Below are positions 1-64,000 of a DNA stretch of 64,000 bases, in pieces. The number at the start of each line of letters is the position of its first letter. Within the stretch, counting starts at the first letter, position 1. Source of the stretch: an uncultured Alphaproteobacteria bacterium. GTDB lineage: Bacteria; Pseudomonadota; Alphaproteobacteria; Rhizobiales; Xanthobacteraceae. Made by a program: the position numbers and the translations under genes. The stretch lies in assembly GCA_963781195.1 (NCBI GenBank), contig CAWAEZ010000016.1, positions 40,523 through 104,522 of the forward strand, read 5' to 3'. Below the pieces are notes generated by a model. It worked only from the letters and a program-made list of their open reading frames with translations. It was not told where the DNA came from and did no database searches.

Positions 1-6
1 GGCTCG

Positions 7-1182
7 ATGCTGCGGGCGGCAGCCACCGCCCTGATGGGGGCCGGCGCCTCGCTGCTCACGCTTGCGGACGGGCACGCGCAAACGGGGCCGCTGGTCATTG
101 CCAAGCAGGGCTATTTCTTCGTTGGCGGCGCCATCGACGCGAGCCGCGAGGGATCGCCCACCGTCGGTCACATGTACGTCGAATACCAGGTGCCGCAGCG
201 GCTCACCCACCCCTACCCCGTGGTGATGATCCATGGCGGCAGCCAGACTGGGACCAACTTTACCGGCACGCCGGACGGCCGGCAGGGCTGGGCGCAGTAT
301 TTCCTGCGCCGAGGCTACGCCGTCTATGTCGTGGATCAGGTGGCGCGCGGCCGGGCCGCCCAATGGTCGCAGGCGAACGGGCCGGTTTCCGCCTCGAACC
401 TGACCCGCCTGGAGCAGCGCTTCGTCGCGCCGGAGCGGTTCAACCTGTGGCCGCAGGCGCACCTGCACACCCAATGGCCGGGCAGCGGCAAGCCGGGCGA
501 CCCGGCCTTCGATCAGTTCTATGCGAGCCAGTTTCCCTCGCTGGTCGACTTCTCCCTCCAGCAGGCGCTCAACCGCGACGCCGGCGCCGCCCTCCTCGAC
601 CGGATCGGGCCGGCGGTGCTGCTGATCCATTCGCAATCCGGCGCCTTCGTCTGGCCGATCGCCGACAAGCGCCCCGCCCTCGTCAAGGCGATCCTCGCGG
701 TCGAGCCCAACGGACCACCGGCCCACGACATCGAGTTCAAGGGCGCACCGGACTGGTTCGAGGATGCGGCCCACACCAAGGCCGGCGGCGTGGTCGACGT
801 GCCGCTCACCTACGACCCGCCGGTGACGGAGGCCTCCCCGCTGCGCTTCGTGCGCGAGGACAAGGCCGAGAAGCCCGATCTCGTGCGCTGCTGGGCCCAA
901 GAGGAGCCCGCGCGCAAGCTCGTCAACCTGCAGAACATCCCGATCCTGATCCTGACGTCGGAGGCGTCATATCACTCGCCCTACGACCACTGCACGGTCC
1001 GCTATCTAGCCCAGGCCGGGGTCAAGACCACTTTCATCCGGCTGCCGGACGTCGGCATCCACGGCAATGGCCACATGATGATGCTGGAGAAGAACAGCGA
1101 CGCCATCGCCAAGGTGATGGTCGATTGGCTTGACCGCACGCTGCCGGGCGGCCCGAAGAAAACGGCCGCGACCGACCGATGA
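7..1182 (+). CDS. secreted alpha/beta-fold hydrolase
   Basis: 391-aa ORF with a signal-like N-terminus (LLTLADGHAQ). Has PVVMIHGG..DG, an HSQSG nucleophile-elbow-like motif and a C-terminal GNGHMMM. Same family as 45925-47139. Motif recall only. Confidence 0.7.
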   Translation: MLRAAATALMGAGASLLTLADGHAQTGPLVIAKQGYFFVGGAIDASREGSPTVGHMYVEYQVPQRLTHPYPVVMIHGGSQTGTNFTGTPDGRQGWAQYFLRRGYAVYVVDQVARGRAAQWSQANGPVSASNLTRLEQRFVAPERFNLWPQAHLHTQWPGSGKPGDPAFDQFYASQFPSLVDFSLQQALNRDAGAALLDRIGPAVLLIHSQSGAFVWPIADKRPALVKAILAVEPNGPPAHDIEFKGAPDWFEDAAHTKAGGVVDVPLTYDPPVTEASPLRFVREDKAEKPDLVRCWAQEEPARKLVNLQNIPILILTSEASYHSPYDHCTVRYLAQAGVKTTFIRLPDVGIHGNGHMMMLEKNSDAIAKVMVDWLDRTLPGGPKKTAATDR

Positions 1183-1655
1183 CGGAACGGCTCGTCGCGC
1201 GCGGCGCGGTAGCGATCGGGGTGCTGGCCGATGGCGGCGGGCCGCCCATCGTGCCGCTACCGACGCTCGGCCGCGGCGCCGCGGACTTCGAGCCGATCGC
1301 GGCACGGTTGGCGCGGGCGCTGGCGGCGTAGCGCGTGGCCGGCGACAAGCCCCTGCAGGGAGGACTTCGTCAAAGGCACCGGGCGGCTCGGCCCGCGTCA
1401 CGACCCGCTGGCCGCTAGCGACCGTGCTCAGGAATACAGCGGCTAGCGACTATGCCCGCGGTCTCGGCGAATGGAGCCGCGGCCACGCCGCCTGACCCTG
1501 CGACCGGGCGCTCGCGGTTGGCTTCTGTGCAACAGCCGGGCAGCGATTTGCAGCCAGACGGCGATTTCGATTGGAATGATTCTAACGTCTGCTAACATTC
1601 CCTTTAATCGGCGGTTGGGCACGCGTGTCGCCGCGGAGCCGCTTCGGGGGAAGGC

Positions 1656-2552
1656 ATGGGCTTCAAGTCGGGGGTACGCAGTGCCGCACTGCTGATTGCC
1701 GCTGCGCTGTGCGGCCTGGGTCCGCGGCTCGCTCATGCGGCCGATGAGATTCAGGTCTACAACGCCGACATCAACGAGGTCGGCCAGTTCTCGGTCCAGC
1801 AGCACCTCAACTACACGATGAAGGGCCTGCCTGACCCGGCTTATCCCGGCGCGCTGGTGTCCAATCACGCCCTCAATGGGACGCCGGAGTTCGCCTACGG
1901 CGTGACGCCCTGGCTCGAGCTCGGGCTCTACGTCCCGTTTGCGGTGAACGAGCAGGGCCAGTTCCTGTCTAACAACATCAAGCTGCGAACCTTGTTCGCG
2001 ACGCCGGACGCCGGCAAGAAGGACTTCTTCTACGGAATGAACTTCGAATTCGACTTTCCGAGCTGGGCGTTCGTGCCGTCGCGCTTTGCCATGGAGGTGC
2101 GGCCGATCATCGGGTGGCGCAACAAGGAATGGGAGTTCATCGTGAACCCCATCATCGATTTTGCCTGGGGCCAGCTCGGCACCGTGGACTTCGCGCCCGC
2201 CGCACGTCTCGCCCGCAATCTCGGCGACGACCGCTTCATCGGCCTGGAATACTATTCGGGCTTCGGCACGCCCGGCAACTTCGAGTCCTTCCAGCAGCAG
2301 TCGCATCAGCTGTTCGCGGTGACCGACTTCAAGATCGGCGAGGTCGACGTGGACTTCGGCGTCGGCTATGGCCTCACCTCGGGCTCCGATCGATGGATCG
2401 CCAAGACCATCCTGAGCTATGCCTTCCCGGTGCCGGGCAAGAAGGAAGGCGAATCCATGCCGGGCATGAAGACGCCGCTCAACCTGCGCTCGATGTTCTC
2501 GCAGCAGTCGCCGGAGCAGCTGGCGCGGAATCCGCTCGCCGGGATCCAGTAG
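1656..2552 (+). CDS. predicted outer-membrane beta-barrel protein (MetA-pathway-type barrel family), function unknown
   Basis: 298-aa ORF with a cleavable signal (RLAHA/ADE). Shows an alternating beta-strand pattern rich in aromatic and Gly residues, with a last strand TILSYAF followed by a ~45-aa tail. Confidence 0.55.
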   Translation: MGFKSGVRSAALLIAAALCGLGPRLAHAADEIQVYNADINEVGQFSVQQHLNYTMKGLPDPAYPGALVSNHALNGTPEFAYGVTPWLELGLYVPFAVNEQGQFLSNNIKLRTLFATPDAGKKDFFYGMNFEFDFPSWAFVPSRFAMEVRPIIGWRNKEWEFIVNPIIDFAWGQLGTVDFAPAARLARNLGDDRFIGLEYYSGFGTPGNFESFQQQSHQLFAVTDFKIGEVDVDFGVGYGLTSGSDRWIAKTILSYAFPVPGKKEGESMPGMKTPLNLRSMFSQQSPEQLARNPLAGIQ

Positions 2553-2660
2553 AGCCCCGCTCGATTCGGCCGCCGCTCATTCGCCCGTCGCCTATTGGCC
2601 CGCCGCTTGTCCCGCCGTGCGGGGATGCTAGATATCGCTCTCCATCCCCCAAGGTGAAGC

Positions 2661-3206
2661 ATGGCGCGCATTCCGCTCATTGAAGAAGACGGGCATCCCG
2701 AGCTCGCGGAGAGCATCGGTCGCATCAAGGCGGGGCGCCGCGGCGGGCTGCTCAATGTCTACAGGCTGCTGCTGCACAGTCCGGCGCTCGCGCAGACCTG
2801 GTTCGACCACAACAACGCGGTGCGCTGGAAGACCGTGCTGTCCGGGCGGCTGCGCGAGATCGTCATCATCCGCATCGCCCATCTCAACGGCGTCGACTAT
2901 GTGCTGGCGCAGCACGTCCCCGGTCTCGCCCTCCAGGAGGGCCTGAGCCTCGCCGAGTGCGAGGCGCTGGCGGACTGGCGCGGCACGGCGCTGTTCGATG
3001 CCCGCGAACGCGCCGCGCTCGGCTACGCCGAGGCCATGACGACCGCCACCTCGGTCCCGGACGCCGTGTTCGCCGAGGTCCGCGAGCACTTCGACGATCG
3101 CGAGATCGTCGAGCTGTCGGTGCTCATCGGCACCTACATCATGCACAACCGCGTCATGAAGGCGTTGGCGATCGACCTCGAACCCGAGGCGAACCGCGGC
3201 CGCTGA
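2661..3206 (+). CDS. carboxymuconolactone decarboxylase (AhpD-like) family protein
   Basis: 181-aa ORF with a typical CMD-family helical core (IVIIRIAHLNGVDYVLAQH; RERAALGYAEAMT). Confidence 0.8.
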   Translation: MARIPLIEEDGHPELAESIGRIKAGRRGGLLNVYRLLLHSPALAQTWFDHNNAVRWKTVLSGRLREIVIIRIAHLNGVDYVLAQHVPGLALQEGLSLAECEALADWRGTALFDARERAALGYAEAMTTATSVPDAVFAEVREHFDDREIVELSVLIGTYIMHNRVMKALAIDLEPEANRGR

Positions 3207-4944
3207 TGCGCGGCGCACCCACATCGGCAGGACTGCCCGAAACAAAATCGCCGGGCAGGGCCCGGCGAGAAGTTGCCGCTGGGAGAGCCGTGATTACTGC
3301 AGCCAGGCGGTGCGGCCGACCGAACGGTTGTTCAGGAAGACCACCGCCTCGCCGCGGAACTGGTCCGGCGCCGGACCTGAAAACTGATCCTCGGTGAACG
3401 ACAGCATCAGCGAGGAGTTGGGCTTCTGCATCAGGCTGCGCAGCTCGGTGAGATCGGGCCGGCCGTACAGCGTCGCCGTCATCGAGTTCGACGAGGCTCG
3501 GACACATGATCATCGCCCGCAGCCACGGATCGTCGTAGCGCATGCCGGTGTTCGCGACGACCTTGGTGGTGATGGTGGTGCCGCCGACCGGCGCGGCCGA
3601 CGTCACCGGAAAAGGTTCAGGGGCGGAAGCCGCGATCGGTTCGGCCGTGCCCGCGGACTCCGGCGCCATCGCCTCGGCGCCCAAGGCATCGCCGCCGGCG
3701 CTCGCCGAAACCTGGTCGGCTGCAGCGGTGCGAACAACCTTCTTCGTCACCGCCATCGTCGTGTTGGCGCGTGGCGGCGAGATCCTGGTCACCGGCGCTG
3801 CCACCCGGGCCGGTACGCTGGCTGACGGGTCGGGGCGCATGGCCGTCGCGACCACCGGCGATTGCGCGGGAGCAAAACCGAGCGCCATATCGAGCGGCAC
3901 GCGGTCGTTCTCGGCGACCCGCACCGGCCACATCACGCCGCTGTTGATTTCGGAAGCGCTCGCCTTCGCCGGCGTCACGCTGGCAAGCCTCATGCGGTCG
4001 GGTGCCGGCGCGGCAGCCGCGGTGCGCACGTCTTCCGCCGGCGCGGCGGCGGTTTTCGGACGCTCATGCGGAACCGGCGTCGCGGCGATCGCGGCCAGCT
4101 TGGCCGGACGGCCGAGGTCCGCGGGCCGGCTCTCCAGCGAGGCGACCGTGTAGGTCCCGGCGGCAGGAGCGGGCGGCTTGGCTTGCGCCGCAGCTTGCAC
4201 CGGCTTGGTTTGAACAGGCGCGGCTTGCGCCACCTTGGCTTGCCCTGCCTTGGCTTGCACGGGCGTTGCGGACCTGGACGTTGCAGACGGGGGCGCGTCG
4301 GCCGCGGCGAGGCGGGTGGCGCGGCCGCTCATGATCTTCGCCATCTCGGCGTCGCCGATCGGCGGGCCCCAGTGACGCACATTGGCCACGTCGAGATGCA
4401 CGAACGGCGACCCGGAGGTCGGATAATAACCGACGCCGCCGCGCTGCAGGCGCAGGCCGACGTTACGCAGCTCTTCGAGCGAGGCGCCCGGAATGAAGAA
4501 ATCCATCGCCTTGCCCAGCGTGTGCTGGCTGTGCTCGGCGACGCCGGAGCTGCGCGCATGCAGCATCGCGTTGGTGGCCGGCGAACGATAGCCGCATACC
4601 ACGTGGATTACCTTGTTGCCGCCGACCTCCCGGGACGCCTCCCAGACGAGGTCGAACAGGCGCGGATCCATGCTGGTCTCTTCCTGCTTGCGCCAATCCC
4701 GCACGAACCAGTTGAGCTTTTTCAGCGCATCCTCGTCGTAGCGGCCGTCGCGCTTGAAGGTGATCGTGATGTCTTCATTGGTGTGAATGTGGTGCAGCGA
4801 AATGGTCCGCGTGTCGCCGTTGGCGATGGCTGTCTCCAGGCCCTGGCTGCCCATCAGCACGACGGCGGCGGCGAGCGCCGAACAGCCGACCGCAAACGAA
4901 GGCATCCAACGCGTGCGCGCGTATTGCACCGAGCGATTTCGCAT
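3154..4944 (-). CDS. DUF882 / peptidase M15A family protein (MepK/YcbK-like murein endopeptidase), apparently frameshifted near 3483-3500
   Basis: The N-terminal 480 aa look normal: signal/TM, TRTISLHHIHTNE, GYRSPATN, HSQHTLGKAMDF, SPFVHLD, then an Ala/Pro-rich linker. The last ~110 codons of the ORF are Arg/Pro/Gly-rich and overlap the convergent CMD gene. The protein-like C-terminus lies in ORF 3294-3482 in another frame, so the true end is probably 3294. Confidence 0.75.
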   Translation of the reverse strand: MRNRSVQYARTRWMPSFAVGCSALAAAVVLMGSQGLETAIANGDTRTISLHHIHTNEDITITFKRDGRYDEDALKKLNWFVRDWRKQEETSMDPRLFDLVWEASREVGGNKVIHVVCGYRSPATNAMLHARSSGVAEHSQHTLGKAMDFFIPGASLEELRNVGLRLQRGGVGYYPTSGSPFVHLDVANVRHWGPPIGDAEMAKIMSGRATRLAAADAPPSATSRSATPVQAKAGQAKVAQAAPVQTKPVQAAAQAKPPAPAAGTYTVASLESRPADLGRPAKLAAIAATPVPHERPKTAAAPAEDVRTAAAAPAPDRMRLASVTPAKASASEINSGVMWPVRVAENDRVPLDMALGFAPAQSPVVATAMRPDPSASVPARVAAPVTRISPPRANTTMAVTKKVVRTAAADQVSASAGGDALGAEAMAPESAGTAEPIAASAPEPFPVTSAAPVGGTTITTKVVANTGMRYDDPWLRAMIMCPSLVELDDGDAVRPARSHRAAQPDAEAQLLADAVVHRGSVFRSGAGPVPRRGGGLPEQPFGRPHRLAAVITALPAATSRRALPGDFVSGSPADVGAPRISGRGSPRVRGRSPTPS

Positions 4945-5221
4945 TCCCCACGACCCCGTCTTTGCCGCATCATGCGGCGCCGTTCGTTTCGATGCGCTGA
5001 ACGCAGCGAAGCCGGCCGACTACAATTTTACTGGGATCGGTTAAGGCGAGTTTACCGCCACCCCGCTCCCCCACCACCGAGCACGCTTAAAGATTGAACG
5101 TGGCGAAAAAAAGCCGCGGCCCGCGTGCGCGCGCGCAAACCGGAATCAAGGTTTGGAAACCGTTGATTTCGACGGCACCGAGGTGCCGAGCACGCCGTCG
5201 CGAGACGCTCGAGAGGGCATG

Positions 5222-5250
5222 AAAAAGAGCGCTGCCCGGGGGCAGCGCTC
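5222..5250 (-). terminator. rho-independent terminator after the L,D-transpeptidase gene
   Basis: 10-bp GC stem (GAGCGCTGCC / GGCAGCGCTC) followed by a T-run on the minus strand, about 25 nt after the stop at 5276. Confidence 0.5.
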
Positions 5251-5275
5251 CTTATGATGCAAAGCGATTAGCGGA

Positions 5276-7372
5276 TCAGCGGAACAGCCCGAAGAACCCG
5301 TAATTCGCAGGACGCGTCTGCTGCACGGCCTGGCGGCGCGGCGCAGGGGCGATGTTGCTCGCTTCGCGGCGCTCGCTGGCGGGCGCGTCGGAGGCGACCC
5401 GATGGTCTTCGCCCTTGAGCAGCGCCAGCAGCTTGCTGTCGCGGCCGTAGATGTCCTCGCGCATTACGAGGTGGCCGGCGGCGTCGACATAGGCGGTCTG
5501 GTAGGTCAGGTGCACCGGGATCGGCGTGTTCAACTGGATGTCGCGCTCGCCCTGGCCATACATCCCGCGAATGCGATCGGCGGTATAGCCGTCGCGCGGA
5601 TTGGAAATGCGAAGCAGCACCTCGGCGTACTGGTCGGGATACTGCACCCGCATGCAGCCATGGCTCGCAGAACGGCGCTCGCTGGCGAACAAGTACTTGT
5701 CCGGAGTGTCGTGCTGATACACCGAGAACTTGTTGGGGAAGTTGAAGCGGATGCGGCCCAGCGCATTGCCGGCGCCCGGCGGCTGGGAGATGTTGACCGA
5801 GCCGTCACGGCCGTACGACACCTGCAGTCCCATGCGCGCGAGAACCGTGGGGTCCTGCGCGAGGGCCGGCAGGTACTCGTTGTGCACGATCGATTGCGGC
5901 ACGTGCCAGGTCGGGTTGACGGTGATGTACTTCATCGTCTCGGTGAGCAGCGGGGTCGCCTTCGAGCCCGGCGCTCCCACCACCACCCGCGTCGACCAGG
6001 CGAGATTGCCGTTATCCATCACCCGGAGGATGTATTCCGGAATGTTGACCATCACGTAGGCCTTGCCGAGGTCGCGCGGCATCCACCGCCAACGCTCCAT
6101 GTTGGCCATGATGATGTCGGCGTCGCGCTCGCGGCGCGGGCCGTTGAGCGAATCCACCACCGCGTTGGTCAGCGTGCCGTTCTGCGGCAGGTTGCGCTGC
6201 TGCTGGTACTTCTTCACCGCGTCGGACAGCGCCTTGTCGAAGATGGTGTTGTCGGCCTCTGCGACGCCGAACCGCGCCCGCAGGGCGGGGACGCGCGGAT
6301 CTTCCATGCCGACCTTGAGGGCCTGGCCGGTGCTGATGCGACCGGCACTGCCGCCGCCCCGCGCTTCGGCGAGCTTCGCCTTGAGCGCCTTGTAGGCGGC
6401 GTGCGGCGGGTTGAAGCTGTCGAGCGCCTGAGCGACGTTCTTGTTGGCGTCGATCACCTTGCCCAGCACCTCGGCCGGCTCGGGAACCACCAGATTGTAG
6501 AGGATGTCGGAGCTGACGCGGGAATAATGTACCCGCCCGGTCTGGGCGTGACGGGCAAACAGCAGGACCGACTCGGTGAATTTGAGCTCGGCTTCCGCGA
6601 GCACCGCCGGATCGTCGCTGCCGAACGACGGCACCGGGTAGTCGACCGGATCGAGGCCGTCGGCATCGACGCCGGACAGATACGCCGCCGCCGCCTTGGC
6701 GCGGCTGTTCTCGATGCCGCTATCGCTCCACACCGGGGCGTAGTTGCGGGCCGCGTAGTAGGCCTCGACCGCGGGCTTGTACTTGCGGTCGAAGATGCGC
6801 TCGGCCTTGGTGCCGAACAGTTCGTGGATCTTCTCGGCGACCTTCTGGTCGATGGTGAGCGGCGCCTCGACGGCCGCCGGCTCGGCGGGCGCCGCCTGGG
6901 CGGGCGCGATTTCGGAGGGCGCGGCCTGAACGGGAGTCACCTGCGCGGGAGCCGCCTGGGCCGGAATTGCCTTGGCGGGCTGCACCTCTGCCGGCATCGG
7001 CACGGGAGGCACGTCCTGGGCCGGCGAAGACGGGATCGGGGTCAGCGCTGCCGACGCGGGCGCCGCGCTCTGGGTCGGCCGCATTTCGGCCGCACCGATC
7101 GCGGCAGGCGCGTCCACTGCCGGTGCGGCAGGCGACACCACACGCTCGGCGGGGAAAGACGGATTCGGGGAGGTCGCGCCGGTCGGCGGCTCGGCCACCG
7201 TTCCGATATCCTCGACGGTGGGCGGCGCGAGATTGGCGGACTCGGGCATCGGCACGGCCGCCGAGATATCTGCATCGGTGGTGGGGCCGGCAAAGGCCGG
7301 ATGGCCTGGACCGCCGAGCACCATCACGATCGCGGTGGTGGCCAGCAAGAGACTGAATCGAGATCCGCTCAT
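5276..7372 (-). CDS. L,D-transpeptidase, YcbB/LdtD-like, with Pro/Ala-rich N-terminal region
   Basis: 698-aa ORF with a signal peptide and a long P/A-rich low-complexity region. Contains a PG-binding-like region (AVKKYQQQRNLPQNGTL) and the YkuD catalytic motif (YQHDTP...SHGCMRV). Confidence 0.85.
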   Translation of the reverse strand: MSGSRFSLLLATTAIVMVLGGPGHPAFAGPTTDADISAAVPMPESANLAPPTVEDIGTVAEPPTGATSPNPSFPAERVVSPAAPAVDAPAAIGAAEMRPTQSAAPASAALTPIPSSPAQDVPPVPMPAEVQPAKAIPAQAAPAQVTPVQAAPSEIAPAQAAPAEPAAVEAPLTIDQKVAEKIHELFGTKAERIFDRKYKPAVEAYYAARNYAPVWSDSGIENSRAKAAAAYLSGVDADGLDPVDYPVPSFGSDDPAVLAEAELKFTESVLLFARHAQTGRVHYSRVSSDILYNLVVPEPAEVLGKVIDANKNVAQALDSFNPPHAAYKALKAKLAEARGGGSAGRISTGQALKVGMEDPRVPALRARFGVAEADNTIFDKALSDAVKKYQQQRNLPQNGTLTNAVVDSLNGPRRERDADIIMANMERWRWMPRDLGKAYVMVNIPEYILRVMDNGNLAWSTRVVVGAPGSKATPLLTETMKYITVNPTWHVPQSIVHNEYLPALAQDPTVLARMGLQVSYGRDGSVNISQPPGAGNALGRIRFNFPNKFSVYQHDTPDKYLFASERRSASHGCMRVQYPDQYAEVLLRISNPRDGYTADRIRGMYGQGERDIQLNTPIPVHLTYQTAYVDAAGHLVMREDIYGRDSKLLALLKGEDHRVASDAPASERREASNIAPAPRRQAVQQTRPANYGFFGLFR

Positions 7373-7569
7373 GTTCTAAATGTCCCCCATCCACAAAGGC
7401 ACAGCGAGTGTTAGTCGCGGCGACCCCCGCCGAAGTTCATCCCTCCGACGCGAAATTCGTCCGACTGTACTCCACGCCCGCCCCACCGGGCATCGTGATA
7501 AACACCACAAATGCGATATTTCGGAGGAGTGTAACCCCAAAGCAACGGAGGCCTGGCCCTCGTCGAAGT

Positions 7570-9108
7570 CTAGGCTTCGTCGGTAACCGTGAGGCCCAGC
7601 GTGTCGAGTTTGCGGTAGAGAGTGGAGCGTCCGATGCGCAGCCGACGGGCGACCTCGGACATCTGGTTGCGATAATGGGCAAGCGCGAAACGGATCACCT
7701 CGGCCTCGATCTCGTCGAGCGGCCGCGCGTGACCGCCATCGTCGACCAGGTTTAGAAGGTTGGGCGCCGGCAACGGGATCAGTCCCGCCACCTCGCCGCC
7801 GCCATCGCCGTCGCCGGCCTCGTCCCCGACACGAATCGCAGGAGCGGCTGCAGGCGACAGCGGCGCAAGGTCCGACGCCACGCCGGGCGGACCGGGCCAG
7901 GATTGCGCCCGCTCGCGGTCACCGGTCTGCGCGGCAATCTGCGGAAACTCGGGCAGGCCGATCTCCTCGCCTTCCGCGAGCACGACGGCACGAAAGATGG
8001 CGTTTTCCAATTGCCTTACATTGCCGGGCCAGCGATGGGACATCAGCAGGCACAGGGCATCCGCCGGCATGGAGCGGACCCGCTTGCCCTCCTCGGCGGC
8101 GAACCGGACCATGAAAAGGCGCGCGAGGGCCGGGATGTCCTCAGGGCGCTCGCGCAATGGCGGCACGGTGATCGGAAACACGTGCAGACGGTAGAACAGG
8201 TCTTCCCGGAAGCGTCCCGACTGGACATCGTCCTCGAGCATGCGGTTGGTGGCGGAGATCAGGCGGACATTGACCGGAACGGCGCGCTTGGCGCCGACCG
8301 GCTCGACTTCGCCCTCCTGGATCGCCCGCAGCAGCTTGACCTGCGCCGCCGGCGGCAGCTCGCCCACCTCATCGAGGAACAGGGTCCCTCCCGACGCCTC
8401 CTGAAACTTGCCCTCGTGGCGCTCGGTGGCGCCGGTGAAGGCGCCTTTCTCGTGGCCGAACAGGATCGACTCCACGAGATTCTCCGGCAGCGCCCCGCAA
8501 TTGACCGCCACGAAGGGCTTGGCGCGGCGCGGGCCCGAGCCATGGATCGCACGCGCTATCAGCTCCTTGCCGACCCCCGATTCGCCCTCGATGAGCACCG
8601 GGATCGTCGAGCCGGCGCTCTTCTGCGCCGCTTGCAGCGCGGCCCGCATCTTCGGGCTGCGGGTGACGATGTCCTTGAAGGTCAGGGTGCCGCCGCGGCT
8701 GTGCTTGAGCCGGGCGAGTTCGCCTTCCAGCGCCCGCGTCGCCAGCGCATTGCGCAGCGACACCTGCATGCGTTCGGGGCTGACGGGCTTGACGACGAAA
8801 TCGACGGCACCCGCCCGCATCGCCGACACCACGGAGTCGATGCCGCCATGGGCGGTCTGGACGATGACCGGGAGGTTCAGGCCGGCCCCCCGCATGCGGG
8901 CCAGCACGCCCAGGCCGTCGAGGTCCGGCATCACGAGATCGAGCACGACGCAGTCGACATGCGCCGCATCGGCGGCGGTCAACCGGGCCATGGCGCCCTC
9001 CCCGCCGTCCGCGGAGACCACGAGATAGCCGGCCCTTTCGACCATGTGCTGCAGCAGACGCCGCTGCACCGGGTCGTCGTCGACGATGAGGACGCGCTCG
9101 GCCATCGC
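7570..9108 (-). CDS. sigma-54-dependent response regulator (REC-AAA+-Fis HTH), no adjacent kinase
   Basis: Start taken at [11 protein letters not shown]. Has a GAFTGA loop ([10 protein letters not shown]), Walker A GESGVGKE and a C-terminal HTH ([11 protein letters not shown]). The upstream 47 codons of the ORF look non-coding. Confidence 0.85.
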
Positions 9109-9435
9109 GAATGGTTTCCGGCGGGCTGGTCGGATTGGAATCCGCCCACTGTCTGCGATCGGCCTTAACGGGGCATTACCGGATCGCCGGGCTTCGCCGC
9201 CGGACGGACCCGCCATGTTCGGCCCATATTGGTTGCAGCGCTGCGGCAAAATCGCGCCGAGGCGGCTCTTTTACTGGCTGGAATCGCCGGCGAGGCGCAC
9301 AATCGCGAACCTCCGCAATCCGGCATCGCTTTTTGACGCTGGGGCAAGGTCACGGCTTTGCCGCAACTGCGGTCTTATCTCTTCATCACTCCATTCCGTC
9401 CATTTCGTCGATCGACCGATGAGCACGTCCCCTTC

Positions 9436-11439
9436 ATGCTGACCAGAACCTCTGCCGCAAAATCGCGTAGTGGCGTCAAGACGCCGGCCAAAAAGAAAAC
9501 GCCGCACAAGAAGCCCGCAGCGAAGATGTCGCTGGCCGAGAAGTCGCCCGCCCAAAAGGCGCCGGCGCGCAAGCCCGCTGCGCACAAGCCGGCCGCACAC
9601 AAGCCGGCTGCGCACAAGCTCGGCGCGCCGAAGCCATCCGCGAAGGCGCCGCGGCCGGCCGCGCTGGGGACGCTGCCGGAATGGGACCTGTCGGCGCTCT
9701 ATCCCGCCATCGGGGCCCCGGAGATCAAGCGCGACCTCGCCCGCGCCGATGCCGAATGCAACACCTTCGAAGAGCGTTACAAGGGCAAGCTCGCCGGGCT
9801 GGCCGCCGGCGCCGAGGGCGGTCGTGCACTCGCCGGCGCCATCAAGGAGCTCGAGGCGATCGACGATCTCATCGGCCGGATCGCCTCGTTTGCGCAACTC
9901 GTCTACACCGGCAACACCACCGATCCGGCCCGCGCCAAGTTCTTCGGCGACGTGCAGGAGCAGCTCACCACGTCGTCGTCGCACCTGTTGTTCTTTTCCT
10001 TGGAACTGAACAAAATTGCGGACGAGGTGCTGGACCGGGCGCTGGCAGACCCCGCCCTCGGCCATTACCGGCCGTGGATCGAGGATGTCCGCAAGGAGAA
10101 ACCCTACCAGCTCGAGGACCGCATCGAGCAGCTGTTCCACGAGAAGTCGGTCACCGGGCAGGCCGCCTGGAACCGCCTGTTCGACGATACCATCGCGAAT
10201 CTGCGCTTCGAGGTCGCCGGCAAGACGCTGGCGATCGAGCCCACGCTCAACCTGCTTCAGGACCGCAGCGGAACGACCCGCAAGGGCGCGGCCGAGGCGC
10301 TCGCCAAGACGTTCCGCGAAAACCTCAGCACCTTCACGCTGATCACCAACACGCTCGCCAAGGACAAGGAGATCTCCGATCGTTGGCGCGGCTTTGCCGA
10401 CATCGCCGACGCCCGGCATCTCGCCAACCGGGTCGAGCGCGAGGTGGTCGAGGCGCTGGTGTCCGCCGTCCGTGCCGCCTATCCGAGGCTGTCGCACCGC
10501 TACTATGCGCTCAAGGCGCGCTGGTTCGGCCGCAAGACGCTGCCGCATTGGGACCGCAACGCGCCGCTCCCCGACGTTCCCATGCGGACAATCCCGTGGG
10601 TCGAGGCAAAAGACACCGTTCTATCGGCCTATGGGGCGTTCTCGCCGCAGATGGCGGACATCGCCGGGCGGTTCTTCACCGAGCGCTGGATCGATGCCCC
10701 GGTGCGGCCGGGCAAGGCGCCGGGCGCCTTCGCCCATCCCACCGTGCCCTCGGCCCACCCCTACATCCTATTGAACTACCAGGGGAAGACGCGAGACGTG
10801 ATGACGCTCGCGCACGAGCTCGGCCACGGCGTCCACCAGGTCCTGGCGGCGCCCAACGGCGCGCTGATGGCGCCGACCCCGCTCACGCTCGCCGAGACCG
10901 CGAGCGTGTTCGGGGAGATGCTGACGTTTCGCCGCCTGCTCGACGCCACCACCAACCCCGCCCAGCGCAAGGCGATGCTCGCCGGCAAGGTCGAGGACAT
11001 GATCAATACGGTGGTGCGGCAGATCGCGTTCTATACCTTCGAGCGCGAGGTCCACAGCGAGCGCCGCAATGGCGAGCTCACGGCAGACCGGCTGTGCGAG
11101 ATCTGGCTGTCGGTGCAGCGCGAAAGCCTCGGCCCGACGATCGACATCAAGCCGGGCTACGAGACCTTCTGGACCTATATCGGCCACTTCATCCACGCCC
11201 CTTTCTACGTGTACGCCTATGCGTTCGGGGATTGCCTGGTGAACTCGCTCTACGCGGTCTACGAAAAGTCGCACCAGGGCTTTGCCGAGCGCTACCTGGA
11301 GATGCTGGCGGCCGGCGGCACCAAGCACCATTCCGAGCTTCTCGCGCCGTTCGGGCTCGACGCCCGCGACCCCGCCTTCTGGCAGGGTGGGCTCGGCATG
11401 ATCGAGCGGATGATCGCCGAGTTGGAGGGGCTGGGGTAG
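9436..11439 (+). CDS. M3-family oligoendopeptidase (PepF-like) with Lys/Pro/Ala pentapeptide-repeat N-terminal extension
   Basis: Zinc motif HELGHGVHQ in a PepF-length body. Start set at MLTRTS (9436); the ORF opens at 9358. Confidence 0.85.
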   Translation: MLTRTSAAKSRSGVKTPAKKKTPHKKPAAKMSLAEKSPAQKAPARKPAAHKPAAHKPAAHKLGAPKPSAKAPRPAALGTLPEWDLSALYPAIGAPEIKRDLARADAECNTFEERYKGKLAGLAAGAEGGRALAGAIKELEAIDDLIGRIASFAQLVYTGNTTDPARAKFFGDVQEQLTTSSSHLLFFSLELNKIADEVLDRALADPALGHYRPWIEDVRKEKPYQLEDRIEQLFHEKSVTGQAAWNRLFDDTIANLRFEVAGKTLAIEPTLNLLQDRSGTTRKGAAEALAKTFRENLSTFTLITNTLAKDKEISDRWRGFADIADARHLANRVEREVVEALVSAVRAAYPRLSHRYYALKARWFGRKTLPHWDRNAPLPDVPMRTIPWVEAKDTVLSAYGAFSPQMADIAGRFFTERWIDAPVRPGKAPGAFAHPTVPSAHPYILLNYQGKTRDVMTLAHELGHGVHQVLAAPNGALMAPTPLTLAETASVFGEMLTFRRLLDATTNPAQRKAMLAGKVEDMINTVVRQIAFYTFEREVHSERRNGELTADRLCEIWLSVQRESLGPTIDIKPGYETFWTYIGHFIHAPFYVYAYAFGDCLVNSLYAVYEKSHQGFAERYLEMLAAGGTKHHSELLAPFGLDARDPAFWQGGLGMIERMIAELEGLG

Positions 11440-11473
11440 GCTCTCGTTATACGGGTTGTTGAACAGCAGCGAC

Positions 11474-11507
11474 CTCCTATGTTATACGCACCGTACAAAC
11501 ATAGGAG
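11474..11507 (+). promoter_or_regulatory. 10-bp perfect inverted repeat overlapping the antitoxin RBS (candidate TA operator)
   Basis: CTCCTATGTT-N14-AACATAGGAG. The right arm contains the AGGAG Shine-Dalgarno of the antitoxin. GTTATACG also occurs twice (11446 and 11481). Confidence 0.45.
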
Positions 11508-11515
11508 ACTCTGTC

Positions 11516-11779
11516 ATGGCCGCTCACGAGAAGATCGATCCCGCCCCGGCGATCGCCACTGTCCAGCTGAAGAAGATCGGCAACTCTACCGGCCTGATCA
11601 TCTCGAAGGAGCTCTTGGCGCGGCTCAACCTGAGCACGGGCGACGAGTTCTGCGTGACGCTCACGCCTGGGGGCGGCCTCCAATTGACGCCCTATGATCT
11701 GAAATTCGAAAAGGCGATGGAGGTCGCGCGGCGCGGCATGAAGGTTTACCGCAATGCGCTCGCCGAACTCGCCAAATGA
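11516..11779 (+). CDS. AbrB/MazE/SpoVT-fold antitoxin
   Basis: 87-aa product starting MAAHEKID after an AGGAG RBS. Has a swapped-hairpin-type motif (LKKIGNSTGLIISKELLARLNL) and overlaps the toxin start by 4 nt (ATGA). Confidence 0.75.
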   Translation: MAAHEKIDPAPAIATVQLKKIGNSTGLIISKELLARLNLSTGDEFCVTLTPGGGLQLTPYDLKFEKAMEVARRGMKVYRNALAELAK

Positions 11780-12162
11780 ACGAGCCGTTTTGGCTGACCG
11801 TCGCGATGATCGTCGCCATCCACGACGAGCAGCTGGTGAGGCACGGCGGCGCGGCCGGGCTCCGCGATCATACCTTGCTTGAATCCGCGCTCGATCGTCC
11901 GCGCAACAAGTGGGCGTATGAGCAAGCGGAGCTTCCTGAGCTTGCGGCTGCCTACGGGTATGGGATGGCGCGCAACCACCCGTTTGTCGACGGCAATAAG
12001 CGCACCGCGCTGCTCGCGATCTACACGTTTCTTGGTGTCAACGATGTGGATTTCATCGTGCCCGAGGCCGATGCCGCAGCCATGATCCTCGCGCTCGCCG
12101 CCGGCGAGGTGAGCGAAGAAAACCTCGCGCGCTGGATCAGGGACAACTGGCCAAAGGCGTAG
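11776..12162 (+). CDS. doc: type II toxin, death-on-curing (Doc, Fic-fold) family
   Basis: 128 aa with the Doc/Fic motif HPFVDGNKRTA and the usual N-terminal IHDEQL..GG region. Confidence 0.9.
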   Translation: MNEPFWLTVAMIVAIHDEQLVRHGGAAGLRDHTLLESALDRPRNKWAYEQAELPELAAAYGYGMARNHPFVDGNKRTALLAIYTFLGVNDVDFIVPEADAAAMILALAAGEVSEENLARWIRDNWPKA

Positions 12163-12383
12163 CGCCCGCTTCGCGACGCCTTCGTGCTCGGGCACATGGC
12201 CCACGGGCACCGGTCCCACGCGGGTAATTCCCCACGGGGCCCCACCGGCGGTGGACCTGACGCAGCCGAGTCGCCCATTCGCCAAACCTTGGCTCGTTGC
12301 TCTTCCCTTCACGCGATCCGTCAATAAGTCACCTATGATGCTGCGGCCTCCGGGATCCGGATCGCGCGTTTGGAGAATGTTCG

Positions 12384-13748
12384 TTGTCCGACCTCGAAAG
12401 AAACCGGTTCTCGGCCCGCGCCGCGCGCTACGCCCGCGTCGGTGCCAATGTCGGCGGGGTCGCCGCCCGGATTGCCGCGACCCGGCTGATGGGCGGCGAG
12501 CATGGTCGCGCCCGCGGCGCAGCCGAACTCGCCGCGGCGCTCGGCGGCCTCAAGGGTCCGATCATGAAGGTCGCCCAGCTGATGGCGACCATTCCCGACG
12601 CGCTGCCGCCGGAATACGCCGAGGAGCTCGCCAAGCTGCAGAGCGATGCGCCGCCGATGGGCTGGGCGTTCGTGAAACGGCGGATGATGGCCGAGCTCGG
12701 CGCCGACTGGCGGTCGCGGTTCGAGACCTTCGAGCACCACCCGGCGGCCGCCGCCTCGCTCGGCCAGGTGCACCGGGCGGCCTCGCTCGACGGCGAGGCG
12801 CTCGCCTGCAAACTCCAGTATCCCGACATGCAGTCGGCGGTCGAGGCCGATCTCAAGCAGCTCGAATGGCTGTTCGCCATCCATCGCCGGATGGACCCGG
12901 CGATCGACACCACCGAGATGGCCGACGAGATCGGCGCCCGCATCCGCGAGGAGCTTGATTACGAGCGCGAAGCCAAGCACGTGGCGCTGTACCGCACGAT
13001 CCTCGCCGACACCCCCGAGGTGCGCGTGCCGCGCGCCTTCCCGAAACTGTCGACCCGCCGTCTTTTGACCCTCGATTGGCTGGAGGGCGACAAGCTGCTC
13101 GTCCACAAGGGCGACGAACTCGCCGCGCGCAACCGCCTGGCGGTCGCCATGTTCAAGGCGTGGTGGCACCCCTTCAGCCGCTACGGCGTGATCCACGGTG
13201 ACCCGCACCTCGGCAACTATACCGTCTTCTTGGAGGACGGCAGCCCGCAGGGCATCAACCTGCTCGATTACGGCTGCATCCGCATCTTTCCGCCGAAATT
13301 CGTCGGCGGCGTGGTCGACCTCTATCACGGTCTGCTCGAAGGCAACCGCGACCTCGTGGTCCATGCCTACGAGACCTGGGGGTTCAAGCGCCTGTCGCGG
13401 GAGCTGGTCGACATCCTCAATATCTGGGCGCGCTTCATCTACGGGCCGCTGCTCGACGACCGCGAACGCACCATCGCCGACGGCATCAAGCCGTCCCAGT
13501 ACGGCCGCCGCGAGGCGTTCACGGTCCATCGCGCCCTCAAGGAGAAGGGCCCGGTGCGGGTGCCGCGCGAGTTCGTGTTCATGGACCGGGCCGCGGTCGG
13601 CCTCGGCGGCGTGTTCCTGCACCTCAACGCCAAGCTGAACTACCACCGGCTGTTCAACGAGGCGATCGAGCGGTTTTCGATCGACCAGGTGGCAGCACGA
13701 CAGCGGGCTGCGCTCGAGGGGGCCGGACTCGGCACTGCGCCCGGCTGA
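12384..13748 (+). CDS. ABC1/UbiB/AarF atypical kinase family protein
   Basis: 454 aa with ABC1 signatures (KVAQLMATIPDALPPEYAEEL, ASLGQVHRA, HGDPHLGN). Uses a TTG start after a GGAGA RBS. Confidence 0.85.
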   Translation: MSDLERNRFSARAARYARVGANVGGVAARIAATRLMGGEHGRARGAAELAAALGGLKGPIMKVAQLMATIPDALPPEYAEELAKLQSDAPPMGWAFVKRRMMAELGADWRSRFETFEHHPAAAASLGQVHRAASLDGEALACKLQYPDMQSAVEADLKQLEWLFAIHRRMDPAIDTTEMADEIGARIREELDYEREAKHVALYRTILADTPEVRVPRAFPKLSTRRLLTLDWLEGDKLLVHKGDELAARNRLAVAMFKAWWHPFSRYGVIHGDPHLGNYTVFLEDGSPQGINLLDYGCIRIFPPKFVGGVVDLYHGLLEGNRDLVVHAYETWGFKRLSRELVDILNIWARFIYGPLLDDRERTIADGIKPSQYGRREAFTVHRALKEKGPVRVPREFVFMDRAAVGLGGVFLHLNAKLNYHRLFNEAIERFSIDQVAARQRAALEGAGLGTAPG

Positions 13749-13856
13749 GCCGGGCGAGCGATCCCAGCAGATCTGCGGCGTCGGCGATCGAATGACTCAC
13801 GCCTTCGCGATCACCGGCCTCGGCGTCTCGCACGGACGCCTGCGATCATCGGCGCG

Positions 13857-14312
13857 TCAGAACTTCGCAATCAGCGAAATGCCAGCTACCATCAGGACGG
13901 CCCCGATCATGCGCCAGCCATTGAGGGGATGAGCCTCCATTCCGAACCAACCGAACTTGTCGATTGCGAGCGACATGAGAATGTTCGCCGTGATCGTCAG
14001 GCCGGCAAACGCGCCGGCCCCGACCTTGGTGACGAACAACAGGCCGGCGACGACCGCGACGGCTCCGACCAGGCCGCCGAGCGGAGCCCACCACGGCATC
14101 GCACCGATCCCCGCCAGTGTCGGCAGCGGCCGCGGAACGCACAGCACCAGGCAAATCAGGAAAGCGACGATCGGAAGGAAGGATATCAGGCTGGCCAACC
14201 ACGGATTCGTGACCGCGCCGCGCAGAGCACCGTTCATGGGTGGTCCCCACGCCTGCAGAGCCCCGGCGACGAGAATGATCGGATAAAGCCACATCGTGCC
14301 TAAATCTTGCAT
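13857..14312 (-). CDS. DMT-superfamily small membrane protein (DUF606/YdcZ-like)
   Basis: 151 aa with about 5 TM helices. The start may instead be MWLYP at 14294. Confidence 0.7.
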   Translation of the reverse strand: MQDLGTMWLYPIILVAGALQAWGPPMNGALRGAVTNPWLASLISFLPIVAFLICLVLCVPRPLPTLAGIGAMPWWAPLGGLVGAVAVVAGLLFVTKVGAGAFAGLTITANILMSLAIDKFGWFGMEAHPLNGWRMIGAVLMVAGISLIAKF

Positions 14313-14336
14313 GCGAATAATCCTCGGGTTTTTGGT

Positions 14337-15596
14337 TCAGGGGGACAGCAGGGCGGCGCCGATGGCGAGAACCAGCGCAGGTGGCATCACCAGGACGCCG
14401 AGTTTCAGAAACGTGATGATGCCGACGGTCTGCCCTTCGCGACGAAGCGCCGTCAGCCAGAGAATCGTCGCAAGCGAGCCCGTGACGGAAAGATTCGGCC
14501 CGAGGTCGACGCCGATGACGACGGCACGCGTAACCGGCTCGGAGACGCCCGCGCCTTGCACCGCGTTCCCGGCAATAAGGCCGGCAGGCAGATTGTTCAT
14601 CAGGTTTCCGGCGACCGCGACGATCACGCCGGCGCCCCAGGCGGCCGCGGTCACCGATCGCCCGACCGCGTCATGAAGAAGCGCGGTAATCATTCCGATG
14701 AGGCCGGACTTGTCGAGCGCCTCGACGAGGACGAACAAACCGGCGACGAGAGGCAAAACCCCCCAGGAAATTCCACGAACGATATTCCAAGGCGCCTTTC
14801 GTCCGGCGATCAGGACCAAAGCCGTCGTCGCGGCACCCGACGCAGCGGTAGGGAGTCCAAGCGGGACGTCCATGCCGGACGCGACGAGCAGAACAACGGC
14901 CGTGGCGGCGATGCCCAGCGCGGCCAATTTGCCGGTGCCGGAGAGCCTGGGCACTGGCACGTCCTTCGCCAATCGCCGGCTGAGCGCATCGCGCTGGGTC
15001 CATCGCAGCACGACATACGTGGCGACGATCGACGCTGCCGAAGGAAGCAGATATGCGGGCAGCCATTCCAGCAGCGGCGGCATATGGTGGCCGTAGACGA
15101 CGAGATTGGCAGGGTTGGAGATCGGCAACACGAACGAAGCCGCGTTGGCGATGAAGGCGCATATCAGAAGATAGGGAAGAGGGCGCTCGGCCTCGGCGGT
15201 TTTGACGGCCGCCGCGACGGCGGGCGTCAGGACCACGGCGGTCGCATCGTTCGAGAGGAAGATCGTGACCAGCGTGCCGACACCGAAAGTCAGCAGAAAG
15301 AGCCGGCTCGGCGAGCCTTTGGCGTGGCTTGTCGCCACTGCCGCGAGCCAGTCGAAGAGGCCTTCCTCACGCGCAATCTCGGCGAGGAGCATCATGCCGC
15401 CGAGAAACAGGTAGACGTCGATGCCTTTGACGGCGCCCGCCAGCGCGTCTTGCGGAGTGATCAACCGCAGGGCGAGAAGCAATGCGGCGCCGGCGACCGC
15501 CCAGACCGCCTCCGGCAGCTTGAACGGTTGAAGGATCACACCGCCGGTGGACAGCGCTGCGATGGTCCAGATCATCGCGTTCGGCGACATTTCCAT
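14337..15596 (-). CDS. ArsB/NhaD-superfamily anion permease
   Basis: 419 aa, polytopic. N-terminal half is typical of arsenical-pump/citrate-transporter-like permeases (IDVYLFLGGMMLLAEIAREEGLFDWLA; FLSNDATAVVLTP). Confidence 0.75.
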   Translation of the reverse strand: MEMSPNAMIWTIAALSTGGVILQPFKLPEAVWAVAGAALLLALRLITPQDALAGAVKGIDVYLFLGGMMLLAEIAREEGLFDWLAAVATSHAKGSPSRLFLLTFGVGTLVTIFLSNDATAVVLTPAVAAAVKTAEAERPLPYLLICAFIANAASFVLPISNPANLVVYGHHMPPLLEWLPAYLLPSAASIVATYVVLRWTQRDALSRRLAKDVPVPRLSGTGKLAALGIAATAVVLLVASGMDVPLGLPTAASGAATTALVLIAGRKAPWNIVRGISWGVLPLVAGLFVLVEALDKSGLIGMITALLHDAVGRSVTAAAWGAGVIVAVAGNLMNNLPAGLIAGNAVQGAGVSEPVTRAVVIGVDLGPNLSVTGSLATILWLTALRREGQTVGIITFLKLGVLVMPPALVLAIGAALLSP

Positions 15597-15763
15597 GGCT
15601 GTCTCGTTCGCCTTGCAGACGTGCGACTGCGCGACTCGAAAGTCGGCGGTGCGGCTTGGAGTGATCGTTCGACCGGCACCGGCGACGCCGCCTCGGCTCC
15701 GAGAGGGGTGCGCGCGACGGCCTGCCGATGCCGGCCGAAAGTGTCATCCGTTTCTATCGGGCA

Positions 15764-16477
15764 TCAGCCCCGTGGCGGGCGCGGCGGGGGAGGCCCGAAA
15801 TTGCCGGGACCGCCCGGTCCGGGTTCACCTCTGGGACCTCGTGGACGCGGCGCGAGATCGGTGAGTTGATCGGGCGACCCGCCGATCGCGGCGGCGTCGA
15901 TCACGGTGCCGAGGGCGGTCTTGAGCATCGCACCACGCACGGTCACCGATTGTCCGGGTTGGATCATCGTCTCCAGGCGTGCCGCCTCCGGCGGCGCCAT
16001 TCGAACGATGGTCCCGTTATCGAGCACGGCGCCGTTGGTCTCGCCGCGCTTCCCATGCAACTGAGACGCAATTTTGCCGCTGATTGTCTGCTCGGTGGCG
16101 AACCGGCCGGGGCCGTCCGGAGGTCCGTCGTCGACGACGGAGACGCCGGTGGCAAAGTTCGTCACGGAAGCCGCGTCGATCAGCGGCAGCGCGCGCGCCT
16201 TCAGTCCGCAAATCGTGACGGCATCCCCGGGCCGGACCGCGAAGACGATCTGGCTGGTCAGGTGCGGAGGCAGCGTCACCTCGGTGCCGTCATTCAAAAT
16301 CAGCCCGTCGACATCGCCGCGCGGCGTCAACGCATACTGTTTGACGACCCCCTTTGTTTCCGGGAGCTGCGAGGCGTCCCAAAGCGAGCCCGCGTTTTGC
16401 GAGTAAGCCGTTGCACCGATTCCGATTGCGGTTGCCGCGAGAAGGGCGCCGAGCAGCGCCTTCGATGGGGCGGTCAT
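15764..16477 (-). CDS. secreted protein with two ~60-aa internal repeats and a Pro/Gly-rich tail, function unknown
   Basis: Start taken at MTAPSK, which has a signal peptide. The ORF opens at 16543, but that part overlaps the sigma-54 promoter. The repeats share G..V....L.DGT.V..PP........PG..V.V.G. Confidence 0.6.
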   Translation of the reverse strand: MTAPSKALLGALLAATAIGIGATAYSQNAGSLWDASQLPETKGVVKQYALTPRGDVDGLILNDGTEVTLPPHLTSQIVFAVRPGDAVTICGLKARALPLIDAASVTNFATGVSVVDDGPPDGPGRFATEQTISGKIASQLHGKRGETNGAVLDNGTIVRMAPPEAARLETMIQPGQSVTVRGAMLKTALGTVIDAAAIGGSPDQLTDLAPRPRGPRGEPGPGGPGNFGPPPPRPPRG

Positions 16478-16524
16478 GTCTTTTCTCCTCAAGAGCGGGC
16501 GTTCGTTCGCCCATGGCCACCTGT

Positions 16525-16542
16525 GCAGCAGGCCTCGTGCCA
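16525..16542 (-). promoter_or_regulatory. sigma-54 (-24/-12) promoter
   Basis: The minus strand reads TGGCACGAGGCCTGCTGC, against the consensus TGGCACG-N4-TTGCW, with the correct GG-N10-GC spacing. It sits about 48 nt upstream of the ATG at 16477, in the gap after the EBP gene. Confidence 0.6.
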
Positions 16543-16589
16543 TCTCTCGAGGGACTGAAAGTATTGAAGTTTAATCAGAACGACGCGCG

Positions 16590-17944
<1,355 letters not shown>

Positions 17945-17960
<16 letters not shown>

Positions 17961-19405
17961 GGCAATACGATCTCGAATGTCGCGCCGTTCACGCCAGACG
18001 CGGCCCGAACCTCACCGCCATGGGCGCGCGCGATCTCGCGGACGATCGCGAGCCCGAGACCCGTTCCGTCCGGCCGCCCGGTGACGAAGGGTTCAAACAA
18101 CCGATCCCGGATGTCGTCCGGAATTCCTGGCCCGGTGTCGTGGACGCGAAATATGATACGGCCGTCGCAACTCTCCGCTTCCACTCTCACCGTTCCGCCG
18201 CAGGGCGTGTTCTGGATTGCGTTGAGGATGAGATTATCGAGGGCGCGGTGAAGCTGCTCGGTATCCAACAATACCGGCGGGATCGTCGCACCGCCTTCCG
18301 CCATCTTCAATGACACCCCCTTGCTGGCTGCAAATTCACGATGCGGCTCAATGGTTCCCTCGAGGAACGCCGCGAGATCGGTGGGAGCCGGCTTGGCGTG
18401 CCTCTGCTGAGTCATCGCCAACAGGTCGCGAAGCAATAAATCCAGTCGTCCCACCTGTTGGAGGATCGCCGTCAGGGCCGACTTGCGGCGTTCGTCGTCG
18501 CCCGCGAGAGCATTCTCGGCCTTGAGCCGCATCGCAGCGATTGGATTGCGAATTTCGTGCGCGAGCCCGGCGGTGAGACGCCCGACCGCGGCAAGCCGTT
18601 CGGCGGCTGCGGCGCGGCGGCGCTCCTGCGCCAGCCGCACACCCAGCGTGTTGAGCGCATCGACGAGCCGGTCGAGTTCGCGCTCCCCGGTGGTCGGTAA
18701 CGCCGGCAGATCCGCTTGGCCGGCCTGATGACTGCCGAGCGCAGCCTCGAGCCGCATAATCCTGCGCGACCACGAATAAAGAATGATGCCGAGCCAGATC
18801 GCCGACCCGAGAACCGTCAGGGCGAGCACCCCGAGGCCCGTCAGCAACTGATTGTAGGCGCGTCCCTGGCCCGCGAAGACGCGCGTCATCGTCCAACCGG
18901 TTACGCCCGCGAGCGGCCCGGACAGCGGGCACGCATGGACCACGAGCACCTGCGATTGGCCCGTCTGCCGGACGGTGACGGACCGGTCGCTGCTCAGCGC
19001 ATCGGCATTGACCTGACGAATGGTGGAAATCTCCGCTTGCGGGATATCCGTCTTGGGGCCCGTGCCCTCGTAACTCGGAAATGCATAGGCTAGAGAGCCC
19101 TGATCCACCTGCCACAACCCGCCTTCGACGCCCGGCGCACGAGACAACGCGGCCGCGACGACGCCGACCAGCTCGCGCTTGAGAACATCATCGATGTCGC
19201 CCGAACCCACGCCGCGCCAGCCGGACACGAAAAACGCGTAGCGGTCGCCGAGTTCGCGGCAAGACCGCGCAACGGCATCCTCCGCGCGGCCGACGACGGC
19301 ATTGGTCGATTGCTGGTAGAACTCGATAAGCAGAAGCGCCGTCACCGCGCCGCAAACGGCGAGCATCAGCCAAAGCGCCAGCAGACGGGTCCGCAGAGAT
19401 CGCAT
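17945..19405 (-). CDS. sensor histidine kinase (two TM helices, periplasmic domain, HisKA-HATPase)
   Basis: Start chosen at MRSLRTRLLALW, preceded by GGGAGAGG; 19483 is an alternative. H-box is LAHEIRNPIAAM, with N and G boxes present. Overlaps the regulator start by 16 nt. The ORF extension to 20047 is not protein-like. Confidence 0.85.
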
Positions 19406-19490
19406 CCTCTCCCATATAGGGCGCGACCCTCCCGGTACGCCAGCCGGTGCGGAGGATCCGGACCAGATCGGTTTGCGGCCCATTTGAACA

Positions 19491-19620
19491 CCACGGTCGA
19501 AGACCGCCAGAGGCATGGTCGAAGACCGCAGAAAGCCGTGGTCGAAGACCACAGAGAACCATGGTCGAAGACCACAGAGAACCATGGTCGAAGACCACAG
19601 AGAACCATGTCGATGACCGC
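19491..19620. repeat. tandem repeat, 23-bp unit GGTCGAAGACCACAGAGAACCAT, 5 copies plus a degenerate sixth
   Basis: The GGTCGAAGACC core starts at 19495, 19517, 19540, 19563 and 19586. The three copies spanning 19540-19608 are identical. A degenerate copy lies at 19609. Confidence 0.9.
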
Positions 19621-19759
19621 GGTGCCGGTTGCCGAAGCCGCCAGCTCCTGGCTTCGCCCAAGGGCGTTGCCCGCCATAATTCCCCGTTCCAGATTGCCCT
19701 TGCCGCGCAATTGCGCTAAGCCCCAAAGCCATTCCGGGTGCAGCACGTTGGAGGGATTG

Positions 19760-20050
19760 ATGGCCGATCACGGCGAACTTGAATACGCAACCGCTGAAGG
19801 CAACGACCTTCCTGCTCACGAGGCGACCTACGAGGGCTTCACCCACTTCGTCGTCATCGGCACCATCCATGTGATCACCGTGGTGGTCGGCCTCGCCATC
19901 GGCGGCGCGCTCGGCCACTGGCTGCTCTGTTCCTTGGTGGTCATCGCCGCCACCATTGCGGCCGGCCTGTCCGCCTGGACCGGATCGCGCCTCCCCGGCG
20001 CCGTCGTGCTGGTGCTGTCTCTGCTCACCCTGCTGCTTTCTGCCCATTAG
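19760..20050 (+). CDS. small membrane protein, aa3-type cytochrome oxidase subunit IV-like
   Basis: 96 aa starting MADHGELEYATAEGNDLPAHEATYEGF after a GGAGGG RBS. Has two TM helices and sits upstream of pntAA. Confidence 0.6.
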   Translation: MADHGELEYATAEGNDLPAHEATYEGFTHFVVIGTIHVITVVVGLAIGGALGHWLLCSLVVIAATIAAGLSAWTGSRLPGAVVLVLSLLTLLLSAH

Positions 20051-20097
20051 TCAGAGGCCGGGACCCTGGCCGGTCGCCACTGCGGGAGACGGCGTGA

Positions 20098-21225
20098 ATG
20101 CGCATCTTTGTAGCGCGTGAAAGCGATGCGGCGGAGCCGCGGGTCGCCGCCACGCCGGAAACCGTCAAGAAGCTGATGGCGCTCGGCGCCGAGGTTACGG
20201 TCGCGCCGGGGGCCGGGGTAAAATCCGGCGTTCTCGATGCCGACTACGAGGCTGCCGGCGCCACCGTGGCGGACGGCGCCCGGGACGCCGACGTGGTGCT
20301 GCGGGTGCGCCGCCCCACCGAGGCGGAGGTCGCCGGCTACAAGCCCGGCGCGCTGGTGATCGCCATCATGGACCCATTCGGGAACGATGCCGCCCTCGCC
20401 GCCATGGCGAAGGCCGGCGTGACCGCGTTCGCCATGGAGCTAATGCCGCGCATCACCCGGGCGCAGAGCATGGACGTGCTGTCGTCCCAGGCGAACCTGG
20501 CGGGCTACCGTGCCGTGATCGACGGCGCCGCCGAATACGGCCGCGCCCTGCCGATGATGATGACGGCGGCCGGCACCGTCCCCGCCGCCAAGGTGTTCGT
20601 CATGGGGGCCGGCGTCGCCGGTCTGCAGGCGATCGCGACGGCGCGCCGGCTCGGCGCCGTGGTGACCGCGACCGACGTGCGGCCCGCCGCCAAGGAGCAG
20701 GTCCAGAGCCTCGGAGCGAAATTCGTTGCCGTCGAGGACGACGAATTCAAGCAAGCCGAGACAGCCGGCGGCTACGCCAAGGAAATGTCCAAGGAATACC
20801 GTGCCAAGCAGGCCGCGCTGGTCGCCGAGCACATCAAGAAGCAGGACATCGTCGTCACGACGGCGCTGATCCCCGGGCGCCCGGCGCCGCGGCTGATCTC
20901 GGCGGACATGGTCGCGTCGATGCGTCCCGGCTCGGTGATCGTCGATCTCGCGGTCGAGCGCGGCGGCAATGTCGAAGGCGCCAGGCCGGGCGAACTCGCC
21001 GACGTCAACGGCGTCAAAATCGTCGGCTACAGCAATCCGGGCCGGCTCGCCGCCTCGGCCTCGAGCCTCTATGCCAGGAACCTGTACGCGTTCTTCGATA
21101 TCCTGGTCGACAAGAAGACCAAGGCGCTCGCGGTGAACTACGACGACGATATCGTCAAGGCGACGCTGCTCACCCGCGACGGCGCCGTGGTCCATCCGAA
21201 TTTCCAGCCGAAATCCGCCGCCTGA
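20098..21225 (+). CDS. pntAA: NAD(P) transhydrogenase subunit alpha part 1
   Basis: 375 aa with an alanine-dehydrogenase/PNT fold and the dinucleotide motif [14 protein letters not shown]. Confidence 0.9.
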
Positions 21226-21232
21226 GGTGCCC

Positions 21233-21670
21233 ATGGCAACGATCAGTCCCGAGGAAGCCGCCAACCTCGCCCAAGCCGCCGCCGCAGTGGCCCGCCGGGC
21301 CGCCGACGCGGCGCAGGGCTATGCCGACGCCGCCGCCGTTGGCGCGCACGCGGTCACCGGCGGAGCGATCGATCCGTTCGTGTTCCGGCTGTCGATCTTC
21401 GTGCTGGCGGTGTTCGTGGGCTACTACGTGGTGTGGGCGGTCACGCCGGCGCTGCACACGCCACTGATGTCGGTCACCAACGCGATCTCCTCGGTGATCG
21501 TGGTCGGCGCGCTGCTGGCGGTCGGGGTGTCCCTGGTCGGGGCGGACGGTGGATCGGTGGTGGCCCGCGCGTTCGGCTTCGTCGCGCTGGTGTTCGCCTC
21601 GATCAATATTTTCGGCGGCTTTCTGGTCACCCAGCGCATGCTGGCGATGTACCAGAAGAAAACCAAGTGA
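21233..21670 (+). CDS. pntAB: NAD(P) transhydrogenase subunit alpha part 2 (membrane)
   Basis: Follows pntAA directly and contains the conserved [12 protein letters not shown] segment. GTG at 21227 is an alternative start. Confidence 0.85.
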
Positions 21671-21752
21671 ACGGCGCTCGTTTCGATGACGTCGGCGCGG
21701 CCCGAGGGACGGCAATGCACGGGACGACGCCCGCGATGAAGGTCATCTCCCC

Positions 21753-23150
21753 ATGAACGAAAATCTGGCCGCCCTGCTCTATCTCGTTGCCGGGGTGCTC
21801 TTCATCCTGGCGCTGCGCGGCCTGTCGAGCCCGGTATCGAGCCGGCGCGGCAACATGTTCGGCATGATCGGCATGACGATCGCGGTGCTCACCACGCTCG
21901 CCGCCCATCCGCCGGCGGGATTCGGTGCGTGGACGCTGGTGCTGGTCGGCCTCGGGATCGGCGGCGGCACCGGCGCGGTGATCGCGCGGCGGGTGCCGAT
22001 GACCTCGATGCCGGAGCTGGTGGCGGCGTTCCATTCGCTGGTCGGCATGGCTGCGGTGCTGGTCGCCGCCGGCGCTTTCTATGCACCGGCCGCGTTCGGC
22101 ATCGGCACGCCGGGCGCGATCCACCGGGCGAGCCTCGTCGAGATGTCGCTCGGGGTCGCGATCGGCGCCATCACCTTCACCGGCTCGGTGATCGCGTTCC
22201 TCAAGCTGTCCGGGCGGATGAGCGGCGCGCCGATCCTGCTGCCGATGCGCCATTACATCAACGGCGCCGTCGCCGGGCTCTTGATCTTCTTCGTTTGGGG
22301 CTTCGTGGTGTCCCAGAGCCCGGTCGACTTCTGGCTGGTCGCCTTCCTGTCATTCGCGCTCGGCGCACTCATCATCGTCCCGATCGGCGGCGCCGACATG
22401 CCGGTGGTCATCTCGATGCTCAATTCCTATTCGGGATGGGCCGCCGCCGGCATCGGTTTCACGCTGGGCAATTCGGCGCTGATCATCACCGGGGCATTGG
22501 TCGGCTCGTCCGGTGCGATCCTGTCCTACATCATGTGCAAGGGCATGAACCGCAACTTCTTCGCGGTGATCCTGGGCGGATTCGGCGGCGAAGTCGCCGG
22601 CCCGGCGTCGGGCGGAGAGGCGAGGCCCGTCAAGCTCGGCTCGGCCGAGGACGCCGCCTTCATCATGAAGAACTCCAGCAAGGTCATCATCGTGCCGGGC
22701 TACGGCATGGCGGTCGCCCAGGCCCAGCACGCTTTGCGCGACATGGCCGACAAGCTCAAGGCGGAAGGCGTCGAGGTCAAATACGCGATCCACCCGGTGG
22801 CGGGCCGCATGCCCGGCCACATGAACGTGCTGCTCGCGGAAGCCAACGTGCCCTATGACGAGGTGTTCGAGCTGGAGGACATCAATTCCGAGTTCGCTCA
22901 GGCCGATGTCGCCTACGTCATCGGCGCGAACGACGTCACCAACCCGGCCGCCGAGGACGATCCGAAGTCGCCGATCTACGGCATGCCCGTGCTCCAGGTG
23001 TGGAAGGCGGGCACCGTCATGTTCAACAAGCGCTCGCTCGCCTCGGGCTATGCCGGCATCGACAATCCGTTGTTCTACCGCGACAACACCATGATGTTGC
23101 TCGGCGACGCCAAGAAGATGACCGAGGAGATCGCCAAGGCGCTGGGCTGA
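21753..23150 (+). CDS. pntB: NAD(P) transhydrogenase subunit beta
   Basis: 465 aa: a membrane domain plus the dIII NADP(H) domain (VIIVPGYGMAVAQAQH, AIHPVAGRMPGHMNVLLAEA). Confidence 0.92.
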   Translation: MNENLAALLYLVAGVLFILALRGLSSPVSSRRGNMFGMIGMTIAVLTTLAAHPPAGFGAWTLVLVGLGIGGGTGAVIARRVPMTSMPELVAAFHSLVGMAAVLVAAGAFYAPAAFGIGTPGAIHRASLVEMSLGVAIGAITFTGSVIAFLKLSGRMSGAPILLPMRHYINGAVAGLLIFFVWGFVVSQSPVDFWLVAFLSFALGALIIVPIGGADMPVVISMLNSYSGWAAAGIGFTLGNSALIITGALVGSSGAILSYIMCKGMNRNFFAVILGGFGGEVAGPASGGEARPVKLGSAEDAAFIMKNSSKVIIVPGYGMAVAQAQHALRDMADKLKAEGVEVKYAIHPVAGRMPGHMNVLLAEANVPYDEVFELEDINSEFAQADVAYVIGANDVTNPAAEDDPKSPIYGMPVLQVWKAGTVMFNKRSLASGYAGIDNPLFYRDNTMMLLGDAKKMTEEIAKALG

Positions 23151-23321
23151 CACGCGCCGACCGGCCAACTGTTCCCAGTGGAACCGGTAAGCCCTTGTTT
23201 TTGAGTCGATCTTGTACGAGAAGGCTGCACCTTTTCGCGTTCATGCTCTAAGATCACCAGCCATCCGAGCGATCGCGATCCCGCGTAACGGGCTTGCAAA
23301 TCAGCTCGAGCCAGAGAGAGC

Positions 23322-23849
23322 ATGGTTCCGATACGTTTCAGGCAATCCGGGCGTTTCATGCCATCCGGACCCGGCATGGTGCGGGATCGGTGCAACGCGG
23401 GGGCTGCGCGGCGCCCTGCGGTCCTGAACCTGCCGGCCGCCCGCATTGCCGCGGCGCTGGTCGCGCTGGCCGGTCTTGCTCCGACCGGGGGCGCCGCCCA
23501 GGGACCGCCTTGTCATGCGCCGACCCAGACGATGCAGCGGATCGAGCTGATGTTCGGGCGCAATGTCGGCACCAGCCTCGCGGTCACCGAGGAGGACTGG
23601 CGCCTCTTCCTCACCCGCGAAGTGGTGCCTCGGTTCCCCGACGGCTTCAGCGTCGTCGATGCGGACGGCCCCCGGAGCGACCGGGACACCAGCCGGGTGG
23701 TGAACGAGCCCAGCAAGATCATCATCATCATCGCACCCGACAGTCCGGAAACCGAGACCCGGGTCGCCGCCGTGGAGGCGGCCTACAAAAGCCAGTTCCG
23801 GCAGGAATCGGTGGTCGTGGTGACGCGCGCCGTCTGCGCTTCCTTCTAA
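23322..23849 (+). CDS. DUF3574-like exported protein
   Basis: Core segment RIELMFGRN...VTEEDWRLFLTREVVPRFPDGFSVVDADG is typical of DUF3574. The start is uncertain; 23376 is possible. Confidence 0.55.
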   Translation: MVPIRFRQSGRFMPSGPGMVRDRCNAGAARRPAVLNLPAARIAAALVALAGLAPTGGAAQGPPCHAPTQTMQRIELMFGRNVGTSLAVTEEDWRLFLTREVVPRFPDGFSVVDADGPRSDRDTSRVVNEPSKIIIIIAPDSPETETRVAAVEAAYKSQFRQESVVVVTRAVCASF

Positions 23850-23868
23850 AAGAAGGTCCGGGCCGGCC

Positions 23869-24681
23869 TTGGGTGCGCTCGCATGGATCGGCATCGTGGC
23901 GCTCGGCGGCTATGCGGCCTTTGTCACCGCGCTCTATGTGTTCCAGCGCCGGCTGCTCTACCTGCCCCAGCCCGCGCCGGCTTCCCCGGCCGCAGCCGGA
24001 CTCCCGGAAGCCGAAGAGGTCATGCTCGAATCCAGCGACGGCGAGCGGCTGATCGCGTGGCACGTCCCGCCGCGCGCCGGCCAGCCGGTCGTGATCTATT
24101 TCCATGGCAACGCCGAGGTGGCCGCAAAGAATGTCCCGCGCCACCGCGCCCTGATCGCCGGCGGCGCCGGGCTCGTCGCCCTGTCCTATCGCGGCTATAT
24201 GGGCTCGTCCGGCTCCCCGACCGAAGCGGGCCTGCTGCGCGACGCGGAGGCTGCCTATCAATTCACTGCCGCCCGTTATCCCACGGACCGCATCGTGCTG
24301 TGGGGGCATTCGCTGGGATCCGGGGTCGCGGTCGCGCTCGCCGCCACCCGGCCGGTCGCCCGGGTTATTCTCGAAGCGCCGTTCTCATCCACGGCCGACG
24401 TCGCGCAACGAATGTTTCCGATGGTGCCGGTGCGGTGGCTGATGCACGACCAGTTTCGGTCCGACCAGCGCATCGGCGCCGTCACCGCGCCGCTCCTCGT
24501 GCTCCACGGCGCCCGCGACCTCGTGGTTCCCATCGGCCTGGGCGAGCGGCTGTTTGCCCTGGCCAATGCGCCGAAACGCTTCGTGCGCTATCCGGCCGGC
24601 GGCCACGACGATCTCGAGTTTCACGGCGCCGGCGCGGAGGCGCGGCGCTTCATCGCCGCGGATGAAAATTCCTATTCCTGA
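23869..24681 (+). CDS. alpha/beta hydrolase (S33/BAAT-like)
   Basis: 270 aa with an N-terminal TM helix, a GHSLGSG nucleophile elbow, and LHGARD...GGHDD. Confidence 0.8.
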   Translation: MGALAWIGIVALGGYAAFVTALYVFQRRLLYLPQPAPASPAAAGLPEAEEVMLESSDGERLIAWHVPPRAGQPVVIYFHGNAEVAAKNVPRHRALIAGGAGLVALSYRGYMGSSGSPTEAGLLRDAEAAYQFTAARYPTDRIVLWGHSLGSGVAVALAATRPVARVILEAPFSSTADVAQRMFPMVPVRWLMHDQFRSDQRIGAVTAPLLVLHGARDLVVPIGLGERLFALANAPKRFVRYPAGGHDDLEFHGAGAEARRFIAADENSYS

Positions 24682-24822
24682 GTCAAGGAGGGAGAGGGTC
24701 TGGCTCGGGCTCGGGCCGCTCCGGCAGGATTTTGGCAGGAGGTCTGGCACGTCGCACTTGCTGCAGGCGCTCAACGCCATTCCCATCGAAACGGCGAGCA
24801 ATACAGCCCAGATTTTGCGCAT
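24385..24822 (-). CDS. candidate small lipoprotein (3' end uncertain)
   Basis: MRKIWAVLLAVSMGMALSAC is a textbook lipobox signal. The ORF then continues about 300 nt antisense into the hydrolase gene, which is unlikely to be real. Confidence 0.25.
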   Translation of the reverse strand: MRKIWAVLLAVSMGMALSACSKCDVPDLLPKSCRSGPSPSQTLSLLDSGIGIFIRGDEAPRLRAGAVKLEIVVAAGRIAHEAFRRIGQGKQPLAQADGNHEVAGAVEHEERRGDGADALVGPKLVVHQPPHRHHRKHSLRDVGRG

Positions 24823-25193
24823 GCCTATCTCCCCACCACCGACGGGATGATACAGGAAAACGCTGAAAACTGCGAGGGGCAAGGTCAGGACGCAGTCAGG
24901 ACGGTCGGGTATTCGGTCAGACCCGCCGGACATCACGACCGGAGGATGTACCCGGCGCCCCGGGTTTCGCAACAGGCCACTTCCTGCCAGAAATGCGAAA
25001 CCCCAGCCGGCAGGAAGTCGGCTGGGGTCCCGGAACAGGGCCTTACGTCGGGAAGGATGACGAAGGCTACGGCAATTATGCCAGCCATCCCCTATTTGCG
25101 AAGATCAAAAAATGTGCACGCCGGCTCCTTGCGCATTCCGGCGATCGGAACAGGCGGGCGGGCCGGGCCGGTGCGGGCATTGCTCCCGATCGC

Positions 25194-25430
25194 TCAGGCC
25201 CGATCGAGCGCGCTCCGGCCGGCCGGCGTGAGCACGACCCGTGACGCCTTCATGGCACCGCCGTTCTCCAGGCGCACCAAACCGTCGCGAACCGCGTCCT
25301 CCCAGATCGAAAGGCGCGGACAGGTGCTCCGCCACGCGTCCATGGTCTCGCCGTAAGTGCGTGGACCATCGGCGACCCAGGCGAGAAATTGCAGGGTGAG
25401 GGCGGCGGAAGCGGTGGTGGAAGCATCCAT
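25194..25430 (-). CDS. hypothetical protein (78 aa)
   Basis: The MDASTTASAALTLQFLAWVADGPRTYGETMDAWR... portion is protein-like. The upstream part of the ORF is not. Confidence 0.45.
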   Translation of the reverse strand: MDASTTASAALTLQFLAWVADGPRTYGETMDAWRSTCPRLSIWEDAVRDGLVRLENGGAMKASRVVLTPAGRSALDRA

Positions 25431-25540
25431 TGGCAGCGTCCTCGGGCCGATCGCAGGCGCGTTCTCAAGGAATGGAGCACGCATCGGGGCCGGCGCCTGA
25501 ACGATACCAGTCACCCCACAGCCTACCCGGCACCGGCAAA

Positions 25541-25572
25541 ACGACAAAAGCCGCGTCGGAAACCGGCGCGGC
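25541..25572 (-). terminator. rho-independent terminator after rpsU
   Basis: 6-bp GC stem (GCCGCG / CGCGGC) followed by TTTTGTCGTTTT on the minus strand, about 30 nt after the rpsU stop. Confidence 0.45.
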
Positions 25573-25598
25573 GTAAAAAAACCTGTCCGGTAGGTCGT

Positions 25599-25898
25599 TC
25601 AGCGCGGCGGACGGGCCGCGCCGTTGCCGCCTGCGCCCGCACCGGGGCCGCGACCGGGAGCGCCGGTGCGCAGCAACGGCTTCGGCTTGCCGGGCAGCAG
25701 CCCCTCGCGCTGGGCGCGCTTGCGCGCCAGCTTGCGGGCCCGGCGGATCGCTTCCGCCTTCTCCCGGGCCCTCTTCTCGGAGGGCTTTTCGTAATGTCCG
25801 CGCAGCTTCATCTCGCGGAAAATGCCCTCGCGCTGCATCTTTTTCTTCAGCGCCTTGAGGGCCTGGTCGACGTTGTTGTCACGGACGAGAACCTGCAC
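25599..25898 (-). CDS. rpsU: 30S ribosomal protein S21 with Gly/Pro/Ala-rich C-terminal tail
   Basis: [47 protein letters not shown] is canonical S21. Confidence 0.9.
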
Positions 25899-26072
25899 GC
25901 GTCATCCTCTCAGAAGGCTCGAAAGTGCGGATCAAGCGCCAAAGTGCTGGATCACATCGCGGGGCTGGCAAATACGGCATCCGGCGCCCGCTCACGATTG
26001 GCGGGGCCTGTAGCAGAATTGAGGTCCGCTGTCCATGGATTGCGGACATTCGCTTCGATCACGAGGCGGATT

Positions 26073-26897
26073 TCATCCGGCCGGCCGCCTGTCCCTGATG
26101 GCGTCGAGGTAGCGGGCGACGGATGCCGCGAGAATCGCCTTGCTGCCGGTCGGGATCACCCGGTCGAAATAGTGGCCGTAGATGGCCTCGAAGGCGAACG
26201 GCGAAAGCGCACCGGCAATGGCTTCGACCTCGGCCGCGCAAAGCGGGATGAAATTCGGGTAACTGCGCATGAAGCTCAGCGACTTACGGTCGGTGGCGAC
26301 GGTCGCGATATCGCCCGAGCACAATGCGCCGCGCCCTCCCGCCCCGTCCGCCCAGTGCAGCACCGTGCCGCCGGGGAAGTGTCCGCCGCAGCGAATCAAG
26401 GTCACGCCGGGCCATAACGAGAGCGTCTCGCCCTCCCATAACCGGATCGCAGGGTCGGGCCGCATGATCCAGGCGCGGTCGGCCGCGTGCAGGTGGATCG
26501 GCGCGCCGTCGAACGCCCGGCTCCATTCCACCATGGAGGTGTAGAAGTGCGGGTGCGAGACCGCGATCGCCTGGATGCCGCCCAGCGCCTTGACGAGCGT
26601 CACCGTCGCCGCATCGATCATGGAGATGCAGTCCCACAGCACGTTGCCGCCGGCGGTGCGCACCAGCAACGCGCGCTGTCCGATCGCAAAGGCGGGCTGG
26701 GATCCGATGCCGATGAGGCCGGGCTCGTATTCGCGGTAGCTGTTGAAATGGGATGCCGCGAGCGCCGGCAACGTGGTCCAGGTCTGGCCGCGCGGCGGCA
26801 CGTATTGACGCTCGTCCTCGCAGATCGGGCACCGCTCCGGCGGCGCCTCGGTGGGCGCGAATTGTGCGCCGCAGGTCGTGCAGATGAAGGCCGGCAT
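26073..26897 (-). CDS. MBL-fold metallo-hydrolase with N-terminal Cys4 zinc-ribbon
   Basis: Start at MPAFICTTCG...CPIC. Carries the AVSHPHFY metal motif. The ORF upstream of 26897 is Arg-rich and non-coding-like. Confidence 0.85.
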   Translation of the reverse strand: MPAFICTTCGAQFAPTEAPPERCPICEDERQYVPPRGQTWTTLPALAASHFNSYREYEPGLIGIGSQPAFAIGQRALLVRTAGGNVLWDCISMIDAATVTLVKALGGIQAIAVSHPHFYTSMVEWSRAFDGAPIHLHAADRAWIMRPDPAIRLWEGETLSLWPGVTLIRCGGHFPGGTVLHWADGAGGRGALCSGDIATVATDRKSLSFMRSYPNFIPLCAAEVEAIAGALSPFAFEAIYGHYFDRVIPTGSKAILAASVARYLDAIRDRRPAG

Positions 26898-26926
26898 CTC
26901 GATCTCTCCCGACGGGCCGGACCCGC

Positions 26927-27877
26927 TCAGTGCGCCCGCACCTTCCGCGTCGCGCCGCTCGCGGGCCGGTCGCCGTAGCCGCGATAGAGGTCGCCGAACT
27001 CGGCGGCGAGTTCGTAGCACAATGTCAGCTTGCCGGCGCGCGGAAGCCATTGCGCGTTGGGGAAGCCGCAGCTTTCGGCCTCGATCGTAAACGGCGCCGG
27101 CCACGCGTAGGTGTCGGCCATTTGCGCCGCCACCGTCTCCAGCACCGCCATCGCGCGCAGCCCCTGCGCAATACCTTCGAGCTTGCCTTGGGCGTCGCCA
27201 TAGACCACGTCGATCTTGGTCTTCGGCTGGTTCGGGCCGCGCAGATGCGCCTTGAGCGCGGCATCCCAGGCGTTCGAAGCCGCGGTGAAGTCCGCCGCGC
27301 AGCCGTCCTGGCGCTCCTTGGGCAGCCGGGTCTGCGCGGCAAGATGCTGGTACTTCGCCTCGCCGGTCCCGACCATCAGGCACGCGATCCGTTCGGCGCG
27401 CTCCGCACCGATGCCGTGCTCGTCGTAATACGCGATCGGATCGCCGTTCTCCTCGTTGCGGTGATCGGATAGGAACCAGCCCTTCGCCGCGTCCTGGAGC
27501 ACGCGGTCGGGAAATGCGGAGCCCATTTTGACGAGTTGGGTGACGGCGAACGAATTGGCGGCGTCTTCCCGTGTGTCGGCCGCGGGCAGCTGCATCTGCG
27601 CCGTGGCCGCGTGGGCCATCCCGTGCAGCAGCACGAACAGCGTGTTTCCGGCCATGAACTCGGCGATCACCTCACGGTATTCCGGCGAGAGGCCCTTGTA
27701 GCGCGGATACTTGCCGAGCGCCTGGGCGGCGGCGTCGATCCGGCCCTGAAACGGATCGGGCTGCGCCAAAGCCGGCTGCGCCGCGAATGTCCCGGCCGCG
27801 AATGTCCCGGCGACCGCGAGAGCCGCAAGGCACGAGGGCAGCGGATCAATTCGTCGCCGGAGCACGCTGGTTCTCAC
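26927..27877 (-). CDS. exported DUF4344-like putative metallopeptidase
   Basis: 316 aa with a signal peptide. Overall resemblance to DUF4344, but the metal motif region reads LLHGMAHAA. Confidence 0.55.
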   Translation of the reverse strand: MRTSVLRRRIDPLPSCLAALAVAGTFAAGTFAAQPALAQPDPFQGRIDAAAQALGKYPRYKGLSPEYREVIAEFMAGNTLFVLLHGMAHAATAQMQLPAADTREDAANSFAVTQLVKMGSAFPDRVLQDAAKGWFLSDHRNEENGDPIAYYDEHGIGAERAERIACLMVGTGEAKYQHLAAQTRLPKERQDGCAADFTAASNAWDAALKAHLRGPNQPKTKIDVVYGDAQGKLEGIAQGLRAMAVLETVAAQMADTYAWPAPFTIEAESCGFPNAQWLPRAGKLTLCYELAAEFGDLYRGYGDRPASGATRKVRAH

Positions 27878-28119
27878 GGGTCCACCTCATGGTCTGAACG
27901 AATCGCTGGAACGATGCAGAGAGAACATCGCCCCCGATTCGACTTTGCAACAGATGCGACCAAACCGTGAAGCATCTTAATATACAAAACCGCGGCACCG
28001 CGAGGCTCTTCGGCGATGGGCCCGGCGTCGCCGCGCCCCCCTCTGGTGACCTTGCGCGGCCGCGGCCCAGGCCGACATTCCGAGCGAAACCCGGTCCCCC
28101 CGCATGTCGTGACGGTGTC

Positions 28120-29127
28120 ATGTTGGCTCGCCAACATTCCGCAGGTCGATCGGATTTGCGCCGCTTCGCCCTGGCCCGCCGCCGGCGCCTAAGGTCGTAC
28201 GAGGGAGGGCCCCGCTTGCAGACCGCCGGCAACTCTGGAGGCTTTCTCCGCATTACTTTGGTCACCGCGGTGGTCGTCATTCTGGCGGGTGTCGGCGCGT
28301 ATCTCCTCTTCGGTGGTCCGGCTGAGAACGCGACCTCGGAGTCCGGATCGGTGCAGGTGATCGGTTCGGAATCGATGCGCCCCTCCGTCACCGCCTGCGC
28401 GGAAGACTTCATGACCCGACATCCGCAGGCCGACGTCATCATCAAGGGCGGCGGCTCGGGAGACGGCGTTGCCGCGCTGCTGCACGGGATGGTCGACATC
28501 GGCATGTCGTCGCGCGAATTGTCGGACCGCGAACACGAGTTTGCGGCGACGCGTGGGGCCCAGATCTCGGATTTCGTCCTGGCGCTGGACGGCGTCACCA
28601 TCGTCATCAACCGGGCGAACCCGATCACGGTTCTGACCCTCGCCCAGCTTCGCGACATCTTCACCGGGAAGGTCGGCAACTGGCGCGAGCTTGGAGCCGG
28701 TGACGGCGACATTCTCCCCTTCGCACGCGCGGCCGGCTCCGGCACCGCGTCGCTGTTCGCAGACCGCGTGCTGCGCGACGAAGCCTATGCCCCCTCCGCC
28801 GAGCGGCTGTCCACCAACGAAGCCATCGTTGCCGAAGTCGCCGCAAAGCCGGGCGCGATCGGCTATGCGGGCATCGGCGCGCTGCGCACCGGGGGCACCA
28901 GGATCAAGGTGGTGCCACTCGCGGTGGATTTGCAATCGCCGCCGACGACGGCCACGCCCGCGACCATCGTGTCGGGCGAGTATCCGCTGAGCCGCAAGCT
29001 CCACCTCGCCACCATGGGCCCTCCGCTCGGGACCGCCAAGGCGTTCATCGATTTCTGCCTGTCGGAAAGCGGGCAGGCCTTGTTTCAACGGGTCGGCTAT
29101 GTCCCGGCAAAATCGTCGACGCAATGA
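28120..29127 (+). CDS. membrane-anchored PstS-family (phosphate-type) substrate-binding protein
   Basis: Has a TM anchor, then VIGSESMRP..., KGGGSGDG and DIGMSSRELS, which are typical of PstS-like PBPs. The start is uncertain; the ORF opens at 27967. Confidence 0.7.
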   Translation: MLARQHSAGRSDLRRFALARRRRLRSYEGGPRLQTAGNSGGFLRITLVTAVVVILAGVGAYLLFGGPAENATSESGSVQVIGSESMRPSVTACAEDFMTRHPQADVIIKGGGSGDGVAALLHGMVDIGMSSRELSDREHEFAATRGAQISDFVLALDGVTIVINRANPITVLTLAQLRDIFTGKVGNWRELGAGDGDILPFARAAGSGTASLFADRVLRDEAYAPSAERLSTNEAIVAEVAAKPGAIGYAGIGALRTGGTRIKVVPLAVDLQSPPTTATPATIVSGEYPLSRKLHLATMGPPLGTAKAFIDFCLSESGQALFQRVGYVPAKSSTQ

Positions 29128-29224
29128 CCCCGCCCGCGAATTGGCCTTGGTCGAAAGTCAGCGTTCACGACGTGACTTTTCCCGAACCGACCCGTCGCGA
29201 GGCAAACTCGCTTTGTGCGCACCG

Positions 29225-30355
29225 ATGAAATCGGTCGCCGCGCTCACGCTGCGGTGGATCGTCCTGGCACTTCTTCTGGCGCTATCGGGGGTGCCGTCGC
29301 ACGCCCAGAGCGACGGCGGCGGTGCCCCCAAAAAACTCATCGTCGGGACCATGCGCGTGCCGCCTTTCGTGGTGCGTAGCGACGATGGACAATGGAGCGG
29401 GCTGAGCATCGAGCTGTGGAAGCAGATTGCGGCCGAGTTGAAGGTCCCCTTCGCGTTCAAGGAATACGACTACGATCTCCCCGGCATGCTGGATGCGGTC
29501 GAGCGCAACGAGGTCGACGCCGCAATCGCCGCCATTCCGATCACGGTCGAAGGGGAATCGCGGTTCGATTACTCGCACGCCTATTTCGCCGCCGGGCTCG
29601 GGATCGCCGTCCACACCGAATCCCAGGGCGGCATGTTCGGAACGCTGGCCGGCATTTTCACCCATCAGGTCCTCATTGCGACGGCGGCCCTCGTCGCCCT
29701 CCTGTTGTTCGTCGGCCTTCTGATCTGGGTGATGGAACGACGCCAGAAGGGACACTTCGATGCGCGCCCGTCGCATGGCATTGCCGACGGCATCTGGTTC
29801 GCCGCGGTGACCATGACCACCACCGGCTATGGCGACAAGGTCCCGGTCACCGCGGGCGGCCGCGTCGTCGCCATGGTCTGGATGTTCGCGAGCATCTTCC
29901 TGGTGGCGCTGTTCTCCGCAACTCTCGCCTCGTCGTTCGTGGTCGGCCGCCTCAAGACCACCATCAACGGCCCGGCCGATCTCGCGCGCGCACGCGTCGC
30001 CGGCGTCGCTGCGACGGCGGGCGAGCAATGGCTCAATGCCCAGGGATTTCGCCAGCGCAGCTACCCCTTCGTGATCCAGGCCATGAAGGCGCTGCAGCGC
30101 GGCGACGTCCAGGCGCTGGTCTACGAGAAGCCGATCCTCGGGCACATGATCAAGGAGTATGGCTGGCGCGAGCTGCAGGTCCTGCCGCACACCCTGGCGG
30201 TGCGCGACTACGCCATCGCCTTGCCCGTCAGCAGCCCGCTCAAGAAGCAGGTCAACCTGGCTCTGCTCAAGGTCGTTCAGGGCCCCGACTGGAAGGACCT
30301 CGTGCAGCACTATGTCGGCGGCAGCGACCAGATCGCGGCGGCGGAGAAACCGTGA
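29225..30355 (+). CDS. GluR0-type ligand-gated potassium channel (SBP_bac_3 domain interrupted by M1-P-M2 pore)
   Basis: Signal peptide, binding-protein lobe 1, a TM helix, the K+ filter TMTTTGYGD (29810-29836), a second TM helix, then lobe 2. Confidence 0.85.
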   Translation: MKSVAALTLRWIVLALLLALSGVPSHAQSDGGGAPKKLIVGTMRVPPFVVRSDDGQWSGLSIELWKQIAAELKVPFAFKEYDYDLPGMLDAVERNEVDAAIAAIPITVEGESRFDYSHAYFAAGLGIAVHTESQGGMFGTLAGIFTHQVLIATAALVALLLFVGLLIWVMERRQKGHFDARPSHGIADGIWFAAVTMTTTGYGDKVPVTAGGRVVAMVWMFASIFLVALFSATLASSFVVGRLKTTINGPADLARARVAGVAATAGEQWLNAQGFRQRSYPFVIQAMKALQRGDVQALVYEKPILGHMIKEYGWRELQVLPHTLAVRDYAIALPVSSPLKKQVNLALLKVVQGPDWKDLVQHYVGGSDQIAAAEKP

Positions 30356-30491
30356 CCGGCGCCGCATGGTTGGTCGTCCGCGGCGAACCTGTCGGGAGGA
30401 AGTGTTTGCTTGCTTGGCGAACAATGTCTCGGCGCAAAGCCCGATCTCACTCCCGGCGGTGATGAGTGCCTGAACGCGAGTTTTATATGCT

Positions 30492-30518
30492 GCCATCGGT
30501 CCGATCTTCTGGCGCACC
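30492..30518. repeat. 27-nt copy (2 mismatches) of synthetase coding sequence 31455-31481
   Basis: GCCATCGGTCCGATCTTCTGGCGCACC here versus GCCACCGGCCCGATCTTCTGGCGCACC at 31455-31481. It lies 18 nt beyond the stop of the fused ORF. Confidence 0.85.
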
Positions 30519-30535
30519 TATGTTAGCCTCGACCG

Positions 30536-31285
30536 CTAGCCGTTGGTGATCAGTGTCTGGACGTCACTTAGGCGGACACTTTCCCACATGGCGATCTTCA
30601 TTCCGTTTCCGAATATGATGGGTCCTCGCACGATTTCGCCGAGCTTGTCATTTAGCGTTCCGTAAATGTCGCCCTGGATGCGCTCGATAAGATTGGGTTC
30701 TCTCGCCAACGTATGAAACAGATACATATGCGGCGCCTTCAATTTCCAGATATGCCCTGCTATGTCAACGACACTGTTATCAATTCCTTGCATGTAGAAC
30801 TTGGCAATAGATTCGTGATAGACTTCGCGAGGCACTTGCTCGCGATGATATCGCCCCTTCTCAACGAATTTTATAGAGACTTGAGCCTGCCGCGTATTGA
30901 TTTGCCACGAATGAACCAATGAATTTCGAAAATCTTGAATAAAAAACTGTTGTTCTTTGGAGAACGTGGACAGAAAATTTCTTACACCAATAGCTAATTG
31001 CTCTATTTGTCCGCAGTAATGAACCAGAATTGGAGAGCCAATATTCTCCGAGGATCGTTTGAGGGTTGGAAGAACCCGCAGCTCCCCATCAAGGGTGTCG
31101 TACAACGAACTGATCCAAACCACTCCTAGCTTGTTTTTAAGCTCCTGCTCGCGCTCGAATTGCTCGTCGAAGAGATATACGCCCCAGTTGCGAAGCGAGT
31201 GGTGCTGATCTGCGAAGAATTGGAATATTCGTCCGCAGGTCTCCTGATGGTCAAATAGTGTTTCGGTCGATCTAACCTTCTTCAC
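30536..31285 (-). other. AT-rich foreign-looking coding module (~245 codons) with R-x4-H motif, fused in frame to the synthetase
   Basis: There is an abrupt composition drop relative to both flanks. The ORF is open and protein-like (…FIQDFRNSLVHSWQIN…), with no stop separating it from the upstream synthetase. Confidence 0.7.
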
Positions 31286-33166
31286 CCCGTGTCCCTTCAG
31301 CGCACCGGCGATCTCGTCGAGGATCGCGGGATCGTCGATGGTGGCCGGCATGGTCCAGGCCTCGCCGTCGGCGATCTTCTTGATGGTGCCGCGCAGGATC
31401 TTGCCCGAGCGGGTCTTGGGCAGACGGGCCACCGTGATCGCAATCTTGAACGCCGCCACCGGCCCGATCTTCTGGCGCACCAGGCCGATGATCTCGTTCT
31501 CGATCTCGTTGGGCGGACGGTCGACGCCCGCCTTGAGGACGATGAAACCGCACGGCACCTCGCCCTTGAGGTCGTCCTTGATGCCGAGCACCGCGCATTC
31601 GGCGACCGCGGGATGCGAGGCGAGCACCTCCTCGATGCCGCCGGTCGAGAGCCGGTGGCCGGCGACGTTGATGATGTCGTCGGTGCGCCCCATGATGTAG
31701 AGGTAGCCGTCTTCGTCGGTGAAGCCGGCATCCGCCGTCTTATAGTAGCCGGGGAATTCGCGCAGATAGCTCTCGCGCATGCGCTCGTCATGCTGCCACA
31801 GGGTGGGCAGGCATCCCGGCGGCAGCGGCAGCTTCACCACGATCGAGCCCATCTTGTTGCGCGCGACCTCGTGGGCGCCTTCATCGACGATGCGCACGTC
31901 ATAGCCCGGCATCGCCACGGTGGGCGAGCCGTGCTTGACCGGCAGGCGGCCGAGCCCGATGGGATTGCCGGCGATCGCCCAGCCGGTTTCGGTCTGCCAC
32001 CAATGGTCGATCACCGGGACCTTCAGGATGTCCTCGGCCCACTTCACCGTGTCGGGGTCGGCGCGCTCGCCGGCGAGGAACAGGGTGCGGAATTTCGGCA
32101 TCGGATAGCGCGGCAGCAGCGTGGCCTGCGGATCTTCCTTCTTGATGGCGCGAAACGCGGTCGGCGCGGTGAACATGGCGACCGCACCATGCTCGGCGAT
32201 GACCCGCCAGAAGGCGCCGGCGTCGGGCGTGCCGACCGGCTTGCCTTCGTAGAGGATGGTGGTGCAGCCGTGAAATAGCGGCGCGTAGACGATGTAGCTG
32301 TGGCCGACCACCCAGCCGACGTCGGATGCCGACCACCACACCTCGCCGGGCGCGATGCCGTAGAGGTGCGCCATCGACCATTGCAGCGCGACCATGTGGC
32401 CGCCGTTGTCGCGCACCACGCCTTTGGGTTTTCCGGTCGTGCCGGACGTGTAGAGGATGTAGAGCGGATCGGTGGCGGCGACCGCGACACAGTCGGCGGT
32501 GCGGCCGTTCCGGATCGCGGCGGCGCGCAGGCTCGCCCAGTCATGGTCGCGGCCGGCGACGAGATCCGCCGTGGCCTGCGGGCGCTGCAGGATCAGGCAC
32601 GCCTGCGGCTTCGCCGACGCGATCGCGATCGCCTCGTCGAGCAACGGCTTGTATTTTACGACGCGGCCGGGCTCGATGCCGCAACTCGCCGACAGGATCA
32701 CCTTGGGCTTGGCGTCGTCGAGCCTCGTCGCGAGCTCGGTGGCGGCGAAGCCGCCGAAAACCACCGAATGGATCGCCCCGATGCGGGCGCAGGCGAGCAT
32801 CGCGATCAGCGCCTCCGGCACCATCGGCATATAGAGGATGACGCGGTCGCCCCGCTCGACCCCGAGATCGGCGAGCACGCCGGCGAGCGTCTTCACCTCG
32901 GCGAGCAGCTCGGCATAGCTCAGCGTGCGCTTCGCTCCGGCCACCGGCGAGTCATAGATGACGGCGGCCTGACTGCCGCGCCCGCGCAGGACATGGCGGT
33001 CGACCGCGTTGAAGCAGGTGTTGCAGGTCGCGCCCACATACCAGCGGCCATAGACGCCCGCGGAAGGATCGAAGATCTTGGCGGGCTTGCTCGTACCAGT
33101 CGATGGCATCCGCCGCCTCGCCCCAGAACCCGACGGGATCGCGCAGCGCGCGCTGGTAGACGTCAT
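30536..33166 (-). CDS. Acs/PrpE-family acyl-CoA synthetase body, with a 5' frameshift and a 3' in-frame foreign extension (possible pseudogene/fusion)
   Basis: AMP-binding motifs are present (YTSGTTGKPKG, YKTADAG, PKTRSGKI). The conserved N-terminus (SRYHDVYQRALRDPVGFWGEAADAIDWYEQ) lies in ORF 32952-33302 in another frame. Confidence 0.75.
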   Translation of the reverse strand: MTSTSARCAIPSGSGARRRMPSTGTSKPAKIFDPSAGVYGRWYVGATCNTCFNAVDRHVLRGRGSQAAVIYDSPVAGAKRTLSYAELLAEVKTLAGVLADLGVERGDRVILYMPMVPEALIAMLACARIGAIHSVVFGGFAATELATRLDDAKPKVILSASCGIEPGRVVKYKPLLDEAIAIASAKPQACLILQRPQATADLVAGRDHDWASLRAAAIRNGRTADCVAVAATDPLYILYTSGTTGKPKGVVRDNGGHMVALQWSMAHLYGIAPGEVWWSASDVGWVVGHSYIVYAPLFHGCTTILYEGKPVGTPDAGAFWRVIAEHGAVAMFTAPTAFRAIKKEDPQATLLPRYPMPKFRTLFLAGERADPDTVKWAEDILKVPVIDHWWQTETGWAIAGNPIGLGRLPVKHGSPTVAMPGYDVRIVDEGAHEVARNKMGSIVVKLPLPPGCLPTLWQHDERMRESYLREFPGYYKTADAGFTDEDGYLYIMGRTDDIINVAGHRLSTGGIEEVLASHPAVAECAVLGIKDDLKGEVPCGFIVLKAGVDRPPNEIENEIIGLVRQKIGPVAAFKIAITVARLPKTRSGKILRGTIKKIADGEAWTMPATIDDPAILDEIAGALKGHGVKKVRSTETLFDHQETCGRIFQFFADQHHSLRNWGVYLFDEQFEREQELKNKLGVVWISSLYDTLDGELRVLPTLKRSSENIGSPILVHYCGQIEQLAIGVRNFLSTFSKEQQFFIQDFRNSLVHSWQINTRQAQVSIKFVEKGRYHREQVPREVYHESIAKFYMQGIDNSVVDIAGHIWKLKAPHMYLFHTLAREPNLIERIQGDIYGTLNDKLGEIVRGPIIFGNGMKIAMWESVRLSDVQTLITNG
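31455..31481. repeat. synthetase-internal copy of the 27-nt direct repeat
   Basis: See 30492-30518. On the minus strand it encodes LVRQKIGPVAA. Confidence 0.85.
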
Positions 33167-33309
33167 GGTAGCGGCTGGTGCCGACGCGCGGCTCGAGCGC
33201 CGAAGTGCTCAATCGGACCTCCCTCACATGTCTTCGCCACTGCGCCGGCCCGCCCGCAGGCGCCCGGCGCAGGGCTTTTTTAACGTAGGCCAGCCGCGAC
33301 ATCCCGGCT

Positions 33310-34158
33310 ATGCGCCCTCATCACTGGCGTCGGGGGGCGGGATCGGCTTTGATCTCGATCACATCCCAGCCATTCCTTCGTATCATTCCGATCGTATCAT
33401 CCCACGTGATCACCGATCCTTTGTTCTATATTGCCGCCGTGCCGGCGGTGACTTTTCTCGGCCTCGGGAAGGGCGGCTTCGCCGGCATCGGAATGGTGGC
33501 GACGCCGCTCCTTGCGCTGTTCGTGCCTCCCTTGCAGGCCGCGGCGATCCTGCTGCCGATCCTGATGGTCCAGGACACCATCTCGGTGTGGACCTATCGC
33601 CACACCTGGTCCGTCTGGAACGTCAAGATCCTGCTGATCGGAGCTGCCGTCGGGGTGGCGATCGGCTGGGCGCTCGCCGCCTATGTGGCGGATGCCGTCG
33701 TGCGCCTCATCGTCGGCGGCATCGGCGTCAGCTTCGTGCTCAACGCCTGGTTCGGACAGCCCTATGTCACGAAACAGCCGAACGCGATCGCCGGCCTGTT
33801 CTGGGGCGCCGCGACCGGCTTCACCTCGACCATGGCGCAGGCGGGCGCCCCGCCGTTCCAGGTGTTCGTGCTGCCTCAGCGCCTGCCCAAGCTGACCTTC
33901 GTCGGCACCAATGTGGTGCTGTTCGCGGCCATCAATGTGCTCAAGGTCGGGCCGTATTTCGCCCTCGGGCAGTTCTCGTCCCAGGGGCTCGCCACCTCCG
34001 CGGTGCTGCTGCCGCTGGCCGTCGCGACGAATTTCCTGGGGATCTGGCTGGTGCGGATCACGCCCACGGCGGTGTTCTACCGGATTGCCTATGTGCTGGT
34101 GTTTCTGATCTCCTTGGCGTTGCTCTGGCAGGGCGCGGCGGCCTATTGGCCGCGCTGA
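33310..34158 (+). CDS. TauE/SafE-family sulfite/anion exporter
   Basis: Polytopic membrane protein with the typical GLGKGGFAG.G motif. The real start is probably GTG at 33406 (VITDPLFYIAAV). Confidence 0.8.
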   Translation: MRPHHWRRGAGSALISITSQPFLRIIPIVSSHVITDPLFYIAAVPAVTFLGLGKGGFAGIGMVATPLLALFVPPLQAAAILLPILMVQDTISVWTYRHTWSVWNVKILLIGAAVGVAIGWALAAYVADAVVRLIVGGIGVSFVLNAWFGQPYVTKQPNAIAGLFWGAATGFTSTMAQAGAPPFQVFVLPQRLPKLTFVGTNVVLFAAINVLKVGPYFALGQFSSQGLATSAVLLPLAVATNFLGIWLVRITPTAVFYRIAYVLVFLISLALLWQGAAAYWPR

Positions 34159-34196
34159 CGCGGCCGGGGCCGTCGACACCCCGGGACAGCGGCCTG

Positions 34197-34604
34197 ATGA
34201 CGACTTGGCTCAAGACGAATTGGCTCACGACGAATTGGCGGGAACGGGCGCGCCAGCTCAAACAGGACGTGGTCGCGGTTGCGCTGGCGATGCGCGATCC
34301 GCGCGTGCCCTGGTATGCCAAGGCGCTCGGGGCCTGCGTCGTCGCCTATGCGCTGTCCCCCATCGACCTGATCCCGGACTTCATCCCCGTGCTCGGTTAT
34401 CTCGATGACCTCGTGCTGGTGCCGCTCGGCCTCCTCCTGGTGCTGCGGCTCATCCCCCCGGCCGTCCTCGCCGAGCAACGCGCGGCGGCGGTGCAGATCG
34501 CCGAACGCCCGGTGAGCTATGCCGGCGCCGCGGCGGTGATCCTGATCTGGATAGCCGCGCTCGCGCTCACCGGCTACGGGCTTTTCCATCATTTTTCCGG
34601 GTGA
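34197..34604 (+). CDS. YkvA/DUF1232-family membrane protein
   Basis: 135 aa containing YALSPIDLIPDFIPVLGYLDDL, the DUF1232 hallmark. Confidence 0.7.
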   Translation: MTTWLKTNWLTTNWRERARQLKQDVVAVALAMRDPRVPWYAKALGACVVAYALSPIDLIPDFIPVLGYLDDLVLVPLGLLLVLRLIPPAVLAEQRAAAVQIAERPVSYAGAAAVILIWIAALALTGYGLFHHFSG

Positions 34605-34766
34605 GTGTCGCGAGGTTCCGAAAACTTATCGAGTTTCGGGTAAGATCACCGGCAACCAATCCGTGGGGTGGCGGAGCGGACCACGCGTCGTGCCGGACCG
34701 GCCACGTCGCGGCCGCCCGTGCCACCCTACCAAAGCGCGCAATGCGCCGTTCCGCGGGGATTCGCC

Positions 34767-36393
34767 ATGGCAGGGATGTACGAGCTCGACCTCGACCGCA
34801 ACGCCGCCAATTTTCAGCCGCTGACGCCGCTGAGCTTCCTCGAGCGCGCCGCGGGGGTGTTTCCCGACCGCACCGCCGTGGTGCATGGCGCGGGACGATG
34901 GACCTATGCGGAACTCTATAGCCCGCACCCGCCGCCTCGCCTCGGCACTCACCAAGGTCGGCATCGGCCACGGCGACACCGTGTCGGTCATGCTGGCAAA
35001 CACCCCGGCGATGATCGAAGCCCATTACGGGGTGCCGATGACCGGCGCGGTGCTCAACACCCTCAACACCCGGCTCGATGCGGCGATCCTCGCCTTCACG
35101 CTCGACCATGCCGAAGCCAAGGTGCTCATCACCGACCGCGAATACGCCAAGGTGATCAAGGAAGCGCTGACCCTCGCCAAGGTGAAGCCGCTGGTCATCG
35201 ACTACGACGACCCCGAATATTCCGGCCCCGGCGGCAACCTCGGCACCATCGAATACGAGGAGTTTCTCGCCAAGGGCGATCCGGACTTCGCCTGGAAGAT
35301 GCCTCCCGACGAATGGGACGCCATCTGCCTCAACTACACGTCGGGCACCACCGGCGATCCCAAGGGCGTGGTGTATCACCACCGCGGCGCCTACCTGCTC
35401 GCGGTCGGCAACGTGCTCACCTGCAGCATGGGCAAGCACCCGGTCTATTTGTGGACGCTGCCCATGTTCCACTGCAACGGCTGGTGCTTCCCATGGACCA
35501 TCTCGGTGGTCGCCGGCGTCCATGTGTGCCTGCGCCAGGTGCGGGCGGCGCCGATCTACGACGCCATCGCCCGCCACAAGGTCACGCATCTGTGCGGCGC
35601 ACCGATCGTGATGTCGACGCTGCTCAACGCTCTCGAGGCCGAGAAGCAGCCGCTGCCGCACATGATCGAGTTCGTCACCGCCGCCGCGCCGCCGCCGGAA
35701 GCCGTGCTCGACGCCATGCGGGCGGCCGGCTTCAACGTCACCCATGTGTACGGCCTGACCGAAACCTACGGGCCGGCCGCCGTCAACGAATGGCATACCG
35801 GATGGAGCGACCTTCCCGCCGCCGACCAGGCGACGAAGAAGGCGCGCCAGGGCGTCGCCTATCCGGTGCTGCAGGGCCTCGACGTCATCGATCCCGACAC
35901 CATGGTCCCGGTGCCCGCCGACGGCCAGACGCTCGGCGAGGTGATGTTCCGCGGCAACGTGGTGATGCGCGGCTATCTCAAGAACAAGGCTTCGACGGAA
36001 AAGGCCTTCGCCGGCGGCTGGTTTCATTCCGGCGACCTCGGCGTCAAGCATCCTGACAACTACATCCAGCTCAAGGACCGATCCAAGGACATCATCATCT
36101 CCGGCGGCGAGAACATCTCGTCGATCGAGGTGGAGGATGCGCTCTACAAGCATCCCGCCGTGCAGGCCGCCGCCGTCGTCGCCAAGCCCGACGATAAATG
36201 GGGCGAGACGCCGTGCGCCTTCATCGAGCTCAAGCCCGGCACGAACGCCACCGCGTCCGAGCTGCTCGCCTTCTGCCGCGAGCATCTCGCCTCCTACAAA
36301 TGCCCGCGCCATCTCGTCTTCACCGAGCTGCCGAAGACCTCGACCGGGAAGATCCAGAAGTTCAAGCTGCGGGAAATGGCGAAGGAGGCGTGA
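34767..36393 (+). CDS. medium/long-chain acyl-CoA synthetase (AMP-binding), apparent 1-nt frameshift near 34915-34922
   Basis: The N-terminus MAGMYELDLDRNAANFQPLTPLSFLERAAGVFPDRTAVVHGAGRWTYAELY is in one frame. ARTRRLASALTKVGIGHGD... through the end is in the frame of ORF 34885-36393. Motifs YTSGTTGDPKG and PKTSTGKIQK are present. Confidence 0.8.
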
Positions 36394-36794
36394 GGGCGCG
36401 CGAGTTCGGCTCCTCGGACATTGCGGATCGAGGAGGGGAGCGAGGCTATGCAGACGCCAAGCGTCGTGATGGGCATCGGTCGCGCGATGGGGAACGGTCA
36501 GGGATCGAGTGCGGCCTGAGAAATGCCCTGGCGATGCTTCGCGCGCGCTGAAGCGGAGGCTGCCGCCTGCACCCGAGATCCCGGGGCATGGAGGCCGGCG
36601 CCGCCGAAGGCGATGCGCTCTGATCGTCGACCTCGGACAGCGGCACGTCTTGCATTATCGTAAACAGGCGGACGGAACGGTCACGGTCGCGGCGGTGCGC
36701 GAAGGCGATATCGCATTGGAGCCGCCGGGATTATGCGTCCCGGTGGCAAGTCTCTGCGGCTGACCGGCACTTGGCTGTAAAATCGGGCACGCCC

Positions 36795-37817
36795 TCAATC
36801 CACCCGCAGGCCGAGCTTCTTGATGAGGGCCGACCATTTCGGCTCCTCCTTGGCGATGTCGGCGGCGTAGTCCTCCGGGGTCGACGGCAGCGGCTCGCCG
36901 CCGTCGGCGACGATGCGGGCCTTGACGTCCGGGCTCTCCAGCGTCGCGCGCAGCGCCGTGTTGAGCCGGCCGATCACCGCCGGCGGCGTGCCGGCCGGCG
37001 CCATCAGGCCGTAGTGCAGCACCGCCTCGAAGCCGGGTAGCCCGGATTCGGAAATGGTCGGCAGGTCGGGCAGCAGGCCGAGCCGGGTCGGACCGGCCGT
37101 CGCGATGGCACGCAGCGTGCCCGCCTGCAGATTGCCCATGGCCGGCGCCAGCACGTTGAAGGCGATCGGGATGTGGCCGCCCAGGAGGTCGTTGGTGAGG
37201 GGACCGGTGCCCTTGTAGGTGACGATGGTGAAATCGATTCCCGCCGCCGCCTTGAACAACTCGGCCGACAGGTAGGAGCCGGTGCCGGGCGGCGGCGTGC
37301 CGATATTGAGCTTGCCCGGATCCCGCTTCGCCAGTGCGATGAGGTCCGCGACCGTCTTCACCGGAAAGCCGGGGCTCGTCATCAGCACGATCGGCGTCGT
37401 CGCGATGAGGCCGATGGGCGTGAACTCCTTTTTCGGGTCGTAGCCCGGATTGGCGTAGAGCGTCGGATTGATCGACGTGATCCCGGTGTGCGACATCACG
37501 ATGGTATAGCCGTCGGGAGCCGCCTTGGCGGCGACCCGCATCCCGATCACGCCGGCGACGCCGCCGCGGTTGTCGATGATCACCTGCTGGCCGAGGGCGG
37601 CGGACATCTTCTCCGCCACGATGCGCGCCACCGCATCGACACCGCCGCCGGCGGGAAACGGAACGATCAGAGTCACCGGCCGCGTCGGATAGGCCGGAGT
37701 CTGCGCCGCCGCGCCACCCATACTCCATGCCAGTGCCACCCACGTCAGCGCCGCCATCGCGGCCGGCCATCGCCTCTTCGCCCCGGGCATCATGGTCTCA
37801 CCCCGTTTCGCCGCCAC
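36795..37817 (-). CDS. Bug/TctC-family tripartite tricarboxylate transporter substrate-binding protein
   Basis: Signal peptide, then YPTRPVTLIVPFPAGGGVD and the typical family length. Confidence 0.85.
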   Translation of the reverse strand: MAAKRGETMMPGAKRRWPAAMAALTWVALAWSMGGAAAQTPAYPTRPVTLIVPFPAGGGVDAVARIVAEKMSAALGQQVIIDNRGGVAGVIGMRVAAKAAPDGYTIVMSHTGITSINPTLYANPGYDPKKEFTPIGLIATTPIVLMTSPGFPVKTVADLIALAKRDPGKLNIGTPPPGTGSYLSAELFKAAAGIDFTIVTYKGTGPLTNDLLGGHIPIAFNVLAPAMGNLQAGTLRAIATAGPTRLGLLPDLPTISESGLPGFEAVLHYGLMAPAGTPPAVIGRLNTALRATLESPDVKARIVADGGEPLPSTPEDYAADIAKEEPKWSALIKKLGLRVD

Positions 37818-37913
37818 TCCGCACTGTCCGTCCCATCGGCCACCGGAAACGAAAACGCCGGCCTCGATATCGAGAGCCGGCGGATTTTCCGGGGGGAAAG
37901 ATCGGGATGGGAG

Positions 37914-38096
37914 TCAGTGCACGCTCTCGAATTCCCCATGCGCCAATCGCGCCATTTCGTCTTTCAATTGCAGCTTACGACGCTTGAGCTCTGCCAATGT
38001 GAAATCGTCCGTGGAGGGATGCTGAAGGGCTTCGGAGAGCTCGTCCTCGAGCAACCGGTGCTGCTGTGCAAGTTCCGCAAGTGCAGGTGTAGCCAT
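37914..38096 (-). CDS. DUF465 (YdcH-like) protein
   Basis: 60 aa, coiled-coil, with the LKRRKLQLKDE motif. Confidence 0.7.
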   Translation of the reverse strand: MATPALAELAQQHRLLEDELSEALQHPSTDDFTLAELKRRKLQLKDEMARLAHGEFESVH

Positions 38097-38380
38097 GGAT
38101 CCTCCTGGGGGTCAGATTGCAGCCTGACGACGAAAGTTTGACACGACGTAAAAAAGGAGTTGATATTCGATCGGTTGTGCGGCGCAGCAATCCACCGGAT
38201 TGCACGGTGGCAACCCGTTCGATCGAAAGCGGAATTGCCGCCGCAACCAACAATGTCGCAGGCCAGCCGTGCCGCCCGCTCCGGGCTCGGAGAAGCGCGC
38301 GAAGCCGGATCGTGGTATTTTGGTGCCGGTTCCTCGCCGGCGGCGCGAGGCGCGGGGCGAATGCGGATTCGGCAGCGGCA

Positions 38381-38587
38381 ATGACCGAGCAGGAAGAAAG
38401 CGAGCTGCGGGCACAACTTGCGCGGCTGCGGCAGGAGCATCGCGATCTCGACGCGGCGATCGAGGCGCTCCAGATCGTGCCCGGGGCCGACATCCTGCAG
38501 ATTCAGCGCCTCAAGAAGCGCAAGCTCGTGCTGCGCGATCGCATCACCTTCGTCGAGGACCAGCTCACCCCCGACATCATCGCGTGA
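38381..38587 (+). CDS. DUF465 (YdcH-like) protein
   Basis: 68 aa starting MTEQEESELRAQL, with QRLKKRKLVLRDRI. Divergent from the other DUF465 gene. Confidence 0.7.
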   Translation: MTEQEESELRAQLARLRQEHRDLDAAIEALQIVPGADILQIQRLKKRKLVLRDRITFVEDQLTPDIIA

Positions 38588-38751
38588 AAGCCGGCCCGGG
38601 CAAGACGGCCTGCCGGCGTCGGGCTCTGCGCGGGACGGACAGATAATCCCCGGCACGTGGCCGGTTCGCCTTGCGAGCACGGGGCCGCTCCCTATAATCC
38701 CGGCCTTCTTTTTCCGGGCCGCTGCGGCGGCCCTTCTACCGGGAGCACTGC

Positions 38752-39249
38752 GTGGCCGCCAAGCCCGTCGCCATCATCATGGGCAGCCAATCCGATTGGG
38801 CGACGATGAAGCACGCCGCCGAGGTGCTGGAAGCGCTCGGCGTCGGCTACGACGCGCGCATCGTGTCGGCCCACCGCACGCCGGACCGGCTCTATGCCTT
38901 TGCCAAGGGCGCGAAGGCGGCCGGCTACCGCATCATCATCGCCGGCGCCGGCGGCGCCGCGCATTTGCCGGGAATGACCGCGGCGATGACCACGCTGCCG
39001 GTGTTCGGCGTCCCGGTCGAATCCAAGGCGCTGTCCGGGCTCGATTCGCTCTACGCGATCGTGCAGATGCCGCCGGGCGTGCCGGTCGGGACCCTGGCGA
39101 TCGGGCGGCCCGGCGCGGTCAATGCCGGGCTTCTCGCCGCGAGTGTCCTCGCGCTGAGCGACGGCGCGCTCGCCGACCGGCTCGAAGCCTGGCGCACGCG
39201 ACAGACCGAAGCGGTGGCGCAACTGCCGACCGACGAGGGCGGCGCGTGA
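38752..39249 (+). CDS. purE: N5-carboxyaminoimidazole ribonucleotide mutase
   Basis: 165 aa with [16 protein letters not shown] and [11 protein letters not shown]. Confidence 0.92.
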
Positions 39250-40340
39250 GCACAAGCTTTTTCCGGTCGGGTCCCGACGCGACCATCGGCATCCTCGGTG
39301 GCGGCCAGCTCGGCCGCATGCTGGCGCTGGCCGCCGCCCGGCTCGGCTTCAAATGCCACGTGCTGTGCCCCGACCCCGGCTCGCCGGCGTTCGACGTGGT
39401 GCGGCGGGTGACCGAGGCCGACTACGGCGATACGGCCGCGCTCGACCGTTTCGCCGACGATGTCGACGTCATCACCTACGAATTCGAGAACGTGCCGGCG
39501 GAAACCGCGACCTTCCTCGCCGCCCGCAAGCCCGTGCTGCCCGACCCGCGGGTGCTCGCCATCACCCAGGACCGGCTCGCCGAGAAGAACTTCATCGTCT
39601 CCCTCGGCATCGCCACCGCGCCCTATGCCGGCGCCGACACCGAAGCCGATCTCGCCGCGGCGGCGGCGGCGCTCGGCCGGCCCGCCGTCCTCAAGACCCG
39701 CCGCTTCGGCTATGACGGCAAGGGTCAGGCGACCTTGCGCGCGGGCGACGACCTCGCCGCGGCATGGCGCGCGGTGGGTGCGCAGCCCTCGATCGTCGAG
39801 GCCTTCATCCCGTTCGAGCGGGAGATTTCGGTGGTCGCCGCGCGCGGGCCCGAGGGCCGGATCGAATGCTTCGACGTCACCGAGAACGAGCACCATGATC
39901 ACATCCTGAAGGTCTCGCGGGCGCCGGCGGACGTGACGCCGGCGATCGCTGCGCAGGCGCGGCGCATTGCCGAGCGACTCGCCGACGCCTTCGACTATGT
40001 CGGAGTGCTGGCGGTGGAGATGTTCGTGGTGCGCGACGGCGCGGGCCACACGGTGCTCGTCAACGAGGTCGCGCCGCGGGTGCATAATTCCGGCCATTGG
40101 ACCATCGACGGATGCTCGGTGTCGCAGTTCGAGCAGCACATTCGCGCGGTGGTCGGCTGGCCGCTCGCGGTGCCGGTGCGTCACGGTCGCGCCGAAATGA
40201 TCAACCTGATCGGCGACGAGGTCGCCGGCTATCGGCAGTGGCTGGAGACCCCCGGCGCCTGTGTCCACCTCTACGGCAAGCAGGCGATCCGGGCGGGGCG
40301 CAAGATGGGTCACGTCACCCGGGTGTTCCCGCCGTCGTGA
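39246..40340 (+). CDS. purK: N5-carboxyaminoimidazole ribonucleotide synthase
   Basis: GTG start overlapping the purE stop. Has [11 protein letters not shown] and an ATP-grasp body. Confidence 0.9.
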
Positions 40341-40463
40341 CGCCTCCGCAGGCCCGGGCCGGCATAAACACGCCGTAAACAGGCGGCGTCGCCCTGCGGC
40401 TTTCTGCGCAAGCGGACGCGGATCGATTTACAGGCGGCTTCCACCGTATAGGATGCCCGCGAA

Positions 40464-41738
40464 ATGGGAGGAAGCCAGATGCCGAACGAACACGACCAAG
40501 CCGCGAACCGCCGTCGATTCCTGCAGTTCATCGCCGCCACCACCGCATTCGGGTACGCCGACGCGCGCGCCTTCGCCGAAACGCTGCTGCCCAAGTCGAA
40601 GGTGACCGACCCGATGATGTGGGCACCGCTCGATCCGGCAAATTTGATCAAGTCGCCGAAGGAGGCGATCAACATTTTCGACTTCGAGCCGGTGATGCGC
40701 CAGAACGTGCCGCCCGCCCACTTCGGCTACATGGCGTCCGGGATCGACGACGAGGTGACGCTGCGCGCCAATCGCGAAGGATTCCTCAAGTTCCAGCTGC
40801 GGCCGCGTCGCCTCATCGACGTCAGCAAGGTCGACATGTCGACCGACATTCTCGGCGTGAAATACGCCTCGCCGATCATGATCGCGCCGACCGGCGGCCA
40901 TAAAGCCTACAACGCCGACGGCGAGGAGGGCGTCGCCAAGGCGGCCAAGGCCGGCGACCACCTCATGATCCTCTCGACCCAGACCTCGACCTCCCCCGAG
41001 GACGTGATCAAGGCGCGCGGCGGGCCGATCTGGATGCAGCTCTACGCCTCGAACAAGTTCGAGGTCGCGGCCCATCACGTCAAGCGCGCCGAAAATGCCG
41101 GCTGCACCGCGCTCGCCGTCACCGTCGACCGCTCCGGCGGCCGCAACCAGGAGACCCTGTTCCGCCTGCGCCGCACCGACACGCGCGAGTGCAACCAGTG
41201 CCACGACAACAGCAACCTCACGAGCAGCCTGAGGACCCGGCCGATGTACGAGGGCGTGGACATGTCGGGGTTGCGCAACATCCAGTCGTCGGCGATGAAC
41301 TGGGACTACCTCAAGCGGCTGCGCGACATGACCAAGATGAAGGTCGTCATCAAGGGCCTGCTCGCCTGGGAAGACGCCAAGCTCGCGGCCGACGCCGGCT
41401 ACGACGCCATCATCGTGTCGAACCATGGCGCCCGCAGCGAGGACTCCGGCCGCTCGACCATCGACGCGCTGCCGGAGATCGTCGAGGCGGTGAACGGGCG
41501 CATGCCGATCATCATCGATTCGGGATTCCGCCGCGGCACCGACATCTGCAAGGCGTTGTGCATGGGCGCCACCGGCGTCGCCGTCGGCCGGCCCTATCTG
41601 TGGGCGCTCGGCGCGTTCGGCCAGCAGGGCGTGGAACGCGCCCTCGAGCTGTTGCGCATCGAGCTGTTCGGGATCATGCAGCAGGTGGGGGCGACGTCGA
41701 TCAAGCAGCTCACCCCGGCGATGGTCCGCCGCGCGTAA
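40464..41738 (+). CDS. FMN-dependent alpha-hydroxy-acid dehydrogenase/oxidase family protein with Tat-type signal
   Basis: N-terminal NRRRFLQFIAATTAFGYADARAFA, then a glycolate-oxidase/LldD-like TIM barrel (SNHGARS, DSGFRRGTD). Confidence 0.85.
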   Translation: MGGSQMPNEHDQAANRRRFLQFIAATTAFGYADARAFAETLLPKSKVTDPMMWAPLDPANLIKSPKEAINIFDFEPVMRQNVPPAHFGYMASGIDDEVTLRANREGFLKFQLRPRRLIDVSKVDMSTDILGVKYASPIMIAPTGGHKAYNADGEEGVAKAAKAGDHLMILSTQTSTSPEDVIKARGGPIWMQLYASNKFEVAAHHVKRAENAGCTALAVTVDRSGGRNQETLFRLRRTDTRECNQCHDNSNLTSSLRTRPMYEGVDMSGLRNIQSSAMNWDYLKRLRDMTKMKVVIKGLLAWEDAKLAADAGYDAIIVSNHGARSEDSGRSTIDALPEIVEAVNGRMPIIIDSGFRRGTDICKALCMGATGVAVGRPYLWALGAFGQQGVERALELLRIELFGIMQQVGATSIKQLTPAMVRRA

Positions 41739-42059
41739 GCGCGGCGCCGCTTCGGCGATCCGCGTGTCCCGCCACCGGCCACGCGGTTTCTTTGCTCATG
41801 ATCGGAGAACGGCGATCCCGAGCCCTTTGAGGGCCGGGGCCGATGGCGACCGGCTCCGCCGGGTCATGAGCGGTGTTACGGGTAAATGGCAAAGGCTCAA
41901 CCCCAAGGCGATTACGTCTTTTTTGCGGCACCTCCCCGCCAAGAGATGCACTGGCGGCCGGCCGAAAAGGGCCCATCCGGGCTCCGGCGCGTCAAGAAGG
42001 CGTTTCCCGGCACGCGACCGAACTGTGCTATCGTCCGCCGGTGAACCGGGAGAACGCAG

Positions 42060-42251
42060 GTGCAGTTCGCCGTCGGCTTCAAGGTGCATGGCAAGACCGG
42101 CCACGTCGTTGTGGACGCCGAGGACGCGCTGATCGCCGCGCTCAAGGTCAAGATGGAGCGTCCGGATGCGCACATCACCTACGTGCGCCACCCCAACAAG
42201 CGGGGTGACTCCCGTCACCCCGTCCATGGCTTCGCCGACGCCGGCGCGTGA
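42060..42251 (+). CDS. small hypothetical protein (63 aa)
   Basis: GTG start after a GGGAGA RBS, with a balanced composition (FAVGFKVHGKTGHVVVDAEDALIAALKVKMERPD). Confidence 0.4.
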   Translation: MQFAVGFKVHGKTGHVVVDAEDALIAALKVKMERPDAHITYVRHPNKRGDSRHPVHGFADAGA

Positions 42252-42459
42252 CCGGGCGGCCGCGTTTCGCCGCAAGACGCAAACGAGCCGTGACCGGGAG
42301 TTCCGCCCGCGGGTGTCCGGGCCCCCTCGTCTTCGGACGTCCTCGGGCCTGACGCCGCGTGCTTGCAAATGCCGGCCTCGTTTGCTCTAACACCCGTCAC
42401 GCGCGCGAGCGCGAGCTTTGTTACGGCGTGCGTGGCCGCGAGGCCCCGGCTCTGGAAAT

Positions 42460-42535
42460 GCCGCAATAGCTCAGTCGGTAGAGCACATCATTCGTAATGA
42501 TGGGGTCGGGGGTTCGAATCCCTCTTGCGGCACCA
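42460..42535 (+). tRNA. tRNA-Thr (anticodon CGU)
   Basis: 76 nt. Acceptor GCCGCAA/TTGCGGC, D-arm AGCTCAGTCGGTAGAGC, anticodon loop TTCGTAA, T-arm GGGGGTTCGAATCCCTC, and an encoded CCA. Confidence 0.9.
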
Positions 42536-42800
42536 GTGACTTAGTTGTTCGGCCCCATGGGTGCCGGATCGCACCTGCGACATGGGTGACAATCGCTCGG
42601 GACCGGTAGCACGTGCCTTGCCTGCGATCGGCCGACGCGGTCTGCTTGAACAGCGGAAAACTGGCGCGAAAGTCTTGGATAGCGTTTCCCTATTGCTCAG
42701 GTGCCGAATGCAGCCGGTGAAGCCCGCGCAACCAGCGGAGTAGGCCAACTAAACGCAAACCAGGCGCGTGCTCGATCTCGCATTTCAGCGGCCTGATGCT
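42491..42800 (+). repeat. direct repeat copy 1 (tRNA-Thr 3' 45 nt plus downstream flank)
   Basis: Aligns by eye at high identity with 49795-50275. Lacks a ~190-bp block that is present in copy 2. Confidence 0.85.
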
Positions 42801-43265
42801 CAACAAGGTGCTCGGCGCGTCGCCCACGCTGGTCCCGTTCAGCGGCGGAGCACCCGCCGTCAACGCGCTGGTCGGCGGCCAGGTCGACTACATGTGCGAG
42901 CCCATCTCGGAGATCGTCCAGCAGGGACAGGCCGGGACGATCAAAGTTTATGGCACCGGAATGCCGGAGCGTAGCCCGGCCCTGCCCCAGGTCCCGACGA
43001 CAAGCGAGGTCGGGCTCCCGGATTTCCAGGTGTCGGCCTGGTATGCGCTGTTTGCCCCGAAGGCGACGCCGAAAGCCTTGCTCGACGCGCTGAGCGGCGC
43101 CCTCGACAAGGCGCTCGATGACGACAAGGTCCGCCAACGTCTCGCCGACCTCGGCTGCAACATTCCGGCGAAATCGAAGCGGGGTCAGGGCGAGCTCGCC
43201 GCCCCGGTGAAAACGAGATCGCGCGCTGGTCGCCGATCATCCGGGCGGCCAGCGACAAGGGGTGA
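42796..43265 (+). pseudogene. Bug/TctC-family binding-protein fragment (5'-truncated, 1-nt deletion in an A-run near 43209)
   Basis: Only the C-terminal ~150 aa of a Bug protein is present (…ALPQVPTTSEVGLPDFQVSAWYALFAPKATP…). The conserved end NEIARWSPIIRAASDKG lies in another frame. Confidence 0.6.
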
Positions 43266-43356
43266 CGGTGGTGACGGCGCGGGCGCCATCGCATTGCGCC
43301 GCGCGGCTGGTTCAGTAAGACGGCGCGAGCTTGGCCGTCGCAAAGTCGTTGCGCGC

Positions 43357-44187
43357 CTAGGCATGTTGCAGCGCTTGCGCCTGTTGCCAGAGCCTGTTGA
43401 GGCCGTCGAACAGCTCCGTATGCAACCGCAGCCGCATCGTGGCGCTGCCGTCGGTGATGCCCGCTGCGCCGAGCAACTCTTCGCCGCGCTGACGCAGGCC
43501 CGGATAGTAGATCGAGAGGCAGGCGAGGTCGTGGACGGGGTCCGCGAGCTGCGAATATTCCCAATCCACCAGCATGGGGATCGGGCCGATGACATTGCCG
43601 GCGACAAGGTCGCCGTGGGTGGTGACCGGCTTGGCGGCGAAAGCGGCGCAATTCGCCGCGAGCTGCTCTGTGCGTTTGACGAGTGCATCGACCTGGCCGG
43701 CGGCGGCCGGATCGCGCTCGAGGATGGCCCGAGCAAATCCCATCGCGATGGATGCGGGATCGAACGCCGCAAAGCCCGCCGGCGGCGCCATGGCGTGCAG
43801 GCGCTGAAGGCAGGCGCCCAGGCTGCGCAAACCTTCGCACTCCTGCAGCCGCGGCGCGCTCCACATACCGCCCTCCACGTAATCCATCAAAATCCAGCTG
43901 CCGTCGGGCGCGGCATCGAGCACCGCCGGCGCCGCACCCGCAGCCGCGGCCGCGCGGTGGCATGCCACTTCGCGCAGCGCATCCGCCCCAGGTCGCGGCC
44001 CTTGCGAGATTCGCTGCCGCAACACGAATCGACCTGCACGCGTATCGATACGCAGGTTGCGATTGACCTTGCGGCCGCCATGCATCGCCTGGACGCACAC
44101 CGGCGCCTCGCCCCCGGCGCAACCGGGAATGCGCCGCAGGATCGATGCGGCGATCACGAGGTCTGGTGCCGGTATGTCTTCAGCCAT
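43357..44187 (-). CDS. choline/thiamine-kinase-like (APH-fold) phosphotransferase
   Basis: 276 aa with the Brenner motif THGDLVAGNV and LVDWEYS. Confidence 0.75.
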   Translation of the reverse strand: MAEDIPAPDLVIAASILRRIPGCAGGEAPVCVQAMHGGRKVNRNLRIDTRAGRFVLRQRISQGPRPGADALREVACHRAAAAAGAAPAVLDAAPDGSWILMDYVEGGMWSAPRLQECEGLRSLGACLQRLHAMAPPAGFAAFDPASIAMGFARAILERDPAAAGQVDALVKRTEQLAANCAAFAAKPVTTHGDLVAGNVIGPIPMLVDWEYSQLADPVHDLACLSIYYPGLRQRGEELLGAAGITDGSATMRLRLHTELFDGLNRLWQQAQALQHA

Positions 44188-44753
44188 TCAACGAAACCTA
44201 TGACGGCAGTGACAAGATAGATCAGGTACAGCAACGCCGTGAAAACCAATCCCTGAGCGGCATAGAGCCAGATCAGCACCGCATCGATGACGATCCAGTA
44301 TAGCCAGCTCTCAAGCTTGCCTCGGGCGGTGAGCCAGGAGGCAAAGAAGCTCAGCAGCGTCGTCGACGCATCGAGATAGGGCCAAGCCGCCTGCGTCTCC
44401 GCAGCCAGGAAATCCGCGATGACCGCAGCAAGCAACAGCGACGCTGCGATGCCTGCGACATGGCCGCGCCACGACAGCAGCGATATCCGCGTCGTTCCCT
44501 CGCGAGACCAGCGCACGAAGCCGAACACGGCGATACCGACGTACCAGACCTGGAGCAGCGACTGCATCGGCAATCGCGCGCGCGCAAACAGCCAGACGTA
44601 AATGAGGGAGCCGGCACCGCCGGCGACCCAGCACCAGCGGCTGCGCGGCACTGTCAGCACCACGTAGACGAGGCTCAAGAGCACGGCGAACGCTTCCAGC
44701 GGCGACGTCGCCAGCAGGGCGGTCCATAGTCGCGCCGTCAGGCCGTCGGGCAT
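44154..44753 (-). CDS. pnuC: PnuC-family nicotinamide-riboside/thiamine-type transporter
   Basis: 199 aa with 7 TM helices and PnuC-like W-rich motifs. Overlaps the kinase start by 34 nt. Confidence 0.85.
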   Translation of the reverse strand: MPDGLTARLWTALLATSPLEAFAVLLSLVYVVLTVPRSRWCWVAGGAGSLIYVWLFARARLPMQSLLQVWYVGIAVFGFVRWSREGTTRISLLSWRGHVAGIAASLLLAAVIADFLAAETQAAWPYLDASTTLLSFFASWLTARGKLESWLYWIVIDAVLIWLYAAQGLVFTALLYLIYLVTAVIGFVEWLKTYRHQTS

Positions 44754-44986
44754 AGCGCTGGTTCCGGGGATAAGGGACGAGAAGCGCCATCGCCATGGGG
44801 GCGATTTCCCCAGAGGGCGAGCACAAAGCGTGGAGGCTTATCGTAGTGTTATGGGGAGTGCTTGTCGCCGGGACCCGACGGCAGCTTCGGGCGCGGACTG
44901 CGCGGGCGACCGCTTCACCCAACTAGCGGACTTCGCCAAGACGCGGGGGTGTTCGTTTCGGGCCAGAAGCGGAAATTATCCAATCA

Positions 44987-45613
44987 CTAGTGCCGCGGTG
45001 GGGACCACGGAAGCGGTGGCGACCTACTCAAGAAATACGACAAGAACACCTGCTCACCTTCTTTGAAGGCGCAGACATACGTGATGGGAGTCGCTGGATG
45101 TACACCGAGAGCCAGCCAAAGAACAAGATTTGCGTCGTTGCGGTCCTGAAACCAAACGCCGCTTTGGGCGCCCAGCTTTTTGCTTATTTCTGAATGCCAA
45201 AAGGCAATGTCGTTGTAGCTATGGTAGAAAAGAGCTTCTATGACTTCCCCGTTGCGATATTGCTGATCGCCGAGATTGTCTTCGACACGGAACTTCACTC
45301 CGTACGGATAAGTGGGACCTACACGCGCAGCCACCAAGGTCATTTCTCCAACGAACCCCACTTTGAGCCGCGAGCAAGTCTTTGTGCCCGAAGGCAATTC
45401 AAACTCTTCGCCGTCCGGTGCGGTCGGCGACCACCAGTGGACGACGGCGTCTTGTACGAATCTTGGTCGAGAAGAATCCGAAAGATCGTTCATTGCATAA
45501 GCCCTTTTACTAGGCCCGGTCGCGCAAAATAGAACAATCAAGGCTACCCAGCGCGCAGAATGAGTTGACCCCTTCGCGAAACCCATCACCTTCGCTGGTG
45601 CGCTAAAAATCAC
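44987..45613 (-). CDS. secreted hypothetical protein
   Basis: 208-aa ORF in an AT-richer region with a signal-like start (ARWVALIVLFCATGPSKRAYA). No family recognised. Confidence 0.5.
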   Translation of the reverse strand: MIFSAPAKVMGFAKGSTHSARWVALIVLFCATGPSKRAYAMNDLSDSSRPRFVQDAVVHWWSPTAPDGEEFELPSGTKTCSRLKVGFVGEMTLVAARVGPTYPYGVKFRVEDNLGDQQYRNGEVIEALFYHSYNDIAFWHSEISKKLGAQSGVWFQDRNDANLVLWLALGVHPATPITYVCAFKEGEQVFLSYFLSRSPPLPWSPPRH

Positions 45614-45924
45614 CGATCGCGTTCCCTGTCCCTCGCTCTCAACAACTCGTTCGGTTTTAAGTCAATTTGAGATGCCTTGGAGAGCCACCGATCACGCTCA
45701 TGGTTGTACAACGGGCGAGCGTCACTCGGAGTAGGTCGAAAGGAATATCGTCAGCGCCAGCGCGGCTATCGCGACTGCCGCGGGCCGCAATGAACCACCA
45801 TCCGCTTCTCGTTCGCTGCATCAATTGGAGAATAACCCCTCAAGCGCCCTCGGCGATGCCGGCGCCGGAGGGCGCCGGGCGAAGATGTCGAGTTGGCGGG
45901 GATCGATCCGCAGCGACCGAAGCT

Positions 45925-47139
45925 TCACTTATCCAGATTCTCGGCCTTCAGCCACTCCGAGACGATGCGGAATACCTGCGCATTGTTCGTATCCGCCATC
46001 GGATGGTGCGTATTTCCGGACACGCCGGCCTCCGGGAGAACCACGTTCTTGACGTTGCCACCATACTTGGCGGCTACCGTGGCAAAACGCTTGTACGCTT
46101 CGACCCAGACGCGCCTGGTTTCCGGCGGGGTGCCGGCGTTTGCGGGGTCGAGCGCCTTGGGAATGAAGTCGCCCCAGATCAGCAGAATGGGATGTCGGGT
46201 GAGCTTCATGAATTCCTCCAGAGGGATTTCAGTCCCTGCGGGGACGAGCACACCATCAGCGCGCGGTATCGGGGGCGGCAGCTCCCCCACCGGGAAAACG
46301 GGAAAGGCGCTCGGTTCCCAGCCGATTTGGCCGGCAAGCGTGTTGGTCTTCCTGGGAACCAATAAACCGCGAGAATGACTCGAAGAATGGGTGTGAAGGA
46401 TCGCTCCTTTGCCGCGCTCCCGATAAAGCTCTTCGAGCAGAACGGCTAATGCCTCGCTCTCAATCTCGACGTTTTTCGGCGTGTTGAACTCGACATACTG
46501 ATTTCGGAGATACTGGTCCAACACCTTCGGATCTCGTGAGAAGGCCACCCCCGGAAAAAACTGCATGGCAGATTTCGGGGTATTCGGCGCCCACAATCCG
46601 ATGCGGTTCGTAAAAACGAACCGTGCCGAGAAGGTGTTGTTTACGGGACTCCACGTGTATTCCGAGCAGGCTTTGCCTGCTCGTCCGGTCCACGGCAAGT
46701 CGACCAGGTACACAGGATATTTTTCGCCCAGAAGTAGGCTCTGAAATCCGGGTTTACCGTCGAACGTCGTCTGGTACGTCCTGGTGCTGGAGCCATGGAC
46801 AAGCACCATCGGGTGCTCGCGCGCTCCAGTCGGGATGAACCACTCGACGAACCCGTGATCGCAGAGTTGAAAATTGGTCGGATCGTCGGGCATCGGTACT
46901 GCCGTCCCCCCGAATGCCCGCGCGCCCATGGACTCTATTTCGAGAACCTTGGGCTTACTGTCTTCCTGAGCAAAGGTGTCGGCACTTCTCAGCAGCGCCA
47001 ACACGAGTGCGACCGAAAAATAGCAAACGGTCCGCAAGAGTCGCCGGTCACGCACGCGCTGGCTCGAATGTGAAGTCCTGACTTCATGCAAATTGCACTT
47101 TGTGTCGCTGCATGGCCTTGGGCGTACTAATGTCTGCAT
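45925..47139 (-). CDS. secreted alpha/beta-fold hydrolase, paralog family of 7-1182
   Basis: Start at MQTLVRP; a later start is possible. Has PMVLVHGSS..T.DG and a C-terminal GNTHHPM. Confidence 0.7.
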   Translation of the reverse strand: MQTLVRPRPCSDTKCNLHEVRTSHSSQRVRDRRLLRTVCYFSVALVLALLRSADTFAQEDSKPKVLEIESMGARAFGGTAVPMPDDPTNFQLCDHGFVEWFIPTGAREHPMVLVHGSSTRTYQTTFDGKPGFQSLLLGEKYPVYLVDLPWTGRAGKACSEYTWSPVNNTFSARFVFTNRIGLWAPNTPKSAMQFFPGVAFSRDPKVLDQYLRNQYVEFNTPKNVEIESEALAVLLEELYRERGKGAILHTHSSSHSRGLLVPRKTNTLAGQIGWEPSAFPVFPVGELPPPIPRADGVLVPAGTEIPLEEFMKLTRHPILLIWGDFIPKALDPANAGTPPETRRVWVEAYKRFATVAAKYGGNVKNVVLPEAGVSGNTHHPMADTNNAQVFRIVSEWLKAENLDK

Positions 47140-47277
47140 GTTTCGCTTCTCCCTGATGGCGGCTTCGTGGCCCATTGGACCCCGCCGCCTCATCACCATC
47201 GTACACAGGCGAGCGCATGCAGCACAGTGAGCAGATGCCGCCCATCGATCCTCGTGGCATTGCGGCGTGAGATTCAA

Positions 47278-47574
47278 TCAGGCTGGTGGAGGCGCTTTCT
47301 TCCGCTTTGCGGGACGTGGCGCCCTCTTGGACGATCCGGGCGGGCGCACATATGGCGGCGGCGTGTGCCCCTCATATCTTTCGAGGACGCTCTCATACTT
47401 CACGCCCTGCTGACGCTCTGCGGGCGACATGGTGAGGCAGCCTGGCGCGGTCAGCATGACGCGGGGAGAACGCGCGCGGCATTGCGGGCACGCGGACGGC
47501 AGATCGCATTCCGCCATCGGTCGCAACTGTGTGAACGGCCCGCACTTCTTGCACATGTACTCGTACGTCGGCAT
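47278..47574 (-). CDS. FmdB-family zinc-ribbon protein
   Basis: MPTYEYMCKKCGPF...CPQC is the FmdB signature. Has a Lys/Pro-rich tail. Confidence 0.7.
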   Translation of the reverse strand: MPTYEYMCKKCGPFTQLRPMAECDLPSACPQCRARSPRVMLTAPGCLTMSPAERQQGVKYESVLERYEGHTPPPYVRPPGSSKRAPRPAKRKKAPPPA

Positions 47575-47639
47575 GTACCACCTATATCCGGGCAAGACAC
47601 AGCTGCGGCGGACCACTCCGTCGCGGTCAACTATACCAG

Positions 47640-47830
47640 CTGACGGACTGGGTTGTGAACGTCGTCGGTCACTTTCTGGCATGCCATCGTCGGTCGAATA
47701 CATCCGCGCCGGCAAGCTGCGTGCCCTAGCTGTGACCACGAAGACGCGCTCCCGAGGCTTTGACCGAGGTCCCAACGGCGGGTGATTCCGGGCCCGGCTT
47801 CGAGGCCAAGCCTCGATTTCTCCTGACGCA
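47640..47830 (+). pseudogene. internal fragment of a Bug/TctC-family gene
   Basis: Has …MPSSVEYIRAGKLRALAVTT.TRS, then EALTEVPTAGDSGPGFEA in a shifted frame. Confidence 0.4.
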
Positions 47831-48444
47831 GTAGCCGGCTCGAAAAAGTTTCACTTTATCGGCGATGGACGGATGATCGGCGCCAAGTGACTTACCACCC
47901 GCCACGGGCCAGGCGGCGCTGGCGCGCGGCGATGTAAAAAGTGTGCCCGCAATCCACAGGCCGGCACCTGAAAGATGCCAGAAACGGAACATTATCCGGA
48001 CGTCACCCGATGGCTGATTTTGCCGCGCAAGCAGGCCTGCTCCCTCATGGGCGGGGTAGGGCCGCGTAAGCAGGACGGCCCCAGGATGGCTGGCACCCTG
48101 GGGCACCCCGCAGCTCCGGAAATTGGTAGCACCGGCTCCAGAGGAGGATGCGGTTTGCAACGCCCTGACGAGATCCCGGTCCAGCGTGCGTGCAGTGATA
48201 CGTGATGAGCTCTGCTCTCTGCCCGTCAGCGGTGTCGTGTGCTGGCTGTTCCCCCCGACAGCGAGATGGGCGCCAGGCCGCCTCGCAAACTTCTCTAAAA
48301 TTGACGTTTTTCTTGTATGACAACGCTGCCGGATTTTGTCCAAGTGCGGCAGCAGCCGAAGTGATCGTGGGTGTTCCCGGCGCCGCAGCCCTGACGCTCT
48401 CCGGCGTCGTCGTTAGCAATCTTGTGTTTTGAGGGCTACGAACA

Positions 48445-48642
48445 GTGAACCACAAAAAATTCGATATCGCCCCTTTTGAACGGAAGCCCGGCGTCTGGCG
48501 CGCGAAAATAACTCGAGAAGATGGTTCTCCCATCGAACATGACGGGCTCAAGCGCCCTGAATTCGAGACCTCCGATGCGACAACCGCCGAGGAGGCCGAG
48601 CAGCTGGCTATCGATCAGATCGACGCAAAATGGTTTACTTGA
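48445..48642 (+). CDS. small hypothetical protein (65 aa)
   Basis: Balanced composition (FERKPGVWRAKITREDGSPIEHDG…AEEAEQLAIDQIDAKW). Confidence 0.45.
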   Translation: MNHKKFDIAPFERKPGVWRAKITREDGSPIEHDGLKRPEFETSDATTAEEAEQLAIDQIDAKWFT

Positions 48643-48705
48643 GGGGTCAGCCGCGGCGTGCGTGCTGGGGAGATCGACTGTCGAGCAGCGGAGGAGGATG
48701 GGCGC

Positions 48706-49077
48706 ATGAGGACTGGGTTCGTGCGATTCGCCAACATCGTCGCTGAGGCCTCAGGCTACCCTTCAGTGTTTTTCGTGGCTGTCTTGATCGTGGTCATATG
48801 GTTGACCACAGGGCCCATCTTCCACTTTTCGGACACTTGGCAGCTCGTCATGAACACCCTGACGAGCGTCATCACCTTCCTCATGGTCTTCTTGATCCAG
48901 ACCTCCCAAAACCGGGACAGCGCGGCGCTTCAGGCGAAGCTCGACGAGCTGATTAGAGTGGGAACCGCCCAAAACCTGTTTGTTGGACTGGAGCACTTGT
49001 CGCCCGAGGAGATCGCGGAGATACGGCGCGAACTGCACGGGCATTTGGAGCGTCGGCGAAAGCCGGCGGAGGGGTGA
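48706..49077 (+). CDS. low-affinity iron permease family protein
   Basis: Start at MRTGFVRFANIVAE. Has two TM helices and FLIQTSQNRDSAALQAKLDELI, typical of PF04120. Confidence 0.75.
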   Translation: MRTGFVRFANIVAEASGYPSVFFVAVLIVVIWLTTGPIFHFSDTWQLVMNTLTSVITFLMVFLIQTSQNRDSAALQAKLDELIRVGTAQNLFVGLEHLSPEEIAEIRRELHGHLERRRKPAEG

Positions 49078-49317
49078 GGCAGCGCGGTATGCCGCGCGGC
49101 TCCGCTTAGATCAAGGAGGTGGAGGCTTGACGCCCTGCCCATGCCCTTCGAGAGGCGGGACACTTTCGATTTTCCAGTTGCTGCACTCAAGGTGCGATGG
49201 GCGCAGCGCGGCCACGAGTTCGGAGCATCCATCGGACGTTGTCGATCGAGGAGGCTGGAGCGGTTTTGGGGCGTGTCGGTTAAGGCCCCAGTCGCCCTGG
49301 CGGGGAGCCATCGCCTA

Positions 49318-49539
49318 TCATGTGGTAGCGTACGATTCAAGAAATCCACAAGACGTGCATCGATAGGTCGTGACAGCCAGCTTTTGCTTGCCCTTGAACG
49401 TCACGCCTCCGAGCCAGTTCTTTTCCGGCGCACCCTCGATCCAACTCGGGACAAGGACGCCTCCGTAAGTGGCATCGGGAACAAATCCTAGTTCCATGCC
49501 ATGTTGGCATTTTGGGCATTTGGGGCTGCGCTGCAGCAT
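49318..49539 (-). CDS. small zinc-ribbon protein
   Basis: 73 aa with CPKC near the N-terminus and CTSC near the C-terminus. Confidence 0.5.
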   Translation of the reverse strand: MLQRSPKCPKCQHGMELGFVPDATYGGVLVPSWIEGAPEKNWLGGVTFKGKQKLAVTTYRCTSCGFLESYATT

Positions 49540-49794
49540 GGGTGCTGATCCTCAATTTTTCTCAGCGTAGGACGCGTCCACAACAAGCTCGAGCGCACCG
49601 AAGGCGACAGTCTACTCGTCGCGGTTACCTCCGGGTTGCAATCTCCTGTTTCGCTGCGCTTCGCTTCCGTTCACGCCGGTTCGACAGCGTGAAATACCTC
49701 GGTCTGTCACGGCCTTGGCGGTAGCGGTACAACACGTCACTCTGGCGTATTTGGGCTAACATTAGCCCACCGTTGAGACGACGCGAATTCGCGC

Positions 49795-49839
49795 TTCGTA
49801 ATGATGGGGTCGGGGGTTCGAATCCCTCTTGCGGCACCA
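49795..49839 (+). other. tRNA-Thr 3' fragment (anticodon loop to CCA), att-like
   Basis: Identical to 42491-42535. The upstream sequence is unrelated to the tRNA 5' half. Confidence 0.9.
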
Positions 49840-50275
49840 ATGACTTAGTTGTTCGGCCCGTTGGGTGCCGGATCGCACCTGAGACATGGGTGACAATCGC
49901 TCGGGGCCGGTAGCACGTGCCTTGCCTGCGATCGGCCGACGCGGTCTGCTTGAACAGCGGAACACACTGGCGCGAAGGTCTTGGATAGCGTTTCCCTGTT
50001 GCTCAGGTGCCGAATGCAGCCGGTGAAGCCCCGCAACCCGCGGCGTAGGCCAACTGCCTGTCGGCAACCCTAAATTTCCTCCGCGTTCCACCGCGGCCAC
50101 GTGCCCTTCTCCACTGACCATCCCCGATCACGCTCCTGGAGCACCAACCTTCTGGCACCTGCCTGTCCGCAGCACCTCGCTCAGATTTTCGCGCGCGGCC
50201 CGCTGTGAGTCTCCCAGCCGCGATCTGCCCAGGCTAAACGCAAACCAGGCGCGTGCGCGCAGTTTCACGGCTCAA
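49795..50275 (+). repeat. direct repeat copy 2 (includes a ~190-bp extra block about 50040-50230)
   Basis: See 42491-42800. Confidence 0.85.
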
Positions 50276-50322
50276 CTCTGAACGGGAAAGAAGCCCGCGC
50301 ATGAACCAGACAAAAATGCATT

Positions 50323-51600
50323 TCAACCGAACAATCCGAGTTTGGCCACAAGCTCAAGTTCCCGCGAGGCGAGGCGATCGCCGATATCCCTGCGATACCG
50401 CGCATTCGGAATGATCACCCGATCGGCGAGCTGGTTTGCGCGGTCGCGCGCGACTTGAACGGTGTCCCCGGTACCGGTGACGACCATGGTCCAGCCGAAC
50501 GCACCGCTCGTAACAAGCCGGCCGTCCTTCAAGCCGACCTCGCCATAATGAAGATGGCGCCTCTCGTCGGCCCCCACACGGTCGAAGACGATCGGCATGC
50601 CCACCGGTTCGTTAACGACATTCCGCCCATAGGGAAACGGCGGCGTCGTCATCACCAAACCGGCGGCGAATCCGGGACGCGTCTTCAGGGTCGCCGCGGT
50701 CCTCGTCACCAACCCATGGAATAACTCGCCCCAAGGCGTTTCCTGGAGCGGTTCGAGAATCGAATAGCCGGGATATCCAAAGCGGCAGGTAAACTCGAGC
50801 GGCCAGATGCCGCGTTCATTCACGATCGTGTTGAGATTGATGTAACCGCAATATCGCCCCTCCCTGAGAACGGGCGCCACACGTCCGAGCGTCAGCTCAT
50901 GGAAACGTGCGGTGCGTTCATAGGTGACGACCGTTCCCATCTCCCCGGTGAGTTCTCCCAGATCGCCGGGGAAAAAGCGCTTGTGCTCCCAATCCAGGCA
51001 TGAGGGCTCGAGAAACTCTTCGCCGTTGAAGTAGGCGCCGACCCCCATCTCGACGCCGTCGACATGCTCCATCAACACCACACTGTACAAATCATCCGTC
51101 AGGCCATCCAGAAACGCCCGCACGTCGGCCCCATCGTCGAGCCGTCCGACAAAGCTTTCCCGTGGACCGTTGAATTTTACGACGTAGCGTCCGGGATGGG
51201 TATAGAGAAAGCCCGACGCGCTGCGCGCGCTTTCAAACTCATGGCACTCACAAATCGAGAGGCCGAGCCCGCGGAGCACGTGCTGGCCGAATGCCCGGTC
51301 GTTCTCGAGCCGATCGCCGTAGGCACTGCCACCGATGACGTGAAGCCCGTGGCGCCGCAGGTCATCTTGAAGCGCGCCGCGTCCCTCTGCGGCGTTTTCG
51401 AAAATGATAATTCCTTGATCGCCCGCTTCACGAACCCACGCCATTTCATCGCGCCAATTTTCTGTGTGGGTCACAAGACCCGCGAGCGTGCCGGCGCAGA
51501 GCGGATTCGAGATGTAGACTTTGACTTCATGCCCCTCCTCGAGAAGGCGCATATACAGCGAACCCAGATCGCAATAGTCGCCAATCCCGAGGAAGCGCAT
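50323..51600 (-). CDS. PurD-like ATP-grasp ligase (not the housekeeping purD context)
   Basis: Start at MRFLGIGDY. PurD-like landmarks are present (GGSAYGDRLENDRAFG, VVKFNG, WEHKRFFPGDLGELTGEMG versus PurD DHKR..D.GPNTGGMG). Confidence 0.8.
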   Translation of the reverse strand: MRFLGIGDYCDLGSLYMRLLEEGHEVKVYISNPLCAGTLAGLVTHTENWRDEMAWVREAGDQGIIIFENAAEGRGALQDDLRRHGLHVIGGSAYGDRLENDRAFGQHVLRGLGLSICECHEFESARSASGFLYTHPGRYVVKFNGPRESFVGRLDDGADVRAFLDGLTDDLYSVVLMEHVDGVEMGVGAYFNGEEFLEPSCLDWEHKRFFPGDLGELTGEMGTVVTYERTARFHELTLGRVAPVLREGRYCGYINLNTIVNERGIWPLEFTCRFGYPGYSILEPLQETPWGELFHGLVTRTAATLKTRPGFAAGLVMTTPPFPYGRNVVNEPVGMPIVFDRVGADERRHLHYGEVGLKDGRLVTSGAFGWTMVVTGTGDTVQVARDRANQLADRVIIPNARYRRDIGDRLASRELELVAKLGLFG

Positions 51601-51610
51601 GCGGCCGCTG

Positions 51611-52528
51611 CTACGCGGCCATTTGAAGCGTGCGGCCGAGATCGAATTCACGTCGGTACCTGGCGAAGGTCCGCTCGCCGTGCCAAAGCCTCATGATCGC
51701 CCCCTCCCCGATCGCTTGGGCGCGGCGGGGATCTTCCCTTACCAGGGGGCGAAGGACCTCGCGGTTCCACGCTTCGGAGTGCTTCACGTCGAGCACGGCA
51801 TGAACGGCGAAGTAGTGTCGCTGTTTCGCAGAGATCCCGAGGCGTTTCAGCCCAGCGTTGACGTAGCCCGCGCGGGTCGGCGCCGTCATCTCGATGACGC
51901 CGAGCGCACCTATCGAATGGAACGCATACCGTCTGTGTCGGGCGAGCGCTATCATCGTGTTACCCAGCGCGAGCGCCTCCGGCACCACCGTTTCCGCCGT
52001 CGGCGAAAGTTCGAAATGATCGGAAAGTCGCGCCAGCATCGGGCCGTGCATACCCTTGCCGAAACCGCGCCCCATTTCATCCCAAAAGTTACGCGCCATT
52101 TCGAGCTTGGCTTGCGTACCGACTTTGATCTGAGTCAGAGCCAGCAAATCCTCAAAACCGGCTTCTCCCGCGACTTCCTGCAGCATGAACCAAGTCATCT
52201 GCTCCAGGTTCGCGCGCTCGGCCAGCCACGGAAACAGCGGATCGCCCTGACCGGGCCCGCGCTCCTTCAGGCGCTCGAACCAGTCGATAAAGCCCGTTTC
52301 ATCGGACGGAATGGCTTGCGTCATCGGCGTTATCCACTTTCGCATCCGTTCGATGAATGCGATTTCCGCGGCCGACACCCGCGCCTCTTTGAGCAGTTCG
52401 TCGGCCGCCGCCTCTTCCGGAAGACGGGGGTTGAAACGGTTGGCGTTGTAATTGGCGAGACCGATTTGGAATTCGGCGAAGCGCGGGCCGGTCAATTCAG
52501 CACGCCACCTCGTCCAGTCACGACTCAT
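51611..52528 (-). CDS. heme-oxygenase-like fold, iron-containing redox enzyme family protein (HDO-type)
   Basis: ATG at 52528 follows an AGGAG RBS. FWDEMGRGFGKGMHGPML and HYFAVHAVLDVKHSE resemble the paired E..H / D..H metal motifs of PF14518-type proteins. Confidence 0.7.
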   Translation of the reverse strand: MSRDWTRWRAELTGPRFAEFQIGLANYNANRFNPRLPEEAAADELLKEARVSAAEIAFIERMRKWITPMTQAIPSDETGFIDWFERLKERGPGQGDPLFPWLAERANLEQMTWFMLQEVAGEAGFEDLLALTQIKVGTQAKLEMARNFWDEMGRGFGKGMHGPMLARLSDHFELSPTAETVVPEALALGNTMIALARHRRYAFHSIGALGVIEMTAPTRAGYVNAGLKRLGISAKQRHYFAVHAVLDVKHSEAWNREVLRPLVREDPRRAQAIGEGAIMRLWHGERTFARYRREFDLGRTLQMAA

Positions 52529-52539
52529 GATCAGTCTCC

Positions 52540-53556
52540 TCAATCAACATCGATTGTAACCCCGACGACCGCCAGGCGATCTACGCGATCGTAAGGAGAG
52601 TGATCGAGCTCCTCGCCAAACACGTCGGGATCGATTTCTTCGTAGGCCACCCTCGCTCCGCGTCCCGCAACCGCGGACAGGAGGGCAGAACGGAACACGT
52701 CCGAGCCCTTTACGATGGCCGAACCGGTGTAGAGCACAAGCCGGCCCCCCGGAGCGAGATACGACAGGCCTTCTTTGGCGATACGCAACGAGAGCTCGGC
52801 ACCAAGGGCGCCGCCGCCGTGCCTGTAGGCGCGGGCCGTGGGATCGACCAGATAAGGCGGATTGGCGATAATGAGGTCGAACCGGCCTGAAAGGCACGCG
52901 AACAGATCGCTTTCGACGATCGTTACATCGGGGACTGCGTTGAGCGCCGCGTTGATGCGGCAGAATCGCAGCGCACCCCGATTGATGTCGGCCAAGGTGA
53001 TCCGCGGGCGGAACTGCGCTGCCCGCTCCGCCATATAAAGGCCGCCGGCTCCGCTGCCGGCGCCAACATCCAGGATCCTCGGCGAGTCGCAGCAGTCGCT
53101 CCGCGTGATCACGTCGCGGGTGGATTCGATGAACCGGGCGAAGCGGTAGGTATCCGGCCCAAAGAACACGGCATCGGACTGCTCGGTCGGAAACGAGGAA
53201 TGCACGAACAGCTGCCGGCCCAAGGTCGAAAATCGGATCTTGCTCTTCAGCTTGTCTCCCGCGCGTTCCACCATCCCCGCCTCGGTCAAACGCAGCAACT
53301 CGTTCGGCGCGATGTCGCTTCGGGAAAACGGCCGATTCCAGCCGAGAATATCCTCGATCGTCAAAGCGCCAAGATGGGGCCGCCGGTTGACCCTGGCATG
53401 GCTGGCCGGCGATATCGTGGTGAAACTGTAGCCCCGCCGTTTGAGGCGAAGCCCCAAATCGACAATCGCCTGATCGGCGCGATCAAGCGGTCCGCAAAGC
53501 TGCCCGTAAGGGGCGACGTCCGACGCAACCGCGCGACTTGTACCAACAACATCCAT
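52540..53556 (-). CDS. class I SAM-dependent methyltransferase with NPPY motif (PrmC/HemK-like N-methyltransferase fold)
   Basis: ILDVGAGSGAGG (motif I) and DLIIANPPY (motif IV), with a ~150-aa N-terminal extra domain. Confidence 0.85.
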   Translation of the reverse strand: MDVVGTSRAVASDVAPYGQLCGPLDRADQAIVDLGLRLKRRGYSFTTISPASHARVNRRPHLGALTIEDILGWNRPFSRSDIAPNELLRLTEAGMVERAGDKLKSKIRFSTLGRQLFVHSSFPTEQSDAVFFGPDTYRFARFIESTRDVITRSDCCDSPRILDVGAGSGAGGLYMAERAAQFRPRITLADINRGALRFCRINAALNAVPDVTIVESDLFACLSGRFDLIIANPPYLVDPTARAYRHGGGALGAELSLRIAKEGLSYLAPGGRLVLYTGSAIVKGSDVFRSALLSAVAGRGARVAYEEIDPDVFGEELDHSPYDRVDRLAVVGVTIDVD

Positions 53557-53699
53557 TTGAATGGGACCGCAGCTTTCAACCTCCTTTAAACGGCGCCGGT
53601 TGGGGAAGGTTCCACGGGTTCAAATTCGCCAGGGAACCGTGGTTCTTCCGGGCGCCGCGTGATCTTGCGTTCGGCTCGGCCGGTGCTTAGCATTCCTGC

Positions 53700-54071
53700 A
53701 TGCTTCTGATCAGAACGCGCGTCGGACCAAGTCGTATCCACGGGAACGGCGTCTTCGCGTGCGAGACGGTGGTTCGCGGAGCGGTTGTGTGGCGGTTCGA
53801 ACCTGCGTTCGATCGGGTGATCGCCGAAGCGGAATTGGCGACGACCCCGGCTTCCTTCCAGGAATATGTCCAGATGTACGCTTACGCTTCGGCAGACCTG
53901 GATGGTCGCCTTCTGCTTCCATGCGATCACGCCAAATTTCTCAATCACGCTGTGGACCCGAATACCGAAACTCTGCCGTTCAGGTCGGTGGCCAGCCGGC
54001 TGATCGAGGCGGGTGACGAAATCACCTGCGATTACGGCGCATTCTGTGTCGGCTGGACGGGATTCGACTGA
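53700..54071 (+). CDS. SET-domain protein (123 aa)
   Basis: GNGVFA, FLNHAVDPN (the NHSxxPN-like motif) and GDEITCDYG. Confidence 0.75.
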   Translation: MLLIRTRVGPSRIHGNGVFACETVVRGAVVWRFEPAFDRVIAEAELATTPASFQEYVQMYAYASADLDGRLLLPCDHAKFLNHAVDPNTETLPFRSVASRLIEAGDEITCDYGAFCVGWTGFD

Positions 54072-54110
54072 GAGCGCTCTATCCTCTGAACGCCCGAAAG
54101 GAAGTGGGTC

Positions 54111-54530
54111 GTGAATCGACAGCTGCCGCACCGCAACCTTTATACGCGGATCAAGGCATCGGCCAACGGCGTCGGCTTGTTCGCGATCCGCGACATTCCC
54201 AAGGGCACTAGATTATTCGTCGGCGACGTTGGTCAAACCGTAAGAATACCCGTACCAGATGTCGAGACGCTGGGTGATCCTGAGCTTCGGCAGATGTACC
54301 TGGATTTTTGCCCTGTCGTCGATAATCATTTTGTGGCGCCAATCGATTTCAATCAAATGACCATGAGCTGGTATTTAAATCATTCGGACGCGCCGAACGT
54401 CACGGCGCTTCGCGAGCTGCAATTCGTTACGTCGCGCGTGGTCGCAGCAGGTGAAGAACTGACGGTGGATTACACGGCCTTCAGCGATCATGCCTCAGGC
54501 TACGTTGCCGCTTGGCGCGACTGCAAATGA
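54111..54530 (+). CDS. SET-domain protein (139 aa)
   Basis: GVGLFAIRDIPKGT, YLNHSDAPN and GEELTVDYT. Uses a GTG start. Confidence 0.75.
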   Translation: MNRQLPHRNLYTRIKASANGVGLFAIRDIPKGTRLFVGDVGQTVRIPVPDVETLGDPELRQMYLDFCPVVDNHFVAPIDFNQMTMSWYLNHSDAPNVTALRELQFVTSRVVAAGEELTVDYTAFSDHASGYVAAWRDCK

Positions 54531-55141
54531 GGTGACGACCGCCGCCGCGACGGGCGCACGGTGAGCGTCAGGACCACCGGCCAGCCGCCACGCAGATGCC
54601 GATCATCGTCACGTTCGAAAGCGCCTCGCGGACGCCGGACCTGCACCGCAGCGCCTGGTGCAGGACGAACATCCGCAGTGGCTTGCCCTCGAACCCGACC
54701 ACGCTGTGTTCGCGGGACTCGTTCCCCGCCGGAAGGGACAGCATGACCTCCTCGGCCGAGGCGACAGGAACACGGACGACGGAGCCGCCGGACGATGTTG
54801 GCGAAAGTGATTGCCACCGGCGACCAGCCGCAACACCGCCCTCGTCCAGGATGAAAACGACCAGCCGCCCCCGCCAGCCTGCGCGCTCCGCCGGCCTGGT
54901 CGCCTGCCGTTCAGTCGGCCTTTACGCCGGCACTTTTCGCCTTGGGCCCGGCGGAAGATGGGGCGGCCAAGACCCCTTTTAATGGAGCGGCGGGGCTTTA
55001 TTCGCTATCGACCGGCCGATTCGGAACGGGCGCGGTCCGCTCCTGCCCTTCCCCGCCGAGAGGAGCCGGCCCGGGGCCGTCTTTCAGCGACCCGTCCGAC
55101 CCGGCAACGCCCCATCGCCGACCCGACCCGGCGCCGTGCAC

Positions 55142-55173
55142 AAAAAAAGGGCCGCCATCGGGGCGGCCCTTTT
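55142..55173. terminator. bidirectional rho-independent terminator
   Basis: AAAAAAA-GGGCCGCC-atcgg-GGCGGCCC-TTTT. The U-run is longer for a minus-strand transcript. Confidence 0.6.
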
Positions 55174-55472
55174 GTCAGTTGACGTTTTTGTGAGGCTTTT
55201 CGTGTGCCTTCGGTAGTATGTTGAACCGGCTCTCCCCCCAGAGAGCACGGTCCCGGCTTCGGCAACCCCCCACGACCCCCCCGTCGAGGTCGGGACCACC
55301 ATCGCGTCCAATCGTGGCATTCCCTGCGCGCAAATGTGAGCGCAATCGCGATTAATTGCAGGTGGTTGCCTCAGCTTGTTCAGAGTTCTGCCGCTTTTGA
55401 ACGCTCCGCCCGTCCAAGGGCATGGATTCCGTTGTGGTACGATTCGCGCCGCCCGAAGGGAGGGCCCGGCGC

Positions 55473-56618
55473 GTGAAATACTGGATCGACACCGAATTCA
55501 TCGAGCGACCCTGCACCATCGATCTGATCAGCATCGGCCTCGTCGCCGCGGACGGCCGGGAGTTCTATGCCGAAAGCAGCGAGGTCGACTGGTCGAAGGC
55601 CAGTCCGTGGACGTTGGAGAACGTGCGCCCCCAGCTCGATGGTGAGGGGATGCCGCGAGAGCACATCAGCTACGCCATTCGCCGTTTTACCGACGGGGAC
55701 GACGATCCCGTGTTCTGGGGATATTTTCCTGCCTACGATTGGGTGGCGTTCACTTGGCTGTTCGGCAGCATGGACGAGATGCCGTTCCACTTTCCGCAGC
55801 TCTGCCTCGACATCAAGCAATGGGCGATCGAACTCGGCGATCCGGAGTTGCCCCACCAGGTGGGCGCGAAGCATCACGCGCTGCTAGACGCCCGCTGGAC
55901 GCGGGACGCCTGGGCATTTCTGGCCGGGCTCGCCCCCGCGGCGGCGGAGCGGCGCCCGCACGGCAGAAAGAACCCAGACGCGCTCGCCACGGGCCGGGAT
56001 TTGAACCCCCAAACGGGACTGATCGGCGCATTTCGGATTTGGCGTCGCGAGGGGAAAGGGGAGCGCCTCTGGTCGGAGGCCCTTGACCCGGCCGCCATCC
56101 GTCGAGACGATCGAGTCTCGATCGCGGGCGCCGAAAGCGCGCGACGGTTTCGCAGGCAGCGCGGCCCGGGCCGCCGCGCCCCACGAAAAAAACCACGGGG
56201 AGAGACGCATGCGCAGGATATTCAAGGCCGCGTTCCTTGGGGCCACCTTGCTTGGAACCACCCTCACCGGCGGAACCGCACCCGCGCGGGCCGACAGCCT
56301 GAAGTACCCCGACTGGAAAGGCGAATGGGATTTCGCCGCGCCCCGGCTGCCCGGGCAGCGCGTCCGGTTCGATCCCAGCAAGTCGCCCGGCCGGGCCCAA
56401 GAAGCTCCGCTGACGCCGGAATACAAGAAAATCCACGAGGACAGCATGGCCGATCAGGCCAAGGGCGGACAGGGCAACATGATCGAGCACGCCCAGTGCA
56501 AGCCGGGCGGCATGCCGTTCATCATGGCGGCCGCGATCGTGGAATTCATCATCACGCCCGACACGACCTACATCGTGGCCGGCGCCGAGCTGCGACGCGT
56601 CTTCACCGACGGCCGTAA
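55473..56618 (+). CDS. Rv2179c-like 3'-5' exoribonuclease domain protein with an implausible run-on 3' end
   Basis: GTG start after a GAAGGGAGGG RBS. VKYWIDTEFIE...DLISIGLV...HHALLDARW fits the ~170-aa family. There is no stop until 56618, giving about 410 nt of overlap with the next gene. Confidence 0.65.
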   Translation: MKYWIDTEFIERPCTIDLISIGLVAADGREFYAESSEVDWSKASPWTLENVRPQLDGEGMPREHISYAIRRFTDGDDDPVFWGYFPAYDWVAFTWLFGSMDEMPFHFPQLCLDIKQWAIELGDPELPHQVGAKHHALLDARWTRDAWAFLAGLAPAAAERRPHGRKNPDALATGRDLNPQTGLIGAFRIWRREGKGERLWSEALDPAAIRRDDRVSIAGAESARRFRRQRGPGRRAPRKKPRGETHAQDIQGRVPWGHLAWNHPHRRNRTRAGRQPEVPRLERRMGFRRAPAARAARPVRSQQVARPGPRSSADAGIQENPRGQHGRSGQGRTGQHDRARPVQAGRHAVHHGGRDRGIHHHARHDLHRGRRRAATRLHRRP

Positions 56619-57078
56619 CTGGCCCACCGACAATCAACCCACCTATCAGGGCTTCTCGATGGGCCGGTGGCTCGACGAGAACGGCGACGGGACCGTCGAC
56701 ACGCTCGAAATCGAAACCCGCGGGCCGTTCAAGGGGCCGCGGGTCTACGACGCGACCGGGCTGCCGCTGCACGAGGACAACCAGTCGACCTTCAAGGAAC
56801 GCATCTTCCTCGACACGTCCGATCCGAACCTCATCCACGATGTCATCACCGTGTTCGACCATGCGCTGACCCGGCCATGGACCGTCGACAAGACGTTCCG
56901 GCGCAATCCGAATCCCCATCCGAACTGGGAGCAGACCTTCTGCACCGAAGGCAACAACCAGGTGGTGATCGGAAAGGACGCTTATTACATCAGCGGCGAC
57001 GGCATGATCATGCCGACGCAAAAGGATCAGCAGCCGCCGGACCTCCGCTATTTCAGTGCCAAGGCCCCGCAGAAATAG
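56209..57078 (+). CDS. secreted hypothetical protein
   Basis: Start at MRRIFKAAFLGATLLGTTLTGGTAPARA (signal peptide) after a GGGGAGAG RBS. The 289-aa body is well-composed. Confidence 0.65.
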   Translation: MRRIFKAAFLGATLLGTTLTGGTAPARADSLKYPDWKGEWDFAAPRLPGQRVRFDPSKSPGRAQEAPLTPEYKKIHEDSMADQAKGGQGNMIEHAQCKPGGMPFIMAAAIVEFIITPDTTYIVAGAELRRVFTDGRNWPTDNQPTYQGFSMGRWLDENGDGTVDTLEIETRGPFKGPRVYDATGLPLHEDNQSTFKERIFLDTSDPNLIHDVITVFDHALTRPWTVDKTFRRNPNPHPNWEQTFCTEGNNQVVIGKDAYYISGDGMIMPTQKDQQPPDLRYFSAKAPQK

Positions 57079-57140
57079 ACCTCGCGCCGCAGCGCCCCCC
57101 CTGCGACGCGGCTTACGGCGGCAAGGCGCGAGCGCGACGG

Positions 57141-57350
57141 CTAATGGTCGTCCTCGACGGTCGTGACGGCATCGCAGTTGCGGCACTCGAACGACCTCAC
57201 CGTGGGCCGTCCGCCGATCCCGGGCGTGACCGCGGCTAGCCGCATCGTCCCACCGCAATAGGGGCACGCCAGCACCCTCGCCGTGTCCTTGTCCATCATC
57301 ATGCCCGCCATGTGCGATAGACCTTGAATTTGCGCCGGTGCGGCGGTCAT
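57141..57350 (-). CDS. small zinc-ribbon protein
   Basis: CPYCGG...CRNC pair. The start is uncertain; the ORF opens at 57452. Confidence 0.4.
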   Translation of the reverse strand: MTAAPAQIQGLSHMAGMMMDKDTARVLACPYCGGTMRLAAVTPGIGGRPTVRSFECRNCDAVTTVEDDH

Positions 57351-57664
57351 GATGGCCGCTCCTCCACCGCCGCGATTTCGAGCCACCAGCGCTGGCTCAG
57401 CCGTTCCCGACCGACCACCGCCGTTGCCGTGATCTGCCGACGACGATCTCAAACGATCTTTTGGACGAACAACCCCGACCGGGGCTCAATATGAAGACAG
57501 AAGCATTTCCCGCGGCTGGTTCTAGAGGCGCCCGTCTGAACGGCGGGTGTCCGTCACGTTAAATTTCGGTAAGTGATCTTTGCCGCGATGCCACCGAGTC
57601 GTGCCACCGAGCCGCCCCTCGCTCAACAACCCCGATTCCCGCGATCACTGCCGGAGAAACCTGC

Positions 57665-58579
57665 ATGCTCATTCTGCCAAAGCACACCCGTTACGACTAT
57701 TCGGTCATCGGCGAGCGGCCGGATTACGCATGGCCGGGCGGGCGGCGGCTCGCAGTGTGCGTGACCACCAACATCGAGGTCTATGCCTATCGCAAGGGAA
57801 CCGGCTGGGACCCCGCCAAGAAGGGAGAGCCGCAGCAGCAGCGCAACTACGCGTGGCGCGACTATGGAAATCGCGTCGGCATCTGGCGGTTCTTCGACCT
57901 GTTCGAAGAGCTCCGCGTACCGGCGGCGCACAACATCAATTCGCTGCTCTACGAGTATCACCCGCAGATCTGCGATCGCATCCGCGCCCGCGGCGACGAG
58001 GTGGTGGGGCACGGCCGCAGCAATGCGGAACGCCAAGGCGACCTGTGGGAGCTCGACGAGCGCCGCCTGATCGACGACGCCACCCAGGAGATCACCCGCC
58101 GCGAGGGACGCCCGCCCAAGGGCTGGATGGGCCCCGCCGCTTCGGAAAGCAACGTCACGCCGGACCTTCTCAAGGAGGCCGGCTATAAATACGTGATGGA
58201 CTGGCCGGCAGACGACCAGCCGTTCTGGCTGAAAACCCGCTCCGGCCCCCTGCTGTCGGTGCCGTATCCGGCCGAGCTCAACGACTCCGCCGCGATCATC
58301 CATCGCGAAGGGACCGCGCGGGATTTCGCCGACATGATCGTCGACGGCTTCGGCGAGATGATCGCGCAGTGCGAGAAGCAGCCGCTGGTGATGACGATTT
58401 CGCTGCACCCCTTCGTGATGGGACAGCCGTTTCGCCTTCCGGCGCTGCGCAAGGCCTTGAAGGCGTGTCTCGCGCATCCCCTGGGCGACCGGGCGTGGTG
58501 GACGACGCCGGGCGCCATATCGGACGTCTGCTACGCCATGCCGCCCGGCATCATCCCAGGCGACGGTCCGCAGCAGTGA
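57665..58579 (+). CDS. polysaccharide deacetylase / PuuE-like family protein
   Basis: 304 aa with a NodB-like fold signature (NIEVY..., GHGRSN, ISLHPF). Confidence 0.8.
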   Translation: MLILPKHTRYDYSVIGERPDYAWPGGRRLAVCVTTNIEVYAYRKGTGWDPAKKGEPQQQRNYAWRDYGNRVGIWRFFDLFEELRVPAAHNINSLLYEYHPQICDRIRARGDEVVGHGRSNAERQGDLWELDERRLIDDATQEITRREGRPPKGWMGPAASESNVTPDLLKEAGYKYVMDWPADDQPFWLKTRSGPLLSVPYPAELNDSAAIIHREGTARDFADMIVDGFGEMIAQCEKQPLVMTISLHPFVMGQPFRLPALRKALKACLAHPLGDRAWWTTPGAISDVCYAMPPGIIPGDGPQQ

Positions 58580-58712
58580 TGCGGCCTATGCCGGCGCAGC
58601 GTCCGGCGCGACCCGCTGCCCGGCACTCTGCTCCCCCGTCCCGCTTCGGGGAAGAAGGTCGGGGGTGAGGGGAGCGTTTCCGCACGCCGGTGCGGTTTCG
58701 CGGTCCGTGTCC

Positions 58713-59732
58713 TCAGTCAAGGCTGACGCCGCTGGCGCGGATGATCACGCCCCACTTCTTGATTTCGCTCGCGACGAATTGCCGGAGGTATTCCGGCGAA
58801 CGGCGCTCGGGCGTGACGACGGTGACGCCGACGCCTTTGAGGCGCTCCTGGACGATCGGCGTGTCCAGCGTCGCGAGCGCGGCCTGATGCAACTTTGCGA
58901 CGATCGGAGCGGGCGTGCCTTTCGGCACGAACAGCGCGCTCCAGAAATTCGAATCGAGATCGACGACCCCCTGCTCGGTCGTGCTGGGGATCGACGGGAA
59001 CAGCGGGGAGCGAGCACCGGCCATCACCGCCAAAGGCTTCATCGTCTTGCTCCCGAGCTGGGGCATGGCCGCCGCGGCGAGCGCACAGAAAAAATCGATC
59101 CGCCCCGCGATGAGGTCCTGCATCGCCGGCGGCGAGCCGCGATAGGGAACATGGGTCACGGTCGCGCCGATCGACGCATTGAATTGCGCGCAGGCGAGAT
59201 GCGAGCCGGAGCCGACCCCGGCGGAGCCGTACTGCATGCGCTCCTGGTTCGCCCGGGTATAGGCGACGAACTCCTTGAGGTCGGTCACCGGCAGCTCGTT
59301 GCGCACCACCAGCACCAGCGGCTGCTCGACCATGAGCGCAACCGGCTCGAAGTCCGCCTCGGCGTTGTACAACGGCTTCTTATAGAGAGTCTGGCTCTGG
59401 GCGAACGTGTCGATGCCGCCGAGCACGATCTGATAGCCGTCCGGTGCGGCCTTGGCGACGCGGGCGACCCCGGTCATGCCGCCGGCGCCTCCGACATTCT
59501 CGACGATCACCTGATGGCCGAGCAGTTCGGAGAGACGAGCGCCGAGAATGCGGCCCACGGTGTCCGACGCGCTGCCGGCGGCGAACGGGATGACCATGGT
59601 GACCGGCCGCGTCGGCCACTCCTGGGCCCTCGCCGGCTGCGGCGTGGCTGACAGCAGCACTGCCGCCAAAGGGAACGCGGTGAAGGCCGCGAGGAAACCG
59701 CGCAAAAACCGAGGCGAGAGCATTTCTGTCAT
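58713..59732 (-). CDS. Bug/TctC-family substrate-binding protein
   Basis: Signal peptide, WPTRPVTMVIPFAAGSASD, and the family length. Confidence 0.85.
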   Translation of the reverse strand: MTEMLSPRFLRGFLAAFTAFPLAAVLLSATPQPARAQEWPTRPVTMVIPFAAGSASDTVGRILGARLSELLGHQVIVENVGGAGGMTGVARVAKAAPDGYQIVLGGIDTFAQSQTLYKKPLYNAEADFEPVALMVEQPLVLVVRNELPVTDLKEFVAYTRANQERMQYGSAGVGSGSHLACAQFNASIGATVTHVPYRGSPPAMQDLIAGRIDFFCALAAAAMPQLGSKTMKPLAVMAGARSPLFPSIPSTTEQGVVDLDSNFWSALFVPKGTPAPIVAKLHQAALATLDTPIVQERLKGVGVTVVTPERRSPEYLRQFVASEIKKWGVIIRASGVSLD

Positions 59733-59905
59733 GCCGCTTCCATTTGATCGGGGAACGCTGCGCCCGAGCCTTCTCCAGAACGAAGAGAGGTTCGCCCGCG
59801 CGGCTCACCCTATAGCGGCAACCGTTGTATGCAACCGTTGTCCCACATCGACTTTTGTCTCACGCCCGCGAAAGTGTCGCGCCATCCGCGCGCCAAACAC
59901 GCAGG

Positions 59906-60112
59906 TCACGTACGCGCTTCGGCACGATCGAGGCTCGATCGCTTGAGCTCCTGGAGCCACTGGAGCGATTTGCGTTCCCGGACCAGTGCCTGCAATTCTC
60001 TCGTGTGAGCCGCGAGGCAGCCGTCGTCGCAGAAGGCGATCGTGCCGCCGAAGGTCGGCAAACGCCGGAACGTCCAGCTGCGCGTCGCGGCACCACAGTA
60101 ATGACAGATCAT
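59906..60112 (-). CDS. small Cys-rich hypothetical protein
   Basis: MICHYCGA...FCDDGC. Only the last 68 codons of the ORF look coding. Confidence 0.35.
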   Translation of the reverse strand: MICHYCGAATRSWTFRRLPTFGGTIAFCDDGCLAAHTRELQALVRERKSLQWLQELKRSSLDRAEART

Positions 60113-60301
60113 ATCCTGCCTCCGCTCGAGGCGTTTCGGTGTAACCCCCTGACCGAATGGAAAATTCCGCGGAGCGACAATGGTTCCGCGGCCCGCCCTG
60201 GCGGTGATGCGGCGCGACGACCAGCGCCGGCGGCGCGGTTGTCGTTTTGGCAGAATGCCGCTCTCATGTAGAAAAGAGCGATCAGGAGAAAAGGCACGAG
60301 G

Positions 60302-60901
60302 ATGCAAGCGGACCATGGCGCCGAAGACGCCGCCGACATCGTTCATGAGATCAGCGTTGGAAGAAAGCTCAAGCACGCTCGGCTGCTGCGGAGCCTGACG
60401 CTAAAGCAGCTGTCCGATGCGGCCGGCTGCTCGGAATCGCTCCTCTCGAAGATCGAGAACGGCAAGACAAATCCATCGCTGCGCATGGTCCACCGCCTGG
60501 CGTCGGCGCTGGACACCACCGTCGCGACCTTGTTCGAACAGGATGGAGACCCGCTCGACGTCGTTCAAAAGCGCGGCACCCGGCCGTTCATCGAAACCGA
60601 ACGGGGGTTGGGCGGACGCGGGGTGAAGCTCGAGTCGTTGATCCCGACCCGCGGCTACTTGTTGTCGGGCTTCATCAATCACATCGAAGCCGGCGGCGGC
60701 AGCGAGGGCGACGTCCAGCACGATGGCGAGGAATTCGGCTACGTGCTCGAGGGGAAGATCGAGCTCAACGTCGACGGCACACGCTATCTGGTCGGCCCGG
60801 GCGACAGCTTCTCGTTTCGGTCCGACCGCAAGCATTCCTACCGAAATTCCGGCCCCAGCGTTGCCCGCGTGTTGTGGATCAACACCCCTCCGACGTTTTG
60901 A
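60302..60901 (+). CDS. XRE-family HTH regulator with C-terminal cupin domain
   Basis: HTH_3 motif (LTLKQLSDAAGCSESLLSKIENGK) plus a cupin domain (GEEFGYVLEG...GDSFSF). Confidence 0.85.
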   Translation: MQADHGAEDAADIVHEISVGRKLKHARLLRSLTLKQLSDAAGCSESLLSKIENGKTNPSLRMVHRLASALDTTVATLFEQDGDPLDVVQKRGTRPFIETERGLGGRGVKLESLIPTRGYLLSGFINHIEAGGGSEGDVQHDGEEFGYVLEGKIELNVDGTRYLVGPGDSFSFRSDRKHSYRNSGPSVARVLWINTPPTF

Positions 60902-61190
60902 CCTCTGCTGATTTTTTGGTCCATCCAGGATCGGCTTGCCCGGAAATACCTCAGTTTCTTTACTAACAGGAAAGCTTCTTGAACCAGCGCGCCGCGCGCG
61001 ACGCCAGGGCAAAGGGCACCTCCGGATTTTCATAAGCTGATGATAATATTGACTTTTATCTGTAAATTCAAAGGTGGCGGCCCTCTTCAGCGGGCGTATT
61101 CTGCCGCAATCCGAAGCCCGCTCAAGAAAGTATCTTGTCCCGCAGTAAAGCCCTGATAACATTTGTGGGGGCGACCCCCCGGAGCCACCC

Positions 61191-61658
61191 GTGACATCCG
61201 AGACCGAGAGCTTCGCCAAACCGCTGTCTCGCTATGCGCCGTTCCGCAGGGCCGGTGACCTCGTCTTTTTTGCCGGCATCATCGCCGCTGACCCGGGCGC
61301 CGGGAAGGTGATCACAGGTTACGCGGATCTTCCGCCGGAGATGCGAAAGCTCGCCGGCGAGACCGGCGAAATGTCCACCGACATGAAGGAAGGTCCGATC
61401 GCTGCGCAGTCCTGGTACATCCTCGATGCGTTGCGGCGAACCGTGCAGGCCGCCGGCGGCACGCTCGAGGACGTGGTGAAGCTCACGCAGTACTTTCGCG
61501 ATCTGCGCGACTTTCCGATCTACAACCGCATCAGGTCGCAGTTCTTCGCGGAGCCTCCGGCAAGCACCGTCGTGCAAGTGTCTGCGCTCCTGCCGACGTC
61601 CGACTCGCTGCTCGAAGTGGACGCCACCGCCTACATTCCGCTCAAAGGCCGGACCTGA
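61191..61658 (+). CDS. RidA/YjgF-family protein
   Basis: 155 aa with a GTG start and a YjgF-like core (VKLTQYFRDLRDF, VVQVSALL, LEVDA). Confidence 0.8.
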   Translation: MTSETESFAKPLSRYAPFRRAGDLVFFAGIIAADPGAGKVITGYADLPPEMRKLAGETGEMSTDMKEGPIAAQSWYILDALRRTVQAAGGTLEDVVKLTQYFRDLRDFPIYNRIRSQFFAEPPASTVVQVSALLPTSDSLLEVDATAYIPLKGRT

Positions 61659-61859
61659 CCGCGCGTCGAATTCGGCACGGTGCTTGCCTGAAATGGACGG
61701 CGCGCGAAAGGAGAAACGAGCGATGGCGCCGATGTCCCAAGCTTCGCGTCCGCAGTTTTCGAGCCGGCGACGCGGCGCGCGGCGCGCCCGGTCGGACGGA
61801 CGCGCATGCCTGGACGCTGCGTTCCGAACCGGTGACAGTCCACGACATGAGCGCGTCGG

Positions 61860-63419
61860 ATGAGCGTCATTCCCACCCTCGCCGGTGACGCCGCAGCAAT
61901 TCCGGTGCTGGCCGTCGAGAACATCGTCAAGGCCTATCCGGGCGTGCGCGCGCTGCGCGACGTTTCGTTCGACCTGCGCCCCGGCGAGGTCCACGCCCTG
62001 ATCGGGGAAAACGGCGCCGGAAAATCGACCCTGATCCGCGTGCTTTCAGGCGACGTTCGCCCGGACGCGGGGACCGTCAGGATGGGGGGCGAGGCCGTGA
62101 GTTTCGCCGGACCCGGCGAGGCGCGCCGCCGCGGCATCGTGGCGATCTTCCAGGAATTGATGATCGTCGGCGAGCTCAGCGTCGCCGAGAACGTGTTTCT
62201 CGGCAACGAACCAGGACCTGCGGGCCTGTATTCGCGCCGCCAGGCGGAACGTCGGACGGCGGACATCCTGGCGCGACTCGCCGGCGACCTCGACATCGAT
62301 CCGGCCGAACCGGCCGCGCGGCTTTCAACCGCCCAGAAGCAGATCGTCGAGATTGCCCGGGCCCTCGTCCGGCGCGCGCCCGTGCTGATCATGGATGAGC
62401 CGACGGCCGCGCTCTCCGACAAGGAAGCGGCGGCGCTGCTGCGCATCGTGCGCCAGCTGCGCGACGAAGGCACCGCAATTGTGTTCATTTCCCACCGGCT
62501 CGACGAGGTTCGCGGCATCGCCGACCGCATTACCGTGCTGCGCGGCGGGGAACGGATCGCGACTCTCGATGCATCGACCGTGTCCGACACCCATGCGCTG
62601 ATCGAGCTGATGGTCGGCCGGCCGATGTCGGAGCTGTTTCCGCCCCGCAACACGAAGCTTGGAGACGTGGTGCTCGAAGTCCGCGACCTCGGCCGCAAGG
62701 GCGCGTTCGCGGACATCGCCTTCGATCTCCGGGCCGGAGAAGTGCTCGGCCTTGCCGGCCTTGTCGGCGCCGGCCGCACCGAGACCATGCGCGCGATCTT
62801 CGGAGCGGATCCGCGCGACACCGGCACCGTTTCCAAACGCGGGCGCCGGCTGCGGATCCGCAATCCGCGCGAGGCCATCGCCGCGGGCATCGCCTATCTG
62901 CCGGAGGACCGCAAGGAGCACGGGCTGATCCTCTCCCTGTCGGGCACCGAGAACGTCGCGATGGCTTCGCTGGAACGCCATGGCGCCTTCGGCCTGGTAT
63001 CCTGGAGGAAAATGCGCCAGGCGGCGCGTTCCGTGGCCGAGGACCTGCGGTTCCGCGGCCGGCTCGGCGATCCTGCGCGCGCCGCCTCCGGCGGGAACCA
63101 GCAGAAGCTCGTCATCGGGAAGTGGGTGCTCACCGGCGCAGACATCCTCATTTTCGACGAGCCGACCCGCGGCATCGATATCGCGGCGAAAGCGGAAGTG
63201 TACCGGCTCATCCATCAACTCGCCGCGCAGGGCGCCGGGATCATCCTGGTGTCGTCGGAGCTGCCGGAGCTGACGAACGTCTGCCACCGGATTCTGGTGA
63301 TGTCCGGCGGTCGCATCTGCGACGAACTCGCGCAGGAGGAGTTCTCGGAACAGCGGATCCTCTCGGCGGCGTTCGCGGCCCATATGGGCGCGCGCGCCGA
63401 TGCTGTCGGGGCCGCCTGA
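61860..63419 (+). CDS. sugar-type ABC transporter ATP-binding protein (two fused NBDs)
   Basis: Walker A GENGAGKST, two signature/Walker B sets, RbsA/MglA-like length. Confidence 0.9.
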   Translation: MSVIPTLAGDAAAIPVLAVENIVKAYPGVRALRDVSFDLRPGEVHALIGENGAGKSTLIRVLSGDVRPDAGTVRMGGEAVSFAGPGEARRRGIVAIFQELMIVGELSVAENVFLGNEPGPAGLYSRRQAERRTADILARLAGDLDIDPAEPAARLSTAQKQIVEIARALVRRAPVLIMDEPTAALSDKEAAALLRIVRQLRDEGTAIVFISHRLDEVRGIADRITVLRGGERIATLDASTVSDTHALIELMVGRPMSELFPPRNTKLGDVVLEVRDLGRKGAFADIAFDLRAGEVLGLAGLVGAGRTETMRAIFGADPRDTGTVSKRGRRLRIRNPREAIAAGIAYLPEDRKEHGLILSLSGTENVAMASLERHGAFGLVSWRKMRQAARSVAEDLRFRGRLGDPARAASGGNQQKLVIGKWVLTGADILIFDEPTRGIDIAAKAEVYRLIHQLAAQGAGIILVSSELPELTNVCHRILVMSGGRICDELAQEEFSEQRILSAAFAAHMGARADAVGAA

Positions 63420-64000
63420 TGCTGCAACCGCCGCTTCCCAGGACGCAGACGGCCGAGGAAGCGCGCGCGCGGCGATTGGACATGCTGCGTCATTACGTTC
63501 GCCAGGTCGGCCTTCCGCTCGTCGTGCTCGCGCTCGTCGTGCTGTTCGCGTCGACGTCGGACGTATTCTTCTCGATCCAGAACTTCCGCAACATCGGGGT
63601 CGCCGCGGCGGCGCTCGCCGCTGTCTCGTTCGGGCAGACCTTTGCCATCCTGACCGCCGGCCTCGATCTCTCGGTCGGGTCGACGGTCGCCCTCGTGAGC
63701 ATCGTCGGCGCGTTCGCGATGCGCAATTACGGAATCGGCGCCGGCGTTCTCGCGGCGCTCGGCTGCGGGGCGGCCGCGGGTCTCGTCAACGGCGTGGTGA
63801 TCACCCGGCTCAAGGTGTTTCCCTTCATCGCGACGCTCGCGACCCTTTCCATCTTTTCCGGCCTCGCGCTCATTCTGAGCGGCGGCGTTCCCGTGGCCGG
63901 GATTCCACCGGCTTTTTCCGATCTCGCCTACGAGCTCATCCTCGGAGTTCCAGTGCCGGTGGTGATCGCGGCCTTGGTCCTCCTCGTCTCGCACCTCATC
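63419..64000 (+). CDS. ABC transporter permease (RbsC/branched-sugar type), 3' end beyond window
   Basis: The ATG overlaps the ATPase stop. The open frame runs to the window end with multiple TM segments (GQTFAILTAGLDLSVGS). Confidence 0.8.
   Translation, partial: MLQPPLPRTQTAEEARARRLDMLRHYVRQVGLPLVVLALVVLFASTSDVFFSIQNFRNIGVAAAALAAVSFGQTFAILTAGLDLSVGSTVALVSIVGAFAMRNYGIGAGVLAALGCGAAAGLVNGVVITRLKVFPFIATLATLSIFSGLALILSGGVPVAGIPPAFSDLAYELILGVPVPVVIAALVLLVSHLI

Follow-up and report, generated by a model that had tools for sequence, protein, structure and literature searches.

Proteins of the HEPN superfamily carry an Rx4-6H motif in which the R is followed at once by a polar residue (N, D or H), a second acidic residue that typically belongs to an Ex3[KR] motif in helix 2, and an all-α bundle in which the first motif marks where a core helix ends and the next loop begins; in the Csx1 branch a β-hairpin comes straight after the motif and an insert separates helices 2 and 3 (PMC3710099). 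DUF4209 has also been recognised as a HEPN family (PMC3710099). Here we describe an AT-rich gene (the module) that lies at the 3' end of a gene for a prpE-type propionate-CoA ligase, and in one reading frame with it, within a 64-kb stretch of DNA that was analysed as a whole (the window). It resembles several of the described systems in part. Like the HEPN portion of Csx1/Csm6-type CARF-HEPN proteins, its protein family has R-[N/D/H]-x3-H at a helix end, a β-hairpin next to it and extra helices before the motif helix, and the only model matched repeatedly comes from this group (CARF_m10--CARF_HEPN); unlike those proteins the module has neither a CARF sensor domain nor a CRISPR context, the match lies under the level of membership, and a Foldseek search retrieves neither Csx1 nor Csm6. 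With Abi2/AbiD/AbiF and AbiV it shares the state of a lone, partnerless gene that is AT-rich relative to its surroundings, encodes RNxxxH and occurs in accessory or mobile contexts, but it gives no match to Abi2 or HEPN_AbiV (Pfam, PADLOC), and no family members were found in IMG/VR, 50,697 phage records or 72,556 plasmids. HepT/MntA (HEPN-MNT) and RnlA-type toxin-antitoxin systems are likewise built on a small helical protein for which an Rx4H RNase site is predicted, and in a related contig (L003) a toxin-antitoxin pair (Gp49/HTH_37) occupies the same spot downstream of prpE; in contrast to those systems, neither a nucleotidyltransferase nor any other antitoxin gene stands beside the module in the window or at the loci of eight relatives. 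Finally, the C6orf70/DUF4209 family gives a sub-threshold match exactly on the motif and is often fused to TPR repeats, which also occur in two members of the module's family (P0168, P0172), but the match (E=0.13) is not significant and the remainder of the protein is dissimilar.

In the window, a single open frame of 876 codons on the minus strand (30536..33166) encodes the prpE-type ligase together with a C-terminal extension. Its first 627 codons specify an AMP-binding acyl-CoA synthetase for which NF007815/TIGR02316 is the best model match; residues 27-623 align to NF007815 and reach model position 627 of 629, so the enzyme ends at ...ALKGHG, the usual place, as a preliminary description of this DNA had it. 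That description had proposed an alignment of orthologues as a means of finding the native stop. The best 120 PrpE relatives are 81-93% identical to the enzyme over the last 239 residues; JGI names them propionyl-CoA synthetase and NCBI, for some, Xanthobacteraceae or Pseudolabrys proteins. Orthologues place the stop 3-5 residues past the junction, with C-termini such as ALKGHGVGG, ALKEHGVGR, ALKGKGVGA and TKGVGAGKP, each followed by a stop; thus no more than two or three terminal codons and the stop are missing from the window enzyme. Past ...GHG another 249 codons (31285..30539) stay open, up to a TAG at 30538-30536, close to the roughly 245 AT-rich codons that had been claimed. The extension has a GC content of 47.0% (GC3 54%) against 68.1% (GC3 90%) for prpE, and over 750 nt it is the lowest-GC stretch in the whole window, about 4.9 standard deviations under the mean, so that the suggested check of GC and codon usage bears the claim out. 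It was also right that no ATG is available near the junction: none occurs within the first ~165 codons of the extension, and the sole start candidate is GTG 31285, ahead of which stands a weak AAGGGA Shine-Dalgarno-like sequence. The features of the region are collected in Table 1.

Table 1. Features of the prpE-module region, in window coordinates.
Feature	Position	Strand	Basis or remark
Acquired AT-rich gene (module), GTG start, 249 codons, TAG stop	30536..31285	-	homologs P0001, P0002, P0123; 128 representatives; GC/GC3; dN/dS; AlphaFold
R120-N-S-L-V-H125, family R-[N/D/H]-x3-H motif	30911..30928	-	A2 counts; AlphaFold secondary structure
E46-Q-E48-L-K50-N51-K52, second conserved motif, Ex3[KR] type	31130..31150	-	start of helix 47-70
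Fusion junction ggg/GTG	31283..31288	-	four-way DNA alignment; 22 nt fewer than L007
prpE-type propionate-CoA ligase gene	31286..33212	-	NF007815/TIGR02316 matches; orthologues P0003-P0122; colinear with L002 to 31286
+1 frameshift, extra A, prpE codon ~42	33087..33088	-	two-frame reading; model match of repaired protein
Convergent gene, ion-channel / solute-binding fusion	29099..30355	+	synteny resumes: window 30356..29235 = L002 13323..14441
179-bp distal segment, module stop to convergent channel gene	30357..30535	-	no synteny with L002 or L003
30-nt copy (27/30) of prpE codons VRQKIGPVAA	30489..30518	-	repeat family D2; 17 nt past module stop
Parent copy of 30-nt repeat, within prpE	31452..31481	-	repeat family D2

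Close homologs of the module were sought among 5.8 billion proteins, and its wider family by an exhaustive HMMER search over 1.84 billion cluster representatives. The first search returned only two close relatives. One of them, P0001 (246 aa, 50% identity to the module, with an ATG of its own), is the product of a gene on contig L001 that follows an ABC-transporter ATPase gene and shows the same drop in GC, 46% versus 65%. The other, P0002, is a 176-aa fragment with 62% identity; its N-terminus (MKLAKIRPMQLDHQETC) and that of the window protein (V/M-KKVRSTETLFDHQETC) are equal in length, and GTG 31285 thus aligns with the start of P0002. The family search gave 128 members at E<=0.001 (clusters at 50% identity), mostly stand-alone proteins of 200-230 aa (the relatives as a whole span about 210-250 aa), with a few (P0135, P0146, P0168 and P0172) that carry other N-terminal regions. 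A second copy of the domain in the N-terminal region of P0168 and P0172 was considered and rejected, hhalign having aligned only the 10-residue motif (probability 0.5%). A scan of 185,579 representative genomes with three close homologs gave no matches, and the window protein matched none of the Pfam, NCBIfam, PHROG or PADLOC models.

Related loci were found in Aminicenantes, Verrucomicrobiaceae, Sphingomonas, Marinomonas and Longimicrobiales and on three more metagenome contigs. Where the flanks are long enough the gene forms a single-gene islet of low GC, and the dip is seen in L001, L004, L007, L009 (Verrucomicrobiaceae) and L011 (Marinomonas). The drop is from 42% to 31% in Marinomonas, from 64% to 50% in the verrucomicrobium and from 63% to 51% in L004. 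What lies alongside is not constant and includes a transposase of the IS4 type, a WYL-WCX regulator accompanied by RHS fragments, Replic_Relax beside a primase zinc ribbon, and ordinary metabolic genes. Between the module and its copy on contig L007 dN/dS is 0.076, and for this reason we take the extension to be protein-coding, in line with the initial impression that it was protein-like; every near-invariant residue of the family is kept in the window. An antisense ORF conserved within the module was set aside, since its frame is codon-aligned with the gene and was taken as a by-product of that frame. The module is a foreign, protein-coding gene under purifying selection, and its family consists of rare, undescribed, stand-alone proteins. 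The proposal that it had been acquired horizontally is upheld by the dip in GC, by the like dip at other loci of the family and by the mobile elements that neighbour some of the relatives.

Residue conservation was counted in an alignment of 70 full-length family members (A2). The motif peptide of the window protein, FIQDFRNSLVHSW, has its R120 encoded at 30928-30926 and its H125 at 30913-30911. The arginine is present in 70/70 members and the histidine in 69/70, and the residue after the arginine is N in 39, D in 20 and H in 5 (64/70), so that the R-x4-H motif first noticed in the window alone proves to be the defining feature of the family. W34, L49, D63, V124 and H125 are each conserved in at least 90% of the members. 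Two further RN dipeptides to which attention had been drawn, R32N33 and R103N104, are indeed present but are not conserved in the family; the true second motif is E46-x-E48-L-[R/K]50-N51-K52 (E46 57/70, E48 58/70, L49 65/70, R/K50 68/70, N51 60/70). It satisfies Ex3[KR] twice, as E46x3[R/K]50 and as E48x3K52, and the window's K50 (in ELKNK) is the minority residue at its position, shared by 9/70 members. An AlphaFold2 model built with the 70-member alignment reached a pLDDT of 91.4 and a pTM of 0.89 (an earlier model from three sequences, with a pLDDT of 61, was not used). It predicts helices at 13-39, 47-70, 72-82, 85-105 and 110-124, a β-hairpin at 135-152, four helices and a small C-terminal β element. 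In this model the R-x4-H motif sits at the C-terminal end of helix 110-124, a loop and the β-hairpin come next, and extra helices are predicted between helix 2 and the motif helix.

Profile searches gave matches to the CARF-HEPN proteins that were repeated but weak. The PADLOC model CARF_m10--CARF_HEPN was matched by 6 of the 70 members, and each other model by one member at most; the family consensus, which is an artificial sequence, matches it at E=6e-6, compared with E=0.001 for the best real member. The consensus match pairs residues 91-204 with positions 380-466 of the 476 in the model, which is its C-terminal (HEPN) end, and runs across the motif. None of the Pfam HEPN families was reached when the 70 members were scanned, the sole Pfam match on the motif being the sub-threshold one to DUF4209 (consensus 114-130), and neither the window protein nor the 70 members matched the Abi_2 profile or the PADLOC Abi models. 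A Foldseek search with the AlphaFold model, one of the checks proposed at the outset, came back empty: no neighbour was found in PDB or BFVD at E<=0.001 (best E values 0.33 and 0.15, top-ranked hits at TM<0.25), and no HEPN protein was listed among the PDB matches, though PDB holds many HEPN structures. Foldseek is weak on small divergent helical bundles, and this null lowers the HEPN claim without excluding it. A profile search of PDB sequences likewise found no solved HEPN, but only noise, namely a designed repeat protein and LmuA (E=0.37). As there is neither a Foldseek neighbour nor a Pfam HEPN match, the assignment draws on the motifs and on the weak profile match. The original HEPN/Abi2-type reading can thus be kept in its HEPN part, for which the motif, the Ex3[KR], the helix-end position and the weak CARF-HEPN match speak, but the absence of any Abi2 or Pfam HEPN match and of a structural neighbour weakens it and leaves its Abi2 part without a counterpart in the data. 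We consider that the module family probably belongs to the HEPN superfamily.

The same negative results feed the most durable of the alternatives, in which the gene was acquired but does not encode a HEPN RNase, the R-x4-H having arisen by convergence in a helical regulator, nucleic-acid binder or immunity protein. Despite a pLDDT of 91 the model has no PDB or BFVD structural neighbour; a Pfam HEPN match is absent as well, and a lone RNase toxin with no partner would need some other form of control. Four independent HEPN hallmarks nevertheless coincide in this family, and the repeated weak match is to one CARF-HEPN model and to no other. We therefore regard convergence as unlikely, although of the alternatives it is the one to be taken most seriously.

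The setting of the module is best seen by comparison with contig L002, with which the window is colinear over 20 kb except at the module spot (the PrpE C-terminal 239 residues are 93% identical). The gene order in L002 is prpE, DUF4344, Lactamase_B, channel, PBP; in the window it is prpE, module, channel, PBP, DUF4344, the last at 26930..27886, and Lactamase_B is missing. In L003 a Gp49/HTH_37 (HigBA-like) pair lies between prpE and DUF4344. With the module in the window and this pair in L003, the stretch behind prpE is thus a variable spot for small toxin-type cargo in different strains. The DNA unique to the window measures 929 bp (31285..30357). In the 179 bp of it that follow the module there is no credible ORF, and no relatives of this segment were found apart from an embedded 30-nt repeat, alignments to the prpE 3' end and to the flanks in L007, L001, L002 and L003 scoring no better than shuffles. 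The idea that the segment is a decayed prpE 3' end was rejected, only the 30-nt repeat having scored beyond shuffles. That repeat has a score of 45 against 17±2 for shuffles (maximum 28); beyond it a weaker similarity runs to 30471, with 48 nt at 79% to the L003 prpE. Together with its parent copy it brackets 963 bp, made up of the prpE tail and the module. It may date from a Campbell-type event in which a circularised fragment of prpE tail and module was inserted, or it may be the remnant of a duplication or filler left by templated repair.

An improbable but more far-reaching reading gives this repeat a larger part. A new clade of lone HEPN-like effectors would be spreading across distant phyla as AT-rich single-gene islets, and in a Xanthobacteraceae-like lineage it would travel with a piece of the prpE 3' end. 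To re-insert behind prpE it would use this tail, either as an anchor of homologous sequence or as a minimal attachment site. It would fit such a course of events that the prpE tail is joined to the module in L007 and that a prpE-derived 30-nt repeat stands on the module's far side. The bracketing repeat aside, the marks of a site-specific integrative element were not found, there being no recombinase and no prpE sequence beyond the distal 30-nt repeat. If true, the reading would make the module a one-gene hitch-hiker directed to the end of a housekeeping gene, whose transcription it exploits.

How the module came to share a frame with prpE can be read from L007, a metagenome contig of 2,250 bp that carries the module's closest DNA relative. 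Window positions 31394..30570 are colinear with L007 304..1151 at 75% identity, an alignment that takes in the terminal ~110 nt of prpE as well as the junction and the module. The L007 junction reads ...aaggggcatc-gggagaTAG-ccagagactcgaaagcg-GTGaaa...; it retains the '..gggagaTAG' end that the intact prpE in L003 also has, and 17 nt of spacer separate this end from the GTG of the module. The window reads ...aagggacacggg-GTGaag..., and in a four-way DNA alignment it misses 22 nt relative to L007, namely that prpE end and the spacer; its homology to L002 stops at 31286 and that to L003 at 31294. L007 is itself degraded: only a truncated tail is left of its prpE, and its module has a frameshift. 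Since the stop and spacer are present in L007 and the 22 nt are gone from the window, a small later deletion made the fusion. The alignment establishes the deletion and the ancestral arrangement, the latter as reconstructed from this single contig. The preliminary description had offered two explanations, that the gene had landed on the synthetase stop and removed it or that the protein is a real chimera, and neither is supported: in L007 the prpE stop, a 17-nt spacer and the GTG follow one another, and the 22 nt were lost later.

The second of these explanations merits somewhat closer attention, because a selected chimera, with PrpE and a HEPN-like domain as one polypeptide in which the synthetase moiety might, for instance, silence or control a toxin, would account for an open frame over the junction, for a junction at the very end of the enzyme fold and for a module that retains all of its conserved residues; P0135, P0146, P0168 and P0172 are moreover family members fused to other N-terminal regions. 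The fusion is, however, unique to the window. Orthologues with the same extension had been named as the observation that could overturn the idea of a foreign module; the module occurs on none of the best 120 PrpE relatives, and no synthetase is fused to module homologs among the 128 family representatives. An unrelated 75-aa tail on P0004, the closest PrpE relative, was considered as a like fusion and rejected, as its contig L002 is indel-rich and the tail is ordinary intergenic DNA. The nearest relative of the locus (L007) has a stop and a spacer between the genes, the 5' end of prpE is frameshifted as read, and a random deletion gives an in-frame result with a chance of about 1 in 3. We hold a purposeful chimera to be very unlikely; the fusion most probably arose by accident, when a small deletion struck a variable spot, and is not a designed protein.

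The 5' frameshift in the synthetase that had been suspected from the first reading is also real in the sequence as assembled. The start of prpE is TTG 33212, preceded by a GGGAGG Shine-Dalgarno sequence, and its N-terminal ~40 residues (..YHDVYQRALRDPVGFWGEAADAIDWYEQ) lie in another frame (ORF 32952..33302), separated from the remainder by an extra A at 33087/33088 (gagcaAgcccgcc); in the sequence as read, a protein begun at TTG 33212 ends at 32952. Deletion of one A at this site yields a protein of 643 aa from TTG 33212 whose model match begins at position 2 (31 before repair) and whose score rises from 706 to 741 bits. The repaired protein spans model positions 2-627/629, yet it stays under the cut-offs (741 vs 955 bits, and for TIGR02316 699 vs 827), and judged by its sequence the host enzyme is better called PrpE-like than a certified equivalog. 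A like lesion, an extra A at 34920 (ctctatAgcccgcacc), is present in the acyl-CoA synthetase gene that comes next (~34700-36393, +). Both of these insertions precede GCCCGC, and 22 further AGCCCGC sites in the window have no associated frame break. A GC3-based frame survey of the 64-kb window revealed no frame breaks beyond the two, 3/5 of its frame-switch candidates having been rejected as frameshifts because they were simply neighbouring genes. The two insertions may be real mutations or rare assembly errors, and prpE may have been dead already before the junction deletion. Least likely of all is an assembly artefact at the junction itself, in which cacGGGGtga would hold one G too many and a native CAC GGG TGA would end prpE as ...GHG in overlap with the module's GTG (GTGA): two gene-breaking single-base insertions do occur within 1.9 kb, the junction does lie in a 4-G run and GTGA overlaps are common in coupled genes, but neither of the only two frame breaks that the survey detected in 64 kb is in a G run, a base-calling error cannot give a 22-nt difference from L007, and the gene would still be foreign and abut prpE, only the word 'fused' having to change.

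The account that we favour, with moderate confidence, is that the module is an independent, horizontally acquired gene of an undescribed family, to be read as a lone Csx1-like HEPN RNase and most probably as a toxin or Abi-type effector, which became fused to prpE through the 22-nt deletion. In the ancestor the module would have lain in the same orientation as prpE, 17 nt past its stop, and would have been transcribed by read-through; no promoter-like site was found between the two genes in the window, and the ancestral module was thus presumably transcribed from prpE. The deletion would then have carried off the spacer together with the stop and final codons of prpE, and so have left the module's GTG directly and in frame after ...GHG. 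On this account the 876-codon fusion would be a by-product of the deletion and not an evolved two-domain enzyme. Since prpE is frameshifted as read, efficient synthesis of the fused product is unlikely, and the module would have become reliant on internal initiation at GTG 31285; its expression in the window therefore seems doubtful.

If the protein is a HEPN RNase, it would be expected to cleave RNA endonucleolytically and independently of metal through H125, aided by R120, N121 and the upstream glutamates (PMC3710099), and by analogy with other HEPN proteins its active site would form at a dimer interface. RNase chemistry of this kind is what the conserved residues would predict for the module. 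A toxin, abortive-infection or addiction-type role is suggested, by analogy, because the gene is lone, AT-rich and patchily distributed across phyla, has mobile neighbours at some loci, and occupies a spot that elsewhere holds a toxin-antitoxin pair. No conserved partner (antitoxin or immunity) gene was found beside the family members, the neighbours differing in L001, L004, L007, L008, L009, L010, L011 and L013, and control of such a toxin would thus be intrinsic or post-translational.

What is new here is an undescribed protein family, and probably a new stand-alone HEPN branch, and not the fusion, which tells little about acyl-CoA synthetases; the locus does serve as a clean example of how a small deletion fuses an acquired gene to a resident one. 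The family is rare, with 128 clusters at 50% identity in 1.84 billion representatives, and stands outside Pfam, NCBIfam and PHROGs with only a weak PADLOC match. It combines a confidently predicted fold that has no Foldseek neighbour with the full sequence signature of a HEPN RNase. Should the RNase and toxin role prove true, the family would represent a new stand-alone HEPN branch with kinship to the effector portion of CRISPR ancillary nucleases, and the module would become a candidate for a defence or addiction element that consists of one gene.

The module, an acquired AT-rich gene with a HEPN-like R-x4-H motif fused in frame behind the propionate-CoA ligase gene prpE, lies between two copies of a 30-nt direct repeat that corresponds to prpE codons VRQKIGPVAA. 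The two copies enclose 963 bp, and the distal one starts 17 nt past the module stop codon; there is no further prpE sequence beyond it, and no recombinase accompanies the repeat pair. An antisense ORF of 57–108 codons lies within the module gene and recurs in several of its relatives. In the window this ORF occupies the codon-aligned antisense frame, which can be closed only by sense TTA, CTA or TCA codons, so it is probably a by-product. In two long proteins of the module family, P0168 (651 aa) and P0172 (587 aa), an unrelated N-terminal region with a separate R-D-x3-H-G-H motif precedes TPR repeats. R-x4-H is degenerate in their C-terminal family domain (ARTLTL and YRQLTS); these proteins may pair an active domain with an inactive one.

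Coordinates of features in the window and in related contigs
Feature	Sequence	Position	Strand	Remark
Antisense ORF in module	window	30713-30922	+	
Antisense ORF in module relative	L007	760-1008		
Antisense ORF in module relative	L004	6642-6950		
Antisense ORF in module relative	L009	8110-8430		
Antisense ORF in module relative	L010	431-757		
30-nt direct repeat	window	30489-30518 and 31452-31481		27/30 match
Single-A insertion, prpE	window	33087-33088	-	gcaAgcccgcc
Single-A insertion, neighbouring acyl-CoA synthetase gene	window	34920	+	tatAgcccgcacc
tRNA gene	window	42460-42532		
Gp49 (HigB-like)/HTH_37 (HigA-like) toxin-antitoxin pair	L003	1243-1961		between prpE and DUF4344

Two neighbouring acyl-CoA synthetase genes, prpE among them, are each broken in their 5' part by one inserted A that is immediately followed by GCCCGC. 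No frame breaks are associated with other AGCCCGC sites within the window (22 sites), and the two insertions may be real mutations or else assembly errors. Elsewhere in the window, a stretch of roughly 10 kb (about 45000-55000) has 55–62% GC versus 65–69%, contains few high-GC3 ORFs and begins about 2.5 kb downstream of the tRNA gene; it may be a genomic island.

In L002 (ENA contig_59104), the contig of the closest relative, many genes across the whole locus, including prpE, are in pieces, which points to a long-read assembly rich in indels; the 75-aa extension that its PrpE (P0004) seems to have is therefore not trustworthy and was discounted. Window 26076-30356 is locally rearranged relative to L002 10892-16418: DUF4344, directly 3' of prpE in L002, has moved behind the channel/PBP pair in the window, to 26930-27886, and this part of the window lacks the Lactamase_B gene that L002 has at 12170-12928. 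In another close relative, L003, the Gp49/HTH_37 pair holds the same position behind prpE as the module does in the window. Small accessory cargo thus recurs at the spot downstream of prpE.

Follow-up and report, generated by a model that had tools for sequence, protein, structure and literature searches.

A conserved three-gene cassette of methyltransferase, diiron oxygenase-like enzyme and ATP-grasp ligase with a σEcfG-type promoter motif, found mainly in soil Alphaproteobacteria

A five-gene locus and its genomic setting

The locus described here raises the question whether a methyltransferase (MT), a heme-oxygenase-like diiron oxidase/oxygenase (HDO), a PurD-like ligase and two SET-domain proteins that are encoded side by side belong to a single system, and on what kind of substrate such a system would act. 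The original prediction had treated the five genes as one unit that could be either a small-molecule pathway or a protein-modification module. Within the window, the 64-kb stretch of DNA that was analysed, all five open reading frames were found at the predicted coordinates, and the family assigned to each of the five proteins was upheld by profile searches. The features of the region are as follows:

49795–50259, plus strand: incomplete copy of the 3' half of tRNA-Thr with downstream DNA (sequence repeat; context only)
50323–51600, minus strand: carboxylate-amine ligase of the PurD-like ATP-grasp type, 425 aa, last of the three cassette genes (GARS_A/GARS_C)
51611–52528, minus strand: HDO, HrmI-like, 305 aa (PF14518)
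52540–53556, minus strand: NPPY-motif N-methyltransferase (MT) with an N-terminal domain of its own, 338 aa, first gene of the cassette (MTS)
53589–53613, minus strand: σEcfG-type promoter motif GGAAC-N16-CGTT (exact match), starting 57 nt ahead of the MT start codon
53700–54071, plus strand: SET1, a minimal SET-domain methyltransferase of 123 aa, oriented away from the cassette (PF00856)
54111–54530, plus strand: SET2, a further minimal SET-domain protein of 139 aa (PF00856)

With start codons supported by homologues, the three minus-strand genes are separated by 10 and 11 nt, in agreement with the spacing of about 10 nt given earlier. The locus had also been placed next to a second tRNA-Thr repeat. 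Here, the repeat was confirmed but not the second tRNA, as ARAGORN identified a single tRNA-Thr(CGT) at 42460–42535. Positions 49795–50053 repeat, at 96% identity, the 3'-terminal 45 nt of this tRNA and some 215 nt of the DNA downstream of it, and the repeat resumes at 50234–50259 after an insertion of 180 nt. The last repeated block ends 63 nt from the ligase stop codon. No integrase was found between the full tRNA-Thr and its partial copy, which marks a variable hot spot. The GC content is 0.616 in the triad and 0.570 in the SET genes, compared to about 0.665 in the backbone. As this is 5–9 points lower, as the hot spot adjoins the locus, and as the cassette is found elsewhere in unrelated surroundings and on plasmids, the horizontal acquisition proposed earlier is plausible.

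Three genes recur as a unit

Conservation was determined across the 62 genome loci in which enough sequence flanks the HDO gene on either side. The HDO gene was adjoined by the MT gene in 60 of these loci, by the ligase gene in 55 and by both in 54, and in 50/62 the order MT–HDO–ligase was kept on one strand, with median intergenic gaps of 3 and 15 nt. The neighbourhood survey revealed no further gene family that is kept around the triad. The conserved unit is thus composed of three genes, not five: the triad recurs together, the five genes do not, and SET genes are rarely present, so that the locus cannot be maintained as a five-gene unit. The cassette is widespread, uncharacterised and occurs mainly in soil Alphaproteobacteria, with the restriction that the taxonomy labels of the many MAG-derived loci may be incorrect, and the minus-strand triad of the window is one operon of that kind.

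Five sequences on several metagenomic contigs encode an MT–HDO fusion of 615 aa beside a PurD-like gene, and MT and HDO form the core of the cassette. The ligase is interchangeable. In six loci it is replaced by an ATP-grasp protein resembling the G domain of cyanophycin synthetase, and in L029 and L072 a bona fide cyanophycin synthetase stands in for it. In addition, several sphingomonad plasmids carry the HDO gene without its partners and Sphingobium plasmids the MT gene without HDO, indicating that the MT and HDO steps are not obligatorily coupled. The cassette loci contained no conserved short open reading frame that might encode a precursor peptide, no riboswitch was found, and there was no match to a defence system apart from a generic methyltransferase domain. 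In line with the original prediction, no characterised system with the same combination of genes was found.

That both SET proteins are obligatory parts of a single five-gene system is very doubtful and largely refuted by the neighbourhood survey. The two genes diverge from the triad across a 143-nt intergenic region, and genes of the SET1 type lie next to the cassette in L017 (57% identity to SET1) and L092 (37%). However, SET matches (E ≤ 1e-5) near the cassette were obtained in just 2/84 loci, in L017 and, weakly, in L081, and the independent places where a SET gene adjoins the cassette number only three, namely the window, L017 and a plasmid of Sphingomonas daechungensis. Among 72,556 plasmid records, only 15 contained SET1-like genes. 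Both proteins match PF00856 (37.9 bits for SET1, 42.1 bits for SET2), and the NH and ExTxDY motifs of SET1 are intact. SET2 is 28% identical to SET1, finds its best PDB matches in the SET domains of KMT2C/D (E about 1e-4) and has the lowest GC content of the region (0.548); a SET2-type gene was not present beside the triad at any other locus. The window scan identified no EcfG motif for the SET genes, whose GC content of 0.57 is also distinctly lower than that of the triad. The SET genes are therefore not part of the core; SET1-type genes are at most occasional accessories, and there is no evidence linking SET2 to the cassette.

Protein families and active sites

In Pfam, the ligase matches GARS_A with 35.4 bits (cut-off 27) and GARS_C with 34.3 bits, slightly below the cut-off of 34.8, and there is no match to GARS_N. 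PurD, phosphoribosylamine-glycine ligase, is the only PDB family matched by sequence (best match 2xcl, E 2.9e-22), and both enzymes contain ATP-grasp domains A and C as well as DHKR-like and ExxxRFG motifs. However, E205/R273/G278 stand where PurD has its glycine ligands D212/R287/E292, so that the glycine-binding Glu292 is a Gly. The Mg-binding Asn285 is replaced by Thr (T271) and Asp290 by Tyr, and the N-terminal loop is unlike that of PurD; E205, R273, G278 and T271 are all invariant in 35 homologues. The ligase is not a PurD.

MT matches the Pfam family MTS (53.8 bits), and its NPPY motif, N232-P233-P234-Y235, is invariant in 38 homologues. When the full-length AF2 model (pLDDT 86) was searched with Foldseek, the top matches were GenN (TM 0.60/0.65) and AerE (TM 0.66/0.60), the gentamicin 3''-N-methyltransferase and the aeronamide Asn N-methyltransferase, respectively. 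The predicted fold of MT is thus closest to N-methyltransferases of small molecules and peptides, which, like MT, combine an N-terminal domain with an MTS Rossmann domain and an NPPY-type motif, but are only 17–18% identical to it. As GenN acts on an aminoglycoside amine and AerE on peptide Asn amides, their substrates are too unlike each other to point to the substrate type of MT.

Public annotations name the two proteins 'phosphoribosylamine--glycine ligase' and 'release factor glutamine methyltransferase', and the genes lie in a low-GC stretch beside a tRNA repeat, as might be expected if they were housekeeping paralogues of PurD and PrmC, or island cargo brought together by chance without a joint function. 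This is hardly credible, since the curated equivalog cut-offs are missed widely (98 vs. 288 bits for NCBIfam purD, 66.7 vs. 199 bits for PrmC), the glycine-binding residue of PurD is lost, and the triad stays together across dozens of unrelated genomic contexts, with MT and HDO fused in some. PurE is encoded elsewhere in the window, at about 38.78–39.0 kb, and, as predicted, the ligase gene has no purine context; the ligase is not a PurD of the purine pathway, nor is MT a PrmC acting on translation factors.

The HDO matches Haem_oxygenas_2 (PF14518) with 130 bits. Its six metal ligands, E151, H161, E213, H243, D247 and H250, are invariant and form the full 3His/3carboxylate set, which aligns with the matching His/carboxylate positions of HrmI (31% identity over 217 aa). 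In a Foldseek search with the AF2 model (pLDDT 81.5), HrmI ranked first (TM 0.71–0.78), followed by FlcD and by RohS and SznF, both N-oxygenases, and BesC and UndA were placed lower. HrmI is also the closest solved relative by sequence (E 2.5e-28). HrmI and BelK are L-lysine N6-oxygenases yielding 6-nitronorleucine; at this identity, the substrate of the window HDO may differ. In the hormaomycin and belactosin pathways, the HDO is paired with an Fe/2OG cyclopropanase and is not known to be accompanied by MT and an ATP-grasp ligase. As near-identical ligands serve very different reactions in HDOs (PMC13108848), N-oxygenation by the window HDO is not assured.

Promoter motif, candidate substrate and related systems

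The σEcfG-type promoter motif, the MT–HDO core and its fusion, the interchangeable ligase and the link to cyanophycin and arginine had no place in the original prediction. The exact motif, based on the σEcfG consensus (PMC6599016), occurs once in the 64-kb window, both strands considered. With up to one mismatch, it was present in 38/73 regions upstream of MT, compared to 10.7% in randomly placed windows and 15% in a set of 730 further upstream regions (p about 2e-18), counts that are drawn from related genomes and do not represent independent events; the exact motif was found in 7/73 loci vs. 1.5%. The motif heads each separated transcription unit in eight loci (L010, L013, L029, L072, L077, L085, L086 and L088), and rearranged units, units with HDO alone and units linked to cphA are likewise preceded by it. 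In the examined loci labelled non-alphaproteobacterial, it does not stand upstream of the cassette: L084 and L071 had no match, the single match of L006 falls within the HDO gene, and those of L047 and L048, one each, are off the expected upstream position. Frequent neighbours of the cassette encode Ku, PRC-barrel proteins, glycosidases and Hsp20, which are known types of EcfG-regulon members (PMC6599016). On sequence grounds, the cassette appears to carry a general-stress-response promoter, from which the triad would be transcribed, and with such a promoter the operon would respond to the PhyR-NepR-σEcfG general stress response.

Hints of the substrate come from the neighbouring genes. On Sphingobium pKN1, cphA and genes for an isoaspartyl peptidase, a cyanophycinase, MT, HDO and an SDF symporter form one unit; Sphingobium plasmids combine MT with a Glu-type symporter; and on a Legionella plasmid, a DDAH/ADI-like domain is fused to a full MT, followed by HDO. 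The cyanophycin operon, the Glu/Asp-type symporters and the domain fusion point to an Arg/Asp-type substrate. We favour, with a probability of roughly 55%, a stress-controlled operon for N-methylation, N-oxygenation and ligation of an amino-acid-type small molecule, so that the N-methylating and oxidising small-molecule pathway considered earlier stays the best reading. Wholly by analogy, and with no order of steps implied, the SAM-dependent MT would transfer a methyl group onto an amine, amide or guanidino nitrogen of a small nitrogen-rich metabolite, most likely related to arginine or aspartate. The O2-dependent, HrmI-like HDO would oxygenate the methylated or a neighbouring nitrogen, resembling SznF acting on N-methyl-arginine, and the ligase is predicted to convert a carboxylate via an acyl-phosphate into an amide bond, either building the substrate or ligating the modified product. 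By the same analogy, the product is probably a modified amino-acid compound.

The very high sequence conservation and the lack of a dedicated transporter or regulator speak against this small-molecule reading, as they are unusual for secondary metabolism and would fit a macromolecular substrate. In a protein- or peptide-modification module that remodels its target under stress, the methyl group from MT would go to a Gln, Asn, Arg or Lys side chain, either of the cyanophycin polymer or of a conserved protein, for example a ribosomal or translation factor. An amino acid would be attached to this target by the ATP-grasp enzyme in a RimK-like manner, HDO would oxidise a residue and the SET proteins would methylate lysine. 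The affiliation of MT with the HemK/PrmC-like NPPY group, its match to AerE as well as to GenN, the tie to the cyanophycin operon and the recurrence of SET1-type genes, though rare, by the cassette in three divergent loci would agree with such a module. We nevertheless regard it as unlikely, since PurD, to which the ligase is most closely related, and HrmI, RohS and SznF, the closest relatives of HDO, all use free small molecules, unrelated amino-acid ligases can replace the ligase, other recurrent partners are amino-acid symporters and the DDAH/ADI-like domain, a conserved precursor ORF is lacking and more than 95% of the loci have no SET genes. Quite unlikely is also a catabolic or detoxifying role in processing a nitrogen-rich compound released under stress, e.g., arginine or methylated guanidines from cyanophycin breakdown. 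The cassette is embedded among cyanophycinase and isoaspartyl peptidase genes in pKN1 and L072, it is adjoined by an uptake-type symporter and, in five loci, by a DAO-FAD/Rieske oxidoreductase, and the domain fused to MT in Legionella is DDAH hydrolase-like; however, expenditure of SAM and ATP is atypical of catabolism, ATP-grasp ligases make bonds rather than break them, and the anabolic cyanophycin synthetase occurs within the same units.

For the amino-acid-type small-molecule pathway that we prefer, related gene clusters are known. In total, 1,447 HDOs encoded together with ATP-grasp amino-acid ligases were counted, spread over some 25 cluster types, and the SznF cluster is named as one of HDO + ATP-grasp type (PMC13185094). 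The main text and supplements of this paper, as far as accessible, mention no methyltransferase and neither name nor characterise the MT–HDO–ligase triad. As in the cassette, HDO lies beside ATP-grasp amino-acid ligases in the mangotoxin mbo cluster and the other mined clusters of this type; MboA of the mbo cluster is a desaturase/acetylenase. In its logic, the streptozotocin pathway resembles the cassette by combining an N-methyltransferase (SznE), an HDO N-oxygenase (SznF) and ATP-grasp ligases, and its arginine-type substrate recalls the one proposed for the cassette; SznF also ranks high among the structural matches to the window HDO. However, the two HDOs are only 14–17% identical in the Foldseek alignments, and SznF has a cupin domain at its C-terminus and a site of the 3His/4carboxylate type, whereas the window HDO is a stand-alone domain. 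The window ligase is PurD-like, unlike those of the streptozotocin cluster, and streptozotocin stems from a Streptomyces antibiotic cluster, whereas the cassette represents a three-gene unit of a putative stress regulon in Alphaproteobacteria.

Gene content and conservation of the cassette

The original prediction had placed five genes at this locus: three tightly packed minus-strand genes for an NPPY-motif N-methyltransferase (MT), a heme-oxygenase-like diiron enzyme (HDO) and a PurD-like ATP-grasp ligase, and two divergent small SET-domain genes. All five ORFs were found in the predicted places, and with homologue-supported starts the gaps within the triad were 10 and 11 nt:

50323-51600, minus strand, PurD-like ATP-grasp ligase
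51611-52528, minus strand, HDO
52540-53556, minus strand, MT
53700-54071, plus strand, SET-domain gene SET1
54111-54530, plus strand, SET-domain gene SET2

Pfam searches supported every family call. HDO matched Haem_oxygenas_2 (PF14518) with 130 bits and contains the 3His/3carboxylate ligand set, MT matched MTS (PF05175) with 53.8 bits, and SET1 and SET2 scored 37.9 and 42.1 bits against the PF00856 cut-off of 22.4. The ligase passed for GARS_A (35.4 bits, cut-off 27), fell marginally below the cut-off for GARS_C (34.3 versus 34.8 bits) and gave no Pfam match to GARS_N. PurE lies elsewhere in the window, as proposed, at about 38.8 kb.

To determine the conservation of the locus, species-representative genomes (one genome per species) were scanned with two peptide patterns, and the best 80 of at least 218 confirmed loci were used. 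Most were from Alphaproteobacteria (Xanthobacteraceae, Pseudolabrys, Methyloceanibacter, Hyphomicrobium, Methylocystis and Bradyrhizobium), joined by a few MAGs with other labels; the nearest relatives of the window were Pseudolabrys and Xanthobacteraceae MAGs. In 62 loci the sequence extended far enough to either side of HDO, and there this gene was adjoined by MT in 60, by the PurD-like ligase in 55 and by both in 54. The order MT, HDO, ligase on one strand was kept in 50 of the 62, with median intergenic gaps of 3 and 15 nt. A SET gene occurred within 10 kb in only 2 of 84 loci. The adjacency counts and the rarity of SET genes therefore identify the conserved unit as a three-gene cassette and not the five-gene locus initially put forward, and an obligatory five-gene system, for which the arrangement in the window itself would speak, is very improbable. 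When about 1,400 neighbouring ORFs were clustered all against all, no further family exceeded 10 loci, and the flanks were otherwise unrelated between loci. Minor recurrent neighbours were an AI-2E transporter and a DAO-Rieske oxidoreductase, possibly an amine oxidase or demethylase in an accessory role. Such an enzyme would suit a cassette that is catabolic or detoxifying, an amide-forming ligase next to HDO less so; we regard this reading as quite unlikely. In five loci (L010, L013, L018, L022 and L064) the gene next to the cassette encodes a FAD-dependent (DAO-type) oxidoreductase of about 520 aa with a C-terminal Rieske domain, which in L013 sits between ligase and HDO and has its own EcfG-like motif. 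HDO was also found alone on several plasmids, indicating that the steps are separable.

SET1 and SET2 have kept the NH and ExTxDY motifs (N82-H83 and E107..D111-Y112 conserved in the alignment) and are predicted SET-domain methyltransferases acting on lysine. The two cassette loci with a nearby SET gene were L017, where it lies downstream of the triad and shares 56-57% identity with SET1, and L081, where the match was weak. In addition, a Sphingomonas daechungensis plasmid carries a SET gene convergent with the ligase (37% identity to SET1), while SET1-like genes occurred in 15 of 72,556 plasmid records. Chance alone is an unlikely explanation for three SET1-type adjacencies in divergent lineages, but such cases are far too rare for SET to be a core part. 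SET2 shares 28% identity with SET1 and had no counterpart beside the triad in the loci compared. The predicted lysine methylation is relevant to a protein- or polymer-modifying module, which, given how seldom SET genes accompany the cassette, we consider unlikely.

Several further candidates were examined and rejected. No short ORF within ±500 nt of the cassette was conserved beyond single genera, as would be expected of a RiPP-type precursor peptide. With respect to anti-phage defence, PADLOC returned only a partial, generic MTase-domain match for MT (mad2, 75 bits) and none for ligase, HDO, SET1 or SET2. Rfam identified tRNAs only (40-58 kb of the window, E-value mode, and 18 related loci), arguing against a riboswitch or RNA leader, and a scan of the locus for σ70 promoters and terminators gave nothing above shuffled controls.

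The suspected lower GC content was borne out, with the triad at 0.616 and the SET genes at 0.570 versus about 0.665 for the backbone. As the triad in other genomes is only about 1.5 GC points below its flanks, the low value in the window fits a relatively recent arrival. The locus had also been described as starting about 50 bp after a second tRNA-Thr repeat. The repeat exists, although there is only one tRNA-Thr(CGT); the locus is indeed just outside the repeat-bounded segment, at a distance of 63 nt:

42460-42535, tRNA-Thr(CGT)
42536-49794, segment between the repeat copies, GC 0.613
49795-50053, continued at 50234-50259 after a 180-nt insertion (50054-50233), repeat copy comprising the 3' 45 nt of tRNA-Thr(CGT) and about 215 nt downstream, 96% identity

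The copies are 7.3 kb apart, and the region 42460-50259 looks like a decayed or tandem integration site. The intervening segment holds a TctC-like fragment, a PnuC-type NMN transporter, a zinc-ribbon protein and a low-affinity iron permease. ORF scans of 42.8-49.5 kb and 55.4-58.6 kb revealed no integrase, and the window contains no third tRNA-derived repeat. A tRNA-integrated island was rejected, as the repeats bracket 42536-49794 and not the triad locus and no integrase was found. The evidence for a foreign origin thus consists of the low GC and the place beside a hot spot. Adjacency to tRNAs is not a family trait, since a tRNA occurred within about 4 kb in only about 8 of 60 loci and the tRNAs differed. 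Housekeeping paralogues or accidental cargo, to which the low GC in the window might point, are scarcely credible in view of the recurrent cassette.

Predicted enzymes of the cassette

An AF2 model of HDO, a check suggested in the original prediction, was produced with a pLDDT of 81.5. The six metal-ligand candidates (E151, H161, E213, H243, D247 and H250) are invariant and align to matching His/carboxylate positions of HrmI, with which HDO shares 31% identity over 217 residues (E 2.5e-28). HrmI was also the top Foldseek match (TM 0.71-0.78), followed by FlcD and the N-oxygenases RohS and SznF, with BesC, CADD and UndA ranking lower. The similarity to HrmI, RohS and SznF suggests that HDO is N-oxygenase-like. 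HDO proteins of this family are usually annotated as 'iron-containing redox enzyme'. A 90%-identity protein search yielded at least 8,000 HDO candidates, and relatives shared 71-81% identity with the query among the matches listed. Reactions have been established for only about a dozen HDOs (PMC13108848), and the family gives enzymologists a large and clearly delimited target whose enzymatic context is fixed and minimal.

The NPPY motif of MT (N232-P233-P234-Y235) was invariant in 38 homologues. An AF2 model (pLDDT 86.4) gave only two whole-length structural matches in Foldseek, the aminoglycoside amine N-methyltransferase GenN (TM 0.60/0.65) and the peptide Asn amide N-methyltransferase AerE (TM 0.66/0.60), while RsmC and PrmC matched in the core only. 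An assignment as PrmC/HemK was rejected, as MT scored 66.7 bits with TIGR03534 versus a cut-off of 199.1 and the match was confined to the Rossmann core (residues 158-241). When 1.84 billion representative proteins were searched by profile, at least 481 MT clusters were returned (E <= 1e-30, 50% identity), one of them a protein of 615 aa in which an MTS domain precedes PF14518. This MT-HDO fusion was represented by five sequences from several contigs, and in every case a convergent PurD-like gene came next. The core of the cassette consists of MT and HDO. In the JGI metagenome contigs L095-L097 (fusion gene of L095 at 2041-3888, 615 aa), genes for a Rieske/ring-hydroxylating oxygenase and an amidohydrolase occur downstream of the fusion.

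By sequence, the ligase matched PurD structures only. It is nevertheless not a PurD, scoring 98.2 bits with TIGR00877 versus the curated equivalog cut-off of 288. The glycine-binding residues of PurD, Asp212, Arg287 and Glu292 (PMC8880213), align to E205, R273 and G278 of the ligase, so that the Glu is lost, and PurD Asn285 and Asp290 align to T271 and Y276. All five ligase residues were invariant in 35 homologues. The mapping therefore indicates that the carboxylate-activating machinery has been kept and the glycine pocket has not. In the seven informative loci without a PurD-like gene, other genes follow HDO. Three of them (six in the whole set) have a 363-380-aa protein that gave no Pfam match but at the profile level resembles the ATP-grasp domain found in glutathione synthase and cyanophycin synthetase. 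Two, L029 (Devosia) and L072 (Terricaulis), have a bona fide cyanophycin synthetase (1,101 bits, cut-off 850), and in the remaining two no ligase was identifiable after HDO. The ligase of the cassette is swappable.

Distant PurD-like homologues (34-44% identity) also occur without MT or HDO (L094, H46 and H47), indicating that the ligase family has other partnerships. L094, on a Roseomonas haemaphysalidis plasmid, lies beside genes for a type III polyketide synthase, a methyltransferase and a FAD monooxygenase; others were located on a Halarchaeum (archaeal) and a Chondrinema (Bacteroidota) plasmid. In public records, ligase homologues are often named 'phosphoribosylamine--glycine ligase', and MT homologues 'release factor glutamine methyltransferase' or 'methylase of polypeptide subunit release factors', names to which the cut-offs of the curated models lend no support. 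Thus, many records mislabel these proteins as PurD and PrmC and require correction.

A putative general-stress promoter

[quoted passage not shown] An exact GGAAC-N16-CGTT was present on the minus strand at 53613-53589, starting 57 nt upstream of the MT ATG, and was the sole exact match on both strands of the 64-kb window. Allowing up to one mismatch, the motif occurred in 38 of 73 MT-upstream regions, the control rates being 10.7% for random windows and 15% for 730 other upstream regions; the exact motif occurred in 7 of 73, compared to 1.5% and 4.1%, respectively. The binomial p values are about 2e-18 (up to one mismatch) and about 1e-4 (exact), with counts that include related genomes and are therefore not independent events. 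Across the loci, GGAAC was nearly always intact and followed by N16 and [A/C/G]GTT. The SET genes had no EcfG-type motif.

Where the genes have been rearranged, the motif stays with the transcription units. It is found before MT and again before a displaced HDO in L013, and it precedes HDO and the divergent MT-ligase pair in L010, an HDO-cphA unit in L072, an MT-HDO-cphA unit in L029, MT-HDO in Komagataeibacter and a lone HDO in Novosphingobium ES2-1. In locus L077, an overlapping palindromic motif pair, one per strand, lies between the divergent ligase and MT genes (8973-8999) and looks like a bidirectional stress promoter. On the Sphingobium yanoikuyae plasmid pKN1 (L085), a six-gene unit begins with cphA, and the only match in 14.8 kb is located 64 nt upstream of this gene. 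No motif was found upstream of the cassette in the checked loci labelled non-alphaproteobacterial. L084 and L071 gave no match, L006 had one inside the HDO gene, and L047 and L048 had single matches away from the expected upstream position. In addition, neighbours of the cassette are often of kinds classically assigned to the EcfG regulon (Ku, LigD, PRC-barrel, Hsp20, glycosidases and debranching enzymes). Taken together, the in silico data suggest that the cassette is under σEcfG control.

Within 53557-53588 (minus strand), a perfect Shine-Dalgarno-like AAGGAGG directly follows the -10 element of the motif. As it stands 23 nt upstream of the MT ATG and the neighbouring TTG is not in frame, it is uncertain where transcription and translation of MT begin. 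The first 20 residues of MT are poorly conserved and have low pLDDT.

Most genes of the σEcfG general stress regulon are still 'hypothetical'. Should the link hold, the general stress response would gain a dedicated small-molecule pathway with unusual N-oxidation chemistry.

Substrate hints and proposed function

In pKN1 (NZ_CP115457, 1313-9116), MT and HDO occupy positions four and five of the unit, behind the genes for cyanophycin synthetase (cphA), isoaspartyl peptidase and cyanophycinase, in this order, and ahead of one for a symporter of the sodium:dicarboxylate family (SDF). The gene ends overlap, and the unit with its motif in front of cphA suggests a stress-controlled cyanophycin metabolism tied to the MT-HDO pair. 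The same cphA, isoaspartyl peptidase and cyanophycinase genes follow HDO in L072. Eleven Sphingobium plasmids had an MT match without an HDO match, and in the one inspected a proton/glutamate symporter gene follows MT. On the Legionella sainthelensi plasmid NZ_CP025493 (L087, 5085-7858), HDO is preceded by a gene whose 609-aa product fuses a DDAH/arginine-deiminase-like domain to a full-length MT (38% identity to the window MT, residues 19-335); PRC-barrel, LigD and Ku genes are located nearby. HrmI acts on lysine and SznF on N-methyl-arginine. Together with these two precedents, the cyanophycin, symporter and DDAH hints speak for an amino-acid-type substrate rich in nitrogen, with a compound related to Arg or Asp as the most plausible candidate.

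MT would carry out a SAM-dependent N-methylation, HDO an O2- and diiron-dependent N-oxygenation and the ligase an ATP-grasp amide formation. We favor, with a probability of roughly 55%, a stress-induced small-molecule cassette that combines these three activities. A more detailed proposal can be offered only tentatively: a stress-controlled pathway to an undescribed N-methylated, N-oxygenated metabolite, with an MT-HDO core, interchangeable amide ligases and SET methyltransferases as occasional add-ons. In this proposal the product might be of the N-hydroxyguanidine, hydroxamate or nitro type, derived from Arg or Asp or tied to cyanophycin nitrogen stores, and could serve as protectant, metal ligand or NO/nitroxyl donor in dormancy. 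It would be carried by Alphaproteobacteria of soil and by plasmids from sphingomonads, acetic-acid bacteria and Legionella. With three genes only, present in cultured Methylocystis and Bradyrhizobium strains such as Methylocystis rosea SV97 and Bradyrhizobium japonicum SZCCT0148, the cassette is amenable to experimental testing.

Clusters combining HDO and ATP-grasp enzymes are a recognised mining target (PMC13185094). Consistent with the original prediction, which knew of no characterised system of this combination, we found in the literature no description of the triad and no paper linking it to EcfG regulons. The parts belong to known families. What seems to be new is their conserved combination, the exchange of the ligase, the fusion of MT with HDO and the association with σEcfG. 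SznF-type N-nitrosating enzymes have a C-terminal cupin fused to the HDO domain, whereas the 305-aa HDO of the window has a single PF14518 domain and no cupin in Pfam, so that it is not a nitrosating enzyme of that type. The MT-HDO pair of the cassette parallels SznE/SznF.
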